From: an uncultured Candidatus Saccharibacteria bacterium
Lineage (GTDB): Bacteria; Patescibacteriota; Doudnabacteria; UBA920
Length of the DNA: 64,000 nt
Reading direction: 5' to 3'
NCBI GenBank assembly: GCA_964617815.1
Contig: CAZTXY010000001.1
Coordinates: 67,120-131,119 of the forward strand
In this document: positions 1 through 64,000 of the stretch, one piece after another
How the letters are laid out: every line of letters starts with the position of its first letter
How positions within the stretch are numbered: the stretch's first letter is position 1
Program-made: the position numbers and the translations under genes
Notes under the pieces: model-generated
Database searches by the model: none
The model's input: only the letters and a program-made list of their open reading frames with translations
What the model was told of the DNA's origin: nothing

Positions 1-363
1 CACCTCAAATTTTGCAACGTTAATATCAGCTTGGTGCAAAAGCCTTTTCGTAACATCCTTATCCATAGAAATAGCGGAGCCCAAAATATCTGGACCAACA
101 TACGGAAGATCAAGCATTTTAAGCATTCCCTGTATACTGCCATCTTCGCCATAGGTTCCATGCATTACAGGAAAAATAATATCAAACTTTTTTGAAAGAT
201 TAAATGGATTTGACTCCCAATTGCCTTGCTTATCTATACGAAGCATACTTACAGCAAATTTTGTTTTATCTATTGCCCTATAAACACTTTGCGCAGACTG
301 CACAGATACTTCGTGTTCTGCAGACTTACCACCAAAAACAATACCCACTCTTATTTTTTTCAT
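1..363 (-). CDS. ddl: D-alanine--D-alanine ligase, N-terminal part (gene continues beyond the window's left edge)
   Basis: Reverse-complement translation from the ATG at 361-363 gives MKKIRVGIVFGGKSAEHEVS...MHGTYGEDGSIQGMLKMLDLPYVG, a typical Ddl N-terminus. It lies next to murF. Confidence 0.8.
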   Translation of the reverse strand, partial: MKKIRVGIVFGGKSAEHEVSVQSAQSVYRAIDKTKFAVSMLRIDKQGNWESNPFNLSKKFDIIFPVMHGTYGEDGSIQGMLKMLDLPYVGPDILGSAISMDKDVTKRLLHQADINVAKFEV

Positions 364-1133
364 TTTTTATCCTTATGCAAACTCCAGAGTTGTTCGAACA
401 TAAAACGCTGTGACTGAGCAAATGGTTTTGAAGTAACAATAAAACCGAACATTATTCCATCAAAACTTAGCATGGCTACTTTATCCCCATAAATATATGT
501 CTCGCTTGTAAAGGGAGGGTCGCCTGCAATAATGCAAGTTTGTCTTAAGTTTTGCTTATCACTTTTTTGTAACCGATAGGCTTCGGGTGTATCGGTGGCC
601 AAAACACGTATCGAAATTCCTTTTGCAAACCGTCGTTGAATAAAGTCTTTATGATCATGGTCAGAAAAAACTTTATGCTCTTCTGCCTGATTAGACAGCA
701 AGAGAATTTCTTTTACATCACTTTGCAAAACATCATTGGAAATTTCATTCAAACCATCTTGGCCTGAAAAAAATTGCAAAACTGGTTTACTGTCTATCTG
801 CTTATACTCAGCTAACAATTTAGGTAAAGACTGTTCAATAGCCTCATGCTGGCCTCGAAATTGACGAATCTTCGTTCGCATTTTTGCCATTACCGTTTGA
901 GGAGGCTCTGCCCAAATAAGTTTACGACCAACTGTTAAATCTTGTTCTATTAGACCAAGATCGATTAATTGCTGGCAAGCTAAGTATGCAGAAGACCTGT
1001 CCATACGCACCGTGGTTGCAACCCGACCAATACTTGCTTTTCCTAACTTAAAACTAGTTAGATAAAAATCTATAGCATTTGACGTACAACCCAACAACTC
1101 TAAAGCTTCTTTAATTGTTTTGAGCTCATTCAT
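360..1133 (-). CDS. HTH transcriptional regulator, TrmB-like
   Basis: 257-aa ORF. The N-terminal winged-HTH resembles TrmB family regulators. Confidence 0.45.
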   Translation of the reverse strand: MNELKTIKEALELLGCTSNAIDFYLTSFKLGKASIGRVATTVRMDRSSAYLACQQLIDLGLIEQDLTVGRKLIWAEPPQTVMAKMRTKIRQFRGQHEAIEQSLPKLLAEYKQIDSKPVLQFFSGQDGLNEISNDVLQSDVKEILLLSNQAEEHKVFSDHDHKDFIQRRFAKGISIRVLATDTPEAYRLQKSDKQNLRQTCIIAGDPPFTSETYIYGDKVAMLSFDGIMFGFIVTSKPFAQSQRFMFEQLWSLHKDKK

Positions 1134-1300
1134 AGCATATCTATTAGAATAAATACTGTCTATAAATAGTATACATATTTTTATTTTCCTTGTAAAATGC
1201 TTTAAATATAGTCATATTAAACAAAAACTTTGTAGAAGAATTATCTACAAAGTTCTACTATATCCACAATCACTCTAATACACCAGTGTATTAGAGTGAT

Positions 1301-2575
1301 TTAAGTATTAAGCCAGGTTCCGTACTGACGACAAAGAAGTTCTTTTGCCCTCATTGGCTCAGCCATTATTTCTTTGGTGATTTTTTCCATGCGGACATAC
1401 TGAGATCCTTTAAGCCAAATCAAACCATCCGGTTGCAAAAGATCTTGGACATTTCGTTTTGCGCTGTCAGAATCTGGAAATGACAAAACTTTTTCTGCTG
1501 GGAATCCAGTCAAGACAGCACTTTCAGCAATCTGCTTTCCACCATCTCCAATAGTGATTAAATAATCCATTACAACAGTGCTAAGCATTTTTCCAACCAT
1601 ATCATGTGATTCATCTGATAAGTCACCAAGTTCGCGCATTGTCCCAAGCACTGCAATTTTATGAAGACCAGGAAGACGATCAAACACTGCTAAACCCTCA
1701 ATAACCCCCTGAGGATCTGCGGCATTATAGGTGTCATCAATAATAGTGCTGTGCTTAATGCCACCAATAATATTTAAACGGCCGGGTGCAGGTCTATATT
1801 CCTGCAACCCACTTATGACAAGGTCTGTTTCTATTTTTAAATACTCTGCTACTGCAATTGCAGCAGCTACTGCAGCTAGGTGCGGCCGGCCAATTGCATT
1901 TACCGTCGCTTCAAATTGTCTACTTATCGTCCTAGCTTCAAATATTGTTTGCGCTGATGCATCAACTAATTCAGTTTTTACTACAATACTGATATCTGCT
2001 TCACCGATAGTACCATATGACAAGCTGGAACCTTTAGACTTTTGCTTTTGCGCCAAAGCTTTGGAATTATCTGCATTAACAATAACCACGCCAGTTGATG
2101 CTACTGCTTCTGCAAGTTTACCTTTTTCAAACTCTATAGCCTCAGCATCATTAAAAAATTCGTAATGCGATACACCAATACTAGTAATAATTGCAATATC
2201 TGGTTTAGCAATAGAAACTAAATGATCCATATCACCTGGCTTGTCGATGCCATATTCCAAAATCAAAATTTCTGGAAACTTAGTTCGTAACAAAATAAGT
2301 CTGATAGCACGAAAAAAAACTCGAAGCCATAAAAGAGGATTCTTCTGAGGATTGTCATTGTAACCTATAATCGCCAAAGGTAATCCAAGCTCGTCGTTAA
2401 AATTCTTAGCGGCGCGGTAGCTTCTAAATTTTTGGCTGACCACGGCAAACACAGCCTCTTTTGCAGAGGTTTTCCCAACACTCCCCGTAATCCCAATTAT
2501 TTTGGGCTTGTATTTTTTTATAATCGCCCTGGCCAAAAAAGCGAAAATATTTTGTAAAATTTTTTTCATAATCAA
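1301..2575 (-). CDS. murF: UDP-N-acetylmuramoyl-tripeptide--D-alanyl-D-alanine ligase (Mur ligase family)
   Basis: Has the Mur ligase P-loop GITGSVGKTS. It is adjacent to ddl. Confidence 0.8.
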   Translation of the reverse strand: MIMKKILQNIFAFLARAIIKKYKPKIIGITGSVGKTSAKEAVFAVVSQKFRSYRAAKNFNDELGLPLAIIGYNDNPQKNPLLWLRVFFRAIRLILLRTKFPEILILEYGIDKPGDMDHLVSIAKPDIAIITSIGVSHYEFFNDAEAIEFEKGKLAEAVASTGVVIVNADNSKALAQKQKSKGSSLSYGTIGEADISIVVKTELVDASAQTIFEARTISRQFEATVNAIGRPHLAAVAAAIAVAEYLKIETDLVISGLQEYRPAPGRLNIIGGIKHSTIIDDTYNAADPQGVIEGLAVFDRLPGLHKIAVLGTMRELGDLSDESHDMVGKMLSTVVMDYLITIGDGGKQIAESAVLTGFPAEKVLSFPDSDSAKRNVQDLLQPDGLIWLKGSQYVRMEKITKEIMAEPMRAKELLCRQYGTWLNT

Positions 2576-2929
2576 CTAGTTCCTGTCGCCTACTTTGGCA
2601 TAAGACTCAAAATGAATATCGGAATCATTAAACACTTCTACAACCTTATAAAGACCCTTTGTAAAAACCTCGCCACTCTCTATAAAATGAGTTGCCTCAG
2701 TGATTATGATACTAGCTTTAGGCCTTGATAAAACTTCTCCCCCTTGTGTTTCCAAAAGAGGTATCTCGCCATGAAGCCAATAGTTCCTTTGTCCGCGTTT
2801 TAAAAAACCATAAGACTGGCCTTGTTCTAAGGGCACGGGTATACATTCCAGCTCTTTTTTGCTACCAGATCTAAATTCGGCAATATTTCGCAAAGCCAAA
2901 TCAGGATTAAACTCTACCTGTATACCCAT
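2576..2929 (-). CDS. hypothetical protein
   Basis: 117-aa ORF tightly packed between murF and serS. No recognised motif. Confidence 0.45.
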   Translation of the reverse strand: MGIQVEFNPDLALRNIAEFRSGSKKELECIPVPLEQGQSYGFLKRGQRNYWLHGEIPLLETQGGEVLSRPKASIIITEATHFIESGEVFTKGLYKVVEVFNDSDIHFESYAKVGDRN

Positions 2930-2932
2930 ATT

Positions 2933-4288
2933 TTATTTCTTAGGCTTAATTACATCAACGCCAACATATTTTCGCAAGACTTCTGGCACCACGATACTAC
3001 CGTCTGCCTGCTGATAATTTTCAAGCAGAGGGATGAGGATGCGAGGACTGGCGACCGCAGTATTATTTAATGTATAAGCAAATTTTGTTTTGCCTTCACT
3101 GTCGCGATAGCGAATATTAAGGCGTCTGGCTTGCCAGTCCGTAAAACTCGAGTCGCTGTGAGTCTCTCCGTAACCGCTCCGCGATGGCATCCAAGTTTCA
3201 ATGTCATACATTTTATATTTTGCAGCACCCATATCCCCTGTGCAAATATTGAGTACGCGATATGGCAATTTTAAATCCTGCAGTATTTCTTCGGCAATTT
3301 GACGCAGGGTCTCCAGCCATTTTTCACTTTCATCCAAATCAGCTTTGCAAATAACCATCTGCTCCACTTTAACAAATTCGTGGATTCGATAAATCCCACG
3401 AGTGTCTTTACCATAACTACCAATTTCACTGCGATAACAAGTACTCACCCCAGAGACGGTAATTGGTAACTGTTTTTCGTCCAAGATTTGATCAGCATAA
3501 TAAGCCAAGAGTGAGGGTTCAGAAGTTCCACCTAAATATAATGACTCTTTGCCACTATCGTCTTCGTTATCAGACTGCTGTGAATTGGCGATGCGATAAA
3601 TTTCATCTCGCCCAGCCGGAAAATGGCCGCTACCAACAAGCGCAAACTCTTTGACTAAGGTTGGAGTAGACATAACCGTAAAACCGCGTCCTCGTAATTT
3701 TTCCAAGGCATACATAAGCAGACCTTGCTGTAACATTACCGCTTCATTTTTAAGATAATACCCGCGAAAACCAGACGTCGCCACACCACGTTCAGTATCA
3801 ATCAAATCCAGTTCCTGGCCAAGTGTCATATGATCTTTAATGGCAAAGTCAAACTTGGTTGGCACCTCTGAGACCTTAGCTTCGTCTTTAGGGTCTACGT
3901 GGCCCACAGTTGGCCCCCAATATGCCCAGGGCACATTACCACTGCTGTCCGGACCAATTGGGGTCTCTGGAGCAGGGACATTTGGGACTAACAACAACAG
4001 ATTTTCGTAGTCATGCTCAACTGTTTTTAATAACCCTTTTAGCTCAGTTTGTCTGCTGTCGATTTCCTGCATTTCTAAAATCTTAACTTTCTTTTCTTCC
4101 TCTGAAAGTTTAGGAATTTCTTTAGACACAGAATTTTTTGTAGCTTGAAGAGTTTCTGTTTCCGCTAACAACGAGCGTCTGCGCTCATCAAGAGCAAGCA
4201 ATTCGTCTAAATTAAGATTAATGCGCTTATCAACGATGGCTTTTTTCACCACCTCGCTATTTTCCCGAATATATTTGATGTCGAGCAT
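2933..4288 (-). CDS. serS: seryl-tRNA synthetase
   Basis: N-terminal coiled-coil followed by class II aaRS motifs. The start was trimmed to MLDIKYIREN. Confidence 0.9.
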   Translation of the reverse strand: MLDIKYIRENSEVVKKAIVDKRINLNLDELLALDERRRSLLAETETLQATKNSVSKEIPKLSEEEKKVKILEMQEIDSRQTELKGLLKTVEHDYENLLLLVPNVPAPETPIGPDSSGNVPWAYWGPTVGHVDPKDEAKVSEVPTKFDFAIKDHMTLGQELDLIDTERGVATSGFRGYYLKNEAVMLQQGLLMYALEKLRGRGFTVMSTPTLVKEFALVGSGHFPAGRDEIYRIANSQQSDNEDDSGKESLYLGGTSEPSLLAYYADQILDEKQLPITVSGVSTCYRSEIGSYGKDTRGIYRIHEFVKVEQMVICKADLDESEKWLETLRQIAEEILQDLKLPYRVLNICTGDMGAAKYKMYDIETWMPSRSGYGETHSDSSFTDWQARRLNIRYRDSEGKTKFAYTLNNTAVASPRILIPLLENYQQADGSIVVPEVLRKYVGVDVIKPKK

Positions 4289-4343
4289 GTGAGTAGTTCC
4301 TAGTTCCGCCATCTGGCGGATAGTCTTTAGAAATTATCTAAAA

Positions 4344-4781
4344 TTAATTTTGTTCAAATGACATTTGTAGCATTTCTTTTTCTCGTAATCCAATAAATTC
4401 ATAATCATCAATTTCTGCTTTACTGATAAAACGTAACTCTGCTATTTTCTCGTCAAATTTTTCGGTATGCAATTTTCCACCAATAATTTTACATTCATAC
4501 GGTATTAAAAAAACTTGATGTTGGTCACCGGCTTTTTCCCAAATCCGACTAATAATTTTTGGCATTACTCTGAGTGTCTTTACTTCCAAGCCTGATTCTT
4601 CTTTTACTTCTCGAATTATTGCGTCTTCTGGATTTTCACCAAATTCTATTTTTCCTCCAACAAGTTCCCATTTATTATGGCCACCTTCTAAATCAGGATC
4701 ATTTCGCTTAGCAATTAATAATTTTCCTTGATCGTCTTTTATTAACGCAACGACAATGGGAATCTGTTTTTTCACAGGCAT
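4344..4781 (-). CDS. NUDIX hydrolase
   Basis: Contains the Nudix box GGKIEFGENPEDAIIREVKEESGL. Confidence 0.8.
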   Translation of the reverse strand: MPVKKQIPIVVALIKDDQGKLLIAKRNDPDLEGGHNKWELVGGKIEFGENPEDAIIREVKEESGLEVKTLRVMPKIISRIWEKAGDQHQVFLIPYECKIIGGKLHTEKFDEKIAELRFISKAEIDDYEFIGLREKEMLQMSFEQN

Positions 4782-5071
4782 TAGAGTACAGTTACAGCGA
4801 GCTTCTCAGCTTCTTTAGCAATCGTAAAATCAAAATCTGTAATCCCGTCTTCATCATGTGTAAAAAGAGCAATGGTGACTTTATTATACTTAACCCGCAT
4901 GTCGGGATGGTGATTTTCCTGTTCAGCCGTGACTGCTAACTTATTAATAAAGTCCAAAGCTTTCATAAAACCGTCAAAGCTGTAAGTTTTTTGAAGCTGT
5001 CCGTCTACAATGCCCCAGCCTCGCAAAGTCTGAAGATTTGCTTTGATTTTTTCTTCCGTTAAAATTGCCAT
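4781..5071 (-). CDS. pterin-4a-carbinolamine dehydratase (PCD/DCoH)
   Basis: Contains the EQENHHPD signature. 96 aa. Confidence 0.8.
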   Translation of the reverse strand: MAILTEEKIKANLQTLRGWGIVDGQLQKTYSFDGFMKALDFINKLAVTAEQENHHPDMRVKYNKVTIALFTHDEDGITDFDFTIAKEAEKLAVTVL

Positions 5072-5135
5072 AATAAAATGCCTAAAAACTTCAAAAACTC
5101 TTAGTTCTAAAATCTAAGATATGGCTGAATTATAA

Positions 5136-5175
5136 CAAAAAACCATTCCAGTGTACACTGGAATGGTTTTTATAA
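5136..5175 (-). terminator. Rho-independent terminator after greA
   Basis: 13-bp perfect palindrome aaccattccagtg/cactggaatggtt, with a T-run on the minus strand. Confidence 0.7.
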
Positions 5176-5178
5176 ACT

Positions 5179-5646
5179 TTAATTAATTGCGACAACTTTA
5201 TAGTCCATGTCGCCGGCTGGAGTACTGACCGTAACCACATCACCCACTTTTTTACCTAGTAAGGCTTTTCCAACCAAAGACTCATTTGAAATTTTTCCTT
5301 CCAAAGGATTGGCTTCATTACTACCAACTATAGCATAAGTTTTTTCGGTGTCTTTAACAGAAATTGTAACTGTTGAACCAATTGAAACTGTATTGTGCTG
5401 ACCAGATGCTGTGATAATTTCAGCATTCTTGATCATATCTTCGATTTCTTGAATTCGACCCTCAATAAATGACTGCTCTTCACGAGCTTGGGCATAGTCA
5501 GCATTCTCAGAAAGATCTCCGTGTGCTGCGGCTTCACGAATGCGCTCAATAACTTCCTTGCGCTTATCGGTGATTAAAAGTTTTAACTCATCATTTAGTT
5601 TCGCCAACCCTTCATGGGTCAGCAGATATTTTTTACTCATGTTCAA
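5179..5646 (-). CDS. greA: transcription elongation factor GreA
   Basis: 155 aa. Has the coiled-coil N-domain and the FKBP-like C-domain typical of GreA. Confidence 0.9.
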   Translation of the reverse strand: MNMSKKYLLTHEGLAKLNDELKLLITDKRKEVIERIREAAAHGDLSENADYAQAREEQSFIEGRIQEIEDMIKNAEIITASGQHNTVSIGSTVTISVKDTEKTYAIVGSNEANPLEGKISNESLVGKALLGKKVGDVVTVSTPAGDMDYKVVAIN

Positions 5647-5705
5647 AATTTAATATATAGTTGCCTTATTGTAATGAAAATTACCAACCATGTCAAGAAG
5701 CGAGC

Positions 5706-6530
5706 CTATTTAGATTCAGCTACCACAATAACATTCTCTAGAAGTTTTGCCACTGTCACAGGCCCAACCCCACCAGGCACAGGTGAAATCCAGGAAGCTT
5801 TTGGCGCAACTGAAGCAAAATCAACATCGCCCGAAATTCCAGCGTTACTTTCCGCAGTGCCAGCATCAATAACCACGGCTCCTTCTTTAACCATATCTCC
5901 TGTAATCAAAGAAACCTTACCAGTACCTGAAACAATCACATCCGCATCGGAGCACAAGCTCGATAAATCACTTGTTGATTGGTCTGCTGTCAATACAGAA
6001 AGGCCTTTTGATGCAAGCAACATCGCAACTGGTTTTCCCACAAGCTCACCCTGCCCCACCACGACAAATTTTTTATTAGTTTGATTCGGCACGGCCGTGT
6101 CCAAAATATGAACAACTGCGTTAGCTGTTGGCGGGACTAAAGAAAAATCGCCCTGATAAAACTTTTTAGTATTTTGCGAATGCAGCACATCCACATCAAG
6201 TTCTGGGGTAATTGCATTTAACGCAGTCTGCCGGTCAATATGATTAGGTAGTGGGAGCTGTAATATCAACCCGCACATATTTGGCAGAAGATTTAATTTT
6301 TGAATTTCCGAAACTAAGTCTTGAGTTGTAATGTCAACTGGAAATTGGCTACGACGAAACTCAATACCAATACTCTCAGCCTTTTTTGCTTTAATGGAAA
6401 CATAAGACAACGAGACTGGGTCATTACCAACAATGACATCGCAAAAAACTGGTTGAAAAGGTAAGCGCTTTACCCGTAACCGTAAGTCCTCTAAAATTTG
6501 ATCTGCAATTTTTTTTCCGTCTATAACCAT
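5706..6530 (-). CDS. folD: bifunctional methylenetetrahydrofolate dehydrogenase/cyclohydrolase
   Basis: Typical FolD sequence. The preferred start is ATG giving MVIDGKK. The ORF track begins at a GTG 12 nt upstream, at 6542. Confidence 0.85.
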   Translation of the reverse strand: MVIDGKKIADQILEDLRLRVKRLPFQPVFCDVIVGNDPVSLSYVSIKAKKAESIGIEFRRSQFPVDITTQDLVSEIQKLNLLPNMCGLILQLPLPNHIDRQTALNAITPELDVDVLHSQNTKKFYQGDFSLVPPTANAVVHILDTAVPNQTNKKFVVVGQGELVGKPVAMLLASKGLSVLTADQSTSDLSSLCSDADVIVSGTGKVSLITGDMVKEGAVVIDAGTAESNAGISGDVDFASVAPKASWISPVPGGVGPVTVAKLLENVIVVAESK

Positions 6531-6539
6531 GAAGTAAGT

Positions 6540-6574
6540 CACTAGGCACTAGCTACTAGGAACTAGCGACTATT
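6540..6574. repeat. tandem heptamer array NACTAGN x5
   Basis: Reads cactagg cactagc tactagg aactagc gactatt. It overlaps the stop codon of the PBP2 gene. Confidence 0.7.
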
Positions 6575-8519
6575 TATTATATCTGTTCTCTGCCCACCAT
6601 TGTAGCGTGCTATTTACAATTGGTACAGCGGCTACATCTCCACCTCCACCTGCCTCAACTAACACTGTCATAACTATTTCTGGATTTTCAAAAGGCGCAT
6701 ATGCTGTAAACCATGCATGAGTACGACTTGGATCACTGCCGTCAAACTGCGAAGTCCCAGTTTTTCCCGCACTACTAATAGGCAAGGTGTTAAGTCTTCT
6801 TCCAGAGCCAGCCAAAATTGTCTGCCTCATTCCTTCTTGAATAATCTTAATATTTTTATCACTGGCAAATTTTTCAATTCCAACTGCTGACTCAAATTTT
6901 TTAATAACTTGTTCGTTTGCATCAACCACTGAGAAGAGCAACTGTGGGCGCATCCCGACTCCATTATTTGCAAATAAAGCTGTCATTGTCGCAATTCGAA
7001 GTGGCGTTACAAGCATATCCCCCTGCCCAATTCCCACATGATAGGTGTCACCTAAATACCACTTTCCTGCAATTGGATCATTTTTATAGTACTCACCTTT
7101 CCACTGCGGATCAGGAACAAGTCCAAATTTTTCCCCTTCTAGATCTAAGCCTGTTGTTTTTTGTAATTCAAACTTACGATAATAATCTGATAACTGAACA
7201 ATCCCCATACCAGAAACCGGCGAACTTGGATGGCCCCCACTCACGGTATAAAAATATATATCGCTACTCTGGGCAATCGCACTCCTAACTGTCATTGGTC
7301 CAAGTCCATCGCGCTTCCACCCATAAAAATTATAACTTTGTGCAGGATTAAACTGATTAGGAATAACCAACACGCCTCGGTCAACTATTGTTGTATTTTC
7401 TGTGACAATGTTATTTTCTAGCGCAGCCAATCCCACCATTGGCTTGACCGTTGAACCAGGTGGGTAGGTTCCACTAATTGCTCTGTCAAAAAGTGGTAAA
7501 GTTTTGTCGGTAATTAAACTTTGATAGTCTGCCTGTGATATTCCATGAGCAAAAAGATTATTATTAAACCCGGGGAGGGAAAGCAGTGCTAACACAGCTC
7601 CAGTTCTTGGATCTAATGCAATAGCTGCTCCACGAATACGAGGAGAAAGCTTGATGAATTCTTGATAGATATGTTCCTGTAATTCTTTGTCTATTGTTAA
7701 ACTAATTGTATTGCCTGGTTTTGGGTCTAACGTTCCAAGAACATTTACCGGACGCCCAAGGGCGTTAACTTCAACACGCTCTTGACCATTGGTACCACGT
7801 AAATATTTTTCATAACTCAACTCAATCCCTGCCTTACCTATATAATCAGAAGCTTGATAGCCTTGGTCGCGAAGATCCTTAAGCTCGTTTTCATTTACGA
7901 TCCCCGCATAACCAAGAACATGTGAAAACATTTCAGGATTTTTATAGTCACGCACAGGAATGCTCTTAATAGAAAAGCCAGGAAATTCAAGAGCTCTTGT
8001 TTCAAATAATATTGCTTCTTGCACCGCGACATCTTGCTTTATAACTACTGGTTCAAGGGAACTATTTCCAGACCGGGCGACAAGAGTTTTTGCCTCTTGT
8101 TCATCAAAGTTAAAAACGCCAGACAAGAGAGTTACTAATTCCGGCACCCCTTCTTTGGGTAAATCGAAAGGGGTTGCGACTAAGTTAAAACTAGCTGTAT
8201 TTTCAGCTAAAGTTTTTCCAAAACGGTCGAGCAGCAGCCCCCGCGGAGCCAAGATTACTCCAGAGCGCAACCGGTTTTCTTCAGCCATAACTCGATAGGT
8301 AGAACCTTCAATAATTTGCAGACCAAAAAGTCTTATAACTAAGACCGAAACAGAAGCAAAAAAGATTCCAATTATCCAAAAGGTGCTTTGCTTCGTCCGT
8401 ATTCCTTCGTAGAAGCCTTCAACTTGAGATAGGCTGTCTACTGCGGCTTCATCAAAATCCAAACCAGAATGCTCTGGTGTTTGGCCAAGGGTTGATTGTG
8501 TCTTGAAAGGATCAGTCAT
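6570..8519 (-). CDS. mrdA: penicillin-binding protein 2 (peptidoglycan D,D-transpeptidase)
   Basis: TM anchor, dimerisation domain, and a transpeptidase domain with the STVK motif. It lies downstream of mreBCD. Confidence 0.85.
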   Translation of the reverse strand: MTDPFKTQSTLGQTPEHSGLDFDEAAVDSLSQVEGFYEGIRTKQSTFWIIGIFFASVSVLVIRLFGLQIIEGSTYRVMAEENRLRSGVILAPRGLLLDRFGKTLAENTASFNLVATPFDLPKEGVPELVTLLSGVFNFDEQEAKTLVARSGNSSLEPVVIKQDVAVQEAILFETRALEFPGFSIKSIPVRDYKNPEMFSHVLGYAGIVNENELKDLRDQGYQASDYIGKAGIELSYEKYLRGTNGQERVEVNALGRPVNVLGTLDPKPGNTISLTIDKELQEHIYQEFIKLSPRIRGAAIALDPRTGAVLALLSLPGFNNNLFAHGISQADYQSLITDKTLPLFDRAISGTYPPGSTVKPMVGLAALENNIVTENTTIVDRGVLVIPNQFNPAQSYNFYGWKRDGLGPMTVRSAIAQSSDIYFYTVSGGHPSSPVSGMGIVQLSDYYRKFELQKTTGLDLEGEKFGLVPDPQWKGEYYKNDPIAGKWYLGDTYHVGIGQGDMLVTPLRIATMTALFANNGVGMRPQLLFSVVDANEQVIKKFESAVGIEKFASDKNIKIIQEGMRQTILAGSGRRLNTLPISSAGKTGTSQFDGSDPSRTHAWFTAYAPFENPEIVMTVLVEAGGGGDVAAVPIVNSTLQWWAENRYNK

Positions 8520-8522
8520 ATT

Positions 8523-9050
8523 TTAGAGCCTAAACCGGTTAGTAAAACGAGTAGAAAATTGCGTAGCTTTCAAAACCAAAAAATATAAAGGATAAACTAA
8601 TAATAAATGATACAACGTTTGCCACAACAGCACTCTCACAATTAATCCAAAGGTTATAGTAATCACTGGGATATGCAGTACTGCTAATAAAAGTGAGATG
8701 AGCCAAAAACCTAAAATTCCTAATACACTGCTAACTGCGGTAACAACCAATAAATACTTCCCAGCATTGCTTGGCAACAAGACCTGGCTAAACAACCAAT
8801 GCACTCCTAGCGCAATGAGTGTAAAAATCACCGCAAATACTCCGGGTAAACCACCGCTAGCAAAGTCTAACCATATGCCAAGCAAAAAGGCAATGACTAA
8901 GCTTTCTCTTTGAGTTCCAACAATTGCTATTAAAATTGCTAAAACTAAAAATATATTTGGTGCTATCGAAAAAAGCGGCAAGTAAATAAAAACACTTGAC
9001 TGCAAAATTACACAAAAAAGAAAAATTAATGTATAAATTATATACTTCAT
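8523..9050 (-). CDS. mreD: rod shape-determining protein MreD
   Basis: Polytopic membrane protein positioned between mreC and mrdA. Confidence 0.65.
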   Translation of the reverse strand: MKYIIYTLIFLFCVILQSSVFIYLPLFSIAPNIFLVLAILIAIVGTQRESLVIAFLLGIWLDFASGGLPGVFAVIFTLIALGVHWLFSQVLLPSNAGKYLLVVTAVSSVLGILGFWLISLLLAVLHIPVITITFGLIVRVLLWQTLYHLLLVYPLYFLVLKATQFSTRFTNRFRL

Positions 9051-9056
9051 TAAAAA

Positions 9057-9851
9057 CTATTTAACTACAAATACAAAATCAAGATCGTTAAAACGAATTG
9101 GACTTTTCACTGTCATTTTTTTAAATAAATCGCTAGGCCGAGAAACTAACTCCCCCAACTCTCCCACAATAATATTTTTTGGAATCTGACTTATTCCTGC
9201 AGTCACCAATATTTCTCCTGACTTTAATTCTGAATTTTGTGGCACAAGATCAAAAACTAAACTGCTTCCAAGAGTTCCTCTGACAACTCCTGAAACTTCT
9301 CCCCCACTAACCACTGCATCAACAGATGATTGCGAGCTTGAAAGCAATACCACTGTGCTAGTTAGGTTGCCTACATAAATAATTTTGCCTACTAAATAAT
9401 TACTAGAAACAACAGGCATACCAACTTGGATATTTTTATTTTTTCCACAGTTAATAATCATCGCATCTGTAACTGACTGCGGGTCGATAGATAAAACACT
9501 ACAAGGCTCTAAACTAAAACGATTTTCTCTCACAAATCCTAACTCCACCCTTAGAGTATCGTTTTCTTGCTTGTATTGATTAAGTAAGACTACCGTATTT
9601 TGAAGTTCACTAACCTTAGCTCTAAGTTCTCCGTTTTCATTTGCAATACTTCGCAATCTATATATTGTTGAAAAGAAATTTTGTATTGGTCTTGCAACCT
9701 TGCTAGTCACCCTTGTGATAGGACGCGGAACTGCCAATATTGCGTATCTAACAGGATCCAGCCAGCCCACTCGATACAACAACCCTAAAATGACGAGGAG
9801 CACCAAGCACCCAAAGACGACAGCAAAAGTTTTTGAGTAAATAAAATTCAT
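9057..9851 (-). CDS. mreC: rod shape-determining protein MreC
   Basis: TM anchor, a coiled-coil, and a beta-rich C-terminal domain. It follows mreB. Confidence 0.8.
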   Translation of the reverse strand: MNFIYSKTFAVVFGCLVLLVILGLLYRVGWLDPVRYAILAVPRPITRVTSKVARPIQNFFSTIYRLRSIANENGELRAKVSELQNTVVLLNQYKQENDTLRVELGFVRENRFSLEPCSVLSIDPQSVTDAMIINCGKNKNIQVGMPVVSSNYLVGKIIYVGNLTSTVVLLSSSQSSVDAVVSGGEVSGVVRGTLGSSLVFDLVPQNSELKSGEILVTAGISQIPKNIIVGELGELVSRPSDLFKKMTVKSPIRFNDLDFVFVVK

Positions 9852-9856
9852 TAACG

Positions 9857-9923
9857 AGTCCTTAGTTCTTAGTGCTTATTACTTAGTCGCACTGTATCTC
9901 TGAGGACTGAGGACTAAGCACTT
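9857..9923. repeat. tandem heptamer array (CTTAG/CTGAGGA units)
   Basis: Reads agtccttag ttcttag tgcttat tacttag ... ctgagga ctgagga ctaagca. The two halves are partly inverted relative to each other. Confidence 0.6.
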
Positions 9924-9928
9924 TGTAT

Positions 9929-10984
9929 CTACCTTGGGATCTTACCAAAGTCTGTTGGAACCAAAACATCTTTAAGCATTTCCAGATCTTCCACCACTAC
10001 TCCAGTTCCGCGCACTACACATGTTAGGGGGTCGTCGGCCACAGTAACTAAAATTTTTGTCTCTTCATGAAGAAGTGTATCTAGTCCACGCAATAACGCC
10101 CCGCCACCAGCAAGGACAATCCCCTTATGCATAATATCAGAAATTATTTCTGGAGGAATTTCTTCAATAACTGATTTCACACTATTAACAATGGTTCGCA
10201 CCGATGTAGACAAAGCCTCCCTGACTTGCGAATCTGTAATTGTAACTTCTTTTGGTAGTCCTGTAACTAAATCTCTGCCCCGCATATGAGCAGATAAAGG
10301 CTCTGGCAATGGAAAAGCCGAACCAACTTGAATTTTAATGTCCTCGGCCGTGCGCTCACCTAATAATAAATTAAAATTATCACGCGCATACTGAATAATA
10401 TTTTGGTTCATCTCATCACCTGCAACCCGAACGCTCTTTGCCACCACCACGCCACCAAGGGACAGTACTGCAATTTCCGAAGTGCCACCGCCAATGTCGA
10501 TAATTAAACTTCCTTGCGCATCTTGCACTGGCAGACGCGCGCCAATGGCCGCAGCCATTGGTTCCTCAATTAGAAAAGCTTGGCGCGCTCCAGCATTTAT
10601 AGTTGCGTCTTGTACAGCACGTTTTTCTACCTCAGTCACGCCTGAAGGAATTCCTACCACCACTCGCGGACGTCTCAAAAAAGTATAAGTTTTATTGTGA
10701 ACTTTATCGATAAAATATCGAAGCATAGCTTCAGTAACTTCAAAGTCAGAAATTACTCCATCAACAAGCGGGCGAGTTGCCACAATATGGCTTGGCGTAC
10801 GGCCAACCATCCGGCGAGCTTCACTACCAATAGCCACAATCTGTTTAGTACGCTGGTTAACCGCCACCACAGATGGTTCATTGATAACAATACCCTTGCC
10901 TTTAACGTAGACGAGGGTATTGGCAGTTCCAAGATCTATACCAATGTCCTTGGAAAATCGGCTGAATAATGGGTCAAGAATCAT
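9929..10984 (-). CDS. mreB: rod shape-determining protein MreB
   Basis: Actin-like ATPase with the DLGTANT and LAGGGALL motifs. Confidence 0.95.
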   Translation of the reverse strand: MILDPLFSRFSKDIGIDLGTANTLVYVKGKGIVINEPSVVAVNQRTKQIVAIGSEARRMVGRTPSHIVATRPLVDGVISDFEVTEAMLRYFIDKVHNKTYTFLRRPRVVVGIPSGVTEVEKRAVQDATINAGARQAFLIEEPMAAAIGARLPVQDAQGSLIIDIGGGTSEIAVLSLGGVVVAKSVRVAGDEMNQNIIQYARDNFNLLLGERTAEDIKIQVGSAFPLPEPLSAHMRGRDLVTGLPKEVTITDSQVREALSTSVRTIVNSVKSVIEEIPPEIISDIMHKGIVLAGGGALLRGLDTLLHEETKILVTVADDPLTCVVRGTGVVVEDLEMLKDVLVPTDFGKIPR

Positions 10985-12240
10985 GTTTGAAGGTTTTTAA
11001 AATAATCTAATACAGTTGCTAATGGAATACGCGTTGAACTCTCTTGATTACGAAGTTTTATTTCAACTTCAGCATCTGCCAAAGTTTTACTCGAAACAAT
11101 GACGCGATATGGGATGCCGATTAAATCGCTGTCTGCAAATTTTTCCCCGGCCGATTTATCACGGTCATCGTACAACACTTCAATGCCGGCAGTTTGCAAA
11201 TCCCTATAAAGAGCGTCCGAAGCTGTTGTGACTTCTGCGCCATCCTTGCCAGCAATAGCTACAATATGCACTTTAAACGGAGCTAAGCTTTCTGGCCAAA
11301 TAATTCCATTGTCGTCATGAGAAACCTCCACGACCGTACCCATAACACGGCCAAGGCCAATTCCGTAAGAGCCCATCACTACAAAATTTTGCTTACCAGT
11401 TTGATCAGTGTATTTTAAATTAAAAGCTTCAGAGTATTTTGTTCCCAAAGGAAAAATATTTCCCACTTCAACCGATTTCTTCTTGGTTACTTTTGCACCA
11501 CATTTTGGGCATGGACTATCTTCAGATAATTTTGAGACCTCATGATTTTCAGCATAGTCGCAAGACTCGCAGGCAAAAATAGTATCCTCACCCACTTCTG
11601 TCTCAACTTGAAATTCATGGGTGAAATTTGCAGTAAACTCTCCGCCCGGAGCAAGGGTGTAGTATGCTTTCAAACCACAGCGTTTAAAAATATTACTGTA
11701 CGCCTTAGCAACTCTTTCATAATAGTTCATCAGATCGTCATCGCTATCATGAAAACTATATAAATCTTTCATCATAAACTCGCGCCCGCGAAGCAAACCA
11801 GATTTTGCACGGGCCTCATTCCTAAATTTAGTTTGAATTTGATAAGCTGAGAATGGCAAATCTTTATACGAATTTATAAAACCAGTGGCAATTTCTGCAA
11901 TAATTTCTTCATGAGTCCAGCTGATATTATAATTTGGTTCTTTATCTTTTCCTTCTACAACTTTAAACACAACATCCACATCCCAGCGACCAGTCGCCTG
12001 AAGATAATGTTTATCGTGCAGAGCAGGCATGAACATTTCCTGCCCGCCAATGGCATTCATTTCTTCGCGAATAATTGCAGCAATTTTTTGCATCACGCGC
12101 CAACCAATTGGTAAATAAGAATAAATCCCAGCGGAATTTTTATAAACAAAACCACCCTGCTCAAGCAGTCTGGCGTTTACAGAAACGTCATCTTTTGGTG
12201 ATGTTTTGCTAGTTTTTAAAAAATATGATGATTGTCGCAT
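10981..12240 (-). CDS. proS: prolyl-tRNA synthetase
   Basis: Class II aaRS catalytic core plus a C-terminal anticodon-binding domain. It overlaps mreB by 4 nt. Confidence 0.9.
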   Translation of the reverse strand: MRQSSYFLKTSKTSPKDDVSVNARLLEQGGFVYKNSAGIYSYLPIGWRVMQKIAAIIREEMNAIGGQEMFMPALHDKHYLQATGRWDVDVVFKVVEGKDKEPNYNISWTHEEIIAEIATGFINSYKDLPFSAYQIQTKFRNEARAKSGLLRGREFMMKDLYSFHDSDDDLMNYYERVAKAYSNIFKRCGLKAYYTLAPGGEFTANFTHEFQVETEVGEDTIFACESCDYAENHEVSKLSEDSPCPKCGAKVTKKKSVEVGNIFPLGTKYSEAFNLKYTDQTGKQNFVVMGSYGIGLGRVMGTVVEVSHDDNGIIWPESLAPFKVHIVAIAGKDGAEVTTASDALYRDLQTAGIEVLYDDRDKSAGEKFADSDLIGIPYRVIVSSKTLADAEVEIKLRNQESSTRIPLATVLDYFKNLQT

Positions 12241-12246
12241 GAATAA

Positions 12247-12280
12247 AGTACTCTGTACTAAGTACTAGGTACTCAGTACT
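12247..12280. repeat. tandem heptamer array AGTACTN x5
   Basis: Reads agtactc tgtacta agtacta ggtactc agtact. It lies between the proS start and the rseP stop. Confidence 0.7.
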
Positions 12281-12287
12281 ATAATAT

Positions 12288-13445
12288 TTAACTACCAAAT
12301 AATTTACTGATAATTCGGCCAACCCCACCAAGACTACTTACATCTTTGACTGTGATAACGGCCATGAGTAGTAATAGTAGCAAAAATCCGGCAGTGTTCG
12401 CTAGTTGCTCAAATTTTTGATTATTTCTCTTTCGCCTAATTTTCTCAATAATTAAGAACAAAACTCGACCACCGTCTAAGGCAGGAAAAGGTAAACTGTT
12501 AAGAATAGCTAAATTAAGCGATAAAAAAGCTGTAAACTGGACTAGATAAATAAAGCCCAGATCTGCCACCTGCCCTGTAAGCTGGGCAATTTTCACTGGC
12601 CCACCTAAACTATCTAAGCCCACGCCTTTGCTAAAGAGCTGATACATCCCTGTAAAAATGGCGCCGAGCTGAGAAATAGTTGTTCGGCCACCCTCCCAAA
12701 TAGCTTGCACTACAGGAAACTTTAACTTCCCAATCGTAGCAAGGGCAATTCCTGTTGGTCCCTGACCAGCTGGAGGTTCACTATTCGACTGCACTACTAA
12801 TTTTTGCTCTTGAGTAATACGCTTAATATTAAACTCAAAGGCCTGCCCTTTATTTGAAAAAATATATTCCTTTAACTCTGGTACCGTCGCAAATTTTTCG
12901 CCGTTAACTCCAGTGACAATATCACCAGCCAAGAGTCCGGCTCGACTTGCTGGTGAGTCTGGGCTAACTTCAATAATTGCCAGCTGAGCATCCCTAACTT
13001 GCGCATGTTTTCCTAAATCCTGCGTGTCATCGTAAGCTACTGGCAGTCCATACATGTAGCCTGCACTAAACAGCACCCAAGCGAGTACAACATTCATTAA
13101 TACTCCGCCAAGTAAAGTAAGCAACCTTGGGAAAAAAGGTTTGTTGATAAAACTTTTTGGATCGCTTTCTGATTCATTATTTTCACCAACAATTTTTACA
13201 AACCCGCCAAGTGGAATCCAGTTAATTGAATAAACTGTTTTTTCTTTGTCGATTGGATCTTTGTGACCCCACAGAAATTTAAATTTTCCACCCAACTTTT
13301 GAATACCAACTAAACGTGGCGGAAAACCAAATCCAAACTCATCAACTTTCATGCCACTTTTTTTGGCAATCAAAAAATGCCCTGCTTCGTGGACAAAGAC
13401 TAATACCCCCAAGATTATTATAAAAATCAAAATTGTTATTAACAT
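12288..13445 (-). CDS. rseP: site-2 protease (RseP-like M50 metalloprotease with PDZ domain)
   Basis: Has the HEAGHF zinc motif and a PDZ domain, and is polytopic. Confidence 0.85.
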   Translation of the reverse strand: MLITILIFIIILGVLVFVHEAGHFLIAKKSGMKVDEFGFGFPPRLVGIQKLGGKFKFLWGHKDPIDKEKTVYSINWIPLGGFVKIVGENNESESDPKSFINKPFFPRLLTLLGGVLMNVVLAWVLFSAGYMYGLPVAYDDTQDLGKHAQVRDAQLAIIEVSPDSPASRAGLLAGDIVTGVNGEKFATVPELKEYIFSNKGQAFEFNIKRITQEQKLVVQSNSEPPAGQGPTGIALATIGKLKFPVVQAIWEGGRTTISQLGAIFTGMYQLFSKGVGLDSLGGPVKIAQLTGQVADLGFIYLVQFTAFLSLNLAILNSLPFPALDGGRVLFLIIEKIRRKRNNQKFEQLANTAGFLLLLLLMAVITVKDVSSLGGVGRIISKLFGS

Positions 13446-13454
13446 AAAGGCTCC

Positions 13455-13473
13455 GAGTACTTAGTACTTAGTT
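13455..13473. repeat. tandem heptamer AGTACTT x2
   Basis: Reads gagtacttagtacttagtt. It lies between the rseP start and the frr stop. Confidence 0.55.
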
Positions 13474-14029
13474 AAACAGTCATTACTTCTTTTTCTTTAT
13501 CTTCGGCAACAGACTTAATCTCGCTATTATAGCTATCAATCATATCTTGAACTTTTTTTTGAGCATGGACAACATCGTCCTCGCCAATATGACCATCTGT
13601 TTCGGCTTTTTTAATAGCCTTCATTAAATCTTCACGGGTTTTGCGCACACCAATCTTAGCCTGTTCGGCAATTTGCCCTAACAGCTTAACCATCTCTTTT
13701 CGACGCTCTTCGGTCATTGCCGGTAAATTAATCCTAATTACAATTCCATCATTGCTTGGTGTAAAACCTAAATTAGCTACCATTATCCCTTTTTCAATGG
13801 CTTGCATCTGACTTTTATCCCAAGGACTAATGGTTAAAGTTTTTGCATCGCTTGCAGTGACGCTGGCAACTTGCTGAAGTGGAACTTTCGTCCCATAACT
13901 TTCCACCATAACTGTTGCAAGCAAAGCTGGATTAGCACGACCCGTGCGAATACTAGAGAGCTCATGATGGTAATGGTCTAGGTGCTTTTGGAATTCTTGT
14001 TTATGCTCGTTTATTATAGATTCAATCAT
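13472..14029 (-). CDS. frr: ribosome recycling factor
   Basis: 185 aa with typical RRF sequence. Confidence 0.9.
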   Translation of the reverse strand: MIESIINEHKQEFQKHLDHYHHELSSIRTGRANPALLATVMVESYGTKVPLQQVASVTASDAKTLTISPWDKSQMQAIEKGIMVANLGFTPSNDGIVIRINLPAMTEERRKEMVKLLGQIAEQAKIGVRKTREDLMKAIKKAETDGHIGEDDVVHAQKKVQDMIDSYNSEIKSVAEDKEKEVMTV

Positions 14030-14056
14030 ATTTTGTAATTAGTAGCTTAATTAGTA

Positions 14057-15115
14057 TTACTGTATATATATACCAGCAAACGCCTTTTGAGGCAACCTTG
14101 GATCAACTAAAATCACTTGAATATATCCAGTTGTTGGAATGCTCTGAGTTTGCCAAGACGAACCGTCGTCTATAGTTTTATAGATAGTCGCTCCTGCACC
14201 TACATACAAAACATTTGGACTAGACTGGCTTACCGCCAAACTTCGTATCACCACCCCTTTAGTATTTAAGGGTAAGTTTAAGGCTTCCCAACTGTTTCCA
14301 CCATCCACGCTTCGAAGTAGAGCAGTTTCAGCAGCAAGATAAATTCTTTGCCCACTACTATCTATTGCGGCTTGATAAAATGGACCAGCTTGCTTGTTTG
14401 CTAAAAATTGCGAAACCTGACTTCCTTGCGCAAATAGTGACGTTGTAAGATCAGAGACTGTAGCCCCTCCATCAACCGACTTCAGTAATCCTTTTCTCTG
14501 TAAGAGAATAAATAAACCACTGTCATTCCAATACAACCGCTGAATTTGAGTTTGAAGTTTTTGCAAAAGTTTCCAATGCTGGCCACCGTCCGTGCTAGAT
14601 ATAAGTTGTCCCGACTGCAGACCAATTACCACTTCACTAGAATTTCGCGGATTAATCACCACGGTTCGCACAGGATCACTTTTTGCCTCTTCATTATATA
14701 TTTCTTGCCAAGACTTTCCCCCGTCGCGCGTTACTAAGGCTTTACCATGTCCACCAAATGTCCCAGCCGCATAAATAACACTACTGTCGGTTGGATGAAA
14801 AGCAATGTCATAGACAATAATTTTTGACAAAATTTGTTGCCAAGTACCACCACCGTCGTCACTTTTATAAACTGCTCCGGCAAAACTACCAAGCACAAGC
14901 TTATTACTGTCGAAGGGATCGAACACTAAGGACGACACAGCAACTCCGCTTAAACTTGCATCACTATCTTTTAATTTATTTGAAAATTGCCAGTCTGCGC
15001 CACCATTGGTAGTTAAAACAAGCCCTGCTCCACTAACCGAACGAAAACTGTTGCACCCAGCAGACAACAACAGTAGTGGAACTATTAGTATAGCAAATTT
15101 TAGACCCTTAGACAT
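14057..15115 (-). CDS. BNR/Asp-box repeat beta-propeller lipoprotein (Ycf48/sortilin-like)
   Basis: Lipobox LLLSAGC. It has repeated S/T-x-D-G-G-x-x-W Asp-box motifs. Confidence 0.6.
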   Translation of the reverse strand: MSKGLKFAILIVPLLLLSAGCNSFRSVSGAGLVLTTNGGADWQFSNKLKDSDASLSGVAVSSLVFDPFDSNKLVLGSFAGAVYKSDDGGGTWQQILSKIIVYDIAFHPTDSSVIYAAGTFGGHGKALVTRDGGKSWQEIYNEEAKSDPVRTVVINPRNSSEVVIGLQSGQLISSTDGGQHWKLLQKLQTQIQRLYWNDSGLFILLQRKGLLKSVDGGATVSDLTTSLFAQGSQVSQFLANKQAGPFYQAAIDSSGQRIYLAAETALLRSVDGGNSWEALNLPLNTKGVVIRSLAVSQSSPNVLYVGAGATIYKTIDDGSSWQTQSIPTTGYIQVILVDPRLPQKAFAGIYIQ

Positions 15116-15125
15116 AAATTTTATT

Positions 15126-15974
15126 TTAGTGCATTAATAATTTTTGCAACACTAACTTCTTATTCAAATTTGCCTTAAGCCCATTTAGGGCTAAAAGGCA
15201 ACCGGACATTAAGCTAACTAATTGGGTGTTTGTCTTTAACATTGTCCGTGTCTTTGCCAACAACCTTGCTAAAATAGCAGCTAAATCTTCTTGCTCTAAG
15301 TCCGCCAATTGATTGATCGTTAAAATTTTTGTGGCCGCATCGCTCATGTAAGCATCAAATAATAAATTTGCTTTCTGTTCAATAATACTAGAAGCTTCTG
15401 GATTAGTAACTAACTCTCGCAAACAAGATGCTCTTCCCTGACTTTGGGCTAAGGCATCCTCGGAGGCCTGCCAACCCTTGAGCAAAGCAATAGCGCGTAA
15501 ATTACTACTAGAAAGTTCCGAAAAAATAACAACCTGACAACGTGACACGATGGTAGGTAAAAGATTTTTCTTATTTGAAATCAAAATTAGCACAGTACTT
15601 GGACTTGGTTCTTCAAGTGTCTTTAAAAGCGTATTGGCGGAAGTGAGATTTAAGTTCTCAGCACCATCAATAATAATAACTTTATACTGGCCCACAAATG
15701 GACGGCCACCTAATTCGGAAATAACTACTCTAATATGTTCGACGCTAGTGTCGTCTGTGACAGTGACTAACTTAAAATCTGGGTGAGCTAATAGATTATC
15801 TGCCGCAAGAAGCTGTGCGGCAAAGTCCTGCGCTAAACAAAGCTTTCCAACCCCTTCTGGCCCGGCAAATAAAAATGCATGCGAAATTTGCCCAGAGTTA
15901 AGCTGTAACTCCAAATTTTGCTTCACAAATTCATGCCCAATGACATTCCAAGACAAATTACCAGAAGATTTCAT
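15126..15974 (-). CDS. holB: DNA polymerase III subunit delta prime
   Basis: Clamp-loader AAA+ fold with GPEGVGK. Its size (282 aa) fits delta prime. Confidence 0.7.
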   Translation of the reverse strand: MKSSGNLSWNVIGHEFVKQNLELQLNSGQISHAFLFAGPEGVGKLCLAQDFAAQLLAADNLLAHPDFKLVTVTDDTSVEHIRVVISELGGRPFVGQYKVIIIDGAENLNLTSANTLLKTLEEPSPSTVLILISNKKNLLPTIVSRCQVVIFSELSSSNLRAIALLKGWQASEDALAQSQGRASCLRELVTNPEASSIIEQKANLLFDAYMSDAATKILTINQLADLEQEDLAAILARLLAKTRTMLKTNTQLVSLMSGCLLALNGLKANLNKKLVLQKLLMH

Positions 15975-16053
15975 ATCTTCATTATATCACCATTTATTGT
16001 TTAAAAAAACCTCTTTTTAAGAAAGTTTTCACTTATTGAGTAACATTTATAAT

Positions 16054-16590
16054 TTACTCACTAACAGTAATTGACCCTGTACTTGATGGGCTCAAGTGGT
16101 CGTGAAATTTCCAAGTCCCAAGCTTGGTAAATTTAAAATCAAAAGACTTTCCAGGAGCAATGGCGGCCTTGGCGTCAAACTCGGGATACTCGGTATGAGT
16201 TGGGTGGTCGCTGGATGCTGGCCAAAAATCCTGCTGGCTCTTATTGCGAAAAATTACAATGTCACCAAGTTTAATAGAAACTGTTGCAGGAGAAAAACTC
16301 TTTCCATTAAAATCTATTTCTGTGACTTGAATATCCAACCCTTCAATATCTGATTCATCACTAAAACGAGTTTCGTTTGGAAAAGACGGTGCATCTTTTG
16401 GAGCATCTGCTGTTAAAGGCATTTCTGGGGATTGTTTTTTTTCACTCGAACTATCGCTTTTAGCAGATGAGTTTTCTAAAGAGTCTTCAGTCGTCGGAGC
16501 CAATACTTTATTTTTTTGCTGGTCATAGAAATAATATCCTCCAAAAATTATAGCAAGAGCAAAAAAACCAACTATCAGTTTTGTTTTCAT
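16054..16590 (-). CDS. secreted cupredoxin-like domain protein
   Basis: N-terminal TM or signal peptide followed by a low-complexity linker. The C-terminal beta-sandwich carries His-rich HTEYPEF...HDH motifs. Confidence 0.4.
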   Translation of the reverse strand: MKTKLIVGFFALAIIFGGYYFYDQQKNKVLAPTTEDSLENSSAKSDSSSEKKQSPEMPLTADAPKDAPSFPNETRFSDESDIEGLDIQVTEIDFNGKSFSPATVSIKLGDIVIFRNKSQQDFWPASSDHPTHTEYPEFDAKAAIAPGKSFDFKFTKLGTWKFHDHLSPSSTGSITVSE

Positions 16591-16661
16591 ATAATTGTTA
16601 AGCTTTACTAATAAAAGGTATACTATAGTGTAACATAATTAAACTTTAAAGCTTAGAAATT

Positions 16662-17639
16662 ATGGGAGTTCGAACTAAAATTATTGCTATTATCGGACCA
16701 ACTGCCAGCGGAAAAAGTGAGTTGGCTGTAGAAATTGCCAAAAAACTCAACGGTGAAATTATTTCAGCAGATAGCCGTCAAGTCTATCGCGGCATGGATA
16801 TTGGAACTGGTAAAGTGACGGGAGCCTGGCATAGCATTCCATGCTCCTGTCATCCTGAGCTTGTCGAAGGATCTCTCCATAATTCTCAAAGCTCTAAAAA
16901 AATATACCTTTACAAATCTATTCCTCATTACGGTATTGATATCGCCAGTCCTAGCACCCAATGTTCAGTAGCGAAGTTTCAAAGTTACGCCAAAAAAACT
17001 ATCGCTGAAATTATTGCTCAAGGAAAAATTCCAATAATTTGCGGGGGCACTGGTCATTGGGTAGATGCAGTATTGTTCGATCAAAACTTGCCAGCTGTTA
17101 AACCCGACCTTAAACTTAGAAAAAAGCTTGAAAAACTTAATACTGCCCAGCTTTTTAATAAATTAACAAAACTAGATCCGCGCCGCGCAGAAAATATTGA
17201 CGCAAAAAATCCACGGCGTTTAATTCGCGCGCTTGAAATTATTGCGAGCACCGGAAAACCAGTTCCGGCATCAAATGCAGAAACAAAATACGATGTGCTC
17301 TGGCTTGGTATTGCTCACGACAAAATCATCTTAGATAAACGAATCGATAAACGATTGGATGGATGGCTAAAATCTGGCATGATCAAAGAAGTAACAAACT
17401 TACATGCAAATGGCTTGTCTTGGAAACGGCTTGAGGAATTTGGCTTAGAATACAAATTTGTTGCACAATTTCTTCAACACAAACTTTCCATAATTGAAAT
17501 GAGGACTTTAACCGCTACCGCAATCAAACAATACGCCAAACGACAGATGACTTGGTTTAAGCGCAATAAAAATATTCACTGGATAAAATCAAAACTAGAG
17601 GCCTTATCCCGAGCCAAAAACTTTTTACATCACAATTAA
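16662..17639 (+). CDS. miaA: tRNA dimethylallyltransferase
   Basis: P-loop GPTASGKS and IPHYGIDI. It contains an extra segment of about 25 aa encoded by a MITE-like repeat fragment. Confidence 0.9.
   Translation: MGVRTKIIAIIGPTASGKSELAVEIAKKLNGEIISADSRQVYRGMDIGTGKVTGAWHSIPCSCHPELVEGSLHNSQSSKKIYLYKSIPHYGIDIASPSTQCSVAKFQSYAKKTIAEIIAQGKIPIICGGTGHWVDAVLFDQNLPAVKPDLKLRKKLEKLNTAQLFNKLTKLDPRRAENIDAKNPRRLIRALEIIASTGKPVPASNAETKYDVLWLGIAHDKIILDKRIDKRLDGWLKSGMIKEVTNLHANGLSWKRLEEFGLEYKFVAQFLQHKLSIIEMRTLTATAIKQYAKRQMTWFKRNKNIHWIKSKLEALSRAKNFLHHN
16847..16875 (+). repeat. MITE-like element fragment (left half) inside the miaA coding sequence
   Basis: ctgtcatcctgagcttgtcgaaggatctc matches the element at 31287 at 27 of 29 nt. 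Confidence 0.7.
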
Positions 17640-17656
17640 AAAAGCAAATCAAAAAA

Positions 17657-17695
17657 CCATCTCTAATTCGCGCGGATTAGAGATGGTTTTTGTTT
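17657..17695 (+). terminator. Rho-independent terminator after miaA
   Basis: 11-bp stem ccatctctaat/attagagatgg followed by tttttgttt. Confidence 0.8.
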
Positions 17696-17696
17696 A

Positions 17697-17819
17697 CAGA
17701 ACTTATGGGCTTGGATTGAGTACGAGGCATTTTGCGAGGACTTTTGGAGGCGTAGTCAGACTACGGCGACAAAAACCTCAGCAAAATAACAAAGTAATCG
17801 GCCAAGCCCATAAGTTCTG
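17697..17819. repeat. 123-bp element with perfect 18-bp terminal inverted repeats
   Basis: cagaacttatgggcttgg at 17697-17714 is the exact reverse complement of ccaagcccataagttctg at 17802-17819. Confidence 0.85.
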
Positions 17820-17821
17820 TT

Positions 17822-19321
17822 TTATTCTGATAATTTTTTCTTAAGCAGTTCATTAACCACAGAAGGATTACCTTTTCCTTTTAACTCCTTCATTGCCATT
17901 CCAACCAGAAAACCAAAACTTTTCTCTTGCCCAGCTTTATAGTCAGTCACGGCTTTTTCGTTTTCTAAAATAACTTTTTCCACGGCTTGCAAAATTGCAC
18001 CTTCGTCGCTAACTTGCTCGAGCCCTAAATCCAAAACAATATTATCTGGCTCGCCGCCTTTTTCATACATTACTTTAAAAACTTGCTTGGCTGCACTACC
18101 AGAGATTTTTCCTTGTTCAATCAATTTCACCAATTCTGCCATATTTTCTGCACTAACAAGTGATTCATCTGGATTTTTATGTTCTGCGTTCAATAATGCG
18201 CTAAAATCCTGCAAACACCAGTTTGCCGCTGTTTTAATCAACTTAGATCTATCTAAACCATCACCATCTTGCTCTATCCACTCGTCAAGCTCACTAATCA
18301 CATCTTCAAAGTAATAGTTAAGGTCTTTCCACACAAGCAAGTTCTCAATATCTGCTTCCGGCAAACTATATTCATCTTTAAAACGAATTCGCTTGCTAGC
18401 CGGCAATTCCGGTAAGTTGCTACGCAAATCATCTAAATATTCTTTTGTGAAATGCAAAACTGGTAAATCTGGATCTGGGAAATAACGATAATCGTTGGCC
18501 TCTTCTTTACTTCGTTGTTCAACGGTGATGTTATCTTTTTCGTTCCAACCCATAGTAACCTGTTTTGGCATGCCGCCATTTTCCAAAATTTCTGTCTGGC
18601 GTTTAATTTCGTAATTAATTGCGCTTTCTGCAAATTTAAACGAGTTGATATTTTTGACTTCAACTTTGTACTTAGGAAGAGTTGTCTCCCCTGGCTTACG
18701 CACCGAAATGTTTGGCTCACAGCGCATTGTCCCTTTTTCCATATCTGCGACACCTGCTCCAACGTAACGAACAATACTGCGAAGTTCCTGCAAAAAAATT
18801 CGTGCTTCTTCAGCACTTTCAATATCCGGCTCGGTGACAATTTCCAAAAGTGGACAACCAGCGCGGTTATAGTTTACTAAAGAATACGGCAAGCCCTCAG
18901 GATGAATATTCTTTCCTGCATCTTCTTCTAGGTGAGCACGAGTAATCCGAATGCGCTTAGGTTTTCCTTGTACCATAATATCAACATAACCTGCTTGCGC
19001 AATTGGCTCATCGTACTGAGAAATTTGATACCCTTTTGGAAGGTCTGGATAAAAGTAATGCTTACGGTCGAACTTCGAATATTCGTCAATTCTACAATTA
19101 AGTGCCAAGCCAACCATAACACCCAAGCGCACAGCTTCTTGGTTCACAACTGGAAGTGTTCCAGGTTCGGCAGTCACCACCTCATCTATATTTACGTTTG
19201 GCTCAACAGTGTCAGGATTATTTGGCGCGCTCGAAAACATCTTGCTCTTGGTAGCAAGCTGAACGTGAATTTCCATGCCAATCACCGGCCTATATGTATT
19301 TAATTCTTTTTCTTCTGCCAT
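17822..19321 (-). CDS. gatB: Asp/Glu-tRNA amidotransferase subunit B
   Basis: 499 aa with typical GatB sequence and a C-terminal YqeY-like domain. Confidence 0.95.
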   Translation of the reverse strand: MAEEKELNTYRPVIGMEIHVQLATKSKMFSSAPNNPDTVEPNVNIDEVVTAEPGTLPVVNQEAVRLGVMVGLALNCRIDEYSKFDRKHYFYPDLPKGYQISQYDEPIAQAGYVDIMVQGKPKRIRITRAHLEEDAGKNIHPEGLPYSLVNYNRAGCPLLEIVTEPDIESAEEARIFLQELRSIVRYVGAGVADMEKGTMRCEPNISVRKPGETTLPKYKVEVKNINSFKFAESAINYEIKRQTEILENGGMPKQVTMGWNEKDNITVEQRSKEEANDYRYFPDPDLPVLHFTKEYLDDLRSNLPELPASKRIRFKDEYSLPEADIENLLVWKDLNYYFEDVISELDEWIEQDGDGLDRSKLIKTAANWCLQDFSALLNAEHKNPDESLVSAENMAELVKLIEQGKISGSAAKQVFKVMYEKGGEPDNIVLDLGLEQVSDEGAILQAVEKVILENEKAVTDYKAGQEKSFGFLVGMAMKELKGKGNPSVVNELLKKKLSE

Positions 19322-19386
19322 ATATTTATCTTAAATTTTAGGATAGTTCTTCTGACAACTTTTCCATAGCTCTTAATTACTTATTC

Positions 19387-19839
19387 TTAGACCAGGCATA
19401 ATGTTATAAATTGATACCAATCTTTACAATTTTGAGAAAAGAAAATATAAAATACGAGGCCCAAAATAACAGCTATGACCAGAATGCCCAAATATCCCAA
19501 TGCCTTTTTCCACATAACTGTATTATTTGTTAGCTTTAATAAGAAGATCATAACGGGATACAACACAAATAAATTAATCACTGCGCCTACGTATGGCAAT
19601 AATACTGATACCTCTCCAAGACTAAGTTTTTCAGTAATAACTATTACTAAAGTCCAAGGTAAACCCAATATAACAAGAACAAATAAAGCCGCAGCTCCAT
19701 CCAGCCCATCCTGACCTGTAGCTTTCATAAAATAAATAGTCAAAAATACAAGTGAGACAAAAAATGGTAACGGAATCCATTTCTTCAGCCCGAGACTACT
19801 CTTAACTGCTACTGGTTTTAAAATATTTTGTTCTTCCAT
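19387..19839 (-). CDS. hypothetical polytopic membrane protein
   Basis: Start trimmed to MEEQNIL. It has 4-5 TM helices and lies between gatA and gatB. Confidence 0.45.
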   Translation of the reverse strand: MEEQNILKPVAVKSSLGLKKWIPLPFFVSLVFLTIYFMKATGQDGLDGAAALFVLVILGLPWTLVIVITEKLSLGEVSVLLPYVGAVINLFVLYPVMIFLLKLTNNTVMWKKALGYLGILVIAVILGLVFYIFFSQNCKDWYQFITLCLV

Positions 19840-19849
19840 ATTTGACCAA

Positions 19850-21307
19850 TTATAATTTAGGATGTTTCTTGTGCCAATCAGTAGCTTGTTGATAGGCATA
19901 ACCCACATTAAAGATTTTCTGTTCGCCCCACTGCGGTCCAATAATCTGCAAACCAACTGGTAAGTCTTCGCTGAATCCACAAGGAACTGACAATGCTGGA
20001 AGGCCTGCGAGGGACCCCGGAATGTTCAGCTGATCTGCAATATAACCAAATAATGGATCCTGCGCCGCATGTCCAAGCTTTGCCGCAACGCTTGGTGTAG
20101 ACGGGCAAGCCAAGACATCAACCTGCTTAAAGACTTCCTCAAACTCATTGATAATCAAACGTCGAACTCTTTGAGCTTTTTTATAATACGCATCATAGTA
20201 ACCAGCACTCAAAACATAGGTGCCTGTCATAATTCTGCGCTTAGCTTCATCACCAAAACCTTCTGCACGAGACTTTTGGTAAACTTCCATCAAATCTTTG
20301 GCTTCGTCAGTAACATGACCGTAACGAATGCCATCGTAGCGCGCCAAGTTAGAGCTAACCTCACTTGGGCAAACAATCGCATAGACTAAGGATCCGTATT
20401 TGGTGTTGGGCAAATCAACTTCAACCAAAGTTGCTCCTTGTTTTTCCAGTTCTTTGATCGCATCCATAACAGCCTGCTTAACGCCTGCTTCCATGCCTTC
20501 TATAAAGTACTGTTTAGGGATACCAACTTTTACTCCTTTTAAGTCTGTGTTTAAATTTTTGAAATAATTTTCTACGTCCCGATGTCCAGTCGTGCCATCT
20601 TTAGGATCCTGTCCAGACATTATTTCTGCAATAATCGCCAAGTCACTAACAGAGTAAGCCACCGCACCAATGCTGTCTAAAGACGAACCCATGGCCGCAA
20701 CCCCGTAACGACTAACTCGGCCGTAGGTTGGTTTCCAGCCAGAAATTCCAGTTAAGCTGGCTGGCTGGCGAATACTGCCACCGGTTTCAGTGGCTAATGC
20801 CCACGGACTAAGTCCCGCACTAACGCTTGCTGCCGAACCACTAGAAGAACCACCAGGCATGCGAGTGGTGTCCCATGGATTTTTTGTCGCGCCATAAGCA
20901 GAAGTTTCTCCGCTCGAGCCATGCGCAAACTGATCAAGATTAGTTTTACCAAGCAAAACTGCTTTTTGTTCTTTAAGTTTGGCGATAACCGTAGCGTCGT
21001 ATGGAGGAATGTAACCTTCTAAAATCTTTGAAGCTGCGGCGGTTTGAATACCTCGAGTCATAAATAAATCTTTTGCAGCAAACGGGATTCCGGTTAGAGG
21101 GAAATTCTCGCCAGGACTTGCGATAAATTCATCTGCTTCTTTAGCCTGCTCCAAAGCTTCTTTTTCTGTCACTGTAATAAAACTGTTTAACTTTGGATCA
21201 AGTTCTTTTATGCGTGCCAAAAAATACTTCGTCAATTCTTGTGACGAAACTTTTTTCTCATCAAGAAGTTTGCGTAATTCAGTTAATTCAAGAAATTCGT
21301 AATTCAT
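19850..21307 (-). CDS. gatA: Glu-tRNA(Gln) amidotransferase subunit A
   Basis: Amidase signature GGSSSGSAA. Confidence 0.95.
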   Translation of the reverse strand: MNYEFLELTELRKLLDEKKVSSQELTKYFLARIKELDPKLNSFITVTEKEALEQAKEADEFIASPGENFPLTGIPFAAKDLFMTRGIQTAAASKILEGYIPPYDATVIAKLKEQKAVLLGKTNLDQFAHGSSGETSAYGATKNPWDTTRMPGGSSSGSAASVSAGLSPWALATETGGSIRQPASLTGISGWKPTYGRVSRYGVAAMGSSLDSIGAVAYSVSDLAIIAEIMSGQDPKDGTTGHRDVENYFKNLNTDLKGVKVGIPKQYFIEGMEAGVKQAVMDAIKELEKQGATLVEVDLPNTKYGSLVYAIVCPSEVSSNLARYDGIRYGHVTDEAKDLMEVYQKSRAEGFGDEAKRRIMTGTYVLSAGYYDAYYKKAQRVRRLIINEFEEVFKQVDVLACPSTPSVAAKLGHAAQDPLFGYIADQLNIPGSLAGLPALSVPCGFSEDLPVGLQIIGPQWGEQKIFNVGYAYQQATDWHKKHPKL

Positions 21308-21317
21308 GTCTGTGCAA

Positions 21318-21348
21318 CTAGTACTGAGTACTAAGTACTTAGTACTTG
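21318..21348. repeat. tandem heptamer array AGTACTN x4
   Basis: Reads ctagtactg agtacta agtactt agtactt gg. It lies between the gatA start and the gatC stop. Confidence 0.7.
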
Positions 21349-21352
21349 GGAT

Positions 21353-21634
21353 TTATAATATCGCTTTAACTTTATAATACCCATCTTTAATTTCCGGCGC
21401 ACTCTTTAAAATCTCATCGCGATTATTGGCAGAGCCCACCACATCTGGACGCTGAACATTTTCAAGCCCTGTGACTGAAGCGACAATTTCTAAGCCTTCA
21501 GTGTCAACTTTTTTTAACTCTTCGACATAGTCTAAAACAGCAGATAAGTCTTTTTGAAACTTTTCCACTTCTCCCTCGCGAAGTTCTATCCGCGCAAGCT
21601 TTGCAATTTTTTGGACTTCTTCTGTCGATAACAT
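21353..21634 (-). CDS. gatC: Asp/Glu-tRNA amidotransferase subunit C
   Basis: Start trimmed to MLSTEEVQKIAKLARIEL. Confidence 0.85.
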   Translation of the reverse strand: MLSTEEVQKIAKLARIELREGEVEKFQKDLSAVLDYVEELKKVDTEGLEIVASVTGLENVQRPDVVGSANNRDEILKSAPEIKDGYYKVKAIL

Positions 21635-21654
21635 GGACAAAGTATAACAAATTG

Positions 21655-21695
21655 CTGGAAAAATCAAAAGCCCCCCATTTGGAACTTGGAGGGCT
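21655..21695 (-). terminator. Rho-independent terminator after ORF 21715..22236
   Basis: Stem agccctcc/ggggggct followed by tttgattttt on the minus strand. Confidence 0.55.
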
Positions 21696-21714
21696 TTAAA
21701 TTAATCAGCTCAAT

Positions 21715-22236
21715 CTATTTTGTTTCAGCACTAGGTGCTTCTTGGGTTACAGAGACATTAATCTCAATTGTACTTACTGTTTCTGACTTGTTCATCACTA
21801 TTGTAATTTGAGAGTCGCCTTTGCTTGCAACCAAAATTTTGCGAGTAGCTTCATTTATATCATTTTCAATTGACCATGAAGCTTTCTTAAAGTAATCCTT
21901 ATATATTTTATAATTCTCGTCTAAAGTTTTTTTGGTTTCAAAAACTCGTGTTGACTGCATCACTCCACTAACAGTAGTGGCATTGTAATTTTGTGTAACT
22001 TTTGCTCCCGACTCAAGTGGTAAATCGGTTGGAAACTTTTCTGGGAGTTTGCTTGACTCGACAGCAGTTTGGCTTACCTGAATTTTTGGCGTTTGGTTAT
22101 TTACCGACTTCCCACCAACATCCACCTTGTCACTATTTTTATAAAACTTATTAAAAGCCAACGCCCCGCCTGCTAAAATAACCATAAAGATTATCAACCA
22201 AACGAATTTTTTTGTTTGGGGTGATTGTTCGAGCAT
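21715..22236 (-). CDS. hypothetical membrane-anchored secreted protein
   Basis: 173 aa with an N-terminal TM helix. Confidence 0.5.
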   Translation of the reverse strand: MLEQSPQTKKFVWLIIFMVILAGGALAFNKFYKNSDKVDVGGKSVNNQTPKIQVSQTAVESSKLPEKFPTDLPLESGAKVTQNYNATTVSGVMQSTRVFETKKTLDENYKIYKDYFKKASWSIENDINEATRKILVASKGDSQITIVMNKSETVSTIEINVSVTQEAPSAETK

Positions 22237-22304
22237 ATTAATCTCCTTATTAAATGAACTTTTGTTTCTTAATTTTGTAAAACTTTATAAATAATTATAA
22301 CACC

Positions 22305-22358
22305 TTTATCAAAAATATCCAAAAATCAAAGGAGGGAGTCGTTTCAAACGACTCCCTC
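22305..22358 (-). terminator. Rho-independent terminator ending the high-GC two-gene unit
   Basis: 10-bp perfect stem gagggagtcg/cgactccctc followed by a T-rich run on the minus strand. Confidence 0.7.
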
Positions 22359-22447
22359 ACAGGTTCTGTAGTCCCTACCTAAGACAGGCAGACACCGGTT
22401 GCTGCACAGATCCTTCCTGTCAGTAGAATGATCATGCAAATCCTCCT

Positions 22448-22633
22448 TCATGAATTTGTTACTCCACCCACGGCACCACTGACCTTGGGTGTGTGATGAT
22501 GATTTACTCCCCCTCTGGGAAGCCTTCTTGATGCAAGCTTCTGCATCTGTTCTTCGAGCCGTCTACGTGCTTCCTTGCTGCCGTTTTTCTTTGCAACAGC
22601 TCGAGCCACGTTCTTCCCCCTCTTAATGTTCAT
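22448..22633 (-). CDS. small basic protein (61 aa), high-GC
   Basis: GGGGGG 4 nt upstream of the ATG. Arg/Lys-rich. It directly follows the Cys-rich ORF. Confidence 0.4.
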   Translation of the reverse strand: MNIKRGKNVARAVAKKNGSKEARRRLEEQMQKLASRRLPRGGVNHHHTPKVSGAVGGVTNS

Positions 22634-22642
22634 ACGGCCCCC

Positions 22643-23113
22643 CTAGTTGCGGACAAAGTACGACCGAGCCGAGCACCTCGGACCCGTAGAATCGAATGTC
22701 TCCTTTGGCGATGTGCTCGAGGACTTCGGTGAGACCTCAACTCGCCTGGTGTATGTCCCATTCTTGAAATCATCAGGAGTGAGTGCGCCGCTGTCGCGTG
22801 CAGCTTTGAATTCCGTGCAGTCGAAGGCCAAAAGCGTCTCCCTAGCCCCTCGAATCCCGCAAGCCGGGCACTGGTGACGATGCCTTCGCGCTGAGATCGT
22901 CTCCTGGTGACTGCCTATTTCCTTGCTTCTCGTCTCGCACTCATTCTCGCAAAAATGAGTCGCCAGAAATCCGAATGATCCGAAGACTTTACAGTCTTCG
23001 CATCGAAAACCCCAAGCATTGACGTGACAGTTACCATGGCTGGCAACACGAAATGGTATTGAATTACGCATTGGGCGTGCGCCAGTCGACTCGCTCGCAG
23101 TTCCTGATGACAT
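22643..23113 (-). CDS. Cys-rich zinc-finger-like protein, high-GC
   Basis: CxxC pairs at CEDC, CENEC and CPAC. AGGAGG sits immediately upstream of the ATG. Confidence 0.5.
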   Translation of the reverse strand: MSSGTASESTGARPMRNSIPFRVASHGNCHVNAWGFRCEDCKVFGSFGFLATHFCENECETRSKEIGSHQETISARRHRHQCPACGIRGARETLLAFDCTEFKAARDSGALTPDDFKNGTYTRRVEVSPKSSSTSPKETFDSTGPRCSARSYFVRN

Positions 23114-23164
23114 TCCATCTCCTCCTGCTGAAAATAGAATCCACGCCGTCTTTGACCCACAAAA

Positions 23165-23207
23165 TGTCGGACAAAAGAAAACTCGCTACTTTTTGAAGTA
23201 GCGAGTT
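23165..23207 (-). promoter_or_regulatory. terminator-like hairpin in the 5' leader of the Cys-rich gene (possible attenuator)
   Basis: 11-bp stem aactcgctact/agtagcgagtt. On the minus strand it is followed by tttcttttg, 52 nt before the ATG. Confidence 0.4.
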
Positions 23208-23418
23208 AACCTTTGTACAAAATTCTGCGTTTATATCAGTACGAGGTTGCTACTTCATTTTCCCAAAACTTAATGACACCAACAATGGAGGCCATTGCTA
23301 GAGTAGTGTAAGTAATTTGGTTACGATGAGTAGCTATATTCATATTTGTAAATCAAAATAAGCTTAAACAAAGTCCAAACATCTGTCAAATAATTTATCC
23401 ACAGCCTTAAACTACTAA

Positions 23419-23548
23419 CTAGTTCCGCCAGCCGGCGAATAGTGACTAGTGACAAGGATTTTGCTATAATAAATCCATATTAATATGTTCTGCGTGCTTT
23501 GTATCTTTACTTGGCTACTTGGAACTGTCCGCCGGCTGGCGGAACTAG
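23419..23548. repeat. 130-bp element with perfect 19-bp terminal inverted repeats; contains the lemA promoter
   Basis: ctagttccgccagccggcg at 23419-23437 is the reverse complement of cgccggctggcggaactag at 23530-23548. The extended -10 tgctataat is inside the loop. Confidence 0.85.
23462..23470 (+). promoter_or_regulatory. extended -10 (TGnTATAAT) promoter for lemA-htpX
   Basis: tgctataat lies 89 nt upstream of the lemA ATG. Confidence 0.5.
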
Positions 23549-23558
23549 GAACTAAAAT

Positions 23559-24104
23559 ATGATTTTCATCTATATTATCGGAGCTTTGGCTATCATTGCC
23601 ATCGTGCTCTACAACTCACTTATCAAAAGCCGTAACCGCGTTGATGAAGCTTGGAGCGATATTGAAGTCCAGCTCAAACGTCGCTATGACCTCATCCCCA
23701 ACTTAGTTGAAACAGTTAAAGGTTACGCTAAGCAAGAAAGTTCTGTCCTTGAGAACGTCACACGTGCTCGTTCTGCTGCTATGGGTGCTGGTTCTATGGA
23801 AGAAAAACTTAAAGATGAAAACCAGCTTTCTGGGGCGTTAAAAAGCCTGTTTGCAGTTGCTGAAAGTTATCCTGACTTGAAATCAAACCAAAACTTTATG
23901 CAAATGCAAAGCGATCTCACCGACACTGAAGATAAAATTCAAGCTAGCCGTCGCTTCTACAACGGCACTGTTCGTGACTTTAATACTAAACTTCAAGTCT
24001 TCCCAACTAATATTTTTGGAAGCATGATGGGTTTTAAAGTTCGCGAATTCTTCGATATCGACGAGAAAGGCCCAGAAGGCCAAAACGTCAAAGTCCAGTT
24101 TTAG
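23559..24104 (+). CDS. lemA: LemA family protein
   Basis: N-terminal TM helix plus a conserved LemA domain. Confidence 0.85.
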   Translation: MIFIYIIGALAIIAIVLYNSLIKSRNRVDEAWSDIEVQLKRRYDLIPNLVETVKGYAKQESSVLENVTRARSAAMGAGSMEEKLKDENQLSGALKSLFAVAESYPDLKSNQNFMQMQSDLTDTEDKIQASRRFYNGTVRDFNTKLQVFPTNIFGSMMGFKVREFFDIDEKGPEGQNVKVQF

Positions 24105-24193
24105 AAAAACTGAATTAAGAAGTAAGAATAAAGGATTATGAATTTATTACAATATCATAATTCATACTTCATCATTCCTAATCTTTCTCACTT

Positions 24194-25096
24194 ATGATCA
24201 CCTACAGCGAAATTGCCAAAAATAAACGCGAGTCAATTTACTTAATTTTTGGCTTTCTGATTGTAATTTCTGCACTCGGCTGGGTTTTCGCGCAAGTTTA
24301 CGATAATCCATTCATCCTTATCGGCGCTGTGGCCTTTAGCTTTGTAAGCGCCTTCATTTCCTACTTCTTTTCAGACTCAATCACCCTAACCCTTTCCAAA
24401 GCCAAGGAAGTTTCTAGGCAAAGCGCCCCAGAACTGTTTCGACTTGTTGAAAACTTAACCATTAGCGCAGGTCTGCCACTTCCGCGAATTTATATTATAG
24501 AAGACAGTGCCCCCAATGCATTTGCCACTGGCCGTGACCCAAAGCACGCCGTGGTTTGTGTAACCACAGGAATTTTACAAAAACTTGAAAAAACTGAACT
24601 TGAAGGGGTGCTAGCCCATGAACTTTCACATATTGGAAACTACGACATTCGGGTAATGACACTTGTAGTTGTACTAGTTGGAACTCTGACACTAATGTCT
24701 GACTGGTTTTTGCGCGCCTCTTTTTTTGGTGGCAAACGAAGTCGCGACGACAAAGGTTTAGGACAATACTTAGGATTAATTGGTTTAATCCTCGCACTAC
24801 TCTCTCCTATAATAGCAACCTTAATTAAACTGGCTGTTAGTCGAAAAAGAGAATATTTAGCCGACGCCAGTGGTGCTCTACTTACTCGCTACCCCGAAGG
24901 CTTAGCACGCGCTTTAGAAAAAATTGGAAATGACCAAGAACCACTGGAAGTTGCCAACAAAGCCACTGCACATTTATATATTATCAATCCGCTCAAAGCC
25001 CACAGTGCTGACAGCACTGGCTGGTTTGCGGGATTGTTTAACACTCACCCACCTCTTGCCGACCGCATAAAAAAACTTCGCGAAATGAATTTATAA
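24194..25096 (+). CDS. htpX: zinc metalloprotease HtpX (M48)
   Basis: HELSH zinc motif and 4 TM helices. Confidence 0.9.
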   Translation: MITYSEIAKNKRESIYLIFGFLIVISALGWVFAQVYDNPFILIGAVAFSFVSAFISYFFSDSITLTLSKAKEVSRQSAPELFRLVENLTISAGLPLPRIYIIEDSAPNAFATGRDPKHAVVCVTTGILQKLEKTELEGVLAHELSHIGNYDIRVMTLVVVLVGTLTLMSDWFLRASFFGGKRSRDDKGLGQYLGLIGLILALLSPIIATLIKLAVSRKREYLADASGALLTRYPEGLARALEKIGNDQEPLEVANKATAHLYIINPLKAHSADSTGWFAGLFNTHPPLADRIKKLREMNL

Positions 25097-25103
25097 AAAT
25101 GTA

Positions 25104-25135
25104 GAGGCCGTCCCGAAGTGAATCGGGACGGCCTC
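25104..25135. terminator. bidirectional terminator hairpin between htpX (+) and the paralog-1 gene (-)
   Basis: 13-bp perfect stem gaggccgtcccga/tcgggacggcctc. Confidence 0.65.
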
Positions 25136-25149
25136 ATTGCTGGAAAGCG

Positions 25150-25710
25150 CTATTCTGCACTCTCCGGTTTCGCCAGTTGCCGCGCGTTGTACTCGTCCAC
25201 ACAGCGATCGAAGAACTCATCTGCCCTCTCTGGGCCCGAATGAAAATCTGAAAAGCTGAACTGCCCAGCGCAAATGATCTCTAGGTGCTCATGAGATTTT
25301 ACGGTAAGACGCGAAGGACTGAGAGTCCCCGAAGCCATCTCGTCGTAAATCTTCTTGCCTTTGGCAAACAGCTCCTCACGCTGGAGTACACGAACGTGCC
25401 TTTGCATATGCCAAAGGTACGACCGATACCTTTCACGGATAACTCGCTCAACGCGGACTTCCCCCTCGCTCCAGTGAGTGGGAATTTTCGGCATTGAGTC
25501 AAGAGCGATCTCAAAGCCCTTTGCGATCTCGGCCCAGAAAGCCACACTCTCTGATTCCGGATGGAACCCTTTGCTCACAAGCGCCGCAACCATATAAACG
25601 TAAGGGTCAGTCCGACGCTCAAAGTTTATGGTCATAAGTTTGAAAGTCACAAACCAAGTCGCGAAGGCTGTGACTCCGATAATCAAAAAAACGCTGCCAA
25701 TCTCAAACAT
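25150..25710 (-). CDS. membrane-anchored protein of unknown function, paralog 1
   Basis: Start trimmed to MFEIGSV, with GGAGG 8 nt upstream. It has an N-terminal TM helix. It is about 40% identical to the protein at 27373..27951, sharing GFHPE and YxEMASGTLxPSxL. Confidence 0.7.
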   Translation of the reverse strand: MFEIGSVFLIIGVTAFATWFVTFKLMTINFERRTDPYVYMVAALVSKGFHPESESVAFWAEIAKGFEIALDSMPKIPTHWSEGEVRVERVIRERYRSYLWHMQRHVRVLQREELFAKGKKIYDEMASGTLSPSRLTVKSHEHLEIICAGQFSFSDFHSGPERADEFFDRCVDEYNARQLAKPESAE

Positions 25711-25716
25711 GGCGAA

Positions 25717-25738
25717 TTCCTCCGGCTGAAATGTCGAC
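25717..25738 (-). promoter_or_regulatory. conserved 22-nt 5' leader including the SD (copy 1)
   Basis: ttcctccggctgaaatgtcgac is identical to 27959-27980. Confidence 0.7.
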
Positions 25739-25743
25739 GCCCT

Positions 25744-25772
25744 AGTATAGTTATTCTTGCAATCCGAGTCAA
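25744..25772 (-). promoter_or_regulatory. sigma70-type promoter TTGACT-17-TATACT for paralog 1
   Basis: On the minus strand, ttgact then 17 nt then tatact. Confidence 0.7.
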
Positions 25773-25788
25773 TGCCTAACTTTGTAAT

Positions 25789-25837
25789 ATAAAAAAATCG
25801 AGGGGCAGACAAAACGCGAAAGCGTTCGCCTGCCCCT
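25789..25837 (-). terminator. Rho-independent terminator after purC
   Basis: GC-rich stem ggggcag...ctgcccc followed by ttttttt on the minus strand. Confidence 0.7.
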
Positions 25838-25842
25838 TTGCC

Positions 25843-26691
25843 TTACCGAATTGGATGTTTGAAAGCAAACCGACTGGTTTGCTCAGCGACCCAAGCATAG
25901 TTCTCCGCCAGCTTTTCCAAGTCACCGTCAGTGACCTTGGCCAAATCGCGGTAGACTTGCTTGTCTTTGAATTCTTGCTCATCGCGGAAGCGAATCCGCC
26001 AGGAGTCGTTGGTGATGTCGTCGGCAACCAGGATCTTCCCTGTAGCCGAATCGTACCCACACTCGATCTTCATGTCCCACAGGACAATTTCGAGTTCGTA
26101 CAACGCCACCTCCAGAATGCAAAACACGGCGATGGCAAGGTTGCCCAACTTCTGGACGTCATCGGCCGAAACAGTTCGGCCGCCGCGAGTCACAATTGCC
26201 GGAAGTTCACAGAGGAATCCTTGTTCCAAAGGCTTCGAAGCCACGTACATGTCCCAAGTTTGAGACACGTAGTCGTAGACGACCATCGGATCGTGATTAG
26301 CGTCATCCTTGAGGTAAAACTCAGGAGTCAATACTTCAAAGCGAGTGCCTTGAGCAACGTCGGGGTGGCGTTTGCAGTGCGACCCCGTAGCCAACCGCCG
26401 AATCACAATCTCAGCGGGGATCATGTCAACGCGATGCGCAATCATCCCCGTCAATCCAAACTCCCGAATGAAGTGAGTCGGCACACCGTGGTCGTTGAGA
26501 TGCCCCAAACAGTTCATGCTCGTTTGGTTGCACCACACGCCCTTCCCAGGCAAGGTATCGTGCCGAGCGCCGTCACCAGCGGTGATGTCATCTTTCTGGA
26601 AGATGACGACTCTGTTCGGATTTTCTGAAGTTCGGACCACTTTGGTCTTTCCTTCAATGAGAATCCTGCTCTTGTTCATCAAGTCATCCAT
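25843..26691 (-). CDS. purC: phosphoribosylaminoimidazole-succinocarboxamide (SAICAR) synthase
   Basis: LIEGKTKVV, GVPTHFI and KDDANHDPMV align with E. coli PurC. The start is MDDLMNK, with GGAGGG upstream. High-GC. Confidence 0.9.
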   Translation of the reverse strand: MDDLMNKSRILIEGKTKVVRTSENPNRVVIFQKDDITAGDGARHDTLPGKGVWCNQTSMNCLGHLNDHGVPTHFIREFGLTGMIAHRVDMIPAEIVIRRLATGSHCKRHPDVAQGTRFEVLTPEFYLKDDANHDPMVVYDYVSQTWDMYVASKPLEQGFLCELPAIVTRGGRTVSADDVQKLGNLAIAVFCILEVALYELEIVLWDMKIECGYDSATGKILVADDITNDSWRIRFRDEQEFKDKQVYRDLAKVTDGDLEKLAENYAWVAEQTSRFAFKHPIR

Positions 26692-27214
26692 CTTGCTTCC
26701 CTCCGTTTGAACTTTGAACCCCCACTTGCACTGACTTCCGATGAGTTTCGGAATATGTGAGAAGGTTACTGCTAACTGCTGGGTCCACCAGACCAACAGC
26801 AGTGCAAGCTGCTAAGCCGGCGTTGTGCAGTCCAGCTGAGTCAAGACCCAGCACGCAAACTGGCACACCTGGCGGCATTCGGACCATCGAAAGAAGTGAA
26901 TCCATGCCAGAAAGAATGTCAGCGCTTAGCGCCACACCAAAAACCTGCGCTCGGTTTGAAACATGCGAAGCAATTGCTCCGGGTAAGGCCGCCGCCATTC
27001 CAGCAACAGCAATAAACACGACCGTACCAGTCTGGAGCTTGTGCTCGCAGTACTGGCGCAAATCTTCGGGATTGCGGTGAGCGGAAATGATCGAAAGTTC
27101 CCAAGTGACTCCAACCCCGTTGAGGATTGGAAACAACTGAGACAATTTTACCATCTCCAAATCACTTGCACTCCCCAAAACAACAACCACGCTATGGCAA
27201 GCATCCAGAGACAC
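26684..27214 (-). CDS. purE: PurE-family mutase/carboxylase (N5-CAIR mutase or AIR carboxylase)
   Basis: VVVLGSASD, SAHRNP and AGMAAALPG align with PurE. The GTG start has AAGGAGG 5 nt upstream. Its TGA overlaps the purC ATG in ATGGATGA. Confidence 0.85.
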   Translation of the reverse strand: MSLDACHSVVVVLGSASDLEMVKLSQLFPILNGVGVTWELSIISAHRNPEDLRQYCEHKLQTGTVVFIAVAGMAAALPGAIASHVSNRAQVFGVALSADILSGMDSLLSMVRMPPGVPVCVLGLDSAGLHNAGLAACTAVGLVDPAVSSNLLTYSETHRKSVQVGVQSSNGGKQDG

Positions 27215-27266
27215 AACGCCCTCCTTGCTTCGCAGAGTTGCTCCTTGGAGCAGTAGAACCTGCCCT

Positions 27267-27295
27267 ATAGTAGAACACTGGCTTAAAAAAGGCAA
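27267..27295 (-). promoter_or_regulatory. candidate promoter TTGCCT-17-TACTAT for purE-purC
   Basis: It sits between the upstream terminator and the purE SD. Confidence 0.5.
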
Positions 27296-27309
27296 GATTC
27301 TCCTTCTTT

Positions 27310-27357
27310 TTTATTAAAAATGAAATGCGGCCGTCTCGATTTCTCGAAACGGCCGCC
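27310..27357 (-). terminator. Rho-independent terminator after paralog 2
   Basis: Stem gcggccgt...acggccgc followed by a T-run on the minus strand. Confidence 0.65.
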
Positions 27358-27372
27358 TAAAACCAAAGCCGA

Positions 27373-27951
27373 CTAGATGTCAGATTCACCCTCGCCCTCA
27401 TCCTCCGCACCGGTGGCTTGACTTGCCAAGTACTTCTCGACGCACTCATCGAAGAACTCAGAAAGCCCTCCCAAGCCAGAATGAACAGCGGAAAAACCGA
27501 AGTTCCCCGCATCCATGGCCCCTGTCAGTTCATTGGACTTTGTTCGCAGTTGGGACGGCTTCAACGTTCCCGAAGCCATCTCGTTGTAAAGACCCGTGGC
27601 CTTTACAAACATTTCCTCGTACCTGAGTAAGCTAATCCGACCCTTCAGTCCATTGAAGTAGAGGCCGTAAACATCACGTGCGTTCTGCTCGGCCAGCCGT
27701 TTCTCCTTAGACCAAGTGTCAGGAATTGGGCGCAAAGAATTGAAAGCCTTGCCAAACCCCTCTGCTTGCTTGGTCCAGAACTCAATGCTCCTCTGCTCGG
27801 GATGAAAGCCACTTGCCACAAGGGCCGAAAGCATGTCCATGCACGGCTTGTGCTTCCCTTGAAAGTGCCACTTGGCAAGTTGCCACGTTGCCATACACAC
27901 CACCATTACAAGAATAGTAGTGACTACTGCGACCTGGTCAGTCTGTAACAT
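27373..27951 (-). CDS. membrane-anchored protein of unknown function, paralog 2
   Basis: 192 aa with an N-terminal TM helix. GGAGG lies 7 nt upstream. It is the paralog of 25150..25710. Confidence 0.7.
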   Translation of the reverse strand: MLQTDQVAVVTTILVMVVCMATWQLAKWHFQGKHKPCMDMLSALVASGFHPEQRSIEFWTKQAEGFGKAFNSLRPIPDTWSKEKRLAEQNARDVYGLYFNGLKGRISLLRYEEMFVKATGLYNEMASGTLKPSQLRTKSNELTGAMDAGNFGFSAVHSGLGGLSEFFDECVEKYLASQATGAEDEGEGESDI

Positions 27952-27958
27952 CGCTTAT

Positions 27959-27980
27959 TTCCTCCGGCTGAAATGTCGAC
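27959..27980 (-). promoter_or_regulatory. conserved 22-nt 5' leader including the SD (copy 2)
   Basis: Identical to 25717-25738. Confidence 0.7.
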
Positions 27981-27985
27981 CACCA

Positions 27986-28014
27986 AGTATAGTTTAAAAA
28001 AACGCCAAAGTCAA
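27986..28014 (-). promoter_or_regulatory. sigma70-type promoter TTGACT-17-TATACT for paralog 2
   Basis: On the minus strand, ttgact then 17 nt then tatact. It matches the paralog-1 promoter hexamers exactly. Confidence 0.7.
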
Positions 28015-28032
28015 TAACCTTGGCGCGAAAAA

Positions 28033-28494
28033 CTACATAAATTTTTTAATGGTATCCAAGCGAAATCCTCGCGCTTGCAGACGTTGCCCCAGTTTTTGTT
28101 TCTCTAACCCTTTCCCAATTTTCTCAACCAACCGCTTGGCTACGACCAACTCATCTTCTAAACTAAAAAAATCTGACAAAGCCCGTTCAATCAAAACACT
28201 CGCCAGCCTACGCTCTAGTAATTTTTTTTTCAACATATAAAACCCATAGCTTTTATATTTTTTACAATTATCGACAAAAATTTCCGCATACCGAATGTCA
28301 TCAATCAAGCGTTCCTCAGTTAACTGAGAAATGACCTCATCAATAACTTTTTGGTTATAACCCCGTTCTTGCATTTTATGACGAATCTCCCCTTCAGTTC
28401 GTAATTTTATATTTAACAAAAACAAAGCATAGTTATGCCCATGCGAAGTTGAGTCAGGCTCTCTGAGTGGCGATGATTTTTTCTTAAAATACAT
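28033..28494 (-). CDS. recX: RecX-like regulatory protein
   Basis: 153 aa with repeated helical motifs. The RYAEIF and GFYMLKKKL segments resemble RecX. Confidence 0.55.
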   Translation of the reverse strand: MYFKKKSSPLREPDSTSHGHNYALFLLNIKLRTEGEIRHKMQERGYNQKVIDEVISQLTEERLIDDIRYAEIFVDNCKKYKSYGFYMLKKKLLERRLASVLIERALSDFFSLEDELVVAKRLVEKIGKGLEKQKLGQRLQARGFRLDTIKKFM

Positions 28495-28584
28495 ATTATT
28501 TATAGTATAAATGTGTTAGTATATAGTTAGCAAACAAAAGGTTTTTTGAAAATTATTTGAGCTTTGTTTTCAAAATTATACGGG

Positions 28585-28613
28585 TTGACAATTAGCACTC
28601 TAACCATTAGACT
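28585..28613 (+). promoter_or_regulatory. clpC promoter TTGACA-17-TAGACT
   Basis: -35 at 28585-28590 and -10 at 28608-28613. Confidence 0.55.
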
Positions 28614-28618
28614 GCTAA
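28592..28618 (+). promoter_or_regulatory. CIRCE-like inverted repeat (candidate HrcA operator)
   Basis: TTAGCACTC-N9-GACTGCTAA, against the CIRCE consensus TTAGCACTC-N9-GAGTGCTAA. One mismatch. Confidence 0.55.
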
Positions 28619-28650
28619 TATAGTTCCTGCATTAATTCCCTTTAATTCAC

Positions 28651-31185
28651 ATGGCCAATTTTGCTTTTATTTTAGAACGACTTTCTAGTCGCGCAAAGAA
28701 CGCGCTTATTGCAGCGCAACTTCTGAGCGAAGAACTCGGTCACGACCATATCGGCACCGAGCATCTTTTGTATGGCATTGTCGCTGAGCGAAGTTCGTTT
28801 GCTGCTGAAATTTTAACTAAAGCTCAACTCTCTGCCGATATTCTCAAAGAAGAATGTAACCAAGTTAATAAAAATAATATAATTCCAAGCTGGAAACCAA
28901 TTCTCTCTGAGAATTTAAAAGCTGCGATTGAACGCTCGGCTATTATCGCCAGCCAATACAACTATCAATTCATTGGCACTGAGCATTTTTTGTACGGCTT
29001 AGTTAATGTGCCAACTAACAAAGCTAAAGTAATTCTCTCTAAACTTGGTATCGACATTACTGAACTTGAAAATAATCTGATTAGTGTTTTTGAAAATATT
29101 TCTAAATTCCCAGAGGTCCCGAGCCACGAAGGAGCTAATGGCGAGCGTCCAATGAGCATGCCTTTTGAAGGCAAAAAAAATAGCACGCTCGAATATTTTA
29201 CCACCGACCTCACAAAAAAAGCGCTAGATGGTTTAGTAGACCCTGTCATTGGTCGCAAGCCAGAAATTGAACGACTAGTTAGCATCCTTGGCCGTCGTAC
29301 CAAAAATAATCCTGTCCTTATTGGTGAAGCTGGAGTTGGTAAAACCGCTATCGTCGAAGGCTTAGCTTTAGCCATCTCTAAACGCGAAGTTCCAGATACA
29401 CTGCTCGACAAGCGCATTTTAAGTTTAGACCTTGCTCTAATTGTGGCAGGTTCAATGTTCCGCGGAGAATTTGAAAATCGCCTCAAGCAAATTATCGACG
29501 AAGTTAGACAGTCCCCCAACACCATCCTCTTCATCGACGAGCTCCACACAATGGTTGGCGCAGGTGCCACTACTGGAAGCTTGGATGCTGCCAATATCTT
29601 GAAGCCGGCACTCGCGCGCGGTGAACTCCATGCAATTGGCGCAACCACTTTGGCAGAATATAAAAAACATATTGAGCACGACGCTGCACTCGAGCGCCGC
29701 TTTCAACCAATCCTAGTTGAAGAGCCATCTCCTGCCGAAGCTGTTGCCATTCTCAAAGGGCTCAGGCCAAATTACGAAAAGCATCATTCTATTAAAATTA
29801 CAGATGAAGCGATTTTTGCAGCAGTTGAACTCTCCGACCGCTACATTCAAGACCACTTCTTGCCAGACAAGGCTGTCGACTTAATTGACGAAACAGCCGC
29901 ATTCTTGCGCTCTATTTCGAGTAATTCCAAAGTTTTAAAACTTAAGAAAAAATTGGAAAATGATCTGTTAGCTTTGGAAGAAGAAAAAACCAAAGCCGTG
30001 CTTGACCAAGACTTCACCACCGCCCTTCATTTACGAACGCAAGAAGAAAAACTCATCAAGCAAAAACAAGAAGTCGAAAGCTCAATGAGACAAGAAACTG
30101 GTGGCCCTGTAAAGTCCATTTCGGCAGAAGACATTGCCCACACTGTCTCTATCATGACAAAAATTCCACTGACCAAACTTGCCGGCAATGAAATTGGCAA
30201 ACTGGTTAATTTGGAAAAAACTTTAAAAGTGCGGATTGTCGGACAAGACGAGGCTGTCACAGAAATTGCTAAAACCATTCGTCGCTCACGCGCTGGTATT
30301 ACCGATCCTGCCCGCCCAATTGGCTCATTTATTTTTCTTGGACCAACTGGGGTTGGAAAAACTGAAACAGCAAAAGTTATTGCCAAAGAAGTTTTTTCGG
30401 ACTCTGAAGCGCTTATTCGAGTCGACATGTCTGAGTTTATGGAACGACATAACGTCGCTCGTCTTGTGGGCGCACCAGCTGGCTACATTGGTTACGAAGA
30501 AGGCGGAAGATTGACCGAAGCTGTACGCAGAAAACCTTATGCCGTGGTGCTGTTCGATGAAATTGAAAAAGCACACCCAGACGTATTTAATATTCTCTTA
30601 CAAATTTTAGAAGATGGCCAACTCACCGACGCTTCTGGAAAAAAAGTAAATTTTAGAAACACCGTCATTATTATGACTTCGAACTTAGGAATGCAGGAAC
30701 TCACTCAGCAAGCTGCCAAAATTGGTTTTGCCGACAAAGATGACAAAGCAACTAAAAAACATCAACTTGAATTAGAATACGAAAAAATTAAAGGCTCTGT
30801 TATTGAAACCTTAAAACAAACCTTCCGACCAGAACTTTTAAACCGCATTGATAAAACGATTGTCTACAAGCCTCTCGGTTTTGAACAACTCAAAAAAATT
30901 ACCGCTCTCCAGATTAGTGACTTACAAACCAGACTCGCCAAACAACACGTGGCTTTAAAGACCAGTCCAGCGGTAGTGAAGTTTATTTCGGAAAAAAGTT
31001 TTGATCCAGCGCAGGGTGCTCGTTTTATTCGCAAAAATATTCAGGACTTGCTAGAAGACCCGTTAGCTGAAAAAATCATCTCTGACCATAAACTCGCAGG
31101 TAGCTTAATTACTGCCGACATCAAAAAAGACGCGATTACTTTTCAAGTCCAGCGCAAAAAAGAAAGAGCCTTAGCCGCGGCCTAA
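28651..31185 (+). CDS. clpC: ATP-dependent Clp protease ATP-binding subunit ClpC-like (two AAA+ modules, Clp_N repeats)
   Basis: Clp N-repeats, GEAGVGKTAI, a short middle domain, GPTGVGKTE, and a C-terminal ClpB_D2-small domain. Confidence 0.9.
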   Translation: MANFAFILERLSSRAKNALIAAQLLSEELGHDHIGTEHLLYGIVAERSSFAAEILTKAQLSADILKEECNQVNKNNIIPSWKPILSENLKAAIERSAIIASQYNYQFIGTEHFLYGLVNVPTNKAKVILSKLGIDITELENNLISVFENISKFPEVPSHEGANGERPMSMPFEGKKNSTLEYFTTDLTKKALDGLVDPVIGRKPEIERLVSILGRRTKNNPVLIGEAGVGKTAIVEGLALAISKREVPDTLLDKRILSLDLALIVAGSMFRGEFENRLKQIIDEVRQSPNTILFIDELHTMVGAGATTGSLDAANILKPALARGELHAIGATTLAEYKKHIEHDAALERRFQPILVEEPSPAEAVAILKGLRPNYEKHHSIKITDEAIFAAVELSDRYIQDHFLPDKAVDLIDETAAFLRSISSNSKVLKLKKKLENDLLALEEEKTKAVLDQDFTTALHLRTQEEKLIKQKQEVESSMRQETGGPVKSISAEDIAHTVSIMTKIPLTKLAGNEIGKLVNLEKTLKVRIVGQDEAVTEIAKTIRRSRAGITDPARPIGSFIFLGPTGVGKTETAKVIAKEVFSDSEALIRVDMSEFMERHNVARLVGAPAGYIGYEEGGRLTEAVRRKPYAVVLFDEIEKAHPDVFNILLQILEDGQLTDASGKKVNFRNTVIIMTSNLGMQELTQQAAKIGFADKDDKATKKHQLELEYEKIKGSVIETLKQTFRPELLNRIDKTIVYKPLGFEQLKKITALQISDLQTRLAKQHVALKTSPAVVKFISEKSFDPAQGARFIRKNIQDLLEDPLAEKIISDHKLAGSLITADIKKDAITFQVQRKKERALAAA

Positions 31186-31201
31186 TCTTAATTCCTCATA
31201 A

Positions 31202-31243
31202 ACACACTCCAATACTACCTTTGTATTGGAGTGTGTTTTATAT
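31202..31243 (+). terminator. Rho-independent terminator after clpC
   Basis: 13-bp stem acacactccaata/tattggagtgtgt followed by tttatat. Confidence 0.75.
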
Positions 31244-31286
31244 GATACCACCCTGAGCCGGCCTACTTTCAGGCAAGCCATCCTAA

Positions 31287-31360
31287 CTGTCATCCCGAGC
31301 TTGTCGAGGGATCTCTGAGCCATGATTAAGATCCTTCACTTCGGTCAGGATCACAGTGAC
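31287..31360. repeat. MITE-like palindromic element (copy 2)
   Basis: Reads ctgtcatcccgagcttgtcgagggatctc ... gatccttcacttcggtcaggatcacag. Confidence 0.65.
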
Positions 31361-31444
31361 GTAAGATACACTTGCTATAAATAGGTTCTTTCGACAACTT
31401 TTTTCTTTAGGAATATTTTATCTGCAACCTGCTAGAATGCGTTT

Positions 31445-32140
31445 ATGCTTTCTACTATTTGGAAATTCATTCTAGAGACTATTGCACCAGTTACCTGTGT
31501 AAGCTGTGGAAAACACGGCCAACACCTCTGCTTTATTTGCCAGTCAAATTTACCAATAGCCAAACAGTTTTGCATTGTCTGTGGCAAAATTAGCTTGCTT
31601 GGCATTACCCATAATAAATGCAAGATCAAAAAAGATCCATACGGAGTTCTAGCTATTTTTGAATACAAAAATCCTAGCATTACTAAGCTAATTATTCGTG
31701 GAAAATATTACTTCATTCCCGACTGCTACTTCACTTTAGGAAGTGCGCTGTGTGAATACTTAAAACAACAGCATCTAGAAATATACTTTAAAAATTATAT
31801 TTTATGTCCCATCCCGTTAAGTAACGCAAGAGAACGTTGGCGCGGATTTAACCAATCCCAAATTATTGCTCAAGTTATAGCTAATAAATTAAATTTACAG
31901 ATGGAGCCAGCCTTAGTACGAACACGTTGGACTAAAACGCAAAAAAATCTAAAACAAGCGGCTCGGCAGAAAAATGTTACAGGGTGTTTTGGCCTAAATA
32001 ATCATATCTCTGTTTCTGGAAAATCAATTCTATTAATTGATGACGTGGTTACAACTGGTGCCACACTTCGCGAAGCTACTCTCACTCTCAAACTAGCGGG
32101 CGCCAAAAACGTATGGTGCCTTGCAGTCGCCCGCGACTAA
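31445..32140 (+). CDS. comF: ComF family phosphoribosyltransferase (competence protein F-like)
   Basis: N-terminal Cys4 zinc ribbon and a C-terminal PRTase motif LLIDDVVTTGATL. Confidence 0.8.
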   Translation: MLSTIWKFILETIAPVTCVSCGKHGQHLCFICQSNLPIAKQFCIVCGKISLLGITHNKCKIKKDPYGVLAIFEYKNPSITKLIIRGKYYFIPDCYFTLGSALCEYLKQQHLEIYFKNYILCPIPLSNARERWRGFNQSQIIAQVIANKLNLQMEPALVRTRWTKTQKNLKQAARQKNVTGCFGLNNHISVSGKSILLIDDVVTTGATLREATLTLKLAGAKNVWCLAVARD

Positions 32141-32191
32141 CATTGACCAAATACATTTATTTCACTATAATTACTGAGCAATTTCAAGTTT

Positions 32192-32253
32192 GGAGAGGTC
32201 GCATAGTGGGCAGTAGCAGCGGTTTGCTAAACCGCTGTACGATTGTAAAGCTG
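32192..32253 (+). pseudogene. truncated copy of the tRNA-Ser(GCU) 5' half
   Basis: ggagaggtcgcatagtgggcagtagcagcggtttgctaaaccgctgtacgattgtaaagctg matches the first ~60 nt of the intact gene 13 nt downstream at about 85% identity. Confidence 0.7.
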
Positions 32254-32266
32254 AATATGTTAATTT

Positions 32267-32360
<94 letters not shown>

Positions 32361-32370
32361 GAGAATTTAT

Positions 32371-32392
32371 CCGCCTAAAGGCGGTTTTTTTA
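32371..32392 (+). terminator. Rho-independent terminator after tRNA-Ser(GCU)
   Basis: ccgcctaaaggcgg followed by ttttttt. Confidence 0.8.
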
Positions 32393-32582
32393 ATGTTATG
32401 CAAAATTTTCTAGCCCCATTTACTTGTTACTTTAAAAACATGGTAAATCAATGCTTCTTAGTATACCTAGGCCTCTATTTTTGATACAATTACAGAGTAG
32501 TATTCTTTTGTGGCCACTTTCAGTGGTCATAATTTTGGATTTTACTTTTTTTGTGTTCTAATATAAATAATTTTTGTAACAA

Positions 32583-33176
32583 ATGGCCTTGTCCCCCGTC
32601 TTTACTAGTAGCGAATCTAACTTTGAAACTTTGCCAGAAAAGATTGTGGCGCTGTTAGATAAGGCTTGCCGTGGTGACGAAGGCGCATTTAGCCAACTCT
32701 ATCAAGCCTATTTTGAAAAAATTTATAAATTTCTCTACTACAGAGTCAACCATAAAGAGACAGCGGAAGACCTGACTGAAGATGTTTTTATAAAGGCATA
32801 TCAAAATATAACAAATTTACAGAATGTAAATTTGTTTGAAGGCTGGCTATTCCAAATTGCTCGTAACCGGCTCATTGACCATTACCGAAGCAAAAAACAA
32901 ACTGTTGACCTAGATGAAGTTATTGAAATTCTGGAATACGAAGATGCCACGGTTGATGTCCTAGACCTAGAAAGTAAACAAAAAATTCTACTTGAACTTC
33001 TCAAAGAATTAACCACAGAGCAAAGACAAGTAATCCGCCTTAAATTTTTTGAAGACTTGTCCAATTCAGAAATCGCCAGTTTAATTAACAAAACAGAAGT
33101 TGCGGTGAGAGTTATCCAACACCGTGCAATGACTAGACTTAAAGAATTAATTTCAAATTTAACAAACAAGCAATGA
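32583..33176 (+). CDS. ECF-type sigma-70 family RNA polymerase sigma factor
   Basis: Sigma70 region 2 (EDLTEDVFIKAY) and a region 4 HTH (LSNSEIASLINKTEVAVRV). Confidence 0.85.
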   Translation: MALSPVFTSSESNFETLPEKIVALLDKACRGDEGAFSQLYQAYFEKIYKFLYYRVNHKETAEDLTEDVFIKAYQNITNLQNVNLFEGWLFQIARNRLIDHYRSKKQTVDLDEVIEILEYEDATVDVLDLESKQKILLELLKELTTEQRQVIRLKFFEDLSNSEIASLINKTEVAVRVIQHRAMTRLKELISNLTNKQ

Positions 33177-34261
33177 AAGAGTTCTCGGGCGAAAATATTT
33201 TTAACGAAGCGTTACTTGCACTCAAAAAGGGTGAAAGTATTGCTGATATTACCTCAAAATACCCAGAAGAATATGCTGAGGATCTTTTGGTATTCATGTC
33301 TATCAGTGCTGACTTATTCGCCATTCCCAAAATTTCTATCCCCTCTCCTACCAAGCGCTTCTCTTACCTAAAGCTGAGTAATAACTCAAAGCCTGCTTGG
33401 TATAAACTTACTTGGGTCAAAGTTGCGCTAATGCCACTGTCTGCACTCTTAGTTCTTGGAAGTACAATATATGCCGGGACCTTAAGCAGCCCAGGAGACA
33501 ACTTATTTGTAGTTAAGAAAACTACCGAATCTATTCAACTGGCTTTAATTAAAAACCCAGAAAAAGAATTGCGAACTAAGTTAGCCATTACCCAAGACAG
33601 ACTGCAAGAAGCAGAAACTGCAGTTTTAACTCGCGACCCCAACACTGCTGCAGTTCTTAACGAATTGTCCATTCAAACTCAAAGTACTATAGAGGCCGTT
33701 AAAAAAGTTGCGCAAGCTGACAGCAGTCTCAAAAGCGACCCTTCAGTTATCACATCTTTAAAAGATATAGCTAAAAAACAAAAAGAACTGCTCAGCAGTA
33801 TTTCAAATAGTAATAATGATGAGGCTACTTCTGCAATTACAGAAGCAAGAAAAATGCTTGTTGCAGTAAACGACCAAACCTTAACCACCCTAGATGAAGA
33901 AAGTGACGTGGTTACCATAACTGGTTTTGTGACAACATTAGAAAAAACTTTTCTGTTAGTCGACAAGCAAACTCTTAGCATCGACAGTCGAACTAAAGTA
34001 ATTAAAGATAACGATGTAGTTTCTCTATCATCTTTATCCGTAAAATCTAAAGTCACAGTCGAAGGGCTAAAGGCTCAAGATGGATCCATAACTGCGAAGC
34101 TTGTCACCATTGTAGAAACAAAAGTTAAAGAAACAGTAAAAGGCGTCTCTACAAAGAAACCGGCAACAGAAGCCCCAGAGATTGTGACACCAGAAATAGA
34201 CCCAAACACAGCTACTGGCTCTTACATTATAGAAACACCAGAACCATTATATACACCGTAA
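33173..34261 (+). CDS. membrane protein co-transcribed with the ECF sigma factor (candidate anti-sigma factor)
   Basis: It overlaps the sigma gene by 4 nt. It has an N-terminal cytoplasmic segment, one TM helix, and a long extracytoplasmic S/T-rich domain. Confidence 0.45.
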   Translation: MKEFSGENIFNEALLALKKGESIADITSKYPEEYAEDLLVFMSISADLFAIPKISIPSPTKRFSYLKLSNNSKPAWYKLTWVKVALMPLSALLVLGSTIYAGTLSSPGDNLFVVKKTTESIQLALIKNPEKELRTKLAITQDRLQEAETAVLTRDPNTAAVLNELSIQTQSTIEAVKKVAQADSSLKSDPSVITSLKDIAKKQKELLSSISNSNNDEATSAITEARKMLVAVNDQTLTTLDEESDVVTITGFVTTLEKTFLLVDKQTLSIDSRTKVIKDNDVVSLSSLSVKSKVTVEGLKAQDGSITAKLVTIVETKVKETVKGVSTKKPATEAPEIVTPEIDPNTATGSYIIETPEPLYTP

Positions 34262-34349
34262 TCGGCGCATGTCAGACCGGGATTAGTGCAGGAAGGATCC
34301 TGCCTTGAACTCGGTTTGACAAAGTGTCTAGCCGATTTTTAACAAAAAA

Positions 34350-34383
34350 ACGACCCAAGTCTAGAGCGCGGGTCGTTTTTGTA
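34350..34383 (+). terminator. Rho-independent terminator after the sigma/anti-sigma operon
   Basis: Stem acgaccc/gggtcgt followed by ttttt. Confidence 0.65.
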
Positions 34384-34531
34384 TTGCCTCTAAAAATGCT
34401 ATACTAAGATAGTATTTGTGCGCCAAATAATAGTATTTATTCTATATTCTTTAGGAAGTGAGCGACAACTCTGTTGACGCGAACGAGGAGTGGGCAGTCC
34501 GCCGTTGGCGGATGATCCACGACCAAATAAT

Positions 34532-34620
<89 letters not shown>

Positions 34621-34819
34621 GTGGCATGAAAGACATCTGTAAGATGGCTGCCAGGCCACTGGTTTTGATAGGTGGGATGAGAAGAATCCTGACATCAATA
34701 ATAAAAGCTTCCGAAGGAAGCGAATAGATAGGAAATACATAGCGAAGCGGATGTCCGCCATGGAAATGTTGAGATACAAAGCATGTCGACAATTCCATGC
34801 CATTAAAAAAAAATAAATT

Positions 34820-35215
34820 ATGTCTACTTACTCATGGTATGAACAACTTATTAAACCCTCATGGGCGCCACCTTCTTGGCTGTTTGGCCCAGTTTGGTCA
34901 GTTCTCTATTTAATCATCGCCATTACCTTTACTTATGCAGGAACTCTTTATTGGAACAAGAAAATTCCATTTATTGTCTTACTCCCCTTTCTGCTAAATT
35001 TAGTATTTAATTTCATTTTTACTCCAATCCAATTTGGTTTAAAAAATAACTTTTTGGCTTCAATAGATATTCTCTTGGTTTTAACTACCATTATTTGGTT
35101 TATGTGGGCAATTTGGCCTTATGCAAGGACTATTGCATATGCGAACATCCCTTACTTACTATGGGTTTTATTTGCAAGCGTGTTACAATTAACTATAACA
35201 ATCAAAAACTGGTAA
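34820..35215 (+). CDS. tspO: TspO/MBR family tryptophan-rich sensory protein
   Basis: LIKPSWAPPSWLFGPVWSVLY with a Trp-rich polytopic fold. Confidence 0.75.
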   Translation: MSTYSWYEQLIKPSWAPPSWLFGPVWSVLYLIIAITFTYAGTLYWNKKIPFIVLLPFLLNLVFNFIFTPIQFGLKNNFLASIDILLVLTTIIWFMWAIWPYARTIAYANIPYLLWVLFASVLQLTITIKNW

Positions 35216-35216
35216 T

Positions 35217-35684
35217 ATGCCAAACGAAAATAATATTTCTTGGGAAGCACCTGAGTTTAAAGACTATCAAAAAAATCCAGCCTGGTACGCCACACTAATA
35301 ATTATCGCAGGCCTTATTGTGGCCTACGAAATTTTTCAACAAGATTGGTTTGGTGCAGTTAGTATCGCCATAATTGCAGGCTTTATTTTTGGGTTTGCTA
35401 GACAAAAACCAAACATTATACCAATTGTAATAGACAGCAAAGGAATCTCAGTTAATAACGTGGAGGTCCCTTACACCACCATGAAGCATTTTTGGATTGT
35501 CGAAGACGCCAATCATCGCACCCTTAATATTGAAACCAACGCTTACATTAACCGAACAGTGATTGTTGAGCTAGAAAACCAAGATCGCGAATTAATTAGA
35601 GAAATATTAAAAACTAAAGTCTCGGAGCATGAAAGTGCCGAGCCAACCTTTGCCCAAAAAATTATGCATCGAATTGGATTTTAA
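35217..35684 (+). CDS. hypothetical membrane protein
   Basis: 155 aa with two TM helices. Unknown function. Confidence 0.45.
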   Translation: MPNENNISWEAPEFKDYQKNPAWYATLIIIAGLIVAYEIFQQDWFGAVSIAIIAGFIFGFARQKPNIIPIVIDSKGISVNNVEVPYTTMKHFWIVEDANHRTLNIETNAYINRTVIVELENQDRELIREILKTKVSEHESAEPTFAQKIMHRIGF

Positions 35685-35705
35685 TTCCTCCCTACCGATA
35701 ATTTT

Positions 35706-37790
35706 ATGCCTGACCTAAAAGATCAAGTCAGCTCCATCCCGCGCATTCGCAAGTCCACGGTTGCTTCCTTAACCAAATTAGGAATTACCACAATAGAGGA
35801 CCTGCTTTTTTATTATCCTTACAAATATATAGACTTTAGTAAACTTAGTTTGATTAAAGATATCCGCGATGGTCAAACTGTGACCATTAAAGCAACTCTT
35901 AAAAGCATAAACAACCGTTTTTCATTTCGTAGTCGCCTCTCAGTCTGCGAGGCTCTAGTCACAGACGCCACAGGTTCAATTAAAGTCATTTGGTTTAACC
36001 AACCGTACATAAAAAATTACTTGCTTGAGGGAACTGAAGTTCTGCTATCTGGCAAAGCGAGTTTTTACAAAACTTTGCAACTCCAAAATCCAGTTTATGA
36101 GAAAGCCGAAGGCGAGACCATTCACACTGGTCGTATTGTCCCGGTTTACCACCAAACACAAAACCTTCCCAACCGTACTATCCGGCGGTTTATTTGGCAC
36201 GCAATTCCAAGCCTCAGCGAAGTAATAGACCCACTCCCATTGCCAATTCAAAAAACCCATAAATTACTAACCCTATCAGAAGCTCTAAGACAAGTTCATT
36301 TTCCAGATACACCACAAAAACTAGAGCAAGCTAAAGCTCGCATTACTTTTGATGAAGCCTTTGTTCAACAATTAGCTGTGGCAAAACACAAACAAACTCT
36401 GAGACAGCTTCCAGCGCCTGCCATTCCCGTAAACGTCCCCCTAATTAAAAAAGCGCTCCAAACTCTACCTTTTCAATTGACCAACGGACAAAAAAAAGCC
36501 CTGTGGCAAATTGTCCAAGACATGGAGTTCAAGCACCCTATGCATAGGCTTCTTGAAGGTGACGTGGGTAGCGGCAAAACTTTAGTCGCCCTCATTGCAG
36601 GTCTTGTGTGTATGAATGAAAATTTTCAAGCTATCCTTTTGGCCCCAACAGAAATTCTAGCCAAACAACACTACGACAGTCTTCGAGAATTCTTAACACA
36701 GTTACCAAAACCATACAACAACATTCAAACTGGACTGCTAACCAATCAATATCGCTTAGTTGATAATATCAGCACAACCAAACCTTTACTTAATAAAAAA
36801 ATACAAACTGGCAAGATAGAGTTTTTAGTCGCTACCCATGCTATTTTTTACTCAACACTTAAATTTTACAACTTAGGGCTTGTTATTATTGACGAGCAAC
36901 ATCGTTTTGGCGTACAACAACGCGCTGAACTGGCAAAACCTTTTCAAAGTCATAAACAAAAAAAACTTCAAGCCCCCCATTTACTGTCTATGACAGCAAC
37001 TCCTATTCCAAGAACCTTAGCACTCACTGCCTTTGGTGATCTTGATATTTCTATCCTTGACGAATTACCCCGTGGTAGAAAACCAATTACCACCACAATA
37101 GTTAAAAATGACCAGCGCACTCAAACTTACGAGTTAATTAAGGCGCAACTAAAACTTGGCCGCCAAGCCTTTATTATTGCTCCCAGAGTTGAAGAAGATT
37201 CACAAAGCATCAAAGCTTCGGTCAAGCAAATGTTTGATGAGATGAGCAAAATTTTTACAGGCCATAAACTTGGCCTGCTATATGGCAACATGAAAGGCGC
37301 TGACAAAGAAGCAGTTATGACTAGCTTTAACGCAGGAGAAATTAACATATTAGTGGCAACTTCGGTTATTGAAATTGGCATAGACGTTCCCAATGCCACA
37401 GTTATGGTTATTGAAGGAGCAGAAAATTTTGGTCTTGCCCAACTACATCAACTTCGCGGCCGTGTTGGCCGAAGCCAGCACCAATCTTACTGCTTTCTAT
37501 TTAGCTCAAATAACGAACCAGAAAATAACCAGCGCCTACAATTTTTTGCCACTACCACTGACGGTTTTGCATTGGCCGAATTTGACCTCAAAAATAGAGG
37601 GATGGGGAGCCTTTTTGGCGAACAACAAACTGGCTTTGCTTTTAAATTCTCCCAGTACTTAACCGTAGAAACTCTAAAAATGGCCAAGCTATCGGCCACA
37701 GAAGTGTTGAAGGATGATCCAGAACTAGCTAACTATCCAGCCCTTCAAACCCTAATAGAACCTTATTTAAATAAAATCCATCTGGAATAA
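35706..37790 (+). CDS. recG: ATP-dependent DNA helicase RecG
   Basis: Wedge domain, DExH helicase motifs GDVGSGKT and DEQHRFG, and QLRGRVGR. Confidence 0.95.
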   Translation: MPDLKDQVSSIPRIRKSTVASLTKLGITTIEDLLFYYPYKYIDFSKLSLIKDIRDGQTVTIKATLKSINNRFSFRSRLSVCEALVTDATGSIKVIWFNQPYIKNYLLEGTEVLLSGKASFYKTLQLQNPVYEKAEGETIHTGRIVPVYHQTQNLPNRTIRRFIWHAIPSLSEVIDPLPLPIQKTHKLLTLSEALRQVHFPDTPQKLEQAKARITFDEAFVQQLAVAKHKQTLRQLPAPAIPVNVPLIKKALQTLPFQLTNGQKKALWQIVQDMEFKHPMHRLLEGDVGSGKTLVALIAGLVCMNENFQAILLAPTEILAKQHYDSLREFLTQLPKPYNNIQTGLLTNQYRLVDNISTTKPLLNKKIQTGKIEFLVATHAIFYSTLKFYNLGLVIIDEQHRFGVQQRAELAKPFQSHKQKKLQAPHLLSMTATPIPRTLALTAFGDLDISILDELPRGRKPITTTIVKNDQRTQTYELIKAQLKLGRQAFIIAPRVEEDSQSIKASVKQMFDEMSKIFTGHKLGLLYGNMKGADKEAVMTSFNAGEINILVATSVIEIGIDVPNATVMVIEGAENFGLAQLHQLRGRVGRSQHQSYCFLFSSNNEPENNQRLQFFATTTDGFALAEFDLKNRGMGSLFGEQQTGFAFKFSQYLTVETLKMAKLSATEVLKDDPELANYPALQTLIEPYLNKIHLE

Positions 37791-37888
37791 AAAACCCTTG
37801 ACGGTACGGCCTAACTGTGCAAAAATGGGAGTTAGTTACGGACGAAAAGTGATGCCTCCAAAAATCGCCACAACAGGAGAATATTCCG

Positions 37889-38182
37889 ATGGCAACTCAA
37901 GCATCATCTGTCGCCGTGGAACAGCGCCCCACAACAACCCGCAGCAAACAGGAGGACGGAAGTATCGGTTATGGGACCCTCAAAGAAGGGCCCCGAGAAA
38001 TCGGAATCCGCGTCTTTGGGTTCGTTGGAGTAAACAACGTGGTTGTTTGCATCAATGAAACCACGACGCTCAGGACAGTGAGCATCAACAAGACCTGCCT
38101 TCGGGACAGTGACCCGAAAAGGTACGGCGATGTTCTGAAGCCACTGCCGACAAATCAGTACACGTTCCCCGAACAGGACTGA
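37889..38182 (+). CDS. small hypothetical protein (97 aa) in a GC-rich insert
   Basis: AGGAG 9 nt upstream of the ATG. A strong terminator follows. The local GC is clearly above the surroundings. Confidence 0.35.
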   Translation: MATQASSVAVEQRPTTTRSKQEDGSIGYGTLKEGPREIGIRVFGFVGVNNVVVCINETTTLRTVSINKTCLRDSDPKRYGDVLKPLPTNQYTFPEQD

Positions 38183-38190
38183 TTCCATTG

Positions 38191-38252
38191 CCGGTGCACA
38201 CAGATTTTGGAGACCCGCTCCAGAAGAAGTGTGCACCGGCTCTCTTCTTTTT
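38191..38252 (+). terminator. Rho-independent terminator (long GC-rich hairpin)
   Basis: 11-bp stem ccggtgcacac/gtgtgcaccgg with an inner stem, followed by ctctcttcttttt. Confidence 0.65.
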
Positions 38253-39588
38253 AAAATAATTTTTGAACGTCAATAATCTGTTTTACAGAAAGTTGAGAGA
38301 TATCCGTCTTTAAACCTTTGGTCACAGTATTTGAGACAATTTCAGAAAACCCAAGCTTTACTGCTTCCTTGGCTCGCTTTTCACTTTGAGTCACCCCACG
38401 AACCTCACCAAGCAAACCAATTTCTCCAAAGGCCAAGAGACCTTCACTGAGGGCTTTATTTTTAAATGAAGATAAAATAGCCAACGCCACTGGTAAGTCT
38501 GCTGCTCGTTCACTAATATTAAAACCTCCAGCAACGTTTACATAAACATCGTGACTACTTAAATTTATTTGTAGAGACTTTTGCAGGATCGCTAAAATTA
38601 ACTGAAGGCGATTGAGGTCGAAGCCAGAAGTTGTTCTTCGTGGATACCCAAACTGCGATGGGTTTGTCAGTGCCTGAATTTCTAAGATAAGCACTTTGTT
38701 GCCTTCTAAAATTGCAGCAGCACAACTTCCCGGAAGTCCAGTCAAGCGATTTTCCAAAAACATAGCCGAGGGATTTTTGACTTCAATCATACCTTGTTCG
38801 GTCATCGCAAATACCCCAACTTCCCCACTGCTACCAAATCTGTTTTTACTTGAACGAAGCAATCGCAAACTTAAAAAACGTTCCCCTTCTAAATATAAAA
38901 CTACATCTACCATATGTTCCAAAGTTTTTGGCCCTGCTAACATTCCATCTTTTGTCACGTGGCCAATAATTAAAATGCTGGTGTGCTGTTGTTTGGCCAC
39001 GCGCATAAGTGTATTTGTGGCAAACGCAACTTGGCTAACACCTCCCACAACACCACTAACTTCACCAGAACTAATAGTTTGAATAGAATCAATGACGGCA
39101 AGAGTTGGCTGTTGGGCAATTAAAGTCGCAACTATCGTTTCTAAATTGGTTTCAGGAAAAACCAGCATGTCACCACTATTTTCTAACCGCGCGCTTCGAA
39201 GCTTTATCTGTTGAGCAGACTCTTCGCCAGAAATATACAACACCTTTTTGTTCGTGCCAGCAATATTCACCGCCGCCTGCAGTGCCAAAGTAGACTTACC
39301 AATTCCAGGGTCGCCGCCTAAAAGCACAAGAGCCCCAGGCACTAAACCGCCTCCTAGCACACTATCTAACTCAGAAATGCCAGTGCTAAACCTCGCGGTT
39401 TTTTGGTCCTCTAATTCTGACAACAATAAAACTTTTCCGGCCGTTGCGCCCAAAGCCGACTTAGTCAAACCAGAAAAAGCCTGTTCGGCCAAAGTATTCC
39501 ATTGGCTACAAGTGGGGCATTTCCCCTGCCAGCGCGAAGAGGTAGCCCCGCAATTACTGCAAATAAATTGAGTGGTTGGTTTAGCCAT
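38251..39588 (-). CDS. radA: DNA repair protein RadA/Sms
   Basis: N-terminal C4 zinc finger, RecA-like GDPGIGKST, and a Lon-like C-terminal domain. Confidence 0.95.
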   Translation of the reverse strand: MAKPTTQFICSNCGATSSRWQGKCPTCSQWNTLAEQAFSGLTKSALGATAGKVLLLSELEDQKTARFSTGISELDSVLGGGLVPGALVLLGGDPGIGKSTLALQAAVNIAGTNKKVLYISGEESAQQIKLRSARLENSGDMLVFPETNLETIVATLIAQQPTLAVIDSIQTISSGEVSGVVGGVSQVAFATNTLMRVAKQQHTSILIIGHVTKDGMLAGPKTLEHMVDVVLYLEGERFLSLRLLRSSKNRFGSSGEVGVFAMTEQGMIEVKNPSAMFLENRLTGLPGSCAAAILEGNKVLILEIQALTNPSQFGYPRRTTSGFDLNRLQLILAILQKSLQINLSSHDVYVNVAGGFNISERAADLPVALAILSSFKNKALSEGLLAFGEIGLLGEVRGVTQSEKRAKEAVKLGFSEIVSNTVTKGLKTDISQLSVKQIIDVQKLF

Positions 39589-39709
39589 ATAAAGACAGTA
39601 TATCTATGATTAAAGATAAATCAACTCTTGTACAAAAGGGATTCTTTACCCTTTCGTAGGTTCAGAATGACGCCCAGAGAATTTAAAAGCCCTATTAAGG
39701 GCTTTTAAA

Positions 39710-39751
39710 TACTAGGCACTAGGAACTAGTTACTAAATGCTACTGACTCAC
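39710..39751. repeat. tandem heptamer array NACTAGN x4-6
   Basis: Reads tactagg cactagg aactagt tactaaa tgctact gactcac. It overlaps the stop codon of the ORF ending at 39740. It is preceded by the palindromic hairpin aaaagccc/gggctttt. Confidence 0.65.
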
Positions 39752-40900
39752 ATCTATATAATATAACCCCTCATCCTGCATATTCTTAAAAAACAACTTA
39801 TCGTTAGTCAAATTCAAAAACATTTCACGTGCATCTACAGCCAATCCTGGGTCAATCTGTTTTTGCGTGGCAGTTTGTGAATCAATTTCGTAAATAATAT
39901 CTTCAGTTAAACCTTTATCTGGCAGGCCTCGCGTTGGTACTGCAGCATAAAGTTTTTGGCTATTGTTAGCCCAAACTACTTTATCAACCGTTGTAAAAAC
40001 CCCCAAATTTTTTGTCTCACCAGAAACTACGTCGCCAACCCAAAGCTGATACCTCTGGCCATCACTATCCCTGCGACCAAAAACAAACTTCTGACTGTCG
40101 GGTGCCCAAAGCACTCCAAAGTTATAACCTTCTTTAACTACAGACTTAAAAATTTGTCCATCCGAAGTTGTTAAGTTAATCGCGTTACGCGAATCTGTAC
40201 TTGCAAGCCGATAAAATAAAATTGTTCGGCCATCAGGAGAAATATTTAATTCATCATCATTCTCCCATATATCTGCTATCGTCGTATAATTAGTACTGTC
40301 GGGGTCAGCAATACTCAACGTAGACTTCCCCTCTTCATCTAACCAAATATAAATTATTCGATCCCCAGTCGGCATCCAATTCACCGAGGTAATTTGACTT
40401 GGCAAATCTGTAAAACCACCCTTTAGACTGTCGTACACGCTCCAGGTTCTACTTGTTCCACTTCCAGACTGAACCATAAAGTTATTACCAGAAAGTGGCC
40501 AAATAACTTTTGAGCCTCCAGACTTTTGAGGAATTACCAACTCTTTTTTATTTGCCAACAACACTACCCCATTGCCAATCTGCAAATCACTTTGAAATAA
40601 TTGCCCTTGCTTATTAAAATAAGTAATTCCGTTACCTTGATAAAACAATACCGGACTGACAACCTGGTCTTCAGTTAAGCGAATTGCCTTAACCCCAGTG
40701 TTAAAACCAGAACCAGAGTTATTAGGGATTTCATCTTGCGGAGGCTGATTTTGAGTGTCGTCTGTATTTGCCTGAGTATCACTAGGTGTATTTGCATTTT
40801 CTTCATCACCAGATTTACTGCGTTGAAAAATCAACACTGCTAGTGTAATAACTATAAGTAAAAATATGCCGCCTAAAATCGCAATCGCTTTTTTATTCAT
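39740..40900 (-). CDS. secreted beta-propeller protein (TolB/PD40-like repeats)
   Basis: N-terminal TM helix or signal peptide, a low-complexity linker, and repeated beta-strand-rich units with recurring W/Y-x-P-D-G motifs. Confidence 0.5.
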   Translation of the reverse strand: MNKKAIAILGGIFLLIVITLAVLIFQRSKSGDEENANTPSDTQANTDDTQNQPPQDEIPNNSGSGFNTGVKAIRLTEDQVVSPVLFYQGNGITYFNKQGQLFQSDLQIGNGVVLLANKKELVIPQKSGGSKVIWPLSGNNFMVQSGSGTSRTWSVYDSLKGGFTDLPSQITSVNWMPTGDRIIYIWLDEEGKSTLSIADPDSTNYTTIADIWENDDELNISPDGRTILFYRLASTDSRNAINLTTSDGQIFKSVVKEGYNFGVLWAPDSQKFVFGRRDSDGQRYQLWVGDVVSGETKNLGVFTTVDKVVWANNSQKLYAAVPTRGLPDKGLTEDIIYEIDSQTATQKQIDPGLAVDAREMFLNLTNDKLFFKNMQDEGLYYIDVSQ

Positions 40901-41007
40901 TATATCCTGTTGATTTTTGTATCAAGATACCCATAAATCTTTAACCATATTATATCACACAAGCTCAAATTTCACCAAATATTATGATCTTCAACCAATC
41001 TATCCCA

Positions 41008-41087
41008 CTGTCATCCTGAATAAAATGAAGGATCTCAATAATAGGCTCAGAGATTCCTCTCCGCCAGTCGGCGGATCGGAATGACAG
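41008..41087. repeat. MITE-like palindromic element (copy 3)
   Basis: ctgtcatcctga ... gaaggatctca ... gagattcctc ... tcggaatgacag. The terminal inverted repeat is CTGTCATCC/GGAATGACAG. Confidence 0.75.
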
Positions 41088-41116
41088 TAGAATAGTTATA
41101 TAATTCTAAAAATCTA

Positions 41117-41932
41117 CTACTTTAAAGCCTCTTCAATCGCTTGTTTAAAAGTCGCGTAACTTTGGGCTCCCTCAAAACGTTTACCATTTACAAATACAGT
41201 TGGAGTTGCCTGCACACCATACTGAGTACCACCTTGTGTTTCAGTCTCCACATCTACTTTATGAATTCGGCTGTCAACACAAGTATTAAAGTCAGTAGCG
41301 TTTAAGCCGATGGCTTTGCCAAACTTTTTTAAATTAACTTGAGAAAAAGCTCCTTCATTTTCTCCACCTTGGTTGTCGTACAAATAATTATGAAATTCCC
41401 AAAACTTCCCTTGATCTTGCGCACACTTCGCCGCTTCTGCAGAAAAATGTGATTCTTCTCCCAAGAAAGCATAATCCTGATATGAAAATTTAACTTTACC
41501 AGTATCTACATAGTCAATTTTCAACTGTTTATAAACAGTATCGTATAATTTTTTGCAAAATGGACACTGGAAGTCTGCGTACTCCACAACTGTAACTTTT
41601 GCGTCCTTATTTCCCAAAATAGGCGCAGTGTCAGGAAGTTTCAAGTCAACTTGTTGTGGAACCACTGGTGCCTGCTGACCTGCCGGAACAACGCCAAGTT
41701 TAGTTTGACTTGTAAGAACAGTGTCTAATTTTGTAGAAATTGTTTTAGTGCTATACCAGACCACTCCACCAATAACCCCAGCTCCAATAATAATTGCCAA
41801 GAAGGCAAACAGGCCAATTATCAAAGCCACGCCAAATAACCTACGGTCCTGTGGTGTTAAATTTATTTTTTTTGCCGTAGCAATCTCTTCGGCAACTGGT
41901 TCACTAACTACATCATCATTTTCGTTTTGCAT
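41117..41932 (-). CDS. DsbA-like thiol:disulfide oxidoreductase (membrane-anchored)
   Basis: N-terminal TM helix and a thioredoxin fold with the CPFC active site. Confidence 0.8.
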   Translation of the reverse strand: MQNENDDVVSEPVAEEIATAKKINLTPQDRRLFGVALIIGLFAFLAIIIGAGVIGGVVWYSTKTISTKLDTVLTSQTKLGVVPAGQQAPVVPQQVDLKLPDTAPILGNKDAKVTVVEYADFQCPFCKKLYDTVYKQLKIDYVDTGKVKFSYQDYAFLGEESHFSAEAAKCAQDQGKFWEFHNYLYDNQGGENEGAFSQVNLKKFGKAIGLNATDFNTCVDSRIHKVDVETETQGGTQYGVQATPTVFVNGKRFEGAQSYATFKQAIEEALK

Positions 41933-41941
41933 AAATCTCCT

Positions 41942-42436
41942 TTATCGAATATTAATTGATTGTTCATTTTCAACTGCTTCTTCTGGAATTATATCATATG
42001 GAGGACAAAAACTAAGTCCATAATTTTTTTGATTATCTTGTTTAGAACTACCTGGTAAAGACAAGCCTAATGATACTGACAACTTACAAGCATCGGCTTT
42101 TTCAATATCAAGTCTTTTTAAAAAATCCACTTCAGCAAGTTTTCTATTTTCTAAAATAGGTTTAGCCATAATTAAAATGTAGAAAGTTTGGTTATCATCA
42201 TCAAAAAATGTAATATATTTATCATTTTCTTCTATAAATACATCGCCAGTCTCTTTTGAAAGAACCGAGGGCAATTGATGAAAATCATTTACAGCAACGA
42301 TTGCACCAGAAGATGTTTCTAATTTTAGTTTCGCAGTTTTTTCTGAATCCTTGCTAAGATAGTAAAAGACACTCGCTAAAACTAAGAGCAACAAAATTAT
42401 TATCCCTATTATTATAATTATGTTTTTTTTAGTCAT
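41942..42436 (-). CDS. small membrane-anchored protein in the T4SS-like cluster
   Basis: Start trimmed to MTKKNIIIIIG. One TM helix. Confidence 0.45.
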   Translation of the reverse strand: MTKKNIIIIIGIIILLLLVLASVFYYLSKDSEKTAKLKLETSSGAIVAVNDFHQLPSVLSKETGDVFIEENDKYITFFDDDNQTFYILIMAKPILENRKLAEVDFLKRLDIEKADACKLSVSLGLSLPGSSKQDNQKNYGLSFCPPYDIIPEEAVENEQSINIR

Positions 42437-42438
42437 AT

Positions 42439-44673
42439 TTATTGTCCGCACTTTCCAGAGGAATACTCTAAATAATAACGTGAACCAGTAACAACATAAT
42501 TGCGGGTTTGGCAATAAGTCGCGCTTGCCGCACAATCATTGGTCACATTACTTCCAGGTATACAGGCTGTTTGAGCACCGCTCGTAAAAGGACATTCCCA
42601 AAAGAATTTTCCTGGACAAGAATTACTTGATCTCCAAGGGCCTCCAGGACCTTCACCAGCATTGTAGGCAGCCAAAATATTCCCAATATTATTCCCAATA
42701 TGTGGTTGGTTTGGAATTTGTGATAAATATTTAGTACCACAAAAAATATTTGCTCGCGGGTCACAAGCATCACTAAACGAACCGCATCCTAATCCAGCCC
42801 ATGTTCCTGGTATAATTTGCATTAAACCTTTAGCCCCAGCGGAGCCGTATCCAGTCTGACAATTTCTCCAACCACTTTCTTTTTGAATTACTGCCCTAAT
42901 TAAACTAATATCAACACTATATGCGCGGGAAGCCTCAGCAACAATTCTATCTAAATCGCCATGATTACAAGTAGCAGTTCCCCCTAAATCACATCCGCCA
43001 CTACAAACACCACCGCCAGAACCCTGAACAATTACACACTGTCCTGATCCAGGACCAGGCTCAACACCGCCACCCCCACCTGTCCCGCCACCGCCGAAGA
43101 GTCCTCCGCCGCCAGCACTAAGCGATAACTTTCCACAAATTTCGCTGAGAGCTTGAAATTTTTCTAAACCGGGAACAAAATAAGTAGCGCCGGGAACGTA
43201 AGAAGTTATATTGCCTGCTGTAGAAATCCACTGCGCTCCAGGCAAATTACAAATGACAACAAAAAATAATGCAATCCAAAGAGCTATCCCTATTAAGTAT
43301 ATCGCATTTAGCACTCCTGTGATAAGCATTTTTATCCACCCCATTGGCTGACGAATCCCAATAATAGAACCAACTAAAAATGCATCTAAAACAATTAGCG
43401 GGAGAAAGCCGATGGGGATAAGCACAATAGAAAGTAAACACAAAATGCATATAGCAATCAACCACACCGCCATATCGTCAAGGCCAGACTTAATGACAGC
43501 CTTAGCACTTTCGATAGCAATATTAATAGCAACACCAACACCGGGTGCAACATTGGCGGCAGTAGCCGCTGTTTCAGCAACTGCAGCTGCGGCATCAATA
43601 GCAATATCGGCACCTAACTTAGCAGTCTCTGTAACTTTACCAAGACCACTTGCTTCTTCTATCTTATGTTTGCGATTTGCAATGTCAGCACCTGCATCAA
43701 TTACAGCGCCACCAATGGACAATGCCCCAGAAATATTCGCAGCTTTACTCCCAGCTTCTGCCCCCGCTACACCAGCTTTTATAGCATTACCAGTAATTCC
43801 AACTCCGGCTTTAGCAGCTGTTCCAGCCACTTCTGCAGCCTCAGCTCCACCACGAATAGCTCCTGCAGCCGCACGTTCGGCCCCGGCTCCCCGGCCCACA
43901 GTCCGAGCAGCTCCGCCTAAGCGAGCTGCATCTTCAACACCTTCTTCAGCTAACTCTTCGCCTGCTTTAACAGATGCTTTTCCCGGAGCACCGGGCTGCC
44001 CTTCAACAGTTTCTGATTTTGGAACGTCATCTGGAGACTCAGCCTTTGCTTTTGCTTGATCACGCTCTTTTACGCGCTTATCGTAATCTTTCTTGTGACG
44101 CTCTGCAAATTCAACCGGGCCTTCCTTTTCCTCTTTTTGTTGCCCTTGTTGTGCGTCGTTTCCTGTTTCTGCTTTTTTTTCTGAACCATCTCCTTCTTCA
44201 TCCGGACTTTTTAGCCGATCTTCAGTTAAACTTTGATCATTTTTTTGTGCTTGGTCGTCTAGAGCATTTTCTTTAGAAAAAGATTCATTGTTCGAAGAAG
44301 TTTGTTGTTGATTAATATTTTGATTATCATTGAAAGCTGATGCATTATCTCCGCCTGTATTGCTAGGTGTGGTCTTGCCACGAAAAGGACTAACTGTGCC
44401 AGGTTGTGAAGAGGACCCCCCATTTCCTTTTTGCTTAAAATCAACTTGAGTAACCTTAGTTTTTACTTTTGGATCATTAGAAACAACCGTGACAGGTTTA
44501 TCACTTTCTGCATCTCCACTTTTTTTTGGCACAACGCGCATAGCAGCGCGGGGCTGGCCATCACCCTGACTGCCTCCTTGAATAACAGAAAAGCCTGGCT
44601 GCTCTCCAGCCGATTGTTCTTCGTTATCTACATCGGAGTCGGTTGGCAGTCTTGCCAGGTTATCATTCGCCAT
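42439..44673 (-). CDS. VirB1-like lytic transglycosylase fusion protein
   Basis: Disordered N-terminal region, Ala-rich region, TM helices and a Gly-rich linker. The Cys-rich C-terminal domain carries SLT motifs QKESGW, GLMQI and AYNAG. Confidence 0.7.
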   Translation of the reverse strand: MANDNLARLPTDSDVDNEEQSAGEQPGFSVIQGGSQGDGQPRAAMRVVPKKSGDAESDKPVTVVSNDPKVKTKVTQVDFKQKGNGGSSSQPGTVSPFRGKTTPSNTGGDNASAFNDNQNINQQQTSSNNESFSKENALDDQAQKNDQSLTEDRLKSPDEEGDGSEKKAETGNDAQQGQQKEEKEGPVEFAERHKKDYDKRVKERDQAKAKAESPDDVPKSETVEGQPGAPGKASVKAGEELAEEGVEDAARLGGAARTVGRGAGAERAAAGAIRGGAEAAEVAGTAAKAGVGITGNAIKAGVAGAEAGSKAANISGALSIGGAVIDAGADIANRKHKIEEASGLGKVTETAKLGADIAIDAAAAVAETAATAANVAPGVGVAINIAIESAKAVIKSGLDDMAVWLIAICILCLLSIVLIPIGFLPLIVLDAFLVGSIIGIRQPMGWIKMLITGVLNAIYLIGIALWIALFFVVICNLPGAQWISTAGNITSYVPGATYFVPGLEKFQALSEICGKLSLSAGGGGLFGGGGTGGGGGVEPGPGSGQCVIVQGSGGGVCSGGCDLGGTATCNHGDLDRIVAEASRAYSVDISLIRAVIQKESGWRNCQTGYGSAGAKGLMQIIPGTWAGLGCGSFSDACDPRANIFCGTKYLSQIPNQPHIGNNIGNILAAYNAGEGPGGPWRSSNSCPGKFFWECPFTSGAQTACIPGSNVTNDCAASATYCQTRNYVVTGSRYYLEYSSGKCGQ

Positions 44674-44691
44674 AAATTTGTACTAACCTAA

Positions 44692-46536
44692 TTATCCTGC
44701 AAACTGGTCTTTGCTTTCTTGAATTTCCAGTAACTGTTTCGGGTCTGTTGTAATTATTTGGTCTTCCATGTAGGAAGCGTAAATTTTGATAGCCGCATGC
44801 TTAAGTCCAGCAAAAAATATTCCTTCACCAACATCACTTTCAAGTAATAAATATTTCTCACCTTCAGTTAAAAAGAAAGTTTCAGCCACAATATCCACAG
44901 ACGCAGGACTTTGCTTAAGAAGTAACTGAATTGAAGAGTTTGTGACAATTGGTTTGCCGTACGGACTACTCATAAAATCTGCGACATCCTGAGTGATTGT
45001 TGTAAGACCAAGATAATATTTACGAGCGCGCTTGGCAATTCCATACACAAACCGAGCGGAGTCTTCGTGTTGCATAAGTATCCAAGCTTCATCAAGTACT
45101 AAGATACGGCGCTTCAGCTCGCTTCTAACCACATTCCAAATATGTCCTAAAATTAAATACATTGCCACTGGCCTTAGCTCGTCTTCTAAATCGCGAATTG
45201 AAAAAACTAAAAGCTGATTATTTAAAACAACGTTGCTTGGCTGGTTAAGAAGCCCAGCAAAAGTTCCTTCGGTAAACTTCGAGAGACGCTGAGCTAAACT
45301 TTCCGCACCCACCATATCACCTAAGACAGAAACTAAATCACTCATCACCGGATAGTCAGTGGTCTTAAGTTCCATGCCAGGAGTAATATCTTTGTTCGCA
45401 TACGCCTGCCAAATAGCTTTATCAAGTAGCGCTTCTTCAGTTGGATCTAGTTTACCTAAAACTAAATTCATCAGCCCCAAAAGTCCAATCACCGCACTGC
45501 GCATGGTGTCACTACTGTCTTCACCTTCAAGACCAATAGGTAAGTCAAAAGGATTAATGCGGTAGTCTGAGTTAAGCGAGATGCTTAAATATGTTCCACC
45601 AACCGCGTCGGCTAAATGTTTATATTCATTTTCAGGATCCACAATTAAAACTTCAATGCCAACCATCAAAGAACGCAGGACTTCTAATTTCACCGCATAC
45701 GATTTTCCGGCACCAGACTTAGCAAAAATTACAAAATTAGCATTTTCCATCTTAAACCGGTCAAATAAAATTAAACCGTTGTTGTGCCGGTTAATCCCGT
45801 AAAGTACTCCATCATTTCCAGTTAAATCCGAAGACACAAAAGGAAAAGTTGTCGAAAGGGGGCTGGTATTTAGATTATTTGCTACACCTAAATCGTCTAA
45901 TTGCATTGGCAATGTCGAGTTAAACCCAGGTTGCATTTGCATTAAGGCTCTCTTTGTAACCACGAGCTTCGCACCAAGTGCACTTTCAAGAATAGTTGAC
46001 TCTTTGTCGAGTTCGCGAAGATCTTTAGCATACAAAGTAAAATACAAAGCAAAACGAAAATACTTTTCAGTACCTTGCAATAAATTATCGCGCAATTCCT
46101 CGACGTCGTGATATCCTGTTTCCAGTAATGGATCACGTACCAAACCTTTTTCTCGGTTAATCATCATTTGTGAACCAATCTCTCCAACCTTCCCTTTCAA
46201 CTTTCTCAAGATTGTTCCAGAGTCAATTGGGTAAATAAACATTGAGACATCTAATGCCCCTTGAGAGTTGATAACAAACGACAACCAGTTCGAAGATAAA
46301 TAACGTGGGTAGGTTAAGACAAAAAAACTACGCGCAAATTTTCCATTCAACTCAAAATGGTCAGCCTCAAACTTCAAGCTTGCAGGCGCTATAAGGTCTT
46401 TAAGCGAAGTTAAACCTTGCTTATAGCTATCTTCAAGAGTACTAAGCTCTTTTCGAGTCGCCTCTTTACTCTTGCGCTCCTCAAGCTCATGCTTTTTCGC
46501 TTCTAATTGTTCTTCTGAAAGGTTAAACCAAGACAT
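44692..46536 (-). CDS. VirB4/TraC-like conjugal transfer ATPase, C-terminal ATPase part
   Basis: Walker A FAKSGAGKS and the Walker B region VLDEAW. Family-level resemblance to VirB4/TrsE. Confidence 0.8.
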   Translation of the reverse strand: MSWFNLSEEQLEAKKHELEERKSKEATRKELSTLEDSYKQGLTSLKDLIAPASLKFEADHFELNGKFARSFFVLTYPRYLSSNWLSFVINSQGALDVSMFIYPIDSGTILRKLKGKVGEIGSQMMINREKGLVRDPLLETGYHDVEELRDNLLQGTEKYFRFALYFTLYAKDLRELDKESTILESALGAKLVVTKRALMQMQPGFNSTLPMQLDDLGVANNLNTSPLSTTFPFVSSDLTGNDGVLYGINRHNNGLILFDRFKMENANFVIFAKSGAGKSYAVKLEVLRSLMVGIEVLIVDPENEYKHLADAVGGTYLSISLNSDYRINPFDLPIGLEGEDSSDTMRSAVIGLLGLMNLVLGKLDPTEEALLDKAIWQAYANKDITPGMELKTTDYPVMSDLVSVLGDMVGAESLAQRLSKFTEGTFAGLLNQPSNVVLNNQLLVFSIRDLEDELRPVAMYLILGHIWNVVRSELKRRILVLDEAWILMQHEDSARFVYGIAKRARKYYLGLTTITQDVADFMSSPYGKPIVTNSSIQLLLKQSPASVDIVAETFFLTEGEKYLLLESDVGEGIFFAGLKHAAIKIYASYMEDQIITTDPKQLLEIQESKDQFAG

Positions 46537-46540
46537 ATAG

Positions 46541-47245
46541 TTAACTCACTTCATTATTATTTCCAACAATCGCTATTTCTCCTAATTTTCCAGCATCGAT
46601 TAGCGGTCCCGACTCAAAATTATACGAATTATAAAATAGCTCAATCAGCTGTTCGGTATTTAGTCGCACTGCACGCAAACTCATCCCACCTAAGTTATTG
46701 GCAACACTACCAGCCCGTTCATCAAGTAAAGTTCTAACTTTTTCAAAATTTTCCAGCCTTTGGGCAATTTCCCGTGTTTTAGTACTTTTAAATAATCTTG
46801 CAAAAAATCCCGCTTTAGGAGGAAAAATATTTTGGGGCAATGAAATAATAATGTAAAAATTTTTATTCATTATATTTGCGCTCTCAACTAAATGGCTAAT
46901 AAACTCAATGTACTCACCAGTTTGAATGCGTAGCAATTCATTAGGCTGTTTTTCCATTAAGTGTTTTAAACTTTCGGTGTAGTCACCAATATCCATTCTT
47001 CGACTCTGCATTAAAACTTGGATTGGAAAATCCAACGAATTAATAAACCGCTGATATGCAACAATTAAAGCATCTTGTTCATCCTGACTCTTAAGATCAA
47101 AGTTTGTGCTTGAAACAGCCACCACGGCACGCAGGGTTCCGTCTTCCATAACAACACAGTCGTTGCGAATTTCATAAAATCGCAAAAATGATTGCGTTGG
47201 TTTTAAAATTGGTTTATTTGATTTTTTGTTTGAAAAAAGTCCCAT
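46541..47245 (-). CDS. VirB4-like N-terminal domain encoded as a separate ORF
   Basis: TAA-CTAT-ATG junction with the downstream ATPase ORF. The sequence pattern resembles the VirB4 N-domain of Gram-positive T4SS. Confidence 0.5.
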   Translation of the reverse strand: MGLFSNKKSNKPILKPTQSFLRFYEIRNDCVVMEDGTLRAVVAVSSTNFDLKSQDEQDALIVAYQRFINSLDFPIQVLMQSRRMDIGDYTESLKHLMEKQPNELLRIQTGEYIEFISHLVESANIMNKNFYIIISLPQNIFPPKAGFFARLFKSTKTREIAQRLENFEKVRTLLDERAGSVANNLGGMSLRAVRLNTEQLIELFYNSYNFESGPLIDAGKLGEIAIVGNNNEVS

Positions 47246-47253
47246 AAAATAAA

Positions 47254-47700
47254 TTAAAGTGGTTTATCTGCCAAAGCTGTCTCTGCAGCACCTTGCTGTG
47301 AAAGAGTGTAATTAAGTTTATGAAGCCTGACCGTTGCACTTTCCTGCTCTATTTTTGGAAGAGTAGTATCTGCTTGTTTTGTTTCTTGATCCATTAAAAT
47401 TTGGTGAGAAGAATCTAGCCCTTGTTTTGAAAAAATTAGAACTCTTGGGCTGACCATATACTGCAAATACGGGTAGAAGGTTGAATATAAAGGCCGACCG
47501 TTAATTTTTGCGAAAGTCAAAATTAACGCTGGCATTCCAAAAATTAAAAAGGCAAAGATGCCAACAATAATACTTTTTGTTCCTGTATAAAGCAAAAATG
47601 TCAGTGCGGCACCTGCACCTAAAATACCAAACTGCTTTAAAGTCAGTCCAGCTATGATTTTGTCTTCTACATCTGTAAATTGTGGGACGCTATATTGCAT
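47254..47700 (-). CDS. VirB3/PrgI-like small membrane protein
   Basis: 148 aa with two adjacent TM helices, sitting directly upstream of virB4. Confidence 0.4.
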   Translation of the reverse strand: MQYSVPQFTDVEDKIIAGLTLKQFGILGAGAALTFLLYTGTKSIIVGIFAFLIFGMPALILTFAKINGRPLYSTFYPYLQYMVSPRVLIFSKQGLDSSHQILMDQETKQADTTLPKIEQESATVRLHKLNYTLSQQGAAETALADKPL

Positions 47701-47744
47701 TCGTCTCTTTTTAGTATATCACACTATTTGCTTAATTGATCGCT

Positions 47745-48707
47745 CTAATTTACTTGAGTAGCACGCAAGACATCAATAACTGCTTCAAAATCTGTTTTAG
47801 ACATCCCGCCTAAATTTGCTGTAGTATTTGGGTCTGAATGCATCAATGCTTGCTGGCCTGCTTTCATATACTCTTCATACAAAGGACTTTTTTCTAACAA
47901 AAATAAAACTGAAAAATATCCAAACTTTTTAACTAAGGACCTCATGGCTTCAAGTAAATCATCTTTCCCAAGTGACATCACTGTCGACCGATTTAAGTGC
48001 TCTACATCTTCTAAGGATTTAAGCTCGAGCGGAACTTCACTTGAAAAATTAGTTTTCGCCACTTCCATTTTCTGGGGCAACTCACTTAAAGAGCTATGCT
48101 TAAGCAAAGCGCTATAGTCAGTCTGCTTAGTGACAACTTTTTGCAAATGAACAGGGGTTATTGGCTTCAACCCTGCTTTCACCAAAGGTAGGCCTGCGGT
48201 AGGGTTAGGACGAGCATTTATTGATGCCAAAGGCGCTGTCGCAATACTAGGTCTTGCAGGAGAGTTAAGTTGATGATCAAAATCTTCTTGACCACTTTCC
48301 AATTCTTTTTCTGTCATGACCTGTGCCAAACTTTTTGCAAAAGCCCCTGTAGTTTGACCCTTGTCTTCGTGCCTAAATGTTTTCACCTGAGAACTTAAAG
48401 TTTGCTGAGGAGCACCCAAATTATTTGGTAAATTAGTTATATGATGAAGGCGGTTTGCAGTTAGAGGAGCAGAAGCCACTGGCTTAAGAGATGCTGAAAT
48501 TGGCCCAGGTTTTGGGCGCTGTTGTGTTTCTGGTAATTTTGCAATGACCACGCTAGAAGACGGCGCAGATAAAATAGTGACTAAGTCACTTAGCTGTTTG
48601 TCATTCATCACCGGCAAACTCTCAAGCCATGTTGTTTTTTCATCGGGCTGGAGTAATTTTGAAAAGGCAATAAGATTTTTAATTTTTTCTAGCGGTATAG
48701 AAGTCAT
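47745..48707 (-). CDS. hypothetical protein in the T4SS-like cluster (P/S/T-rich)
   Basis: 320 aa with no recognised domain. Confidence 0.4.
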   Translation of the reverse strand: MTSIPLEKIKNLIAFSKLLQPDEKTTWLESLPVMNDKQLSDLVTILSAPSSSVVIAKLPETQQRPKPGPISASLKPVASAPLTANRLHHITNLPNNLGAPQQTLSSQVKTFRHEDKGQTTGAFAKSLAQVMTEKELESGQEDFDHQLNSPARPSIATAPLASINARPNPTAGLPLVKAGLKPITPVHLQKVVTKQTDYSALLKHSSLSELPQKMEVAKTNFSSEVPLELKSLEDVEHLNRSTVMSLGKDDLLEAMRSLVKKFGYFSVLFLLEKSPLYEEYMKAGQQALMHSDPNTTANLGGMSKTDFEAVIDVLRATQVN

Positions 48708-48715
48708 TGTTTGCC

Positions 48716-50095
48716 TTATAAATCTTGAGACTCTTTACGTTTTTTTAAATCCTGTAACCGTTGCTCAATTTGCGAAGCTTCTAGCGCTCGCTTTTCTTGG
48801 CTTTGTTTTTTCATCTTTTCTATATCTACACTCCCTGCTCCACCACCAAGACCAACACCAGAAGATGGCACAACATTTCCAGCTAAGTCAATTGATTGCC
48901 TAGTAGTTCGATTATTAAGCAGGTCTTGCAAATTTACAGTTGGACCAAAAGGATTAGCCCGAGAAACTCCACTCATTGGCTCTGACTCTGTCTCTGGACT
49001 TATTTCTGCAACTGAAGCTTCAGCTTTTTGTTCATCTTGTTTTACTTCCGAAGCTGTATCTAAGTTTATAGAAGACAGTGGCTGAATATTTTGTAATAAC
49101 TCTGGGGGAAGACGAACTGGTTTTGGCGGTGTGGGAACTTGTTCCAAAATTGAGGCAGCTTTAGCATTTATTTTGGCTTTTGGTGGTTCTGGCGGAGTTG
49201 GTAATTCCACTGGACTAAACTCGGAGTCTGTCAAAGAAAAATCTTTGGCTTTTGAAGCGAGAAGCACATCTCTTGTGTCTTCGTACTTTTCAATTTCATC
49301 AGGATCAACTTCCGGCTTAAGTAGCCACTTATAAAATTTTATCAACTCAGTTAATAACTTTTTATCCTGTGGTGATAAACTCGCAACATTACTAGACTTT
49401 GTCATGTAGGCCGCTTCATCAAATACAGATGTAGCAGAGAGTGGTTTAGCAATAAAATCACCGTAATCTAAAATCCAATTTTTAATTACTGGTTGATACT
49501 GCTTACCGGAAATAACTAACGCTTGCGTTCCTAATTGTTCTTCATTTTGTTTAAGACTAGAGACAAGCGGTAGACCCCAATTTTCTTTATTCTCACCATA
49601 CTGATAATAATAAACCCGCTTAAATTCCATGCGCACATCGCCTGCATGCATTAAGTAGAGTAGGTTGTACCGAATTAAACCAGAGAGCTCCTCCAGTGGA
49701 AATTCTTTAAACAGCTTGACTTCAAACTCAAGCATGGCCTGCAGTAAAGAAAGATCTGCGCGAATTTTGCCCTTGTTTACAAGCGTCTTTACATCAACAA
49801 CCATTGGTACCAAATACTTCCCAAAGTCATAATTTGGATCATCAAGTCCTGACACTAACAACTCCGTTAAAAATTCTGGTTCATTGCCAATTGCCAATTC
49901 CGGTAACTCTACGGAGTCTTTCATAACTTGGAAGATATAGCGGTGCATTCGAGGAAGATCTACCTTATGAAGCCACATATACAAAAACTTTTTTGTATAT
50001 GTTCCCATAGAAAGAACATGCGAAACTAACCACTGTTTTTCAGTGTCACTAAAGCCTGATGCTGCTATAGCAGTTGTTAGTTCTTTATCATCCAT
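48716..50095 (-). CDS. hypothetical protein in the T4SS-like cluster
   Basis: 459 aa with a structured N-terminal half and a disordered Pro-rich C-terminus. Confidence 0.4.
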   Translation of the reverse strand: MDDKELTTAIAASGFSDTEKQWLVSHVLSMGTYTKKFLYMWLHKVDLPRMHRYIFQVMKDSVELPELAIGNEPEFLTELLVSGLDDPNYDFGKYLVPMVVDVKTLVNKGKIRADLSLLQAMLEFEVKLFKEFPLEELSGLIRYNLLYLMHAGDVRMEFKRVYYYQYGENKENWGLPLVSSLKQNEEQLGTQALVISGKQYQPVIKNWILDYGDFIAKPLSATSVFDEAAYMTKSSNVASLSPQDKKLLTELIKFYKWLLKPEVDPDEIEKYEDTRDVLLASKAKDFSLTDSEFSPVELPTPPEPPKAKINAKAASILEQVPTPPKPVRLPPELLQNIQPLSSINLDTASEVKQDEQKAEASVAEISPETESEPMSGVSRANPFGPTVNLQDLLNNRTTRQSIDLAGNVVPSSGVGLGGGAGSVDIEKMKKQSQEKRALEASQIEQRLQDLKKRKESQDL

Positions 50096-50098
50096 AGA

Positions 50099-53000
50099 CT
50101 ATAATCCTGCGATTACTTGATTAACCATATTATCTATCGTAGTTGTATTTATTGGGGCGCCAGAAATTGTGCGAGTCGCAAATTTCCCACCAAGCAAAGT
50201 TTCCAAATCACTTTTTAAGAGAGCTCTCTTTGCTGGATCCTTCAAATCCTCACCGGCGTGAGTCGAACGAACTGTATTAACACTTTTAATAATATCTTCT
50301 GTTAAATCTTCCTCTTCGGCTTTACTAATTGTTGGAATGCCTGCATCCCTAGTGTTTAACCGATCTGCAAAACTATTATGCACAAATGTCTTTGCAGAAT
50401 CGAGCATTGCATCTCGAGCTTTAGTATCTGCAACCCCACTAAATGCATCCGCTAACTCTGTATCATTAAAATGACTAATTTTACTCAAAACTCTATTAGC
50501 TTTATTCTGAACTTTGCCACGAACCTTACCCTCTAACCCATCATAGGCTATTCCAAATTGTTCATATTTATCATCCTTAGCTAACACACTTGCCACTGGA
50601 TCTTTAAGTTTTTCTGGAATTTTTGAATAACTATTACCACTGAAGTTTACCTTTGCATAACTCCCTGCAAAAGCTCTAAAATTCCTTTCAGCCTCATCCT
50701 TAACATCAGCTTCGGTAAAGTTTTTCCCTTTCTTTCTATACTCCTTAACCAATTTCTTTTGCATGCGATTGATAAATTCATTTCTCTTAGTTTCATCGCG
50801 TAATGCATCTCCAATTGCTTCCTGCTGATCTGCTCTAATATGAGTATTTTCCATTTCAGCTTTTCGTGCATCAGCAGTCAAGGCTAATTCAACAAGTCTG
50901 TCATTTGCCTCTACATCACCACTAGCCGTAGTAGCAACAAATGTAGATGCTGGGGTGTCTTCAGCAAGGGCCTTTGGAGACATTTTAGCTACAGCTTTAG
51001 CCTGATTTTTACTCATAAGAAATGCCGCTTCACCATTACGCCACTGTTCACGTTCTTCGGGAGTTTTAAGTTTTTTATACTCTTCAGCAAACTTTTCTTT
51101 GCGAATAGACTCAAGTTTTGCCTCAGAAACATTTGGGTCTCTTAGTCTCTCTGCATCTGCCTCTGCGTCAGCCGCTGTTTTTGCAGAATCAAACAAAGAT
51201 GCTCCACCAGCCGGTCCAACATTATCGCCAATATGTGCCAACCTTTTACTCTCATCATAACGAAATGCTCCTCTGATCCATTGCTCACCACTCTTACCAC
51301 CAATTTCATCAAGTTTTTTACCCAACACACCTGTTGAATAAGAATCCAACTGACCGTTATTAACCATGCCTTGCATAAACCCTCTCATGCCCTCGTCCGT
51401 AGCTGCAAATTTGAGTGCTTGAGCTAATTCTTTCATTCCACCTTGCTCAGCAATTACTTTAATAGTAGCCTGAAGTTTTGTGCGATCTTCCTGGTTTAAA
51501 TTCTTTTTCTCAGAAAGTTCTTTAACCCTTGCAATGTTTCGAGCAACATCCTCCTTTGTCGCCTCTTCTTGTTGTTTATCTACAGACTGTTGCATAAGCT
51601 CAGCGAGTTTGTATGTTTCATCACCTCGAGTAAATGGAAGTCGTGAAGCAACGTCTGTAGCCGCAGCACGAATTTTTTCTTGATCTTGTTTTTTTGCATT
51701 TGTCCAATTATCAAGAACTGCTTTTCCCGATGAAATTGGGTTAAACAAAGCTGAAATAGTGCGTCGTTTTCGTGAATCTGGGTCTACTGCTAAATACTCA
51801 GCGGTCTTTTTGCCTTTGTAGGTATTTGCTATTTCTCCACCCTTCTTAGCTACCCAAAGTGGACTTTTAAATCCTTTTTCTGCAAAGTCACCAATGGCTT
51901 TAGACCCAATCAAAGACAACGAGGAAGTGGCCTTCATTCCAATAATCAAAAATATCATCACAAGCAAGTTTGAGCCAATGGTAAATACAAAATCTGAAAT
52001 ATTTTGATACTGCGTCGCAAACCCAGGATTGCTTCCACCACTAACTAAATCTGCCATGATTGATTTGCTTAAACTAATATCAACTTCTGTACTCCCATTC
52101 GATGAAATAAACGCGGCGATGTTTAAAAAGAAAGCTAAAATAACCGCATAAAAAGCATACTTAAGAAACTTATCCCACCACATTTTTTGAAAACTTTTTG
52201 TGTTTGGCAAAACTCCTGCCACATAAGCCAAAGGTGACAGCATGAGTAAAATCCACAGCGCAATAATCCTAATAAACAACATTGCTGCTACGGCAACAAA
52301 CAACACGCCTGTTCCCAAAGCCATCGCCAAACTAACAAATGGTAAAAATAAATTTCCAACACCTTGTCCTGCTGTACCTGGTGTTATAATATTTTTATAA
52401 GACTTACTTAAATTATTTAATGACGGACCAGCAATAAGCACATAGGCCAGTCGGCGCACTGGCGTATATTCAAATGTCCCATCAGTTTTTGGGGGTGGGA
52501 GGAGCTGAGTCTGAACTGTATCGGCAAGACCCAAAATAGACTGCCCAATAACCAAACTAAAGTTAACTAGGACAGCTGCAATTATTAAGTTAACCAATAA
52601 CTGCTTATACTGGTATCCTTGCACACGAAAAATTGTGGCTAGTCCAATAACTAACAAAACAAGGATGAAGAAAATGTTACTAAGATTTCGCAGGACAATC
52701 CAGCCGGGCAAAATCACCGCAACAAAAGAGTCTTTGTAAGTTTGAATTCCAATTAATGCTTCTATCAGTGGAACGACTAAACTTAGTACCACAAAGGCTA
52801 CAAGACTAGATACAACCGCAATAACTGTACTAAAAATAGCTGTTAAAGTATCCAGTAAAGTATTAGCAATCACGCTCCCAAGACTTGGTCCTCCACTGGC
52901 AGGCGGAACAACTGGTGGAGTACCAACATCTTCTAAGGGTGTCGTTACAGGGTGATCATTACTTGTCTGGTCAATCTTTATTGTTACATTTTCACCAATT

Positions 53001-54118
53001 TTATGAGCCGTGCCTCCTTGCGGTGTAACAGTAGCGGAAAGAACCATTTCAGCTGGCGGAGAAGTGCTTCCAAGGGCTTGTTGAGTTGTAACTGTATTCC
53101 CAGCACGATATGCATAGGCCGGCTTACCGTCAACTTGAATGAGAACTGCTTTATTGACTGAGTAAGAGATTGTAATGCCAGGAGTAAAGGTAAGCGCAAA
53201 AACAACATTATCTAAATTTTGACATTCAGTTGATGCATCACCTGGTAGTATCACTTCTGCCCTAATTATAAATTGTTCAGTAAGCCCTACCACAGCTTTA
53301 TTTGTTTGAACCTGAGAACTTGCAATATTTGCAAAACAGTCTGTGCCCGTAGCACCACCCTTAGGCAAAATAAAAACATTATACGCTTTTGTGACTGTTT
53401 GATTTGTAGAATCTTTTAACGTTACTGTGAAATCTACTTTCTTATTTACATCACCTTCTGGTGGAATTCCACCAACTTTACCAGTGCTATCAATTCCAAG
53501 CCAAAAAGGTAAGGCGGGTTCTAAAGTCCAAGTATAAGGTGTCGTTCCTCCAGCTCCTGATAGCTGAGTACTATATTCCTTACCTACCTCGGCCTCAGGC
53601 AAGCGCTCTGCATCAGGTTGAATTGCTAAACCTTCTGCTACTGAAACAATAACTGTTTCTGGCAAGACTCTCGTAAAACCAAACTCTTTTACTGTCACTT
53701 TTAAGGTATAAGCGCCTATGGCATTAATTGACATATTTGCCTCACCACTAAATCCTTGCGGACTTGTATTCCTGTATACAGAGCCAGAAGTCGCCTCTGC
53801 AATGTTTGTAGGCTGATTAGTACCTTGTTCTAAAAATTTATAACTAAAACTAATATTAGATGCGGCATTTGCTGTACAGCCTGGTGGTGATACGTTTGGT
53901 TCCACAAATACGTCGGCCTTAAAAGATTGGCCTTTACTTACTTTTACTGGCCCCTTAGAACCATTAATAAAAATATTGCTTGTTTTAAATGGAGGCGTTG
54001 TAACTGAACACAATGCTAAAGCCAATTTGGGTGGAACAAGAAAAGTGCCTAATCCAATAAGCAAAAAGGCTAGAAAGGAAAGGGCTGATTTTGTTTTAAA
54101 TTTTTGTTTCAAAAGCAC
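50099..54118 (-). CDS. giant VirB6-like polytopic membrane protein (1339 aa)
   Basis: Signal peptide, N-terminal Ig-like beta-rich domains, a central block of 6 or more TM helices, and a long charged coiled-coil C-terminus. Confidence 0.55.
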   Translation of the reverse strand: MLLKQKFKTKSALSFLAFLLIGLGTFLVPPKLALALCSVTTPPFKTSNIFINGSKGPVKVSKGQSFKADVFVEPNVSPPGCTANAASNISFSYKFLEQGTNQPTNIAEATSGSVYRNTSPQGFSGEANMSINAIGAYTLKVTVKEFGFTRVLPETVIVSVAEGLAIQPDAERLPEAEVGKEYSTQLSGAGGTTPYTWTLEPALPFWLGIDSTGKVGGIPPEGDVNKKVDFTVTLKDSTNQTVTKAYNVFILPKGGATGTDCFANIASSQVQTNKAVVGLTEQFIIRAEVILPGDASTECQNLDNVVFALTFTPGITISYSVNKAVLIQVDGKPAYAYRAGNTVTTQQALGSTSPPAEMVLSATVTPQGGTAHKIGENVTIKIDQTSNDHPVTTPLEDVGTPPVVPPASGGPSLGSVIANTLLDTLTAIFSTVIAVVSSLVAFVVLSLVVPLIEALIGIQTYKDSFVAVILPGWIVLRNLSNIFFILVLLVIGLATIFRVQGYQYKQLLVNLIIAAVLVNFSLVIGQSILGLADTVQTQLLPPPKTDGTFEYTPVRRLAYVLIAGPSLNNLSKSYKNIITPGTAGQGVGNLFLPFVSLAMALGTGVLFVAVAAMLFIRIIALWILLMLSPLAYVAGVLPNTKSFQKMWWDKFLKYAFYAVILAFFLNIAAFISSNGSTEVDISLSKSIMADLVSGGSNPGFATQYQNISDFVFTIGSNLLVMIFLIIGMKATSSLSLIGSKAIGDFAEKGFKSPLWVAKKGGEIANTYKGKKTAEYLAVDPDSRKRRTISALFNPISSGKAVLDNWTNAKKQDQEKIRAAATDVASRLPFTRGDETYKLAELMQQSVDKQQEEATKEDVARNIARVKELSEKKNLNQEDRTKLQATIKVIAEQGGMKELAQALKFAATDEGMRGFMQGMVNNGQLDSYSTGVLGKKLDEIGGKSGEQWIRGAFRYDESKRLAHIGDNVGPAGGASLFDSAKTAADAEADAERLRDPNVSEAKLESIRKEKFAEEYKKLKTPEEREQWRNGEAAFLMSKNQAKAVAKMSPKALAEDTPASTFVATTASGDVEANDRLVELALTADARKAEMENTHIRADQQEAIGDALRDETKRNEFINRMQKKLVKEYRKKGKNFTEADVKDEAERNFRAFAGSYAKVNFSGNSYSKIPEKLKDPVASVLAKDDKYEQFGIAYDGLEGKVRGKVQNKANRVLSKISHFNDTELADAFSGVADTKARDAMLDSAKTFVHNSFADRLNTRDAGIPTISKAEEEDLTEDIIKSVNTVRSTHAGEDLKDPAKRALLKSDLETLLGGKFATRTISGAPINTTTIDNMVNQVIAGL

Positions 54119-54259
54119 AGAATTTATAGCTAAAAAGTCTTAAAATTAGACCAAAAGTTAGCTTTATTATATCACAACAACTCCATTTTTTCCAAATTTT
54201 AACAAAAAAGCACCGAGAAGTCTCTCGCGTGCCAAAAAACTCAAATATTGCAAAGCACT

Positions 54260-54550
54260 TTAGCCTCGTGGGCGAATAAATTGCGTTTTAATTTTTGGAA
54301 CAATCTCAGTTTGTTGAGACTCCGGAATTTTGTTTTCAATAACTGGTTTGGAAATAGGTTTAGTAACTGCAGGTTGAATTGTCGTAGTATTTGACGAAGC
54401 CGACGCCCCCACACCCTGCAATTTTGCTTTACCACCTGGTAAGCTAAAACCATTTTGCACCATTACAAACAAAACCAAAATAGCCGCACTCCCCCCAATT
54501 GCTAAAAGATGGGTAAGCCCAAAACCAAATTTTGTGTTACTACTCATCAT
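54260..54550 (-). CDS. small membrane protein (candidate pilin-like subunit)
   Basis: 96 aa with one hydrophobic helix (KFGFGLTHLLAIGGSAAILVLFVMV). It is the first gene of the cluster on the minus strand. Confidence 0.35.
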   Translation of the reverse strand: MMSSNTKFGFGLTHLLAIGGSAAILVLFVMVQNGFSLPGGKAKLQGVGASASSNTTTIQPAVTKPISKPVIENKIPESQQTEIVPKIKTQFIRPRG

Positions 54551-54587
54551 ATTTTATTGTTTTTTTGTTTCGGAAAACTTTACTTTC

Positions 54588-55454
54588 CTATAGTATAGCA
54601 TATTTATCGTCTTTCTGCAAGCTTTTACTCGCAACAAGGTTTTTATATAACGCTATCCACTGCTCCAGCGACAATTCTTGCGGACGCGCCTGGGGCTTAA
54701 CTTCAATTGTGTCTAGTAATTTTAAAACAACATCTTTTTCAAGTCCATAATTATTCGTTAAAGTATTATGAATTTGTTTTCTTTTTCCAGCAAAACAACT
54801 GCGCACAAGTCTAAAAAACTTTTTACTGTCCAAATCTTTAATTTTACTCTCCCCTTGCAAATGAATTTGCAAAATACTACTGGTAACTTTCGGTACCGGA
54901 AAAAAATCTCGCGCAGGAACAGTTTGCAAGATTTTAGCACTGCCATACAACTGAATAGACAAACTTAATAAATTGTTTCTCCCCGCTAATGCTACAGCAT
55001 TTTGAGCAACTTCTTTTTGAATCAGTATTGTTATCGTAATAGGCTTATGCTTTGCTAAAAGCAAAAGTTGGATAATTTTTCCTGTAATATAGTAAGGAAT
55101 ATTAGCCACCACATGATAGCGCGGGTAATCGGCCAAGGCATCCTCAAAATTAAAACGGAGTGCATCTGCAATTTCATATTGAAAATTTTTGTGCGCTTTT
55201 TTTAGGCCTTTTAAAATTGACAAAAAACGTTTATCTTTTTCAATAGCCAAAACAAATGCCGACGTATCCAGTAACCTACTCGTCAAATTTCCAATCCCGG
55301 GACCAATCTCCAAAACTGCATCCCCTGACTGCCTTGGCACGCTGTCAACCATATCTTGTAGTACAAAATCGTTAAGCAAAAAATTCTGCCCAAAAGTTTC
55401 ATTTGGTTTAAGCTGATAGCGTTTTAATAGGTCTTTTAATTGCTCAATGGTCAT
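54588..55454 (-). CDS. rsmA: 16S rRNA (adenine1518-N6/adenine1519-N6)-dimethyltransferase
   Basis: SAM-binding motif LEIGPGIGNLT. KsgA family. Confidence 0.9.
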   Translation of the reverse strand: MTIEQLKDLLKRYQLKPNETFGQNFLLNDFVLQDMVDSVPRQSGDAVLEIGPGIGNLTSRLLDTSAFVLAIEKDKRFLSILKGLKKAHKNFQYEIADALRFNFEDALADYPRYHVVANIPYYITGKIIQLLLLAKHKPITITILIQKEVAQNAVALAGRNNLLSLSIQLYGSAKILQTVPARDFFPVPKVTSSILQIHLQGESKIKDLDSKKFFRLVRSCFAGKRKQIHNTLTNNYGLEKDVVLKLLDTIEVKPQARPQELSLEQWIALYKNLVASKSLQKDDKYAIL

Positions 55455-55490
55455 AGGTATTTGTTATGCATTACTATAACTGTCTACTTA

Positions 55491-55579
55491 CTGTCATCCT
55501 GAATGAAATGAAGGATCTCAAAATGTAGATTGAGATTCCTCGACAAGCCTGCCTGCCGGTAGGCAGGCTCGGAATGACA
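55491..55579. repeat. MITE-like palindromic element (copy 4)
   Basis: ctgtcatcctgaatgaaatgaaggatctca ... gagattcctcgacaagcctgcctgccggtaggcaggctcggaatgaca. Confidence 0.75.
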
Positions 55580-55606
55580 ATGCGGATGGAAGACATCACA
55601 AAATAA

Positions 55607-57778
55607 TTAAAACGGCATAGCTTCATAGCTAAGTTGCCCGTCACCGCCACGCAAATGATTCGTATTATTACTTTGAACATGCTCTAGCGGGAGAACTGCT
55701 AAAATACGCGACGGACTATTTGTTTGAACTGTCCCGTAGAGCTGTCTTGTCTGCGCATAAACTAAGTATAACTGTTTTCTTGCTCTAGTCACACCAACAT
55801 ATGCCAACCTCACTTCTTCTGCCAATTGAGTTGGGTCAAGGAGGCTTCGACTATGTGGCAAGACTCCTTCCTCAAGCCCTACAAAAAATACCGTATCAAA
55901 CTCCAAACCTTTTGCGCTGTGAAGAGTCATTAGCGTTACCGCATCTTTTGAATGCTCTAAGCTGTCTATATCCGTAACCAAAGCAACTTCTTCCAAAAAC
56001 GAAGGTAAACTCTCTTTCCAACTTTGCCCAGAAAATTTTGTTGCGACTGTAAACAATTCTCTAACATTATCAACTCGAGTTGCTCCTGACTCAGTCCCGT
56101 CATCTAGCCAAACTTCCATGCCAGTTTTTTTGAAAATTAACTCCATTAAATCCAATAATTCAAACTCCAAAGCCAATTGACCAAAACTTTCAATGAGTTG
56201 AAAAAACTGCTTTGTTCCTTGATGTTGCTTTGCCGGCAAACTAATTTTTTCTAAAGCGACTCTGAATAAAGGCAAGGTAATAGTTTCCTCGGCTTTTTCT
56301 TGGATGGGGCTGGAAGCAAAATCTAAAATGAATTTTTTAATAACTTGGTAAGACTTGTCACCAATGCCACGAGCTGGCTCGTTTATGACGCGCTTTAAAC
56401 TTACTAAATCACGAAAGTTCATAACAAGACGTAAATACGCCAACATGTCTTTAATTTCTTTGCGTTCATAAAACTTTAGCCCACCGATAATCTGGTATGG
56501 AATTCCCGAGGAAACCAAAGCTTCTTCAATGCTACGAGATTGCGCATGGGTACGATAGAGCACCGCAAACTGATCAAGTGGCTTGTGGTCCAGCGGTAAT
56601 TGAAGACTAGATATTGCCCCAAGGTCACTGCTAGCTCCAAGCTTGCGTTGCTTTTGCAAAAATCGGTCTAAAATAGAAACGGGTTGGTCTCCACTTTCAT
56701 CTTCCATGGGTTCGTACTCAATTTCTGGAGCATCTGTAACACTTCTAATAATAGTTCTGGCTACAAAAAAACTTTCAGCACGTTCATCTTGCACTTGTCG
56801 CAAACTAACTTTTGGGCCATCGTCATTTTCTGTCCACAGTTTTTTTGGTTTTTGCTCACTGTTAAGTGCTATGACTCGATCAGCCACTGCTAATATATTT
56901 TTAGACGACCGGTAATTCTGCTCTAACTTAATCACCAAACTTTTGGGATAGTCTTTTTCAAAATTTAAAATATTAGCAATCGTGCTACCACGAAAACCAT
57001 AAATACTCTGGGCGTCATCTCCCACCACAAAAATATTATCGCTACTAATTAAAAGCTGAAGCAAAGCGTACTGCGCTGGATTAGTATCTTGATACTCATC
57101 AACTAAAATATATTGAAACAGTTGTTGGTATTTCTGTTTCATATCTGGTCTTGCCGATAAAAGTTTAATTACCAACATTAAAAGATCATCAAAGTCTACG
57201 GCATTTTGGGAATATAAATAGTTTTGATATCTACTATAAACGCTTTGCACTAATTCGTGCAAAGAATTGTCCAAACCAATATTAAACTCTGTGGGGGTTT
57301 GTACATTATTCTTAGCCATACCAATATATGCGCGAAATAAACTAGGAGGGAAACGTTTGCCAATTTCTAACTCATCACATATTTCACGCAAAATCTTAAG
57401 TTGATCATCACTATCAAAAATTACAAAATCTGAGGAGTAACCCAATGCGCCAATTTCTTTACGCAAAATTTTGGCGCAAACAGAATGAAACGTTCCCAAA
57501 GTCGGCAGGACAACAGTTACTTTATCCTTCCTACTTTCTGCATTTAACTCCGGATTCACCAACTGATAAACACGATTTTTCATTTCCTTTGCCGCTTTAT
57601 TCGTAAATGTTAACGCTAAAATATGTTCAGCAGAAATTAAACCTTGCTCTATCAGATAGGCAATTCGGTAGGTCAATACTCGTGTTTTACCAGAGCCAGC
57701 ACCAGCTAAAACAAGCACCGGACCCAAAGGCGCGGTGACGGCTTGCTTTTGCATATCATTGAGAACTTTTAGATCCAT
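55607..57778 (-). CDS. pcrA: ATP-dependent DNA helicase UvrD/PcrA family
   Basis: GAGSGKTR, the DEYQDTN Walker B motif, and UvrD C-terminal motifs. Confidence 0.9.
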   Translation of the reverse strand: MDLKVLNDMQKQAVTAPLGPVLVLAGAGSGKTRVLTYRIAYLIEQGLISAEHILALTFTNKAAKEMKNRVYQLVNPELNAESRKDKVTVVLPTLGTFHSVCAKILRKEIGALGYSSDFVIFDSDDQLKILREICDELEIGKRFPPSLFRAYIGMAKNNVQTPTEFNIGLDNSLHELVQSVYSRYQNYLYSQNAVDFDDLLMLVIKLLSARPDMKQKYQQLFQYILVDEYQDTNPAQYALLQLLISSDNIFVVGDDAQSIYGFRGSTIANILNFEKDYPKSLVIKLEQNYRSSKNILAVADRVIALNSEQKPKKLWTENDDGPKVSLRQVQDERAESFFVARTIIRSVTDAPEIEYEPMEDESGDQPVSILDRFLQKQRKLGASSDLGAISSLQLPLDHKPLDQFAVLYRTHAQSRSIEEALVSSGIPYQIIGGLKFYERKEIKDMLAYLRLVMNFRDLVSLKRVINEPARGIGDKSYQVIKKFILDFASSPIQEKAEETITLPLFRVALEKISLPAKQHQGTKQFFQLIESFGQLALEFELLDLMELIFKKTGMEVWLDDGTESGATRVDNVRELFTVATKFSGQSWKESLPSFLEEVALVTDIDSLEHSKDAVTLMTLHSAKGLEFDTVFFVGLEEGVLPHSRSLLDPTQLAEEVRLAYVGVTRARKQLYLVYAQTRQLYGTVQTNSPSRILAVLPLEHVQSNNTNHLRGGDGQLSYEAMPF

Positions 57779-58119
57779 AGTTATTGTAGTATAGCAAACT
57801 TATACCAAGACCTTTACTTTAGGTAGGAAATCTTAATTATGCTGATTTTGCTTAAATATAAGCCAAAAGTTATTTTAAATGCCTAAAATATGGGGGCAAT
57901 GGGCAGGTGTAACCCAAAACTCTTGATAGACAAAATAGGCTTTGCTAAACTACTTAAGTAGTAACCACAACCAGTCGCAAAACTCAAGCTTTTTTTGTTA
58001 ATTGGAGGTAAAAGCTAACAGAAATGCGACTTGGTATCTAACACTTTATAGCGCCATTTAGGCGTCAGTAAAAATGCAAATTTTTACTAAAAGATAATAT
58101 AGACTAGAAGTCTATAAAA

Positions 58120-59376
58120 ATGTTAGGTAAAGGAGACTGTATCTTACAAGTTAGTCACTGGGTATCTGTATTCTCGCGCAAGGCCAAGACCGCTTGGTTT
58201 GTCACCCAATATTTTGCCAAAAAATTTCTGGTGGTTTTAAACTCAAGACTTCCAGGTATCACTAAACATTACGCTAACAACTTTCCAGCAGTCCATCTTC
58301 GAATGGATCGTTGGTTTTATTTTTCTAACTTTTCCAGTGAACTCGTTTTTATAGCGCTTGTAGTTTTTGTTTCTATATTTAGCATTTGGAATTTTCAAAT
58401 AAGCTCCGCTTCAACTGATCAAAGCTTAGCAATGAAACTACTGTCTTATCACAGCGATCTAAACCCAAAACTCTACGCTCAAAGTAACACTATTAAAACA
58501 GTTGTTGTGGGCAATAATAGGTTTGTTTCTGAAGCCTATGCGGAAGAAAGCCTCACTCCACAAATCTCTGAAGAAACAACTGTCAACTTAGTCGAAGAAG
58601 AAGAGGACGTAATTGTAGACAATGCCATCACCAATCCAAATGGTTCTGATGCCCAAAAACTTCTCCACAAACAAATTCAAATTTATACTACGCAGCCTGG
58701 AGACACATTAGCTAAAATTTCCAAACAATTTGGCATAAGCATGAACACTATTATGTGGGCCAATGGTTTATCTGGTAGCACTATTAAACCTGGTTGGTAT
58801 TTGAAAATTTTGCCTTCAAATGGAATTTTAATACAAGCAGGACCAAACACAAGTTTAGCCGAAGTTGCTAAAAAGTATAACGGCGACCTTGCCACTCTTA
58901 TTGCTTACAATGGTCTTGAAGATGAAGAAGACTTACGCCAAGGAGATTTAATTATGTGTGTAAGTTGTAGCATACCCGCCCCACCAACCGCAGCCAAGCC
59001 TGCAGCCAAAAAAACTATCACCCCATCAATTCCTACCAACCTTGCCAAAGCTTCTGGTAATAACTTTGCTAAAGGACAATGCACAGACTATGTTGCTCGA
59101 GTTTTCTCTACTATGGGCAAAGAAATCCCTTGGCGCGGCAACGCCGGCAAGTGGGATAAAACCGCTCCCAAATTTGGCGCTTTGGTTAATCATCTCGCAA
59201 GTGTAGGGGCAATTATCCAGACAACTGACTCACCATATGGCCATGTAGGAGTAGTCGAATCAGTGAGCGGTAGCACCGTGACCTTCAGCGAATGGAATTA
59301 CGCCGGTAAATACAAAAAAACAGTCAGGACACTCTCTCTGAGCGATAAGAGCATTCGAAACTATATACATTACTAG
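58120..59376 (+). CDS. LysM-domain CHAP-family peptidoglycan hydrolase (start codon uncertain)
   Basis: LysM repeats (YTTQPGDTLAKISKQFG) and a CHAP domain (GQCTDYV ... PYGHVGVV). The N-terminal TM helix is around MDRWFYF. Confidence 0.7.
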   Translation: MLGKGDCILQVSHWVSVFSRKAKTAWFVTQYFAKKFLVVLNSRLPGITKHYANNFPAVHLRMDRWFYFSNFSSELVFIALVVFVSIFSIWNFQISSASTDQSLAMKLLSYHSDLNPKLYAQSNTIKTVVVGNNRFVSEAYAEESLTPQISEETTVNLVEEEEDVIVDNAITNPNGSDAQKLLHKQIQIYTTQPGDTLAKISKQFGISMNTIMWANGLSGSTIKPGWYLKILPSNGILIQAGPNTSLAEVAKKYNGDLATLIAYNGLEDEEDLRQGDLIMCVSCSIPAPPTAAKPAAKKTITPSIPTNLAKASGNNFAKGQCTDYVARVFSTMGKEIPWRGNAGKWDKTAPKFGALVNHLASVGAIIQTTDSPYGHVGVVESVSGSTVTFSEWNYAGKYKKTVRTLSLSDKSIRNYIHY

Positions 59377-59383
59377 ATATAAC

Positions 59384-59418
59384 AGTACTTGGTACCTAGT
59401 ACTGAGTACTTAGCACTA
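59384..59418. repeat. tandem heptamer array AGTACTN x5 (left arm)
   Basis: Reads agtactt ggtacct agtactg agtactt agcacta. Confidence 0.7.
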
Positions 59419-59447
59419 ACTTATATAATACTAAACTTTAACAAAAA

Positions 59448-59484
59448 TCCCTGCGCCAAAGGCGCAGGGATTTTTGTTATTTTT
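59448..59484 (+). terminator. Rho-independent terminator after the CHAP hydrolase gene
   Basis: Stem tccctgcgcc/ggcgcaggga followed by tttttgttattttt. Confidence 0.8.
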
Positions 59485-59487
59485 AAA

Positions 59488-59523
59488 CTAAGTACCAAGT
59501 ACTATTTACTAAGTACTTGAGCT
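59488..59523. repeat. tandem heptamer array (right arm, inverted relative to 59384-59418)
   Basis: ctaagtaccaagtactatttactaagtact is approximately the reverse complement of the left-arm array. Confidence 0.7.
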
Positions 59524-59525
59524 CA

Positions 59526-61331
59526 CTATTTTACCACTCGACCCTTCGCTCCTGCATTTGGAATATCGCCAGTAGAAATATCTTCGGCTTTTAAACTAAT
59601 CTTCTGGCCGGTAAAACTGTCGGTGCCAGAAAAAACAATTGTTTTTAACAACAAGACTTCTTGGTTAACCTGATCACTAGACGGATTAATTTGAACATTA
59701 AACGACAGTTTTCGAATAGGCTTAAACCCACCACTATGAGCGTCTAGTTTACCCACTTTCCAAGTTAACTTGCCTGTGGCTGAATCATAACTAACGCTTC
59801 TGGCTTCAGAAGCTAGAACACTGCTTGCATCAAATGCATTTGCAGAGAGTGGCAAAAACGCACTTAAAATAGAGTCACTATAATCGTTGGTCGCATTTTT
59901 CAAAGATAAAGTAATCCGGTAAGTTGTGACTTTACCAACTGCAGGTGGCAGACTTCCTGAGACATAATCCACACTGCCGGCAAGTGAGCTTGGACTGGAA
60001 ATTTTTACAGATAAATCATTCCCTGGCAAAAAAGTTTGATATTCATTTGATTTAATCTTAACTCTTGTAGTGACTAAAATATTAGTACTACTGTCTTTTA
60101 CTGCTGGATTTCGAACGCCAACTGAAAAAGTAACCGTTCCACTTTCACTTGGATTTAGAGTTTCCAAGTTTGGCATTGCTGATGCATTCCAAGAAATTGT
60201 ATCATTATTAACTTCCGCACCTTGAGCTTTAATCGTCGATAAATCTAAAGCCTTTGAGTCTAAACTAATAACAATATTGACTCCTTGCGCCACCACAGTC
60301 CCATTATTTTGATATTTAATGGTATATTGCAGGGTGTCCCCTGGTTTTGCAATTCCATCCTTAAACTGACTAGAAAGTTCTTGGGTGACCACAAGAGGCA
60401 AGCTACTTATTGTTGTTGTAAACTCACCAGTGCCTTGTGTATAGTAACTTCCATTTTCATCTAAGACTAACAGGGATGCTACAAATGGTTTTTGTTCGCC
60501 TGGTTGCGAGTCCTTAAAATTCCCTTGAAAAGTAATTGTGCCGCCAGCATCCTTTGCTAAACGACCAATATTCCATATGTCTTTACCTAAATCTGGTTTT
60601 GGCACGCTGTCTGCATAAACAAACCCGCTTGGATATTTAATTTGAATACGCGCATTCTCAATATCAGCGTCTGAGTTATTTTTATATTCCAGTGAATACT
60701 CTACCAATTGTGCATTATTTGTTGTACTTGGTCCTGTTAGCTCTAAAGTCACGTCTGACGCCACAAGTCTGGTTGTGCTTTCCGTCTCTGCTGTAAAGTC
60801 AGAATTAAAACTACGATATCGGTAATGCAACCTCGCGAGAAACTTTTTTTCATCATTAATATTACCTTGCAAACGAACTTTTATAATTACAACGGCATTT
60901 TGCCCAGAAATTAAGTCTGGAATAGTAAACACTGTACCTGATAAAGTATCAGCTGAAGGCTGACTTGAAAGATAACTTGCCCCTTGTGGATATATAGCCT
61001 CCACTTGCATATTAGTCAAAGTGCTACTGTCTTTATTTTCTATCTTAATTTTATAGACCGCTTCCCCACCACTTGCTGCGGTCTCAGGACCATCTATGCT
61101 AAAATCAACTTTTGCAGCTGTCGGATTAACTGCCCGTGGCCTAAAAGCAAAAAAAGCTAGAGCGCCAATAACTGCTAGTCCAATAATAATGGCCCAAACA
61201 TAATATTTATTACTCGTGTAAAATTGCCCTAAAGCAACTAAAAAACCTTTAAAGCCCGAAGGTTGAAGCCTCAGTTTTGTTGTTTGATCAAGTAAAGATT
61301 GCGGTACAGGTTTTTGTTTAAAATCATCCAT
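59526..61331 (-). CDS. large surface-anchored repeat protein (DUF11/CARDB-like Ig-fold repeats)
   Basis: N-terminal TM anchor followed by multiple beta-rich repeats about 100 aa long. Confidence 0.5.
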   Translation of the reverse strand: MDDFKQKPVPQSLLDQTTKLRLQPSGFKGFLVALGQFYTSNKYYVWAIIIGLAVIGALAFFAFRPRAVNPTAAKVDFSIDGPETAASGGEAVYKIKIENKDSSTLTNMQVEAIYPQGASYLSSQPSADTLSGTVFTIPDLISGQNAVVIIKVRLQGNINDEKKFLARLHYRYRSFNSDFTAETESTTRLVASDVTLELTGPSTTNNAQLVEYSLEYKNNSDADIENARIQIKYPSGFVYADSVPKPDLGKDIWNIGRLAKDAGGTITFQGNFKDSQPGEQKPFVASLLVLDENGSYYTQGTGEFTTTISSLPLVVTQELSSQFKDGIAKPGDTLQYTIKYQNNGTVVAQGVNIVISLDSKALDLSTIKAQGAEVNNDTISWNASAMPNLETLNPSESGTVTFSVGVRNPAVKDSSTNILVTTRVKIKSNEYQTFLPGNDLSVKISSPSSLAGSVDYVSGSLPPAVGKVTTYRITLSLKNATNDYSDSILSAFLPLSANAFDASSVLASEARSVSYDSATGKLTWKVGKLDAHSGGFKPIRKLSFNVQINPSSDQVNQEVLLLKTIVFSGTDSFTGQKISLKAEDISTGDIPNAGAKGRVVK

Positions 61332-61340
61332 AAACTATGG

Positions 61341-61368
61341 TTACTAGTTTCTAGTAGCTAGCCACTAG
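61341..61368. repeat. tandem heptamer array NNNCTAG x4
   Basis: Reads ttactag tttctag tagctag ccactag. Confidence 0.65.
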
Positions 61369-61381
61369 CCGCTTTCTGCAA

Positions 61382-62107
61382 TTATAACACTTTGTTTTGA
61401 TTCTGGAAAAATTTCTCAACCTTCATCTCTCGTTCCAATTGATGCTCAACAAATTCTGAAAGTAAAACTTTGAGACCACTGGCCTCTAAGCTGTCTATCA
61501 TATTAAGCTCTGCAAAAGAATGCTCTCCTAAATTTTTGGCTAAAGATACCAAACCTAAGCTCACAGGGATACCTGCGGGACTTTCTACAGAAGCGCAAAA
61601 ACCTCTGTCTGGATTAAACACTAACCCCTCAGAAGGTTTGGGAATTTGCATTCCAAACCCTAAGCTTTGACATGCCAGCATTCTAAACTTAAGATCTACT
61701 AAAATAATAACATTTTCGGGTAGGTTATCTTGATTTAAAAAATTTAAACACTCTGTAACTGCTTGAAATAAGGCAAGGTTTTTTTGACCGTCAGGAGTTG
61801 CTTTTAACAAAAGTTCAGCTATGCCAAACCAGACTTCAACAATTCTGTTATTGCTTCGGACTAAAGCAAAGTGGTTAATAACTTCAGCGTGAATTATTTT
61901 TGGCAACTGGCTTTGGCCAGCTACAGTAACTGCACACAAAAACATAGGCTGTAGAGCATGTTGGAGCTTACTTTTGGAAATTTTACTGCTTTTGGCCATC
62001 ACCCGAATTTTTCCTAACTCTTCTGTAAATAGAGTGATAATTTCATCAGCTTCACCAAAGGACTGTTTTTTTATAATAAATGCTGTGTATTTTTTTTCCC
62101 GTGACAT
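61382..62107 (-). CDS. recO: DNA repair protein RecO
   Basis: N-terminal OB fold (FIIKKQSFGEADEIITLFTEELGKIRV). Start trimmed to MSREKKYT. Confidence 0.65.
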   Translation of the reverse strand: MSREKKYTAFIIKKQSFGEADEIITLFTEELGKIRVMAKSSKISKSKLQHALQPMFLCAVTVAGQSQLPKIIHAEVINHFALVRSNNRIVEVWFGIAELLLKATPDGQKNLALFQAVTECLNFLNQDNLPENVIILVDLKFRMLACQSLGFGMQIPKPSEGLVFNPDRGFCASVESPAGIPVSLGLVSLAKNLGEHSFAELNMIDSLEASGLKVLLSEFVEHQLEREMKVEKFFQNQNKVL

Positions 62108-62196
62108 AGCTGTAGTGTACCATAACAATACACACTCTAATACGGTGCTGTATTAGAGTGTGTATTTATTTTTAATTACGGCTAGGCTCGCCTGTT

Positions 62197-62565
62197 TTAC
62201 TCTATACTATTTGTCCAAAGGAATTGCGGATACAACACATAAATATCGTCGCCTTTGTAAAAAGTATTAGTTATAAAGTCAAAATGACCAGTAGCATTAT
62301 TTTCCGTCACTCCGGGCAACAACCTTGTTCCGTTACTTAAAATAACTGGGTTTTTAGAATCCAAAATTACCGATTTAAAACTCCCTAAATTATTCCCAGA
62401 ACGTCCATAAATAGCAACCGAGACGGCTTTATTACTGGCATCACCACGAAGTGGGTGCAGACCTGCGCCCTGTAGCAATAAAGAGATCATTGCAAGTAAT
62501 AGGGCAGTAATTGCTACTGACCCAAAGATAATGTCTTTTTGGCTTAACATAAATTTTTGTTTCAA
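62197..62565 (-). CDS. hypothetical membrane-anchored protein
   Basis: 122 aa with an N-terminal TM helix. Confidence 0.4.
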   Translation of the reverse strand: MKQKFMLSQKDIIFGSVAITALLLAMISLLLQGAGLHPLRGDASNKAVSVAIYGRSGNNLGSFKSVILDSKNPVILSNGTRLLPGVTENNATGHFDFITNTFYKGDDIYVLYPQFLWTNSIE

Positions 62566-62575
62566 AAATTTTTCC

Positions 62576-64000
62576 TTAGACTTTTACTAATCCTAACCAA
62601 ATTGGTTGCCCACCGACTTCTGCTTGAATTTCAAAGTCGACTTCAACTTCAAGGCTTTTACTAACCTGATTAACAAATGTTTTTTTACGGTCTAGCAATG
62701 TAGTCGTGACAACTTCCAACTGACTGTCAGTGGTATTATAGTACAAATCAACTAGCTCGCCAATCTGCAAACCGCTTTTTTTGCGCAAATCTTGGACCTG
62801 ACGCTCTAATTCGCGAGCCAACCCTTCAAGTGCTAATTCTGGTGTAATTTCCAAATCTAAATAAAACTTAGCAATATTTTGATTTCCAGAAAATACTTTA
62901 ATAGTTTCAGGGCGAAGACCAGCCTTGTCAGACAATGCCGAGTCTACAACTTTTACGTTCAATTCTTCTAAAGCGATGGCCAATAGGTCTTCCGATAATT
63001 CATGCTTATTGTCTTTGAGCATAACAGCAATAGCTCGCAGGGGCTGGCGCACTGGCAAAACCAAATCTTTACGGGCATTGTGTCCAATACTAACTATTTC
63101 GCGAACAATATCCATTTCAGCCAACAATGGGTCAACTTCAACATTTTCAGAAACTTTTGGCCACGATACTAGGTTCACAGATTCTTTACCTGTAACATCG
63201 CGATAAATTCGCTCTGCTAAAAATGGCATAAATGGCGCAAATAACTTAGCGCTCTCTGCTAAGACATAGCCAAAAGTCTCTTTAGCCTCCAGTGCTTCTT
63301 GGCCGTCGGCTTTAATTCGGCCGCGACTGCGACGAACATACCAAGTAGAAAGGTCGTTGATAAAATCGACAAGAAGTTTAGCTGCTTTAACAGTATTATA
63401 GTTATCAAGCTGAAAAGTCACACCGCTCGTAACACGCTGAAGTTCTAGCATAATCCACCGGTCCAAAACATGGCTACTTTCTGGCTTAACTTCCGAGATA
63501 GGATTTTTCGCATAGAGTTTATACAAAGACAACATGTTCCAAAACAATCCCGAAACTTTGCGACTTAACTCCATAACCTGCTTTTCAGAAAAATTGATAT
63601 CATCACCATTCATAACTGGACAAGACAACAAATAGAATCTGACCACATCTATACCATATTTTTCAATCAAGACCCACGGATCAGGATAATTCTTTTTTGA
63701 CTTGGACATTTTATTACCATCTTCAGCTAAAATGTTGCCCGTTGTCACTACATGGCGAAATGGCTCGCGGTCAAAAATTGTACCACTGACTACATGCATT
63801 ACATAAAACCATGCTCTTGTTTGAGCAATATACTCAGCCACAAAATCTGCTGGGAAACGGTTCGAAAATAAATCTTTATTTTCAAACGGGTAATGAAGCT
63901 CAGCAAAAGGCATAGAAGCAGACTCAACCCAACAATCAACAACTTCAGGAACTCGGGTCATGGTTGCTTTACATTTTTCACAACTCAATTTTATTTCATC
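62576..64000 (-). CDS. ileS: isoleucyl-tRNA synthetase, C-terminal part (gene continues beyond the window's right edge)
   Basis: KMSKS motif and FPADFVAEYIAQTRAWFY. A C-terminal zinc-binding CxxC lies near the end. Confidence 0.85.
   Translation of the reverse strand, partial: DEIKLSCEKCKATMTRVPEVVDCWVESASMPFAELHYPFENKDLFSNRFPADFVAEYIAQTRAWFYVMHVVSGTIFDREPFRHVVTTGNILAEDGNKMSKSKKNYPDPWVLIEKYGIDVVRFYLLSCPVMNGDDINFSEKQVMELSRKVSGLFWNMLSLYKLYAKNPISEVKPESSHVLDRWIMLELQRVTSGVTFQLDNYNTVKAAKLLVDFINDLSTWYVRRSRGRIKADGQEALEAKETFGYVLAESAKLFAPFMPFLAERIYRDVTGKESVNLVSWPKVSENVEVDPLLAEMDIVREIVSIGHNARKDLVLPVRQPLRAIAVMLKDNKHELSEDLLAIALEELNVKVVDSALSDKAGLRPETIKVFSGNQNIAKFYLDLEITPELALEGLARELERQVQDLRKKSGLQIGELVDLYYNTTDSQLEVVTTTLLDRKKTFVNQVSKSLEVEVDFEIQAEVGGQPIWLGLVKV

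Follow-up and report, generated by a model that had tools for sequence, protein, structure and literature searches.

The locus analysed here is a GC-rich island (about 51% G+C versus 39%) situated between recX and htpX in a small low-GC genome; the window, i.e., the whole stretch of DNA that was analysed, is 64 kb long. The island is flanked by recX, clpC-like, htpX, and lemA genes. It contains two paralogous genes, designated A and B, with the purC and purE genes between them; a neighbouring gene for a cysteine-rich protein is apparently co-transcribed with a gene for a small basic protein (Table 1). The third-position GC content (GC3) of A, B, and the Cys-rich gene is 0.56–0.61, while that of the host genes is 0.32–0.42. 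No regulator gene is evident within the island.

Table 1. Genes and transcription signals of the A/B locus and the neighbouring Cys-rich operon (window coordinates).
Feature	Position	Strand	Remarks
61-aa highly basic orphan protein	22448..22633	-	Terminator at 22358-22332
Cys-rich 156-aa orphan protein	22643..23113	-	8 conserved Cys, C-x2-C twice; 2 clusters only; unrelated to A/B
Split, weaker leader copy before the Cys-rich gene	23114..23172	-	GTCCGACATTTT + ~24-nt insert + ATTTTCAGCAGGAGGA; directly 3' of a terminator hairpin (23207-23180)
Intrinsic terminator of A	25104..25135	-	GAGGCCGTCCCGATTCACTTCGGGACGGCCTC followed by a T-run; related to the B terminator
Gene A, 186-aa orphan	25150..25710	-	Predicted N-terminal membrane anchor and all-helical domain; AF2 pLDDT 78, five helices; dN/dS 0.19-0.50
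A leader, predicted 28-nt 5' UTR	25711..25738	-	GTCGACATTTCA GCC GGAGGAA TTCGCC; 22-mer at 25717-25738
A promoter, TTGACT-17-TATACT	25744..25772	-	-35 to ATG identical in W, L002, L018, L010
purC (SAICAR synthetase)	25843..26691	-	Pfam PF01259, E = 1.3e-47, 163 bits; 8-nt overlap with purE
purE (AIR carboxylase family)	26684..27217	-	Pfam PF00731, E = 1.7e-37, 128.7 bits; GTG start
Predicted purEC promoter, TTGCCT-17-TACTAT	27267..27295	-	Read from sequence; conserved in L002; own unrelated leader of about 45 nt
Intrinsic terminator of B	27327..27356	-	GCGGCCGTTTCGAGAAATCGAGACGGCCGC plus T-run; related to the terminator of A
Gene B, 192-aa orphan, paralog of A	27373..27951	-	Predicted N-terminal membrane anchor and all-helical domain; orthologs 74-87% identical, dN/dS 0.32-0.52
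B leader, predicted 29-nt 5' UTR	27952..27980	-	GTCGACATTTCA GCC GGAGGAA ATAAGCG; 22-mer at 27959-27980
B promoter, TTGACT-17-TATACT	27986..28014	-	Hairpin of the recX terminator (28026-28002) has the -35 box in its loop

The products of A and B had been described in the initial annotation as homologous proteins with an N-terminal transmembrane helix, common motifs, and about 40% identity, and this description is correct. The two proteins align without gaps over 183 amino acids with 37% identity (E = 3e-44), share the motifs GFHPE, FW, and Y.EMASGTL.PS.L..KS, and each carry one N-terminal hydrophobic stretch (Kyte–Doolittle 19-residue means of 1.96 and 2.14) followed by basic residues. Searches for a known family among Pfam, NCBIfam, PHROGs, PADLOC, PDB sequences, and specific folds gave no significant match for A/B, and B taken separately had no match in Pfam, PHROG, NCBIfam, or PADLOC. 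The family is represented by six clusters among 5.8 billion proteins, with one distant homolog, and the predicted fold is uninformative. The first gene of L024 (172 aa) was considered as a third member of the family and rejected (hhalign E = 0.036, probability 1.4%), only its architecture being suggestive.

The PurE and PurC proteins score above the Pfam gathering scores for AIRC and SAICAR_synt and below the NCBIfam equivalog cutoffs, i.e., they are divergent, and beyond the clade the nearest homologs of purC reach no more than 49% identity. The purH gene is carried by relatives and absent from the window. The paralogs do bracket purEC, as first noted, but this arrangement looks incidental, since a homolog of A/B also lies between recX and htpX in a distant relative, where it is not accompanied by pur genes, and purEC appears to have its own unrelated promoter and leader. 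Nothing was found that functionally ties the A/B pair to the pur genes.

The 22-nt sequence GTCGACATTTCAGCCGGAGGAA, reported as identical upstream of both paralogs, is present in two exact copies in the window, where none is expected by chance. No third copy was found in the window at up to three mismatches, and none of 100 shuffled sequences contained any match. Both copies start 5 nt 3' of TTGACT-17-TATACT, a promoter that had likewise been recognised before both leaders, and end 6–7 nt 5' of the ATG codon. The -35 boxes occupy positions 25772-25767 (A) and 28014-28009 (B), and the -10 boxes positions 25749-25744 (A) and 27991-27986 (B). If sigma-70-type promoters are defined by hexamers close to TTGACA/TATAAT separated by 16–18 nt, both A and B have one, with 10 of the 12 hexamer bases matching the consensus, and it is conserved in the orthologs. 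Transcription from such a promoter is expected to start about 7 nt downstream of the -10 box and, judged by promoter spacing only, the predicted transcription start (+1) would be the G of GTCGAC, the first base of the leader. The bases 5' of GTCGAC are AGGGC in one copy and TGGTG in the other. Promoters of the ECF-sigma and T7-like types, assessed by eye, were rejected, since their motifs do not fit and A and B have a different base immediately before GTCGAC. The leader is not an N-terminal coding extension either, because it starts 28 nt before the ATG in A but 29 nt before it in B, and an in-frame TAA directly precedes the ATG of B. The statement that the upstream regions are nearly identical is accurate for the -35 and -10 boxes and the leader; for the region as a whole it was an overstatement, since only 40 of 56 positions (71%) agree from the -35 box through the end of the 22-mer, with 92% identity over 36 nt only, and the 17-nt promoter spacers match at 4 of 17 positions.

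The coding sequences have diverged much further. In a codon alignment A and B are 53% identical, 65% of the shared 4-fold degenerate sites differ, and the longest identical run is 16 nt, so that no identical stretch shared by the two cassettes is longer than the 22-nt leader. The intrinsic terminators are also related, with an alignment score above those of all 2000 of 2000 shuffles, so the entire transcription unit was duplicated long ago. A recent segmental duplication or a single conversion tract would appear as contiguous high identity reaching past the functional elements into the spacers and coding sequences, and is ruled out by the dissimilar spacers, the 53% coding identity, the differing 4-fold sites, and the short identical runs. 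The same values, with synonymous sites saturated, dispose of the possibility raised in the initial annotation that the leader identity belongs to a more extensive duplication of recent date, in which the proteins too would be highly identical.

The locus was compared among four to five related metagenomic lineages (dS 0.15–0.55; the window's own copy is denoted W). In every related lineage recovered, the 12-mer GTCGACATTTCA and the Shine–Dalgarno (SD) sequence GGAGGAA show no changes in either A or B; variable positions are found in the SD–ATG spacer and in the 3-nt linker that separates the two elements. The neutral expectation from synonymous tree lengths (0.71 + 0.75) is about 28 changes (P about 1e-12), a Poisson figure that is optimistic because active recombination among the lineages makes them not fully independent. 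About 9 changes have occurred in the B leaders, all within the 10 positions outside the 12-mer and SD, for which (10/29)^9 is about 7e-5. An invariant 12-mer and SD beside changing neighbours indicates purifying selection, rather than recent duplication or one conversion tract, in agreement with the original view of a non-coding block that is far better conserved than the coding sequence and is under selection. Upstream of its -35 box, the A region is variable and carries a large insertion in L020, while four lineages share an unchanged segment between the -35 box and the ATG; the invariance of the whole A promoter, including its spacer, could reflect a recent sweep of this segment rather than constraint on each base.

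Gene conversion or recombination could also keep the leaders alike, by short tracts between A and B or by the spread of one allele between lineages, in which case the 12-mer would have no specific function. Recombination at this locus is frequent: recX and the B promoter are 98–100% identical between W and L002, compared with about 88% elsewhere, and over the first 50 nt of B the value drops to 40%. The linker triplet is GCC in both window leaders and GCT, AGT, or ACT in other B leaders, and the SD–ATG spacer of A, ATTCGCC, recurs in the B gene of L018. However, conversion alone predicts identity within genomes and drift between them, whereas no lineage departs from the common 12-mer and SD, and their neighbours vary between paralogs as well as orthologs. 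In L002, L018, and L020, the triplet of the A leader is not that of the B leader in the same genome. Moreover, a conversion tract need not respect the edges of functional elements, and it is exactly there that the A/B identity ends. Short tracts are conceivable, but conversion is not needed to explain the data, and we regard it as an improbable cause of the pattern.

The initial annotation had also suggested that the leader might act as an RNA element, and this proposal found no support. In Rfam searches, only two tRNAs in the window reached the gathering threshold, and no match with E <= 1 overlapped the leaders within positions 22200-28200. The leaders are less structured than shuffled sequences (folding z-scores of +1.1 and +1.4), and the consensus fold of eight sequences (alifold) has an energy of -0.43 kcal/mol and no compensatory pairs. 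A structured RNA leader such as a riboswitch, attenuator, or thermometer was rejected for the lack of an Rfam match, of a stable fold, and of covariation.

An open leader of this kind may simply serve gene expression in a general way. The conserved bases would then be retained for promoter escape, a stable 5' end, and an accessible strong ribosome-binding site, so that two proteins required in equal amounts would be made constitutively at the same level, with no trans-acting factor involved. The near-consensus promoter, the strong SD at canonical spacing, the unstructured leaders, the separate terminator of each gene, and the lack of an evident regulator gene in the island are all consistent with such a cassette, and a strong SD and an unstructured UTR, being generic needs, do explain part of the conservation. 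Nevertheless, generic needs are usually met by many sequences, while here 12 consecutive positions outside the SD are unchanged in both paralogs and all lineages and the next 3 nt and the SD–ATG spacer change freely; a 12-mer-like element is, in addition, kept upstream of the Cys-rich gene, away from an SD and a promoter. On balance, we consider it rather unlikely that general requirements of expression are the whole explanation.

This third copy, mentioned in the initial annotation as a weaker version of the leader, is indeed present, in a split form: GTCCGACATTTT is followed by about 24 nt, ATTTTCAGCAGGAGGA, 6 nt, and the ATG; the 12-mer-like half lies about 40 nt from the SD. In L002 both halves are identical to those of the window and the insert differs. 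No sigma-70-like promoter is recognisable before the split copy, so its 12-mer-like half is probably not located at a +1. Across the 64 kb, the three copies of CGACATTT and the three exact copies of TTTCAGCNGGAGG are all on the gene strand, in the regions that precede A, B, and the Cys-rich gene. The AF2 model of the Cys-rich protein, built from two sequences, has a pLDDT of 36 and is unusable.

A search with TCGACATTTCAGCNGGAGGA against public genome, viral, and metagenome contig collections recovered the combination of promoter and leader only in A/B orthologs. The other hits (10 or so) fall inside unrelated, mostly GC-rich sequences, lack a promoter, and look like chance matches. Within the window there are only two to three leader copies, all within 5 kb, and they therefore do not make a demonstrable regulon.

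The occurrence of the same leader elements before a non-homologous gene raises the question of whether a promoter–leader module spread as a whole to different genes, perhaps while the GC-rich DNA was still in its donor, so that the similarity would reflect recent copying. All three genes concerned are GC-rich orphans with a GC3 unlike that of the host. Such propagation resembles putative mobile promoters, defined as upstream sequences of 50–100 nt with at least 80% identity (PMC3488235), in that similar promoter-proximal DNA precedes more than one gene of a genome, including the non-homologous Cys-rich gene. In contrast to the situation with these elements, the homology between A and B extends over the entire unit, terminators and coding sequences included, which denotes duplication of a cassette and not of a promoter alone; their similarity is patchy and, at 71% over 56 nt, below the published threshold (PMC3488235), even though it reaches 92% over 36 nt; and the third copy is split and lacks a promoter. 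No leader copy was found in the larger GC-rich orphan island of L001, or elsewhere in the public collections scanned. The A/B upstream regions were accordingly not classified as putative mobile promoters, and the spread of a mobile module seems very unlikely.

Several other known systems bear some resemblance to the A/B units. Morons, reportedly described by Hendrix and colleagues, are autonomous promoter–ORF–terminator units of atypical composition in prophages. The A/B units are likewise self-contained, with their own promoter and terminator and a G+C content unlike that of the surrounding genome, but they have no phage genes nearby and occupy a fixed chromosomal recX–htpX locus that is common even to the distant relative. 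Assignment to prophage morons was rejected in view of the recX, clpC-like, htpX, and lemA flanks the lack of PHROG matches for A or B, and the lack of any match in the viral contig scan. Operator and regulon motifs may overlap the transcription start, as do repressor boxes at +1. The A/B 12-mer is comparable as a short sequence at +1 to +12 conserved across co-located units independently of the coding sequence, but differs in being non-palindromic beyond GTCGAC, in lacking a second half-site, and in having only two to three sites.

An analogy in position and SD content is provided by the Start-Associated Sequences (SAS) of Cluster K mycobacteriophages, 13-bp sequences (GGGATAGGAGCCC) located 3–7 nt from the start codon in 11–19 copies per phage genome (PMC3203893). 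Like the A/B leader, SAS are asymmetric, combine an SD core with conserved bases unable to pair with 16S rRNA, lie a few nucleotides before the ATG in one orientation at genes that belong to more than one family, and have essentially no copies at other positions (PMC3203893). However, the A/B leader is a block of 22–29 nt with another sequence, occurs in two to three copies on a bacterial chromosome, and has its first base at the predicted +1 of a sigma-70 promoter of its own, with its most conserved part, the 12-mer, upstream of the SD and not around it. It was therefore not considered a member of the Cluster K SAS.

The analysis establishes the anatomy of the units, their conservation pattern, the lack of RNA structure, and that the proteins are orphans. 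With moderate confidence, we favour the view that A and B are old copies of one complete autonomous transcription unit whose signals have been kept by selection, and that the 12-mer is read by its sequence and places both genes under shared control. In each unit the ORF is preceded by a near-consensus sigma-70 promoter and a 5' UTR that is unstructured and about 28 nt long, and is followed by an intrinsic terminator. The coding sequences have diverged to saturation after the duplication, while in this view purifying selection has preserved the terminator stems and the SD as well as the -35 and -10 hexamers and the non-palindromic 12-mer that starts from the predicted +1. It may be the sequence of the 12-mer, rather than any structure, that a putative trans-acting factor, either a protein or an RNA, recognises at the transcription start or on the 5' end of the mRNA. 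This would result in the same expression control for both paralogs, with a rearranged form common to the operon of the Cys-rich and basic proteins, and could provide co-regulation or a matched dosage of two proteins that possibly work together.

A more specific version of this shared control could be proposed, although it is speculative and, as a whole, unlikely: the 12-mer at +1 to +12 would be the site of a lineage-specific regulator that switches a few GC-rich orphan genes together in an ultrasmall, probably host-dependent bacterium, and A and B would be membrane-anchored subunits of one dosage-matched complex. The only candidates for such a regulator in sight are the Cys-rich protein with its C-x2-C motifs and the 61-aa basic protein, whose operon carries the rearranged leader.

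The shared promoter and leader are a real but local regulatory signal and not a new kind of system, and nothing here points to a new mechanism. The scope of the finding is narrow, the motif and protein family being confined to one genus-level clade and a handful of metagenomes. If our reading is right, the A/B pair would be a clean natural example of the parts of a transcription unit (the promoter hexamers, a 12-nt transcript-start element, the SD, and the terminator stems) outlasting the saturation of its coding sequence, and the defined 12-mer with three orphan genes would offer an entry into gene regulation in a poorly understood uncultured lineage with small genomes.

Genes A and B, which encode orphan membrane proteins and flank purE and purC, are homologous, as the initial annotation had proposed: the protein alignment is gap-free, with 37% identity (E = 3e-44). 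Near the N-terminus of each lies one hydrophobic segment with basic residues after it; under the positive-inside rule, the helical domain probably faces the cytoplasm. Their coding sequences are 53% identical when codon-aligned, with 65% of the shared four-fold sites differing and a longest identical run of 16 nt. The 22-mer GTCGACATTTCAGCCGGAGGAA common to both upstream regions is indeed exact, with two matches in the window; a third site at ≤3 mismatches was found neither there nor in 100 shuffles. The description of the upstream DNA as nearly identical holds for the promoter boxes and the leader (the untranslated stretch from the 22-mer to the ATG), but not for the 17-nt promoter spacers, which match at 4/17 positions; from the −35 box to the end of the 22-mer, 40/56 positions are identical, this identity being confined to ATTGACT, AACTATACT, and the leader. 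A relationship is seen between the terminators too (GGCCGT..CGA...TCG.GACGGCC, then CATTTTTA.TAAA), with an alignment score exceeding those of 2000/2000 shuffles. The diverged coding sequences and spacers, together with the related terminators, therefore identify A and B as an old duplication of the complete transcription unit, in which non-coding likeness is limited to the signal-bearing parts. A longer, recent segmental duplication with high protein identity is ruled out by the protein and coding-sequence identities and the spacers, and a single conversion tract by the spacers and the diverged coding sequences.

Features of the A/B locus, the Cys-rich gene region and purH of related contigs
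Feature	Position	Strand	Remark
B promoter TTGACT-17-TATACT	28014-27986	minus	
22-mer before B	27980-27959	minus	7 nt to B ATG
Gene B	27951-27373	minus	192 aa
B terminator	27356-27327	minus	GC-rich hairpin
purE	27217-26684	minus	promoter and leader unlike those of A/B
purC	26691-25843	minus	overlaps purE; followed by terminator
A promoter TTGACT-17-TATACT	25772-25744	minus	
22-mer before A	25738-25717	minus	6 nt to A ATG
Gene A	25710-25150	minus	186 aa
A terminator	25135-25104	minus	hairpin
35-aa small ORF	23343-23236	minus	host-like GC; own terminator 23207-23180
18-aa hydrophobic mini-ORF	22434-22378	minus	after 61-aa basic protein gene; terminator 22358-22332 beyond
purH in relatives	L002 7223-8842; L018 2059-3678; L020 2962-4581	opposite	

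The window is low in GC (~39%), with ~51% at 25,100-28,020 and 50-58% in a second islet at 22,350-23,200. A, B, purE, purC, the Cys-rich gene, and the 61-aa basic protein gene downstream of it have a GC3 of 0.45-0.65, as against 0.32-0.42 in gatA, gatC, lemA, htpX, recX, a clpC-like gene, and comF. A GC peak at 43-44 kb is due to the low-complexity Gly/Ala region of a 744-aa Gly/Ala-rich membrane protein with a Cys-rich, transglycosylase-like C-terminal end; together with an adjoining 614-aa ATPase (both at 42439-46536, minus strand) it resembles, by eye, a VirB4-like type IV secretion module. Elsewhere, GC-rich inverted-repeat arms of 32 nt (23419-23450 and 23517-23548; 84% complementary, 66 nt apart) enclose a predicted lemA promoter, GTGACT-17-TATAAT (23442-23470), an arrangement kept in unchanged orientation in the related metagenomic contig L002 (about 12770-12900). 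The arms may serve as paired operator sites or form a cruciform- or inverton-like element.

The leader begins at the expected +1, six bases after TATACT, with a G in both genes. A coding function is ruled out by its distance to the ATG (A, 28 nt; B, 29 nt) and by an in-frame TAA just before the B ATG. A structured RNA, as one form of the RNA leader raised initially, is ruled out as well: the leaders are less stably folded than their shuffled versions (z = +1.1 and +1.4), the consensus fold of eight leaders reaches -0.4 kcal/mol with 0 compensatory pairs, and an Rfam search gave no leader match. The first part of the 22-mer, the 12-mer GTCGACATTTCA, is palindromic at GTCGAC only and has no inverted partner nearby. 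Given neither RNA structure nor such symmetry, we infer that the base sequence of the 12-mer itself would be recognized, either where transcription starts or at the mRNA 5' end.

Leader variants in the window (W) and related contigs
Leader	12-mer	Next 3 nt	Shine-Dalgarno	Spacer to ATG
A, W/L002/L018/L010	GTCGACATTTCA	GCC	GGAGGAA	TTCGCC
A, L001/L020	GTCGACATTTCA	GCT	GGAGGAA	TTCGCC
B, W	GTCGACATTTCA	GCC	GGAGGAA	ATAAGCG
B, L002	GTCGACATTTCA	GCT	GGAGGAA	TTAACC
B, L018	GTCGACATTTCA	AGT	GGAGGAA	TTCGCC
B, L020	GTCGACATTTCA	ACT	GGAGGAA	TTCGCT

Pairwise dS among the lineages is 0.15-0.55, and dN/dS values of 0.19-0.50 for A and 0.32-0.52 for B, compared with about 0.1 for purC and 0.03 for the clpC-like gene, show A and B to be real but fast-evolving genes. 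The 12-mer and the Shine-Dalgarno motif show 0 changes in the A and B leaders across the lineages compared, while adjacent positions vary. If the neutral rate is set by the synonymous tree lengths of A (0.71) and B (0.75), ~28 changes are expected in these 19 positions against 0 observed, the lineages being not fully independent owing to recombination. More weight therefore falls on an internal control: the ~9 changes in the B leader all lie within the 10 positions outside the 12-mer and Shine-Dalgarno motif ((10/29)^9 ~ 7e-5). Conversion alone would keep A and B alike within a genome while genomes drift apart, but the variable leader positions show the reverse pattern. Purifying selection on the 12-mer and Shine-Dalgarno motif, the selection proposed at the outset, is the best reading. 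Between the window and L002, recX and the B promoter and leader (window 28750-27952) are 98-100% identical, neighbouring DNA ~88%, and the opening 50 nt of B 40%, a pattern suggestive of recent recombination over a tract that stops at the leader or start codon. In B, the N-terminal membrane segment is hypervariable.

Both CGACATTT and exact TTTCAGCNGGAGG occur three times in the 64 kb, each time before A, B, or the Cys-rich gene. The weaker leader version noted before the latter is present in split form, as GTCCGACATTTT, a ~24-nt insert, and ATTTTCAGCAGGAGGA, with ATTTT on either side of the insert; no sigma-70-like promoter precedes it, and the terminator hairpin of the 35-aa ORF directly adjoins it. 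The halves are identical in L002 and the window, while the insert differs at several positions. The Cys-rich protein is an orphan (two clusters) unrelated to A and B; speculatively, nucleic-acid binding within the GC-rich set would be conceivable for it and the 61-aa basic protein only.

A profile search for A/B in 5.8 billion proteins returned six clusters only; one further, distant protein came from an exhaustive HMMER search of 1.84 billion representatives. The contigs of these relatives, from ENA, Logan, and JGI assemblies made independently, show the same locus, which rules out an assembly artefact as the source of the island. Relatives usually have the order recX / B / purH (opposite strand) / purE purC / A / htpX, purH (539 aa) being placed after the B terminator and before the purE promoter. 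No purH is present in the window (junction near 27,300-27,309), so its island has purE and purC as sole pur genes. Patescibacteria and Parcubacteria MAGs and PAICS-type enzymes are among the closest named relatives of purC (≤49% identity). In L020 (6161-6300) and L001 (9840-9930), the DNA from the purC terminator to the A promoter contains a ~70-nt insertion of repeated CTTAGGAAGGGAGTCTTAG-like units, which is absent in the window. Truncation has left A with 149 aa in L002 (10547-10996) and B with 151 aa in L020 (2315-2770), as also in L021 and L022; both genes appear decaying or dispensable in some lineages, consistent with dN/dS of 0.2-0.5.

Beyond purH, L001 (JGI 3300045396, a 22.7-kb contig) carries at least 6.7 kb of GC-rich orphan genes (1-6800), with one weak Macro-domain as the single match and no copy of the leader motif; these genes (53-58% GC) stand where B and recX would be. 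In the distant relative L024 (GC 36%), a 172-aa TM-plus-helical orphan and a 189-aa A/B homolog (27% and 33% identity) lie between recX and htpX, a locus with no pur genes and no GTCGACATTTCA; the association of A/B with purEC therefore looks incidental. Upstream of this homolog, AATTTTGAAACAGACT occurs twice in intergenic DNA (3366-3380, 3484-3500) and may represent a repeated leader or promoter element specific to that lineage.

Exact-pattern scans of genome, viral, and metagenome collections gave promoter-preceded matches at A/B orthologs only, the remaining matches having no promoter context. Closest in position and content are the Start-Associated Sequences of Cluster K mycobacteriophages (PMC3203893), from which the block differs in sequence, copy number, and setting; it falls below the definition of putative mobile promoters (PMC3488235). 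The A/B units are autonomous and compositionally atypical, like morons, but without phage context. The shared leader is real and statistically sound, and its reading as a selected element is supported. Within a narrow scope, three genes in one narrow clade, it is a new example of a well-known type, in which a promoter-proximal cis element stays shared once duplication has taken place.

Follow-up and report, generated by a model that had tools for sequence, protein, structure and literature searches.

Bacterial chromosomes harbor hot spots of accessory-gene turnover that are flanked by core genes, and the junction of the convergent recG and radA genes described here shares with them conserved flanks, a variable content (empty or occupied by unrelated cargoes) and a pattern of replacement that fits homologous recombination via the flanks. 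It differs from them in being tiny, with always one small gene in 441-488 nt, in having no evident integrase, no tRNA and no mobile-element gene, and in that its cargoes share a layout and a codon signature. The unit found at this junction also resembles the phage moron in the sense of Hendrix and Juhala, the criteria for which are summarised in PMC2920897: 1) it comprises a single ORF with its own predicted promoter and factor-independent terminator; 2) it is inserted between genes that are adjacent in related genomes (0-12 nt apart there versus 460 nt here); 3) its composition is unlike that of its neighbors (GC of 0.52 against 0.41-0.43, and GC3 of 0.61 in its ORF against 0.35-0.36 in the neighboring genes); and 4) the junction is one hot spot with different units in different genomes. 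Unlike phage morons, the unit lies in a bacterial chromosome between housekeeping genes rather than in a phage or prophage, has no phage genes nearby, yielded no phage homologues in the searches, and is of an apparently stable composition rather than recently imported. Integron cassettes are likewise compact one-ORF modules with an imperfect terminal hairpin that are exchangeable at a fixed site; however, they carry a promoterless ORF whereas the present unit has its own conserved predicted promoter. As, moreover, no GTTRRRY/RYYYAAC core sites were seen at the hairpin when the sequences were read by eye, and the 8-11 kb surrounding the slot contain no apparent integrase, we dropped the integron cassette as a candidate.

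The window, i.e. the entire stretch of DNA analysed, comprises 64,000 nucleotides of a Doudnabacteria-like (CPR/Patescibacteria) chromosome. Within it, positions 37791-38250 are likely to form a self-sufficient transcription unit with a single gene, which has been inserted at the recG/radA junction (Table 1). A sigma-70-type extended -10 promoter just 3' of the recG stop would drive a transcript of ~420 nt, in whose 55-nt leader the AGGAG would act as the ribosome-binding site for a 97-codon ORF (hereafter ORF97), and a two-tier hairpin with a U-tract would, going by its structure and conservation, end the transcript right before the radA stop. Since in relatives the same junction holds other small genes or none, the unit is neither an RNA nor a novel system but an accessory gene of the orphan type; in other words it is an ordinary, moron-like kind of element, and it is the host that is unusual.

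Table 1. Features of the recG/radA junction, in window coordinates
Feature	Coordinates	Strand	Basis
recG, 694 aa, upstream flanking core gene	35706..37790	+	ORF list; stop codon 37788-37790
Conserved control block: promoter and first ~24 nt of transcript	37791..37856	+	Alignment, per-segment identities
Predicted sigma-70-type promoter, extended -10	37798..37826	+	Consensus scan
5' leader, ~55 nt	37833..37888	+	Sequence; Shine-Dalgarno AGGAG at 37875-37879
ORF97, 97-aa orphan protein	37889..38182	+	Same-slot homologues, in-frame indels, dN/dS, six-frame comparison
Predicted intrinsic terminator: two-tier hairpin 38190-38240 and U-tract 38241-38252	38190..38252	+	Fold, conservation
radA, 445 aa, convergent flanking core gene	38251..39588	-	ORF list; Pfam domains on L005

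The GC-rich region spans the gap between the two genes, and the original prediction of a GC-rich interruption of ~450 nt in their convergent junction is borne out by a GC content of 0.518 over 37795-38255 against ~0.40-0.43 in the flanks. The 200-nt windows between 37800 and 38199 reach 0.525-0.54, a value of 0.52 being attained by only 3.3% of the 400-nt windows across the whole window (mean 0.403, sd 0.045); for 37791-38250 the figures are 52% GC versus a background of 40%. The flanks are chromosomal genes with synteny conserved across relatives; the Pfam domains RecG_wedge, DEAD and Helicase_C were detected on the identical recG of a related locus (L005), and homologues of radA carry the name RadA/Sms. 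A conserved PrgI/VirB4-type secretion-like cluster starts 1.5-3 kb past radA. In related genomes the stops of recG and radA are separated by only 12 nt (L009), 0 nt (L093) or ~8 nt (L046), and judged from these empty junctions the ORF97 unit is a true insert, as had been proposed.

Homologues of ORF97 fall into three 90%-identity clusters (74% and 71% identical) and a 93% variant, all of which lie between recG and radA; such same-slot homologues (including P0002/P0003 and L008) are present in four related metagenomic lineages. Their comparison reveals the marks of a coding gene: 1) the open frame is shared; 2) all three indels are multiples of three (6, 12 and 9 nt); 3) substitutions per codon position (13/12/26, 14/18/31 and 15/12/28) are in excess at the third; and 4) dN/dS is 0.24-0.36, with a dS of 0.52-0.62 that matches the 0.40-0.65 of the flanks. 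The ORF97 frame alone among the six is free of stops in all lineages with an omega below 0.4. An ORF of 97 aa preceded by a Shine-Dalgarno site had been put forward as the functional reading, and it is upheld by the AGGAG, the dN/dS and the comparison of omega and stops across the six frames. Host-trained codon scoring (-0.06 for ORF97, -0.04 for the lowest true-gene chunk) carries no information here, all frames being of atypical composition. Thus, going by its evolutionary signature, ORF97 is a real translated protein gene, the product of which changes ~3-30 times faster than the neighbors' proteins yet is under purifying selection.

The signals bordering the gene are more strongly conserved than the gene itself, with identities among lineages of 92-100% for the hairpin and 92-97% for the promoter block (the latter across four lineages) as against 72-79% for the ORF, and with adjoining synonymous sites differing by 31-43%. 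The predicted promoter consists of a -35 element TTGACG (37798-37803), a 17-nt spacer and an extended -10 element TGcAAAAAT (37818-37826); both hexamers are invariant in the homologue alignments, and their position suggests a transcription start near 37832-37835. The AGGAG lies 9 nt upstream of the ORF97 ATG, and the leader alone folds no better than its shuffles (z = 0.38). The terminator hairpin is composed of an outer stem (38190-38201 / 38229-38240) and an 8-bp inner stem followed by TCTCTTCTTTTT; its fold of -36.5 kcal/mol (z = -7.0) was equalled by 0 of 200 shuffles, and the U-tract shares 2 nt with the radA stop codon. A long GC-rich terminator with a T-run was hence correctly recognised from the outset, the stem being however of 12 bp and not of 11.

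The ORF97 product (~10.7 kDa) is predicted to be soluble, without a signal peptide or membrane segment; its tryptic peptides include EIGIR, VFGFVGVNNVVVCINETTTLR and TVSINK. An AF2 model built on a 3-sequence alignment (mean pLDDT 67.5) contains five strands and a 3-10 turn with a core pLDDT of ~80, and predicts an SH3-like beta-barrel at approximately residues 25-75 between polar, disordered N- and C-terminal tails. Foldseek searches with this model gave E-values of at least 0.14, and we assign the SH3-like fold with moderate confidence. A second slot family (B), unrelated in sequence, displays the same predicted topology and the same top structural matches as family A. ORF97 shares no sequence similarity with the KOW, Tudor, retroviral integrase C-terminal or Sm-like barrels, and differs from SH3-like small barrels in being stand-alone with long disordered tails, the fold being too generic for a transfer of function. 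A tentative proposal, held with low confidence, is that ORF97 is a small cytoplasmic binding module for a nucleic acid or protein partner with a dispensable, lineage-specific role in conflict or interaction. We dropped a CcdB/MazF-like barrel toxin of type II, given that the gene is monocistronic and has no partner gene. A RiPP precursor was discarded as a modifying enzyme is absent from the neighborhood, and secretion by means of a classical signal peptide as none is visible.

Profile searches against 1.84 billion representatives recovered only ORF97's own cluster, and nothing above threshold was found for it in Pfam, PHROGs or NCBIfam. The sole NCBIfam match is of the homologue P0003 to YbaB/EbfC (TIGR00103) at 17.4 bits (E = 0.0035), below the cut-off of 49.45; we rejected this nucleoid-associated identity as it is sub-threshold, has no counterpart in ORF97 itself and disagrees with the predicted all-beta fold. 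Neither ORF97 nor any of the other four slot proteins matched a defence family of PADLOC-DB at E-values up to 1, a sequence profile search of the PDB gave nothing below E = 0.14, and the collections of phages and plasmids contained no match by blastn or tblastn. Likewise, a pattern scan of 185,579 species genomes recovered no relative of ORF97, scans of viral contigs with all four slot families found none, and a word-indexed search with slot family B recovered three clusters only. The literature on Doudnabacteria or on hot spots of orphan small genes in CPR bacteria returned nothing on the recG/radA locus. As far as these searches reach, the ORF97 family is limited to a handful of very close relatives of its ultra-small groundwater host.

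The original prediction ascribed the GC-rich composition to a foreign source common to this region and to two further islands at 22.3-23.2 kb and 25.1-28.0 kb, and a recent horizontal gain of the unit from the same GC-richer donor is an alternative that we consider unlikely. Both islands are real: six ORFs with a GC3 of 0.47-0.64 are confined to them and the ORF97 region, all other ORFs of the window being at or below 0.42. The trinucleotide profiles of the three regions correlate at 0.54-0.71 with one another versus 0.12 with the host, and the junction is empty in some relatives. The similarity that had been expected between the regions thus holds for GC and trinucleotides, but it extends neither to shared sequence nor to the third-base spectrum. 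A self-BLAST of the insert against the window revealed no repeat common with the other islands and no DNA or protein similarity. In the third codon position ORF97 has C at 0.37 and T at 0.15, whereas the island genes have C at 0.20-0.34 and T at 0.24-0.33, and NNR codons end in G in 46% of cases in ORF97 versus 64% in the islands. Moreover, the unit is older than the split of lineages at a dS of ~0.5, yet its third positions, at a GC3 of 0.6, display no net drift: a parsimony-based polarisation yielded 10 GC-to-AT versus 11 AT-to-GC changes, a balance that differs (P of 0.006-0.024) from the 70-75% GC-to-AT expected of decaying foreign DNA. The high GC3 hence looks compositionally stable rather than decaying, on the basis of just these 21 changes. 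Slot cargoes from lineages at ~66-67% RadA identity bear the same C-rich signature, the five slot cargoes having third-position C at 0.37-0.42 and 70% NNC versus 30% in host genes, and a donor was found in none of the phage, plasmid, viral-contig and 185,579-species genome collections. Given the differing third-base spectra and the stable GC3, a recent common foreign source is unsupported. The composition appears not to be a mere remnant of a recent donor, and the high GC and C-ending codons are probably held by selection, for instance for strong expression or mRNA stability. Atypical GC content therefore need not signify recent import, as here it looks stable over a synonymous divergence of ~0.5, and the GC-rich, C-ending codon usage is common to unrelated genes of the recG/radA slot.

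In other lineages (L090, L091, L094 and L095) the junction is filled by 441-488 nt and holds an ORF of 61-77 aa that runs in the direction of recG (slot family C being that of L094 and family D that of L090), and in a tree of RecG and RadA the occupied lineages cluster, with a bootstrap of only 58. It is conceivable, but quite improbable in our estimate, that the slot genes are all versions of a single ancient resident, diverged past recognition, and that the cargo was never replaced. The identical position, orientation and length of the units, the C-rich codon signature, the -35 box near the recG stop in 4 of 5 lineages, and, for families A and B, a common predicted fold, polar N-terminal tail and first-strand IG[FY]G motif are all in line with such an origin. 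However, hhalign and BLASTP comparisons among the slot families gave nothing significant, the best being A versus B at 2.8% probability, and the five slot types were too divergent for a usable global alignment. Between the sister lineages L090 and L091, which are 96% identical in RadA and 85% in RecG, the slots are alike in nothing but a terminator of 74 nt (94.6% identity) and have no detectable similarity over the ~360-390 nt of promoter, leader and ORF, a contrast that ordinary divergence cannot yield. We infer that at least one promoter-plus-ORF module was replaced between these lineages, most simply via homologous recombination through the conserved flanks. A palindromic 66-nt piece from L008 recurs neither in the window nor in the other loci.

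Extending the replacement of cargoes into a general scheme, one may speculate, with considerable reserve, that the recG/radA junction is a dedicated "expression slot" of the Doudnabacteria-like clade, in which a conserved frame receives exchangeable modules of ~0.4 kb. The frame may consist of a terminator common to the lineages and of a promoter placed right next to recG, and the modules may encode small SH3-like proteins that evolve fast and have polar disordered tails, their bias for C-ending codons being maintained by selection. The slot proteins could serve in interaction or conflict and be expressed at a high level, e.g. as substrates of the PrgI/VirB4-type secretion-like cluster; should strong expression or secretion be borne out, they might act where symbiont and host, or phage and host, meet. 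If true, CPR bacteria would possess a class of variable loci for small proteins that has not been described before. The dynamics of accessory genes in these bacteria are poorly known, and the locus provides a clearly delimited case of a gene being gained and a cargo replaced in their very small, streamlined genomes.

Returning to the nature of the unit itself, a structured non-coding RNA with an incidental ORF, which the original prediction had offered as an alternative to a coding gene, is highly improbable. GC-rich intergenic segments of AT-rich genomes are frequently RNA genes, the 357-nt body of the transcript is more stably folded than its shuffles (z = -3.5), and a helix joining leader and coding region (37849-37855 with 37901-37907) has one compensatory change. 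However, folding is just as good on the opposite strand (z = -3.4), and the folding signal is therefore largely compositional; the covariation term is just -0.25 kcal/mol, and four pairs of the outer helix are broken in L008. Searches with Rfam (15) at gathering score, of the whole window and of five related loci, turned up tRNAs only, with no family in 37600-38450 or in the relatives' slots; a sensitive scan of 37600-38450 gave a best E-value of 3.3 and a best score of 16.3 bits versus a threshold of 90, and ARAGORN detected no tRNA or tmRNA in the region. An RNA gene is also at odds with the codon-phase substitutions, the in-frame indels and an omega of 0.24-0.36 in one frame only. Given that either strand is more stably folded than its shuffles, some RNA-level constraint may nonetheless act on the ORF97 mRNA.

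A de novo birth of ORF97 from pre-existing intergenic DNA would account for an orphan without relatives beyond a narrow clade, but is just as improbable: the predicted product is a compact, well-formed barrel, and with just 0-12 nt between recG and radA in related genomes, the site offered no sequence from which a gene could have arisen.

The ORFs that overlap ORF97 in different frames (86 aa on the plus strand, 110 and 62 aa on the minus strand) had been seen as rendering the coding assignment uncertain, and exist as described, but the chance that the antisense 110-aa ORF (37904-38236) or the +1-frame 86-aa ORF (37798-38058), both open in the window, is the true gene is close to nil. Neither has a conserved Shine-Dalgarno site, and the antisense frames contain 2-6 stop-containing codons over the aligned homologues; their omega is 0.9-1.5 in two frames and 0.42-0.56 in the remaining one. 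In L002 the minus strand is open for no more than 76 aa, and the other plus-strand frames have an omega of 0.94-2.0 and 3-5 stops. Automatic callers left the gene uncalled in L091 and L095, and in L089 the caller placed a 90-aa antisense ORF there, a call that could be read as favoring the antisense frame; the comparisons settle the matter for a real protein gene that such programs miss or put on the wrong strand.

The convergent recG and radA genes are separated by a gap of 460 nt (37791-38250), and the original prediction that this junction holds a stretch of higher GC, with a Shine-Dalgarno-preceded 97-aa ORF (hereafter ORF97) followed by a GC-rich terminator, is borne out on each of these points. 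The GC content is 0.52 overall against approximately 0.40-0.43 in the flanks, with 200-nt windows over 37800-38199 giving 0.525-0.54, and just 3.3% of the 400-nt windows across the 64 kb have a GC of at least 0.52. The GC3 values of all plausible ORFs form two modes: an upper group of 0.47-0.64, made up of ORF97 (0.61) and five ORFs from two other GC-rich islands, and the remaining ORFs, at or below 0.42. The hairpin following ORF97 folds at -36.5 kcal/mol (z = -7.0 relative to shuffled sequences).

Coordinates of ORF97, its predicted signals and other features of the window
Feature	Position	Strand	Remarks
Island	22330-23210	-	bounded by terminator-like hairpins at 23207-23180 and 22358-22332
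Basic 61-aa ORF	22448-22633	-	
Cys/His-rich 156-aa ORF	22643-23113	-	
Island	25100-28000	-	GC 0.49-0.54
Paralogous ~190-220-aa ORFs	25150-25812, 27373-27951	-	at island ends
SAICAR-synthetase-like ORF	25843-26796	-	overlaps PurE-like ORF
PurE-like ORF	26684-27295	-	
tRNA-Ser	32267-32360		anticodon GCU
tRNA-Ser	34532-34620		anticodon UGA
recG	35706-37790	+	Pfam domains on identical gene in related locus L005
Sigma-70-like promoter (predicted)	37798-37826	+	TTGACG, 17-nt spacer, TGcAAAAAT; 7 nt past recG stop
Leader/codon helix (predicted, 7 bp)	37849-37855 : 37901-37907	+	GUGAUGC : GCAUCAU (codons 5-7)
Shine-Dalgarno	37875-37879	+	AGGAG, 9 nt 5' of ATG (37889)
ORF97	37889-38182	+	97 aa
Terminator, two-tier hairpin	38190-38201 : 38229-38240 and 38205-38212 : 38218-38225	+	then TCTCTTCTTTTT
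radA	38251-39588	-	Pfam domains on identical gene in L005
PD40 beta-propeller protein	39740-40900	-	
DsbA-like thioredoxin	41117-41932	-	
SLT lytic transglycosylase	42439-44673	-	
VirB4/TraG-type ATPase	44692-46536	-	
PrgI-family protein	47254-47700	-	

Homologues of ORF97, all located between recG and radA, share 74% (P0002), 71% (P0003) and 93% (the variant in related locus L008) identity with it. In the DNA alignments the three indels within the ORF are of 6, 12 and 9 nt, the substitutions at codon positions 1/2/3 number 13/12/26, 14/18/31 and 15/12/28, and dN/dS is 0.24-0.36. These homologues, in-frame indels and dN/dS values identify the unit as a protein-coding gene. A comparison of all six frames, which answers the frame test proposed with the original prediction, singles out that of ORF97 as the one frame that combines omega below 0.4 with freedom from stops in every lineage. 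The remaining five each have 2-6 stop-containing codons, with omega of 0.9-2.0 in four of them and 0.42-0.56 in the fifth, the latter being the usual opposite-strand echo of a coding frame. An antisense ORF of 110 aa is not conserved, the longest minus-strand open stretch in the related lineage L002 being 76 aa; hence readings in the alternative frames are rejected. A structured non-coding RNA can likewise be dismissed in view of the coding signature: the mRNA body does fold better than shuffled sequences (z = -3.5), but the opposite strand folds equally well (z = -3.4), the covariation term is only -0.25 kcal/mol, and neither Rfam at its gathering thresholds nor a more sensitive scan recovered any family (the top score, 16.3 bits, falls short of the threshold of 90). 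Searches for tRNA or tmRNA at the gap were also negative; the sole Rfam matches in the window are the two tRNA-Ser genes, whose acceptor and T arms are near-identical.

As judged by homology searches, the protein is an orphan. Its profile, run against 1.84 billion cluster representatives, recovered nothing beyond its own cluster, Pfam, PHROGs and PADLOC gave no match, PDB sequences gave none below E = 0.14, and no relatives were found in phage, plasmid, viral-contig or species-genome collections. A YbaB/EbfC match from NCBIfam, seen in one homologue only, was discarded, its 17.4 bits lying below the cut-off of 49.45. The AlphaFold2 model, built from a 3-sequence alignment, has a mean pLDDT of 67.5, with a core of about 80 across roughly residues 25-80, and comprises five strands with a 3-10 turn ahead of the last strand; residues 1-22 and 90-97 are disordered.

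The closest species-level genome, a Candidatus Doudnabacteria MAG (L009; RadA 65% identical in the best tblastn segment and 61.8% in global alignment), has the same gene order, but its radA and recG stops are just 12 nt apart, and the junction is similarly empty in L093 (0 nt) and in a Kerfeldbacteria genome (L046, ~8 nt). In four further relatives it is occupied, by units close in length to that of the window: L090 (469 nt, 77-aa ORF; RadA 67.2% identical to that of the window in global pairwise alignment, as for the others), L091 (441 nt, 76 aa; 66.7%), L095 (469 nt, 74 aa; 65.6%) and L094 (488 nt, 61 aa; 67.4%). In each, a small ORF runs in the direction of recG and is accompanied by a ribosome-binding site, a large terminator hairpin and, soon after the recG stop, a sigma-70-like promoter-like sequence. 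None of these proteins shows significant similarity to ORF97 (family A) or to one another, except for those of L091 and L095, which constitute family B; L094 and L090 represent families C and D. Family B, with three clusters in all, is also an orphan. Its predicted structure (pLDDT 72.8) has the strand order of ORF97 and matches the same PDB chains, and IG[FY]G recurs as a first-strand motif in both families; the two may be extremely diverged orthologues. Automatic gene calls for such units are unreliable: the slot ORF is uncalled in L091 (unit at 5354-5794) and L095 (unit at 4905-5373), and in L089, another related locus, a 90-aa antisense ORF (3861-4133) is called instead of the conserved sense ORF.

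A neighbour-joining tree of RecG and RadA (1095 columns) groups the occupied lineages with the empty ones outside, at a bootstrap of only 58%. The sister lineages L090 and L091 are 96% identical in RadA and 85% in RecG, and their units have in common only a 74-nt terminator (94.6% identity), the promoters, leaders and ORFs being unalignable, which implies at least one module replacement within a conserved frame. A homologous terminator, AAAACCGATAC ... GTATCGGTTTTAT, occurs in L090 (5381-5460), L091 (5354-5440) and L095 (4905-4990); with an A-run 5' and a T-run 3', it could end transcription of the slot gene as well as of the convergent radA. The terminator of the window is unrelated to it, and its U-tract is confined to the plus strand.

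A common foreign source for the three GC-rich stretches, as had been proposed from their composition, is not supported. All five slot cargoes, whose hosts have a locus-wide GC of 0.40-0.45, share a third-base profile (GC3 0.61-0.66, C3 0.37-0.42, T3 0.13-0.20, NNC/NNY 70%, G/NNR 46%) that differs from that of the island genes (GC3 0.47-0.64, C3 0.20-0.34, T3 0.24-0.33, NNC/NNY 59%, G/NNR 64%); host genes have GC3 of at most 0.42, NNC/NNY of 30% and G/NNR of 29%, with C3 0.15-0.24 and T3 0.32-0.36 in recG and radA. Changes polarised on a three-lineage star (the window, L001 and L002) comprise 10 GC-to-AT versus 11 AT-to-GC at ORF97 third positions (GC3 ~0.6), and 35 versus 43 in the flanks (GC3 ~0.34). 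The flank regime would predict 70-75% GC-to-AT in ORF97 (binomial P = 0.006-0.024, from small counts). Thus, as far as these small counts go, the GC-rich state looks compositionally stable rather than decaying. The differing profiles, the balanced changes and the presence of the signature across lineages argue against recent import from a donor shared by the three stretches, and favour selection, whether for the level of expression or for the stability of the mRNA, or else exchange that recurs within a dedicated pool.

Between the window and related lineages dS is 0.40-0.65 for the flanking genes and similar for ORF97 (0.52-0.62 versus L001 and L002), and dN is 0.14-0.20 for ORF97, 0.03-0.05 for recG and 0.005-0.009 for radA; hence the protein is fast-evolving yet constrained. 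Identity among lineages is 92-97% for the promoter and first ~24 transcript nt (37791-37856), 92-100% for the terminator hairpin and 72-79% for ORF97; the control elements are thus more constrained than neutral sites. The predicted leader/codon helix encloses the ribosome-binding site and start codon, and L002 and L008 show a compensatory U-A to A-U change in it via a synonymous TCA-to-TCT substitution (one event in four sequences). The L008 unit (3189-3614, aligned to 37827-38253 of the window) is mosaic, with L002-like sequence in the leader and roughly the first 45 codons and then ~250 nt, up to the 3' end, that match the window exactly, despite a dS of ~0.5 between the flanking genes. This accounts for its low dS of 0.14 and indicates recent recombination inside the unit. 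In one set of strains, comprising L008 (3051-3156), L005, L006 and L007, 86 extra nt separate recG from the promoter of the unit. They are made up of a 66-nt piece in which 46 nt form a near-perfect palindrome (GTTCACAAGGGGAGTC...GACTCCCCTTGTGAAC), with a 20-nt stretch of the recG 3' end (TAAAATCCATCTGGAATAAA) directly repeated on either side; the piece has no other copy in the window or the other loci, and the extra sequence may have been left by an insertion or a recombination at the recG stop.

Comparison across relatives thus establishes a conserved, constrained coding frame with conserved promoter-like and terminator elements, and an insertion relative to empty junctions with a cargo that varies among relatives. 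Transcription would start near 37833 and end at 38241-38252. The product would be a soluble protein, built of a small barrel and flexible tails, and might act as a binding module; the cargo would be replaced by homologous recombination, through recG on one side and the terminator or radA on the other. Phage morons bring a promoter and a terminator of their own, deviate in composition, lie between genes that are neighbours in relatives and occur at hot spots whose cargoes differ (PMC2920897). The slot unit has the same anatomy, its promoter and terminator being predicted, but lacks the defining location in a phage genome; hence it works like a moron without being one. ORF97 represents a new orphan family in a situation of a known kind, that of an accessory gene specific to a lineage and placed in a hot spot between core genes; what stands out is that the units keep a constant size, that the bias for C-ending codons appears to be maintained and that sister lineages have exchanged a module.

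In the larger island, whose third-base profile is unlike that of ORF97, the PurE-like and SAICAR-synthetase-like identities come from reading the translations, and the paralogous ORFs at its ends have common motifs such as GFHPE..FW..A.GF. Past radA lies a conserved cluster (39740-50095, minus strand), the genes of which also flank radA in L090, L091 and L093, and which by its predicted products resembles a secretion or conjugation apparatus of the Gram-positive type.

Follow-up and report, generated by a model that had tools for sequence, protein, structure and literature searches.

A chromosomal type IV secretion locus of Doudnabacteria with a strain-variable cell-wall hydrolase cassette

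The locus very probably encodes a type IV secretion system (T4SS) that belongs to the Doudnabacteria chromosome and is inherited vertically; it carries a VirB4 of the Patescibacteria-specific clade, derived from monoderm MPF-FATA systems, and likely serves contact-dependent exchange. The parts that place it in the MPF-FATA/Patescibacteria group are a VirB4 with Walker motifs, a PrgI protein, a separate TrsD, a polytopic VirB6 and a VirB1-like hydrolase anchored by transmembrane (TM) segments. Novelty is low, apart from some lineage-specific extras, because this class of relaxase-free chromosomal cluster, characteristic of ultrasmall Patescibacteria, was already described in 2023–2025 (Wang 2023; Quinonero-Coronel 2025). 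The new detail is that the hydrolase ectodomain and a small membrane protein are swapped as a cassette, with lysozyme-like ectodomains co-occurring with specific small-protein families.

The single minus-strand gene string described in a sequence-only reading of the window (the whole 64-kb stretch of DNA analysed) is real, with ten of ten ORFs found at the coordinates given there in an ORF check. The list below uses a revised start for the small-protein gene and adds a promoter-like site.

54260–54550, minus strand: 96-aa ORF with one TM helix, outside the T4SS operon
54166–54195, minus strand: promoter-like site (TTGGAA, 18 nt, TG, TATAAT) upstream of virB6, the probable operon start
50099–54118, minus strand: extended VirB6-like channel protein, 1339 aa, with a TrbL match in a TM core and family-level support
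48716–50095, minus strand: u459, unknown protein, 459 aa, a conserved family at the same position in relatives
47745–48707, minus strand: u320, unknown protein, 320 aa, a conserved family with no predicted TM helix
47254–47700, minus strand: PrgI family protein (VirB3-like), 148 aa, membrane-anchored, PF12666
46541–47245, minus strand: TrsD/TraD-like protein, 234 aa, matching TrsD and VirB4 N-terminal models
44692–46536, minus strand: VirB4 ATPase, 614 aa, matching P-loop_TraG and the NCBIfam CD1110 VirB4 family
42439–44673, minus strand: membrane-anchored cell-wall hydrolase (VirB1-like), 744 aa, with an SLT domain and a TM block
41942–42436, minus strand: small protein of 164 aa with an N-terminal TM helix, two invariant Cys and an ectodomain of ~130 aa
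41117–41932, minus strand: membrane-anchored DsbA-like thiol:disulfide oxidoreductase, 271 aa, matching Thioredoxin_4 and DSBA

Eight of the ten labels given to these ORFs in the earlier reading agree with the Pfam/NCBIfam assignments, the other two being the unknowns u459 and u320. Intergenic gaps from VirB6 to DsbA, calculated from the ORF coordinates, are 2–44 nt. The promoter-like site at 54195–54166 is a consensus match only, with 10 of 12 consensus positions and the TG extension, and a terminator-like hairpin (54227–54214) followed by a T run lies between the 96-aa ORF and virB6. Since these two elements cut off the 96-aa ORF, the predicted T4SS transcription unit most likely extends from ~54195 to 41117, about 13 kb. 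The 96-aa ORF had been taken for a pilin-like first member of the operon. Neither part of that description held: besides standing beyond the hairpin and the promoter-like site, the ORF encodes a single TM helix, has no Pfam match and lacks homologues in related loci, which together rule it out as the pilin. No small two-TM intergenic ORF that could encode a VirB2 pilin occurs in the 64-kb window.

VirB4 reaches 326.2 bits with the CD1110 VirB4-like family of NCBIfam, for which the cut-off is 325, and 88.4 bits with P-loop_TraG. Its translation retains both Walker motifs, AKSGAGKS (A) and ILVLDE (B); a generic FtsK/HerA identity was rejected. Profile searches had been named in advance as able to refute the VirB4 and VirB6 assignments; they were run and both assignments stood. 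In a homologue search, all 8000 of the 8000 scored candidates had E ≤ 1e-20, and the best 120 of these 8000 show 76–82% identity, are nearly all 612–624 aa in length and, where named, come from Patescibacteria. Identity to Doudnabacteria genome contigs (dozens) is 73–82%. This high identity to Patescibacteria proteins, in combination with the published phylogeny, suggests that the protein is a member of the Patescibacteria VirB4 clade.

The TrsD-like protein is equivalent to roughly the first 170 residues of a full-length CD1110-type VirB4; on the 752-position VirB4 model it covers positions 4–125 and the next ORF, VirB4, covers positions 177–728. Its match to TrsD (NCBIfam; E 1.1e-5) is below the curated cut-off, and the identical protein in locus L074 has a precomputed Pfam match to PF26593 (TraC-like). 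The possibility of a frameshifted VirB4 was rejected in favour of a native separate gene, given a junction of TAA, 4 nt and ATG and the separation of the two genes in more than 60 loci, in some of which another gene is inserted before virB4. VirB4 homologues of ~800 aa were also considered as TrsD–VirB4 fusions, and the one examined (P0067) is not a fusion. The VirB3-like protein, adjoining the virB4 region, matches PF12666 (PrgI) at 42.7 bits (cut-off 27), and its gene is kept in nearly all related loci. Profile searches thus upheld the VirB3-like and VirB4 N-domain labels, as they did those of the SLT fusion and the DsbA-like protein.

VirB6 consists of a signal/TM helix (residues 9–39), a surface ectodomain with an Ig-like He_PIG domain (residues ~173–247; 34.9 bits against a cut-off of 24 when the ectodomain segment was scanned), a polytopic TM core (residues ~416–732; at least seven TM segments by hydropathy) and a hydrophilic C-terminal extension of ~600 aa. 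The TrbL match lies inside the TM core (residues 512–671) and taken alone is just below threshold (22.5 bits against the Pfam TrbL/VirB6 cut-off of 25.9). The assignment is supported at the family level, with TrbL matched by 20 of 40 aligned family members, including the window protein (best E 1.6e-7). The family was found in 44 related loci, and a search of its profile against PDB sequences returned nothing meaningful. In combining a polytopic core with large hydrophilic additions (here the ~375-aa N-terminal ectodomain and the C-terminal extension), the protein resembles the extended VirB6 proteins of Rickettsiales, a likeness of architecture only; those systems are diderm (MPF-T) effector translocators.

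The order VirB6–u459–u320–PrgI–TrsD–VirB4–hydrolase–(small TM protein)–(DsbA)–PD40 protein–radA–recG is kept across dozens of Doudnabacteria contigs; the locus, whose components were earlier called extreme, has the standard arrangement for this lineage. The Patescibacteria T4SS clade has been described with TrsD, VirB3 and VirB6 near virB4, no relaxase, and ksgA, recG, radA and comF as neighbours (PMC12102498), and the T4SS cluster of Southlakia epibionticum spans SEML1_0006–0019 (Wang et al. 2023, PMC10633639). Like these systems (PMC12102498, PMC10633639), the window locus is chromosomal and relaxase-free, with a separate TrsD and PrgI/VirB3 before VirB4. It also shares with the Patescibacteria clade a nearby VirB6, a cell-wall hydrolase directly downstream of virB4 and the ksgA/recG/radA/comF neighbours. 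It differs from the clade in the addition of u459 and u320 between virB6 and virB3, the Ig-like ectodomain of VirB6 and the DsbA-like gene, and, unlike the S. epibionticum cluster with its essential pilin array, it has no VirB2-like pilin genes in the 64-kb window scanned. The monoderm MPF-FATA systems (pCF10 prg, pIP501 tra, pGO1/pSK41 trs and the C. difficile CTn) likewise have a VirB1-like TM-anchored hydrolase, PrgI, VirB4, VirB6 and TrsD and lack the outer-membrane core proteins VirB7/9/10, and their CD1110 family is the best curated model for the window VirB4. Unlike them, the window locus has no coupling protein, relaxase, oriT, surface adhesin gene (e.g. PrgB) or recognisable VirB8-like protein and, in contrast to the mobile elements, is chromosomal with conserved synteny.

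The recognisable parts (VirB1, B3, B4, B6 and TrsD) are all of conjugation type and VirB4 scores best against the VirB4 family of a conjugative transposon, as would be expected of an integrated conjugative element, or its decayed remnant, that moves or formerly moved DNA between cells. This origin is nevertheless very improbable. No coupling protein, relaxase, integrase or repeat borders were found among the ORFs of the 64-kb window scanned with Pfam; VirD4, relaxase and VirB9/10/11, already noted as missing in the sequence-only reading, were likewise not among the ORFs scanned. The flanking genes are housekeeping genes (ksgA, uvrD, radA, recG and comFC), and neither the ksgA/uvrD–radA/recG placement nor the gene order changes across dozens of Doudnabacteria genomes. 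The GC content of the locus (0.37–0.43) is that of its flanks, and every ORF is intact, with catalytic motifs present. Transfer of VirB4 between classes has been inferred to be rare, with 99.3% of patescibacterial VirB4s having their closest homologue in their own class (PMC12102498). Beyond the 64-kb window, the genome could still encode a coupling protein, a relaxase or an array of VirB2 pilins, and VirD4 homologues are distant from virB4 in many Patescibacteria (PMC12102498).

Because coupling protein, relaxase and pilin are all missing from the window and the locus is surrounded by housekeeping genes, the role is read as non-conjugative; plasmid conjugation is most likely not the job of the locus. 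By analogy with published systems, the more likely job is contact-dependent exchange with a host bacterium, either export of proteins or other macromolecules or uptake. Such exchange has been proposed for Saccharibacteria, where a homologous system is essential to epibiotic growth, although the role of the Saccharibacteria T4SS has also been called 'completely unknown' (PMC11665869). The earlier proposal of a minimal Gram-positive-style T4SS for cell–cell interaction, not plasmid transfer, agrees with the published Patescibacteria reports (PMC12102498, PMC10633639).

The locus is a neighbour of comFC (31445–32140), recG and radA; the same comF/recG/radA association is seen in the ABY1 class (PMC12102498), and T4SS-mediated uptake has been raised as a candidate route of nucleotide acquisition (PMC11665869). 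These neighbours, together with a weak CedB match (40 bits), could indicate a DNA-uptake (competence) machine similar to Helicobacter ComB or archaeal Ced that feeds recombination or nucleotide salvage. The CedB score is, however, far from the cut-off of 700 bits and is attributable to the VirB4 fold that the proteins have in common, and in a genome this small and compact, gene neighbourhood says little by itself. Moreover, competence in S. epibionticum needs comEC and type IV pili, and comEC deletion is without effect on viability while the T4SS is essential (PMC10633639, PMC12857230). A dedicated uptake machine is therefore quite unlikely, and contact-dependent exchange is preferred.

The hydrolase begins with a disordered region, which is followed by a TM block (residues 392–483), a Gly-rich linker (residues ~515–540) and a Cys-rich SLT lytic transglycosylase ectodomain (residues 578–684; motifs ES, GLMQ and AYNAG) that scores 62.9 bits in the whole protein and 66 bits in isolation; 15 Cys lie beyond the last TM segment. 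In strains with 100% identical VirB4, the N-terminal and TM part of the hydrolase is 76–87% identical and the ectodomains are unrelated (E > 0.005). The break point falls at the linker, so that the strain-variable cassette comprises the part of the gene 3′ of about nt 43091–43109, and the ectodomain and the downstream small membrane protein are exchanged jointly between near-identical strains. The small gene occurs in 20 of 21 loci with an SLT-type ectodomain and in none of ~36 with another or no ectodomain, and ectodomain clusters pair with small-protein clusters in 9/10, 8/8 and 2/2 cases. Clustering was performed with low-complexity masking, as unmasked Gly-rich linkers joined unrelated domains.

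The 197-aa ORF of the small protein (41942–42535) opens at a TTG within the preceding gene; the probable start is an ATG at 42436, which leaves 164 aa and places a TM helix at the N terminus. Residues C117 and C144 are invariant in a nine-sequence family alignment. The same order of VirB4, a TM-anchored hydrolase and a small N-terminal-TM protein (~130-aa ectodomain here) is found in Gram-positive T4SS operons, as in pCF10 and pIP501, with prgK–prgL following prgJ in pCF10. The two genes might accordingly be an ordinary VirB1 and VirB8 pair, the small protein being the missing VirB8-like scaffold and not an inhibitor- or immunity-like partner; the few VirB8/PrgL homologues detectable in Patescibacteria, most of which have none found, do adjoin virB4 (PMC12102498). 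Profile and PDB sequence searches recognised no VirB8-like subunit at the locus, and the small-protein family has no Pfam, PrgL/VirB8 profile or PDB sequence match even with the nine-sequence alignment. A gene that is missing from all of the ~36 loci whose hydrolase lacks a lysozyme-like ectodomain, and that is swapped along with that ectodomain, does not behave as expected of a core scaffold, which makes the scaffold reading somewhat unlikely.

The small TM protein is instead a putative cognate partner to the lysozyme-like ectodomain of the gene before it, as judged from the co-occurrence and joint exchange of the two. The constant N-terminal part, linker, strain-variable C-terminal domain and co-varying small downstream gene make up the architecture of polymorphic effectors. 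Polymorphic toxin–immunity modules likewise have a constant N-terminal anchor, a linker and a strain-replaced C-terminal enzymatic domain, and in these modules and the lysozyme/lytic-transglycosylase inhibitors (Ivy, MliC/PliC) the counterpart of the present arrangement is a small co-varying gene that follows, with an exported membrane-anchored product bearing a conserved Cys pair. Unlike the toxin modules, the window enzyme is a membrane-tethered T4SS-type hydrolase and not a secreted toxin, and no homology with known immunity proteins or families of inhibitors was detected.

The DsbA-like protein (Thioredoxin_4, 125.8 bits; DSBA, 57.3 bits) has a CPFC active site and a TM helix at residues 29–62. 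Its gene is present at this position only in the closest relatives of the window (loci L001, L004, L053 and L074/L075), and in most of these the ectodomains are rich in Cys. To judge from other T4SSs, the protein probably makes disulfides in Cys-rich exported domains.

The u459 protein has no predicted TM helix and comprises a helical core (residues ~110–290), a Pro-rich disordered region and a C-terminal helix; an AlphaFold model from a two-sequence alignment was unusable (mean pLDDT 41.9). In 42 related loci a member of its family occupies the equivalent position, and neither u459 nor its 43 aligned family sequences matched Pfam, NCBIfam or the PDB. The u320 protein has an N-terminal three-helix domain (residues 5–48), a disordered linker of ~175 aa and a C-terminal helical domain (residues 230–320) with near-invariant G263, Y264, E272, S274, Y280, G284, F307, E308 and D312; its family profile found nothing meaningful among PDB sequences. 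Word-indexed searches returned one homologue for u459 and two for u320, the u320 family being visible only by exhaustive profile search. An N-terminal module common to both proteins was rejected, as an HMM of the u320 N-domain gives no match to u459. In one clade of relatives, the u459 core and the u320 C-terminal domain form a single fused protein. Both are conserved proteins restricted to Doudnabacteria and, from analogy with other T4SSs, may act jointly as accessory factors. The same analogy suggests that VirB6 would build the membrane channel, PrgI and TrsD would dock VirB4 onto it and the transglycosylase would open the peptidoglycan.

A wider reading, held only tentatively and on balance unlikely, is that the locus contains two undescribed modules: a swappable tethered 'warhead' ectodomain with a cognate inhibitor- or immunity-like partner, and a u459/u320 adaptor replacing the coupling protein. 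If true, the warhead, a lysozyme-like or peptidase ectodomain that strains exchange by recombination along with its partner, would target or be matched to the cell wall of the host bacterium, and the adaptor formed by the u459/u320 pair would be specific to the lineage. Patescibacteria account for much of the bacterial diversity that is still uncultured, and in the one species tested the T4SS is essential for epibiotic growth. The present locus is a clean Doudnabacteria example and no new kind of system; it separates constant parts (VirB6, VirB3, TrsD and VirB4) from lineage-specific or fast-swapping ones (u459/u320, the hydrolase ectodomain with its partner, and DsbA). The fast-swapping, surface-exposed parts are obvious candidate determinants of host range.

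The type IV secretion (T4SS) gene string that the sequence-only reading had described as a 13.4-kb conjugation-like locus (41117-54550) is confirmed, with all ten of its ORFs found on the minus strand at unchanged coordinates. From virB6 to the DsbA-like gene the gaps are only 2-44 nt, as expected of a single operon. The assigned components are:

50099-54118, minus strand: VirB6, TrbL/VirB6 match of 22.5 bits, just under the 25.9 threshold
47254-47700, minus strand: PrgI/VirB3, 42.7 bits
46541-47245, minus strand: TrsD-like gene, matching TrsD/TraD and, within full-length VirB4 models, the initial ~125 positions
44692-46536, minus strand: VirB4, P-loop_TraG 88 bits, NCBIfam VirB4-like CD1110 326 bits (cut-off 325)
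42439-44673, minus strand: hydrolase, whose N-terminal half is disordered and is followed by a TM block, a Gly-rich linker and a lytic transglycosylase (SLT) domain rich in Cys
41117-41932, minus strand: membrane-anchored DsbA-like protein with a CPFC active site

Pfam and NCBIfam scans also gave weaker VirB4 matches to the TraC, VirB4/CagE and TrbE models, and Walker A and Walker B motifs are seen in the translation. The 614-aa VirB4 ORF spans positions 177-728 of full-length VirB4 models. Two observations speak against a frameshift as the origin of the split from the TrsD-like gene: the junction reads TAA, 4 nt, then ATG, and over 60 related loci keep trsD and virB4 as separate genes, some of them with a further gene in between. 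TrsD plus VirB4 is the native two-gene arrangement. The TrbL match is shared by 20 of 40 aligned VirB6 family members, including the window protein, with a best E-value of 1.6e-7. An He_PIG Ig-like domain (34.9 bits when the segment is scanned alone) in the N-terminal ectodomain and a hydrophilic extension of ~600 residues after the TM core make this an 'extended VirB6'. The SLT domain of the hydrolase scores 63-66 bits and carries ES, GLMQ and AYNAG motifs; its catalytic Glu lies in the QKES motif, and the ectodomain as a whole covers aa ~540-744.

The boundaries of the string required two revisions. The 197-aa ORF at 41942-42535 exists, but its TTG start lies within the preceding gene and needs correcting; an ATG at 42436, right behind the stop of the upstream gene, yields a small TM protein of 164 aa with an N-terminal TM helix and an ectodomain at aa ~31-164. 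The 96-aa ORF at 54260-54550, proposed as a pilin-like T4SS component, is excluded from the system, since two sites intervene before virB6:

54227-54214, minus strand: terminator-like hairpin, then a T run, downstream of the 96-aa ORF
54195-54166, minus strand: promoter-like site (TTGGAA, 18 nt, TG-TATAAT), directly upstream of virB6 and the best in the region

This ORF, moreover, has a single TM helix and no Pfam match even at E = 5, and none of 73 related loci encodes a homologue. No small pilin-like ORF with two TM helices was found in the window, and no coupling protein, relaxase, integrase or VirB9/10/11 among its scanned ORFs.

The upstream flank holds the housekeeping genes ksgA and uvrD/pcrA, and the downstream flank a TM-anchored PD40 beta-propeller protein, radA and recG, with comFC farther off; GC content is even over the locus and its flanks. 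All 8000 scored VirB4 candidates pass E <= 1e-20, and the 120 matches listed share 76-82% identity, are nearly all 612-624 aa long and, where named, belong to Patescibacteria. The 73 related loci, from a scan of species-representative genomes, are mostly labelled Candidatus Doudnabacteria and show the recurrent order VirB6-u459-u320-PrgI-TrsD-VirB4-hydrolase-(small TM)-(DsbA)-PD40-radA-recG, where u459 and u320 are proteins of 459 and 320 aa. The housekeeping flanks, uniform GC, Patescibacteria homologues and recurrent order thus mark the locus as a chromosomal feature inherited vertically in the lineage. Four contigs with a Doudnabacteria-type virB4 neighbourhood (L032, L059, L070 and L073) were deposited with MAGs assigned to Verrucomicrobiia, Binatia, Methylomirabilota and Acidobacteriaceae, and are probably mis-binned.

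Small unrelated genes occur amid the T4SS genes of some relatives (L008 7881-8252 and 9591-9986; L012 6563-6928; L035 7442-7882 and 7968-8330), even in the trsD/virB4 interval; their N-termini presumably resemble four-helix-bundle '23S rRNA intervening sequence'-type proteins and, in one case, a PIN-domain protein. The PD40/TolB-like protein between the T4SS genes and radA (39740-40900, minus strand; 386 aa with an N-terminal TM helix), although outside the 41117-54550 span, may be a functional part of the neighbourhood, because its family keeps this position in 60 of the 73 loci. Past uvrD, a short way upstream of the T4SS genes, lie two possible further factors of the cell surface or of host interaction: a cell-wall hydrolase with LysM and CHAP domains (58120-59376, plus strand) and a surface protein of 601 aa with DUF11/DUF7619 repeats (59526-61331, minus strand). 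At 26001-28000 the GC content is 0.517, versus about 0.40 elsewhere; it contains purC and purE, for SAICAR synthetase and AIR carboxylase, and these purine genes may have been acquired horizontally.

The interpretation offered by the sequence-only reading is essentially right and agrees with published Patescibacteria T4SSs; the locus is of a kind already described for this clade, and the finding as such is therefore not new. Tn-seq showed an unusual Gram-positive-like T4SS, in which neither a coupling protein nor a relaxase is recognisable, to be essential for the epibiotic growth of the saccharibacterium Southlakia epibionticum (Wang et al. 2023, PMC10633639). In a survey of 3,035 Patescibacteria genomes (Quinonero-Coronel et al. 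2025, PMC12102498), most VirB4s fall into one monophyletic clade within MPF-FATA, virB4 neighbours include TrsD, VirB3/PrgI and VirB6, relaxases are almost always absent and VirB8 is rarely detectable. The usual neighbourhood there contains ksgA and dnaA/dnaN, with comF, recG and radA also in class ABY1; likewise, competence and recombination genes cluster beside the T4SS here (comFC 31445-32140, plus; recG 35706-37790, plus; radA 38251-39588, minus). Both a perspective from 2024 (PMC11665869) and a review from 2025 (PMC12857230) emphasise that the function of these systems is still unknown.

No TM helix is predicted in u459 or u320, and neither these nor any family member scanned gave a Pfam, NCBIfam or PDB sequence match; the structure prediction for u459 yielded an unusable model. 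Iterative searches found same-position families in 42 loci for u459 and 52 for u320. The few loci retrieved from outside Doudnabacteria have neither, and there VirB6, PrgI, TrsD and VirB4 stand side by side. An exhaustive u320 profile search gave 304 cluster representatives; of those looked at, only one bears an organism name, and that one is a hypothetical protein from Doudnabacteria. The more distant clade within Doudnabacteria joins the core of u459 and, behind it, the C-terminal domain of u320 in one protein, and HMMs of the domains alone match these fused proteins with E-values as low as about 1e-11:

L035 6009-7310, L044 6038-7681, L064 6285-7670 and about 12 other loci: u459 core plus u320 C-terminal domain in a single ORF

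This arrangement reflects a gene fusion or fission between Doudnabacteria clades and, being fused in one of them, argues that the two proteins act together. They are candidate lineage-specific T4SS accessory factors.

Contigs from three metagenomes carry a VirB4 100% identical to that of the window; metagenomes with this strain cluster are SRR21621037, SRR21621038 and JGI 3300045396. In L074, TrsD is 100% and PrgI 96% identical. The product of the gene after virB4 in L074 and L076 matches the window hydrolase at 76-87% identity across the N-terminal region and TM block. This similarity breaks off precisely at the Gly-rich linker (nt ~43091-43109 of the window), beyond which the three ectodomains are mutually unrelated (E > 0.005): the window and L076 each have an SLT domain, but not the same one, and L074 has a lysozyme-like domain of the SLT_3 type. 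The small TM protein shows 32% identity to its L074 counterpart and no similarity to that of L076; past it comes the DsbA gene, which of these two contigs only L074 extends far enough to include, and there identity rises again, to 79%. The swapped units are:

Window 42439-43109 and 41942-42436: hydrolase ectodomain and small TM gene
L074 5839-7496: same unit
L076 4351-5396: same unit

The ectodomain and the adjacent small TM gene are replaced together, as one unit, between strains with 100% identical VirB4. Across about 57 loci, a small TM-anchored protein gene follows the lysozyme-like ectodomain in 20 of 21 cases; the 20 loci whose ectodomain is M15/VanY-like or unclassified, and the 16 that lack an ectodomain, contain none. 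Ectodomain clusters pair with small-protein families in 9 of 10, 8 of 8 and 2 of 2 cases, plus the window; the counted loci are phylogenetically related and are not independent events, with at least three distinct pairings among them. The small protein has two invariant cysteines. Hydrolase and small protein together resemble polymorphic effector-partner modules in architecture; alternatively, the small protein could be a VirB8-like subunit, as it occupies the prgL position. In-locus DsbA is confined to the closest relatives of the window, most with 13-15 Cys in the ectodomain, which fits a putative role in oxidizing Cys-rich exported ectodomains.

A literature search, including a targeted full-text search, found no description of the u459/u320 pair, the VirB6 Ig-like ectodomain or the cassette exchange. 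The residual novelty lies in a Doudnabacteria-specific protein pair, an Ig-like VirB6 ectodomain and the exchange, at strain level, of a cassette made of the hydrolase ectodomain and its partner.
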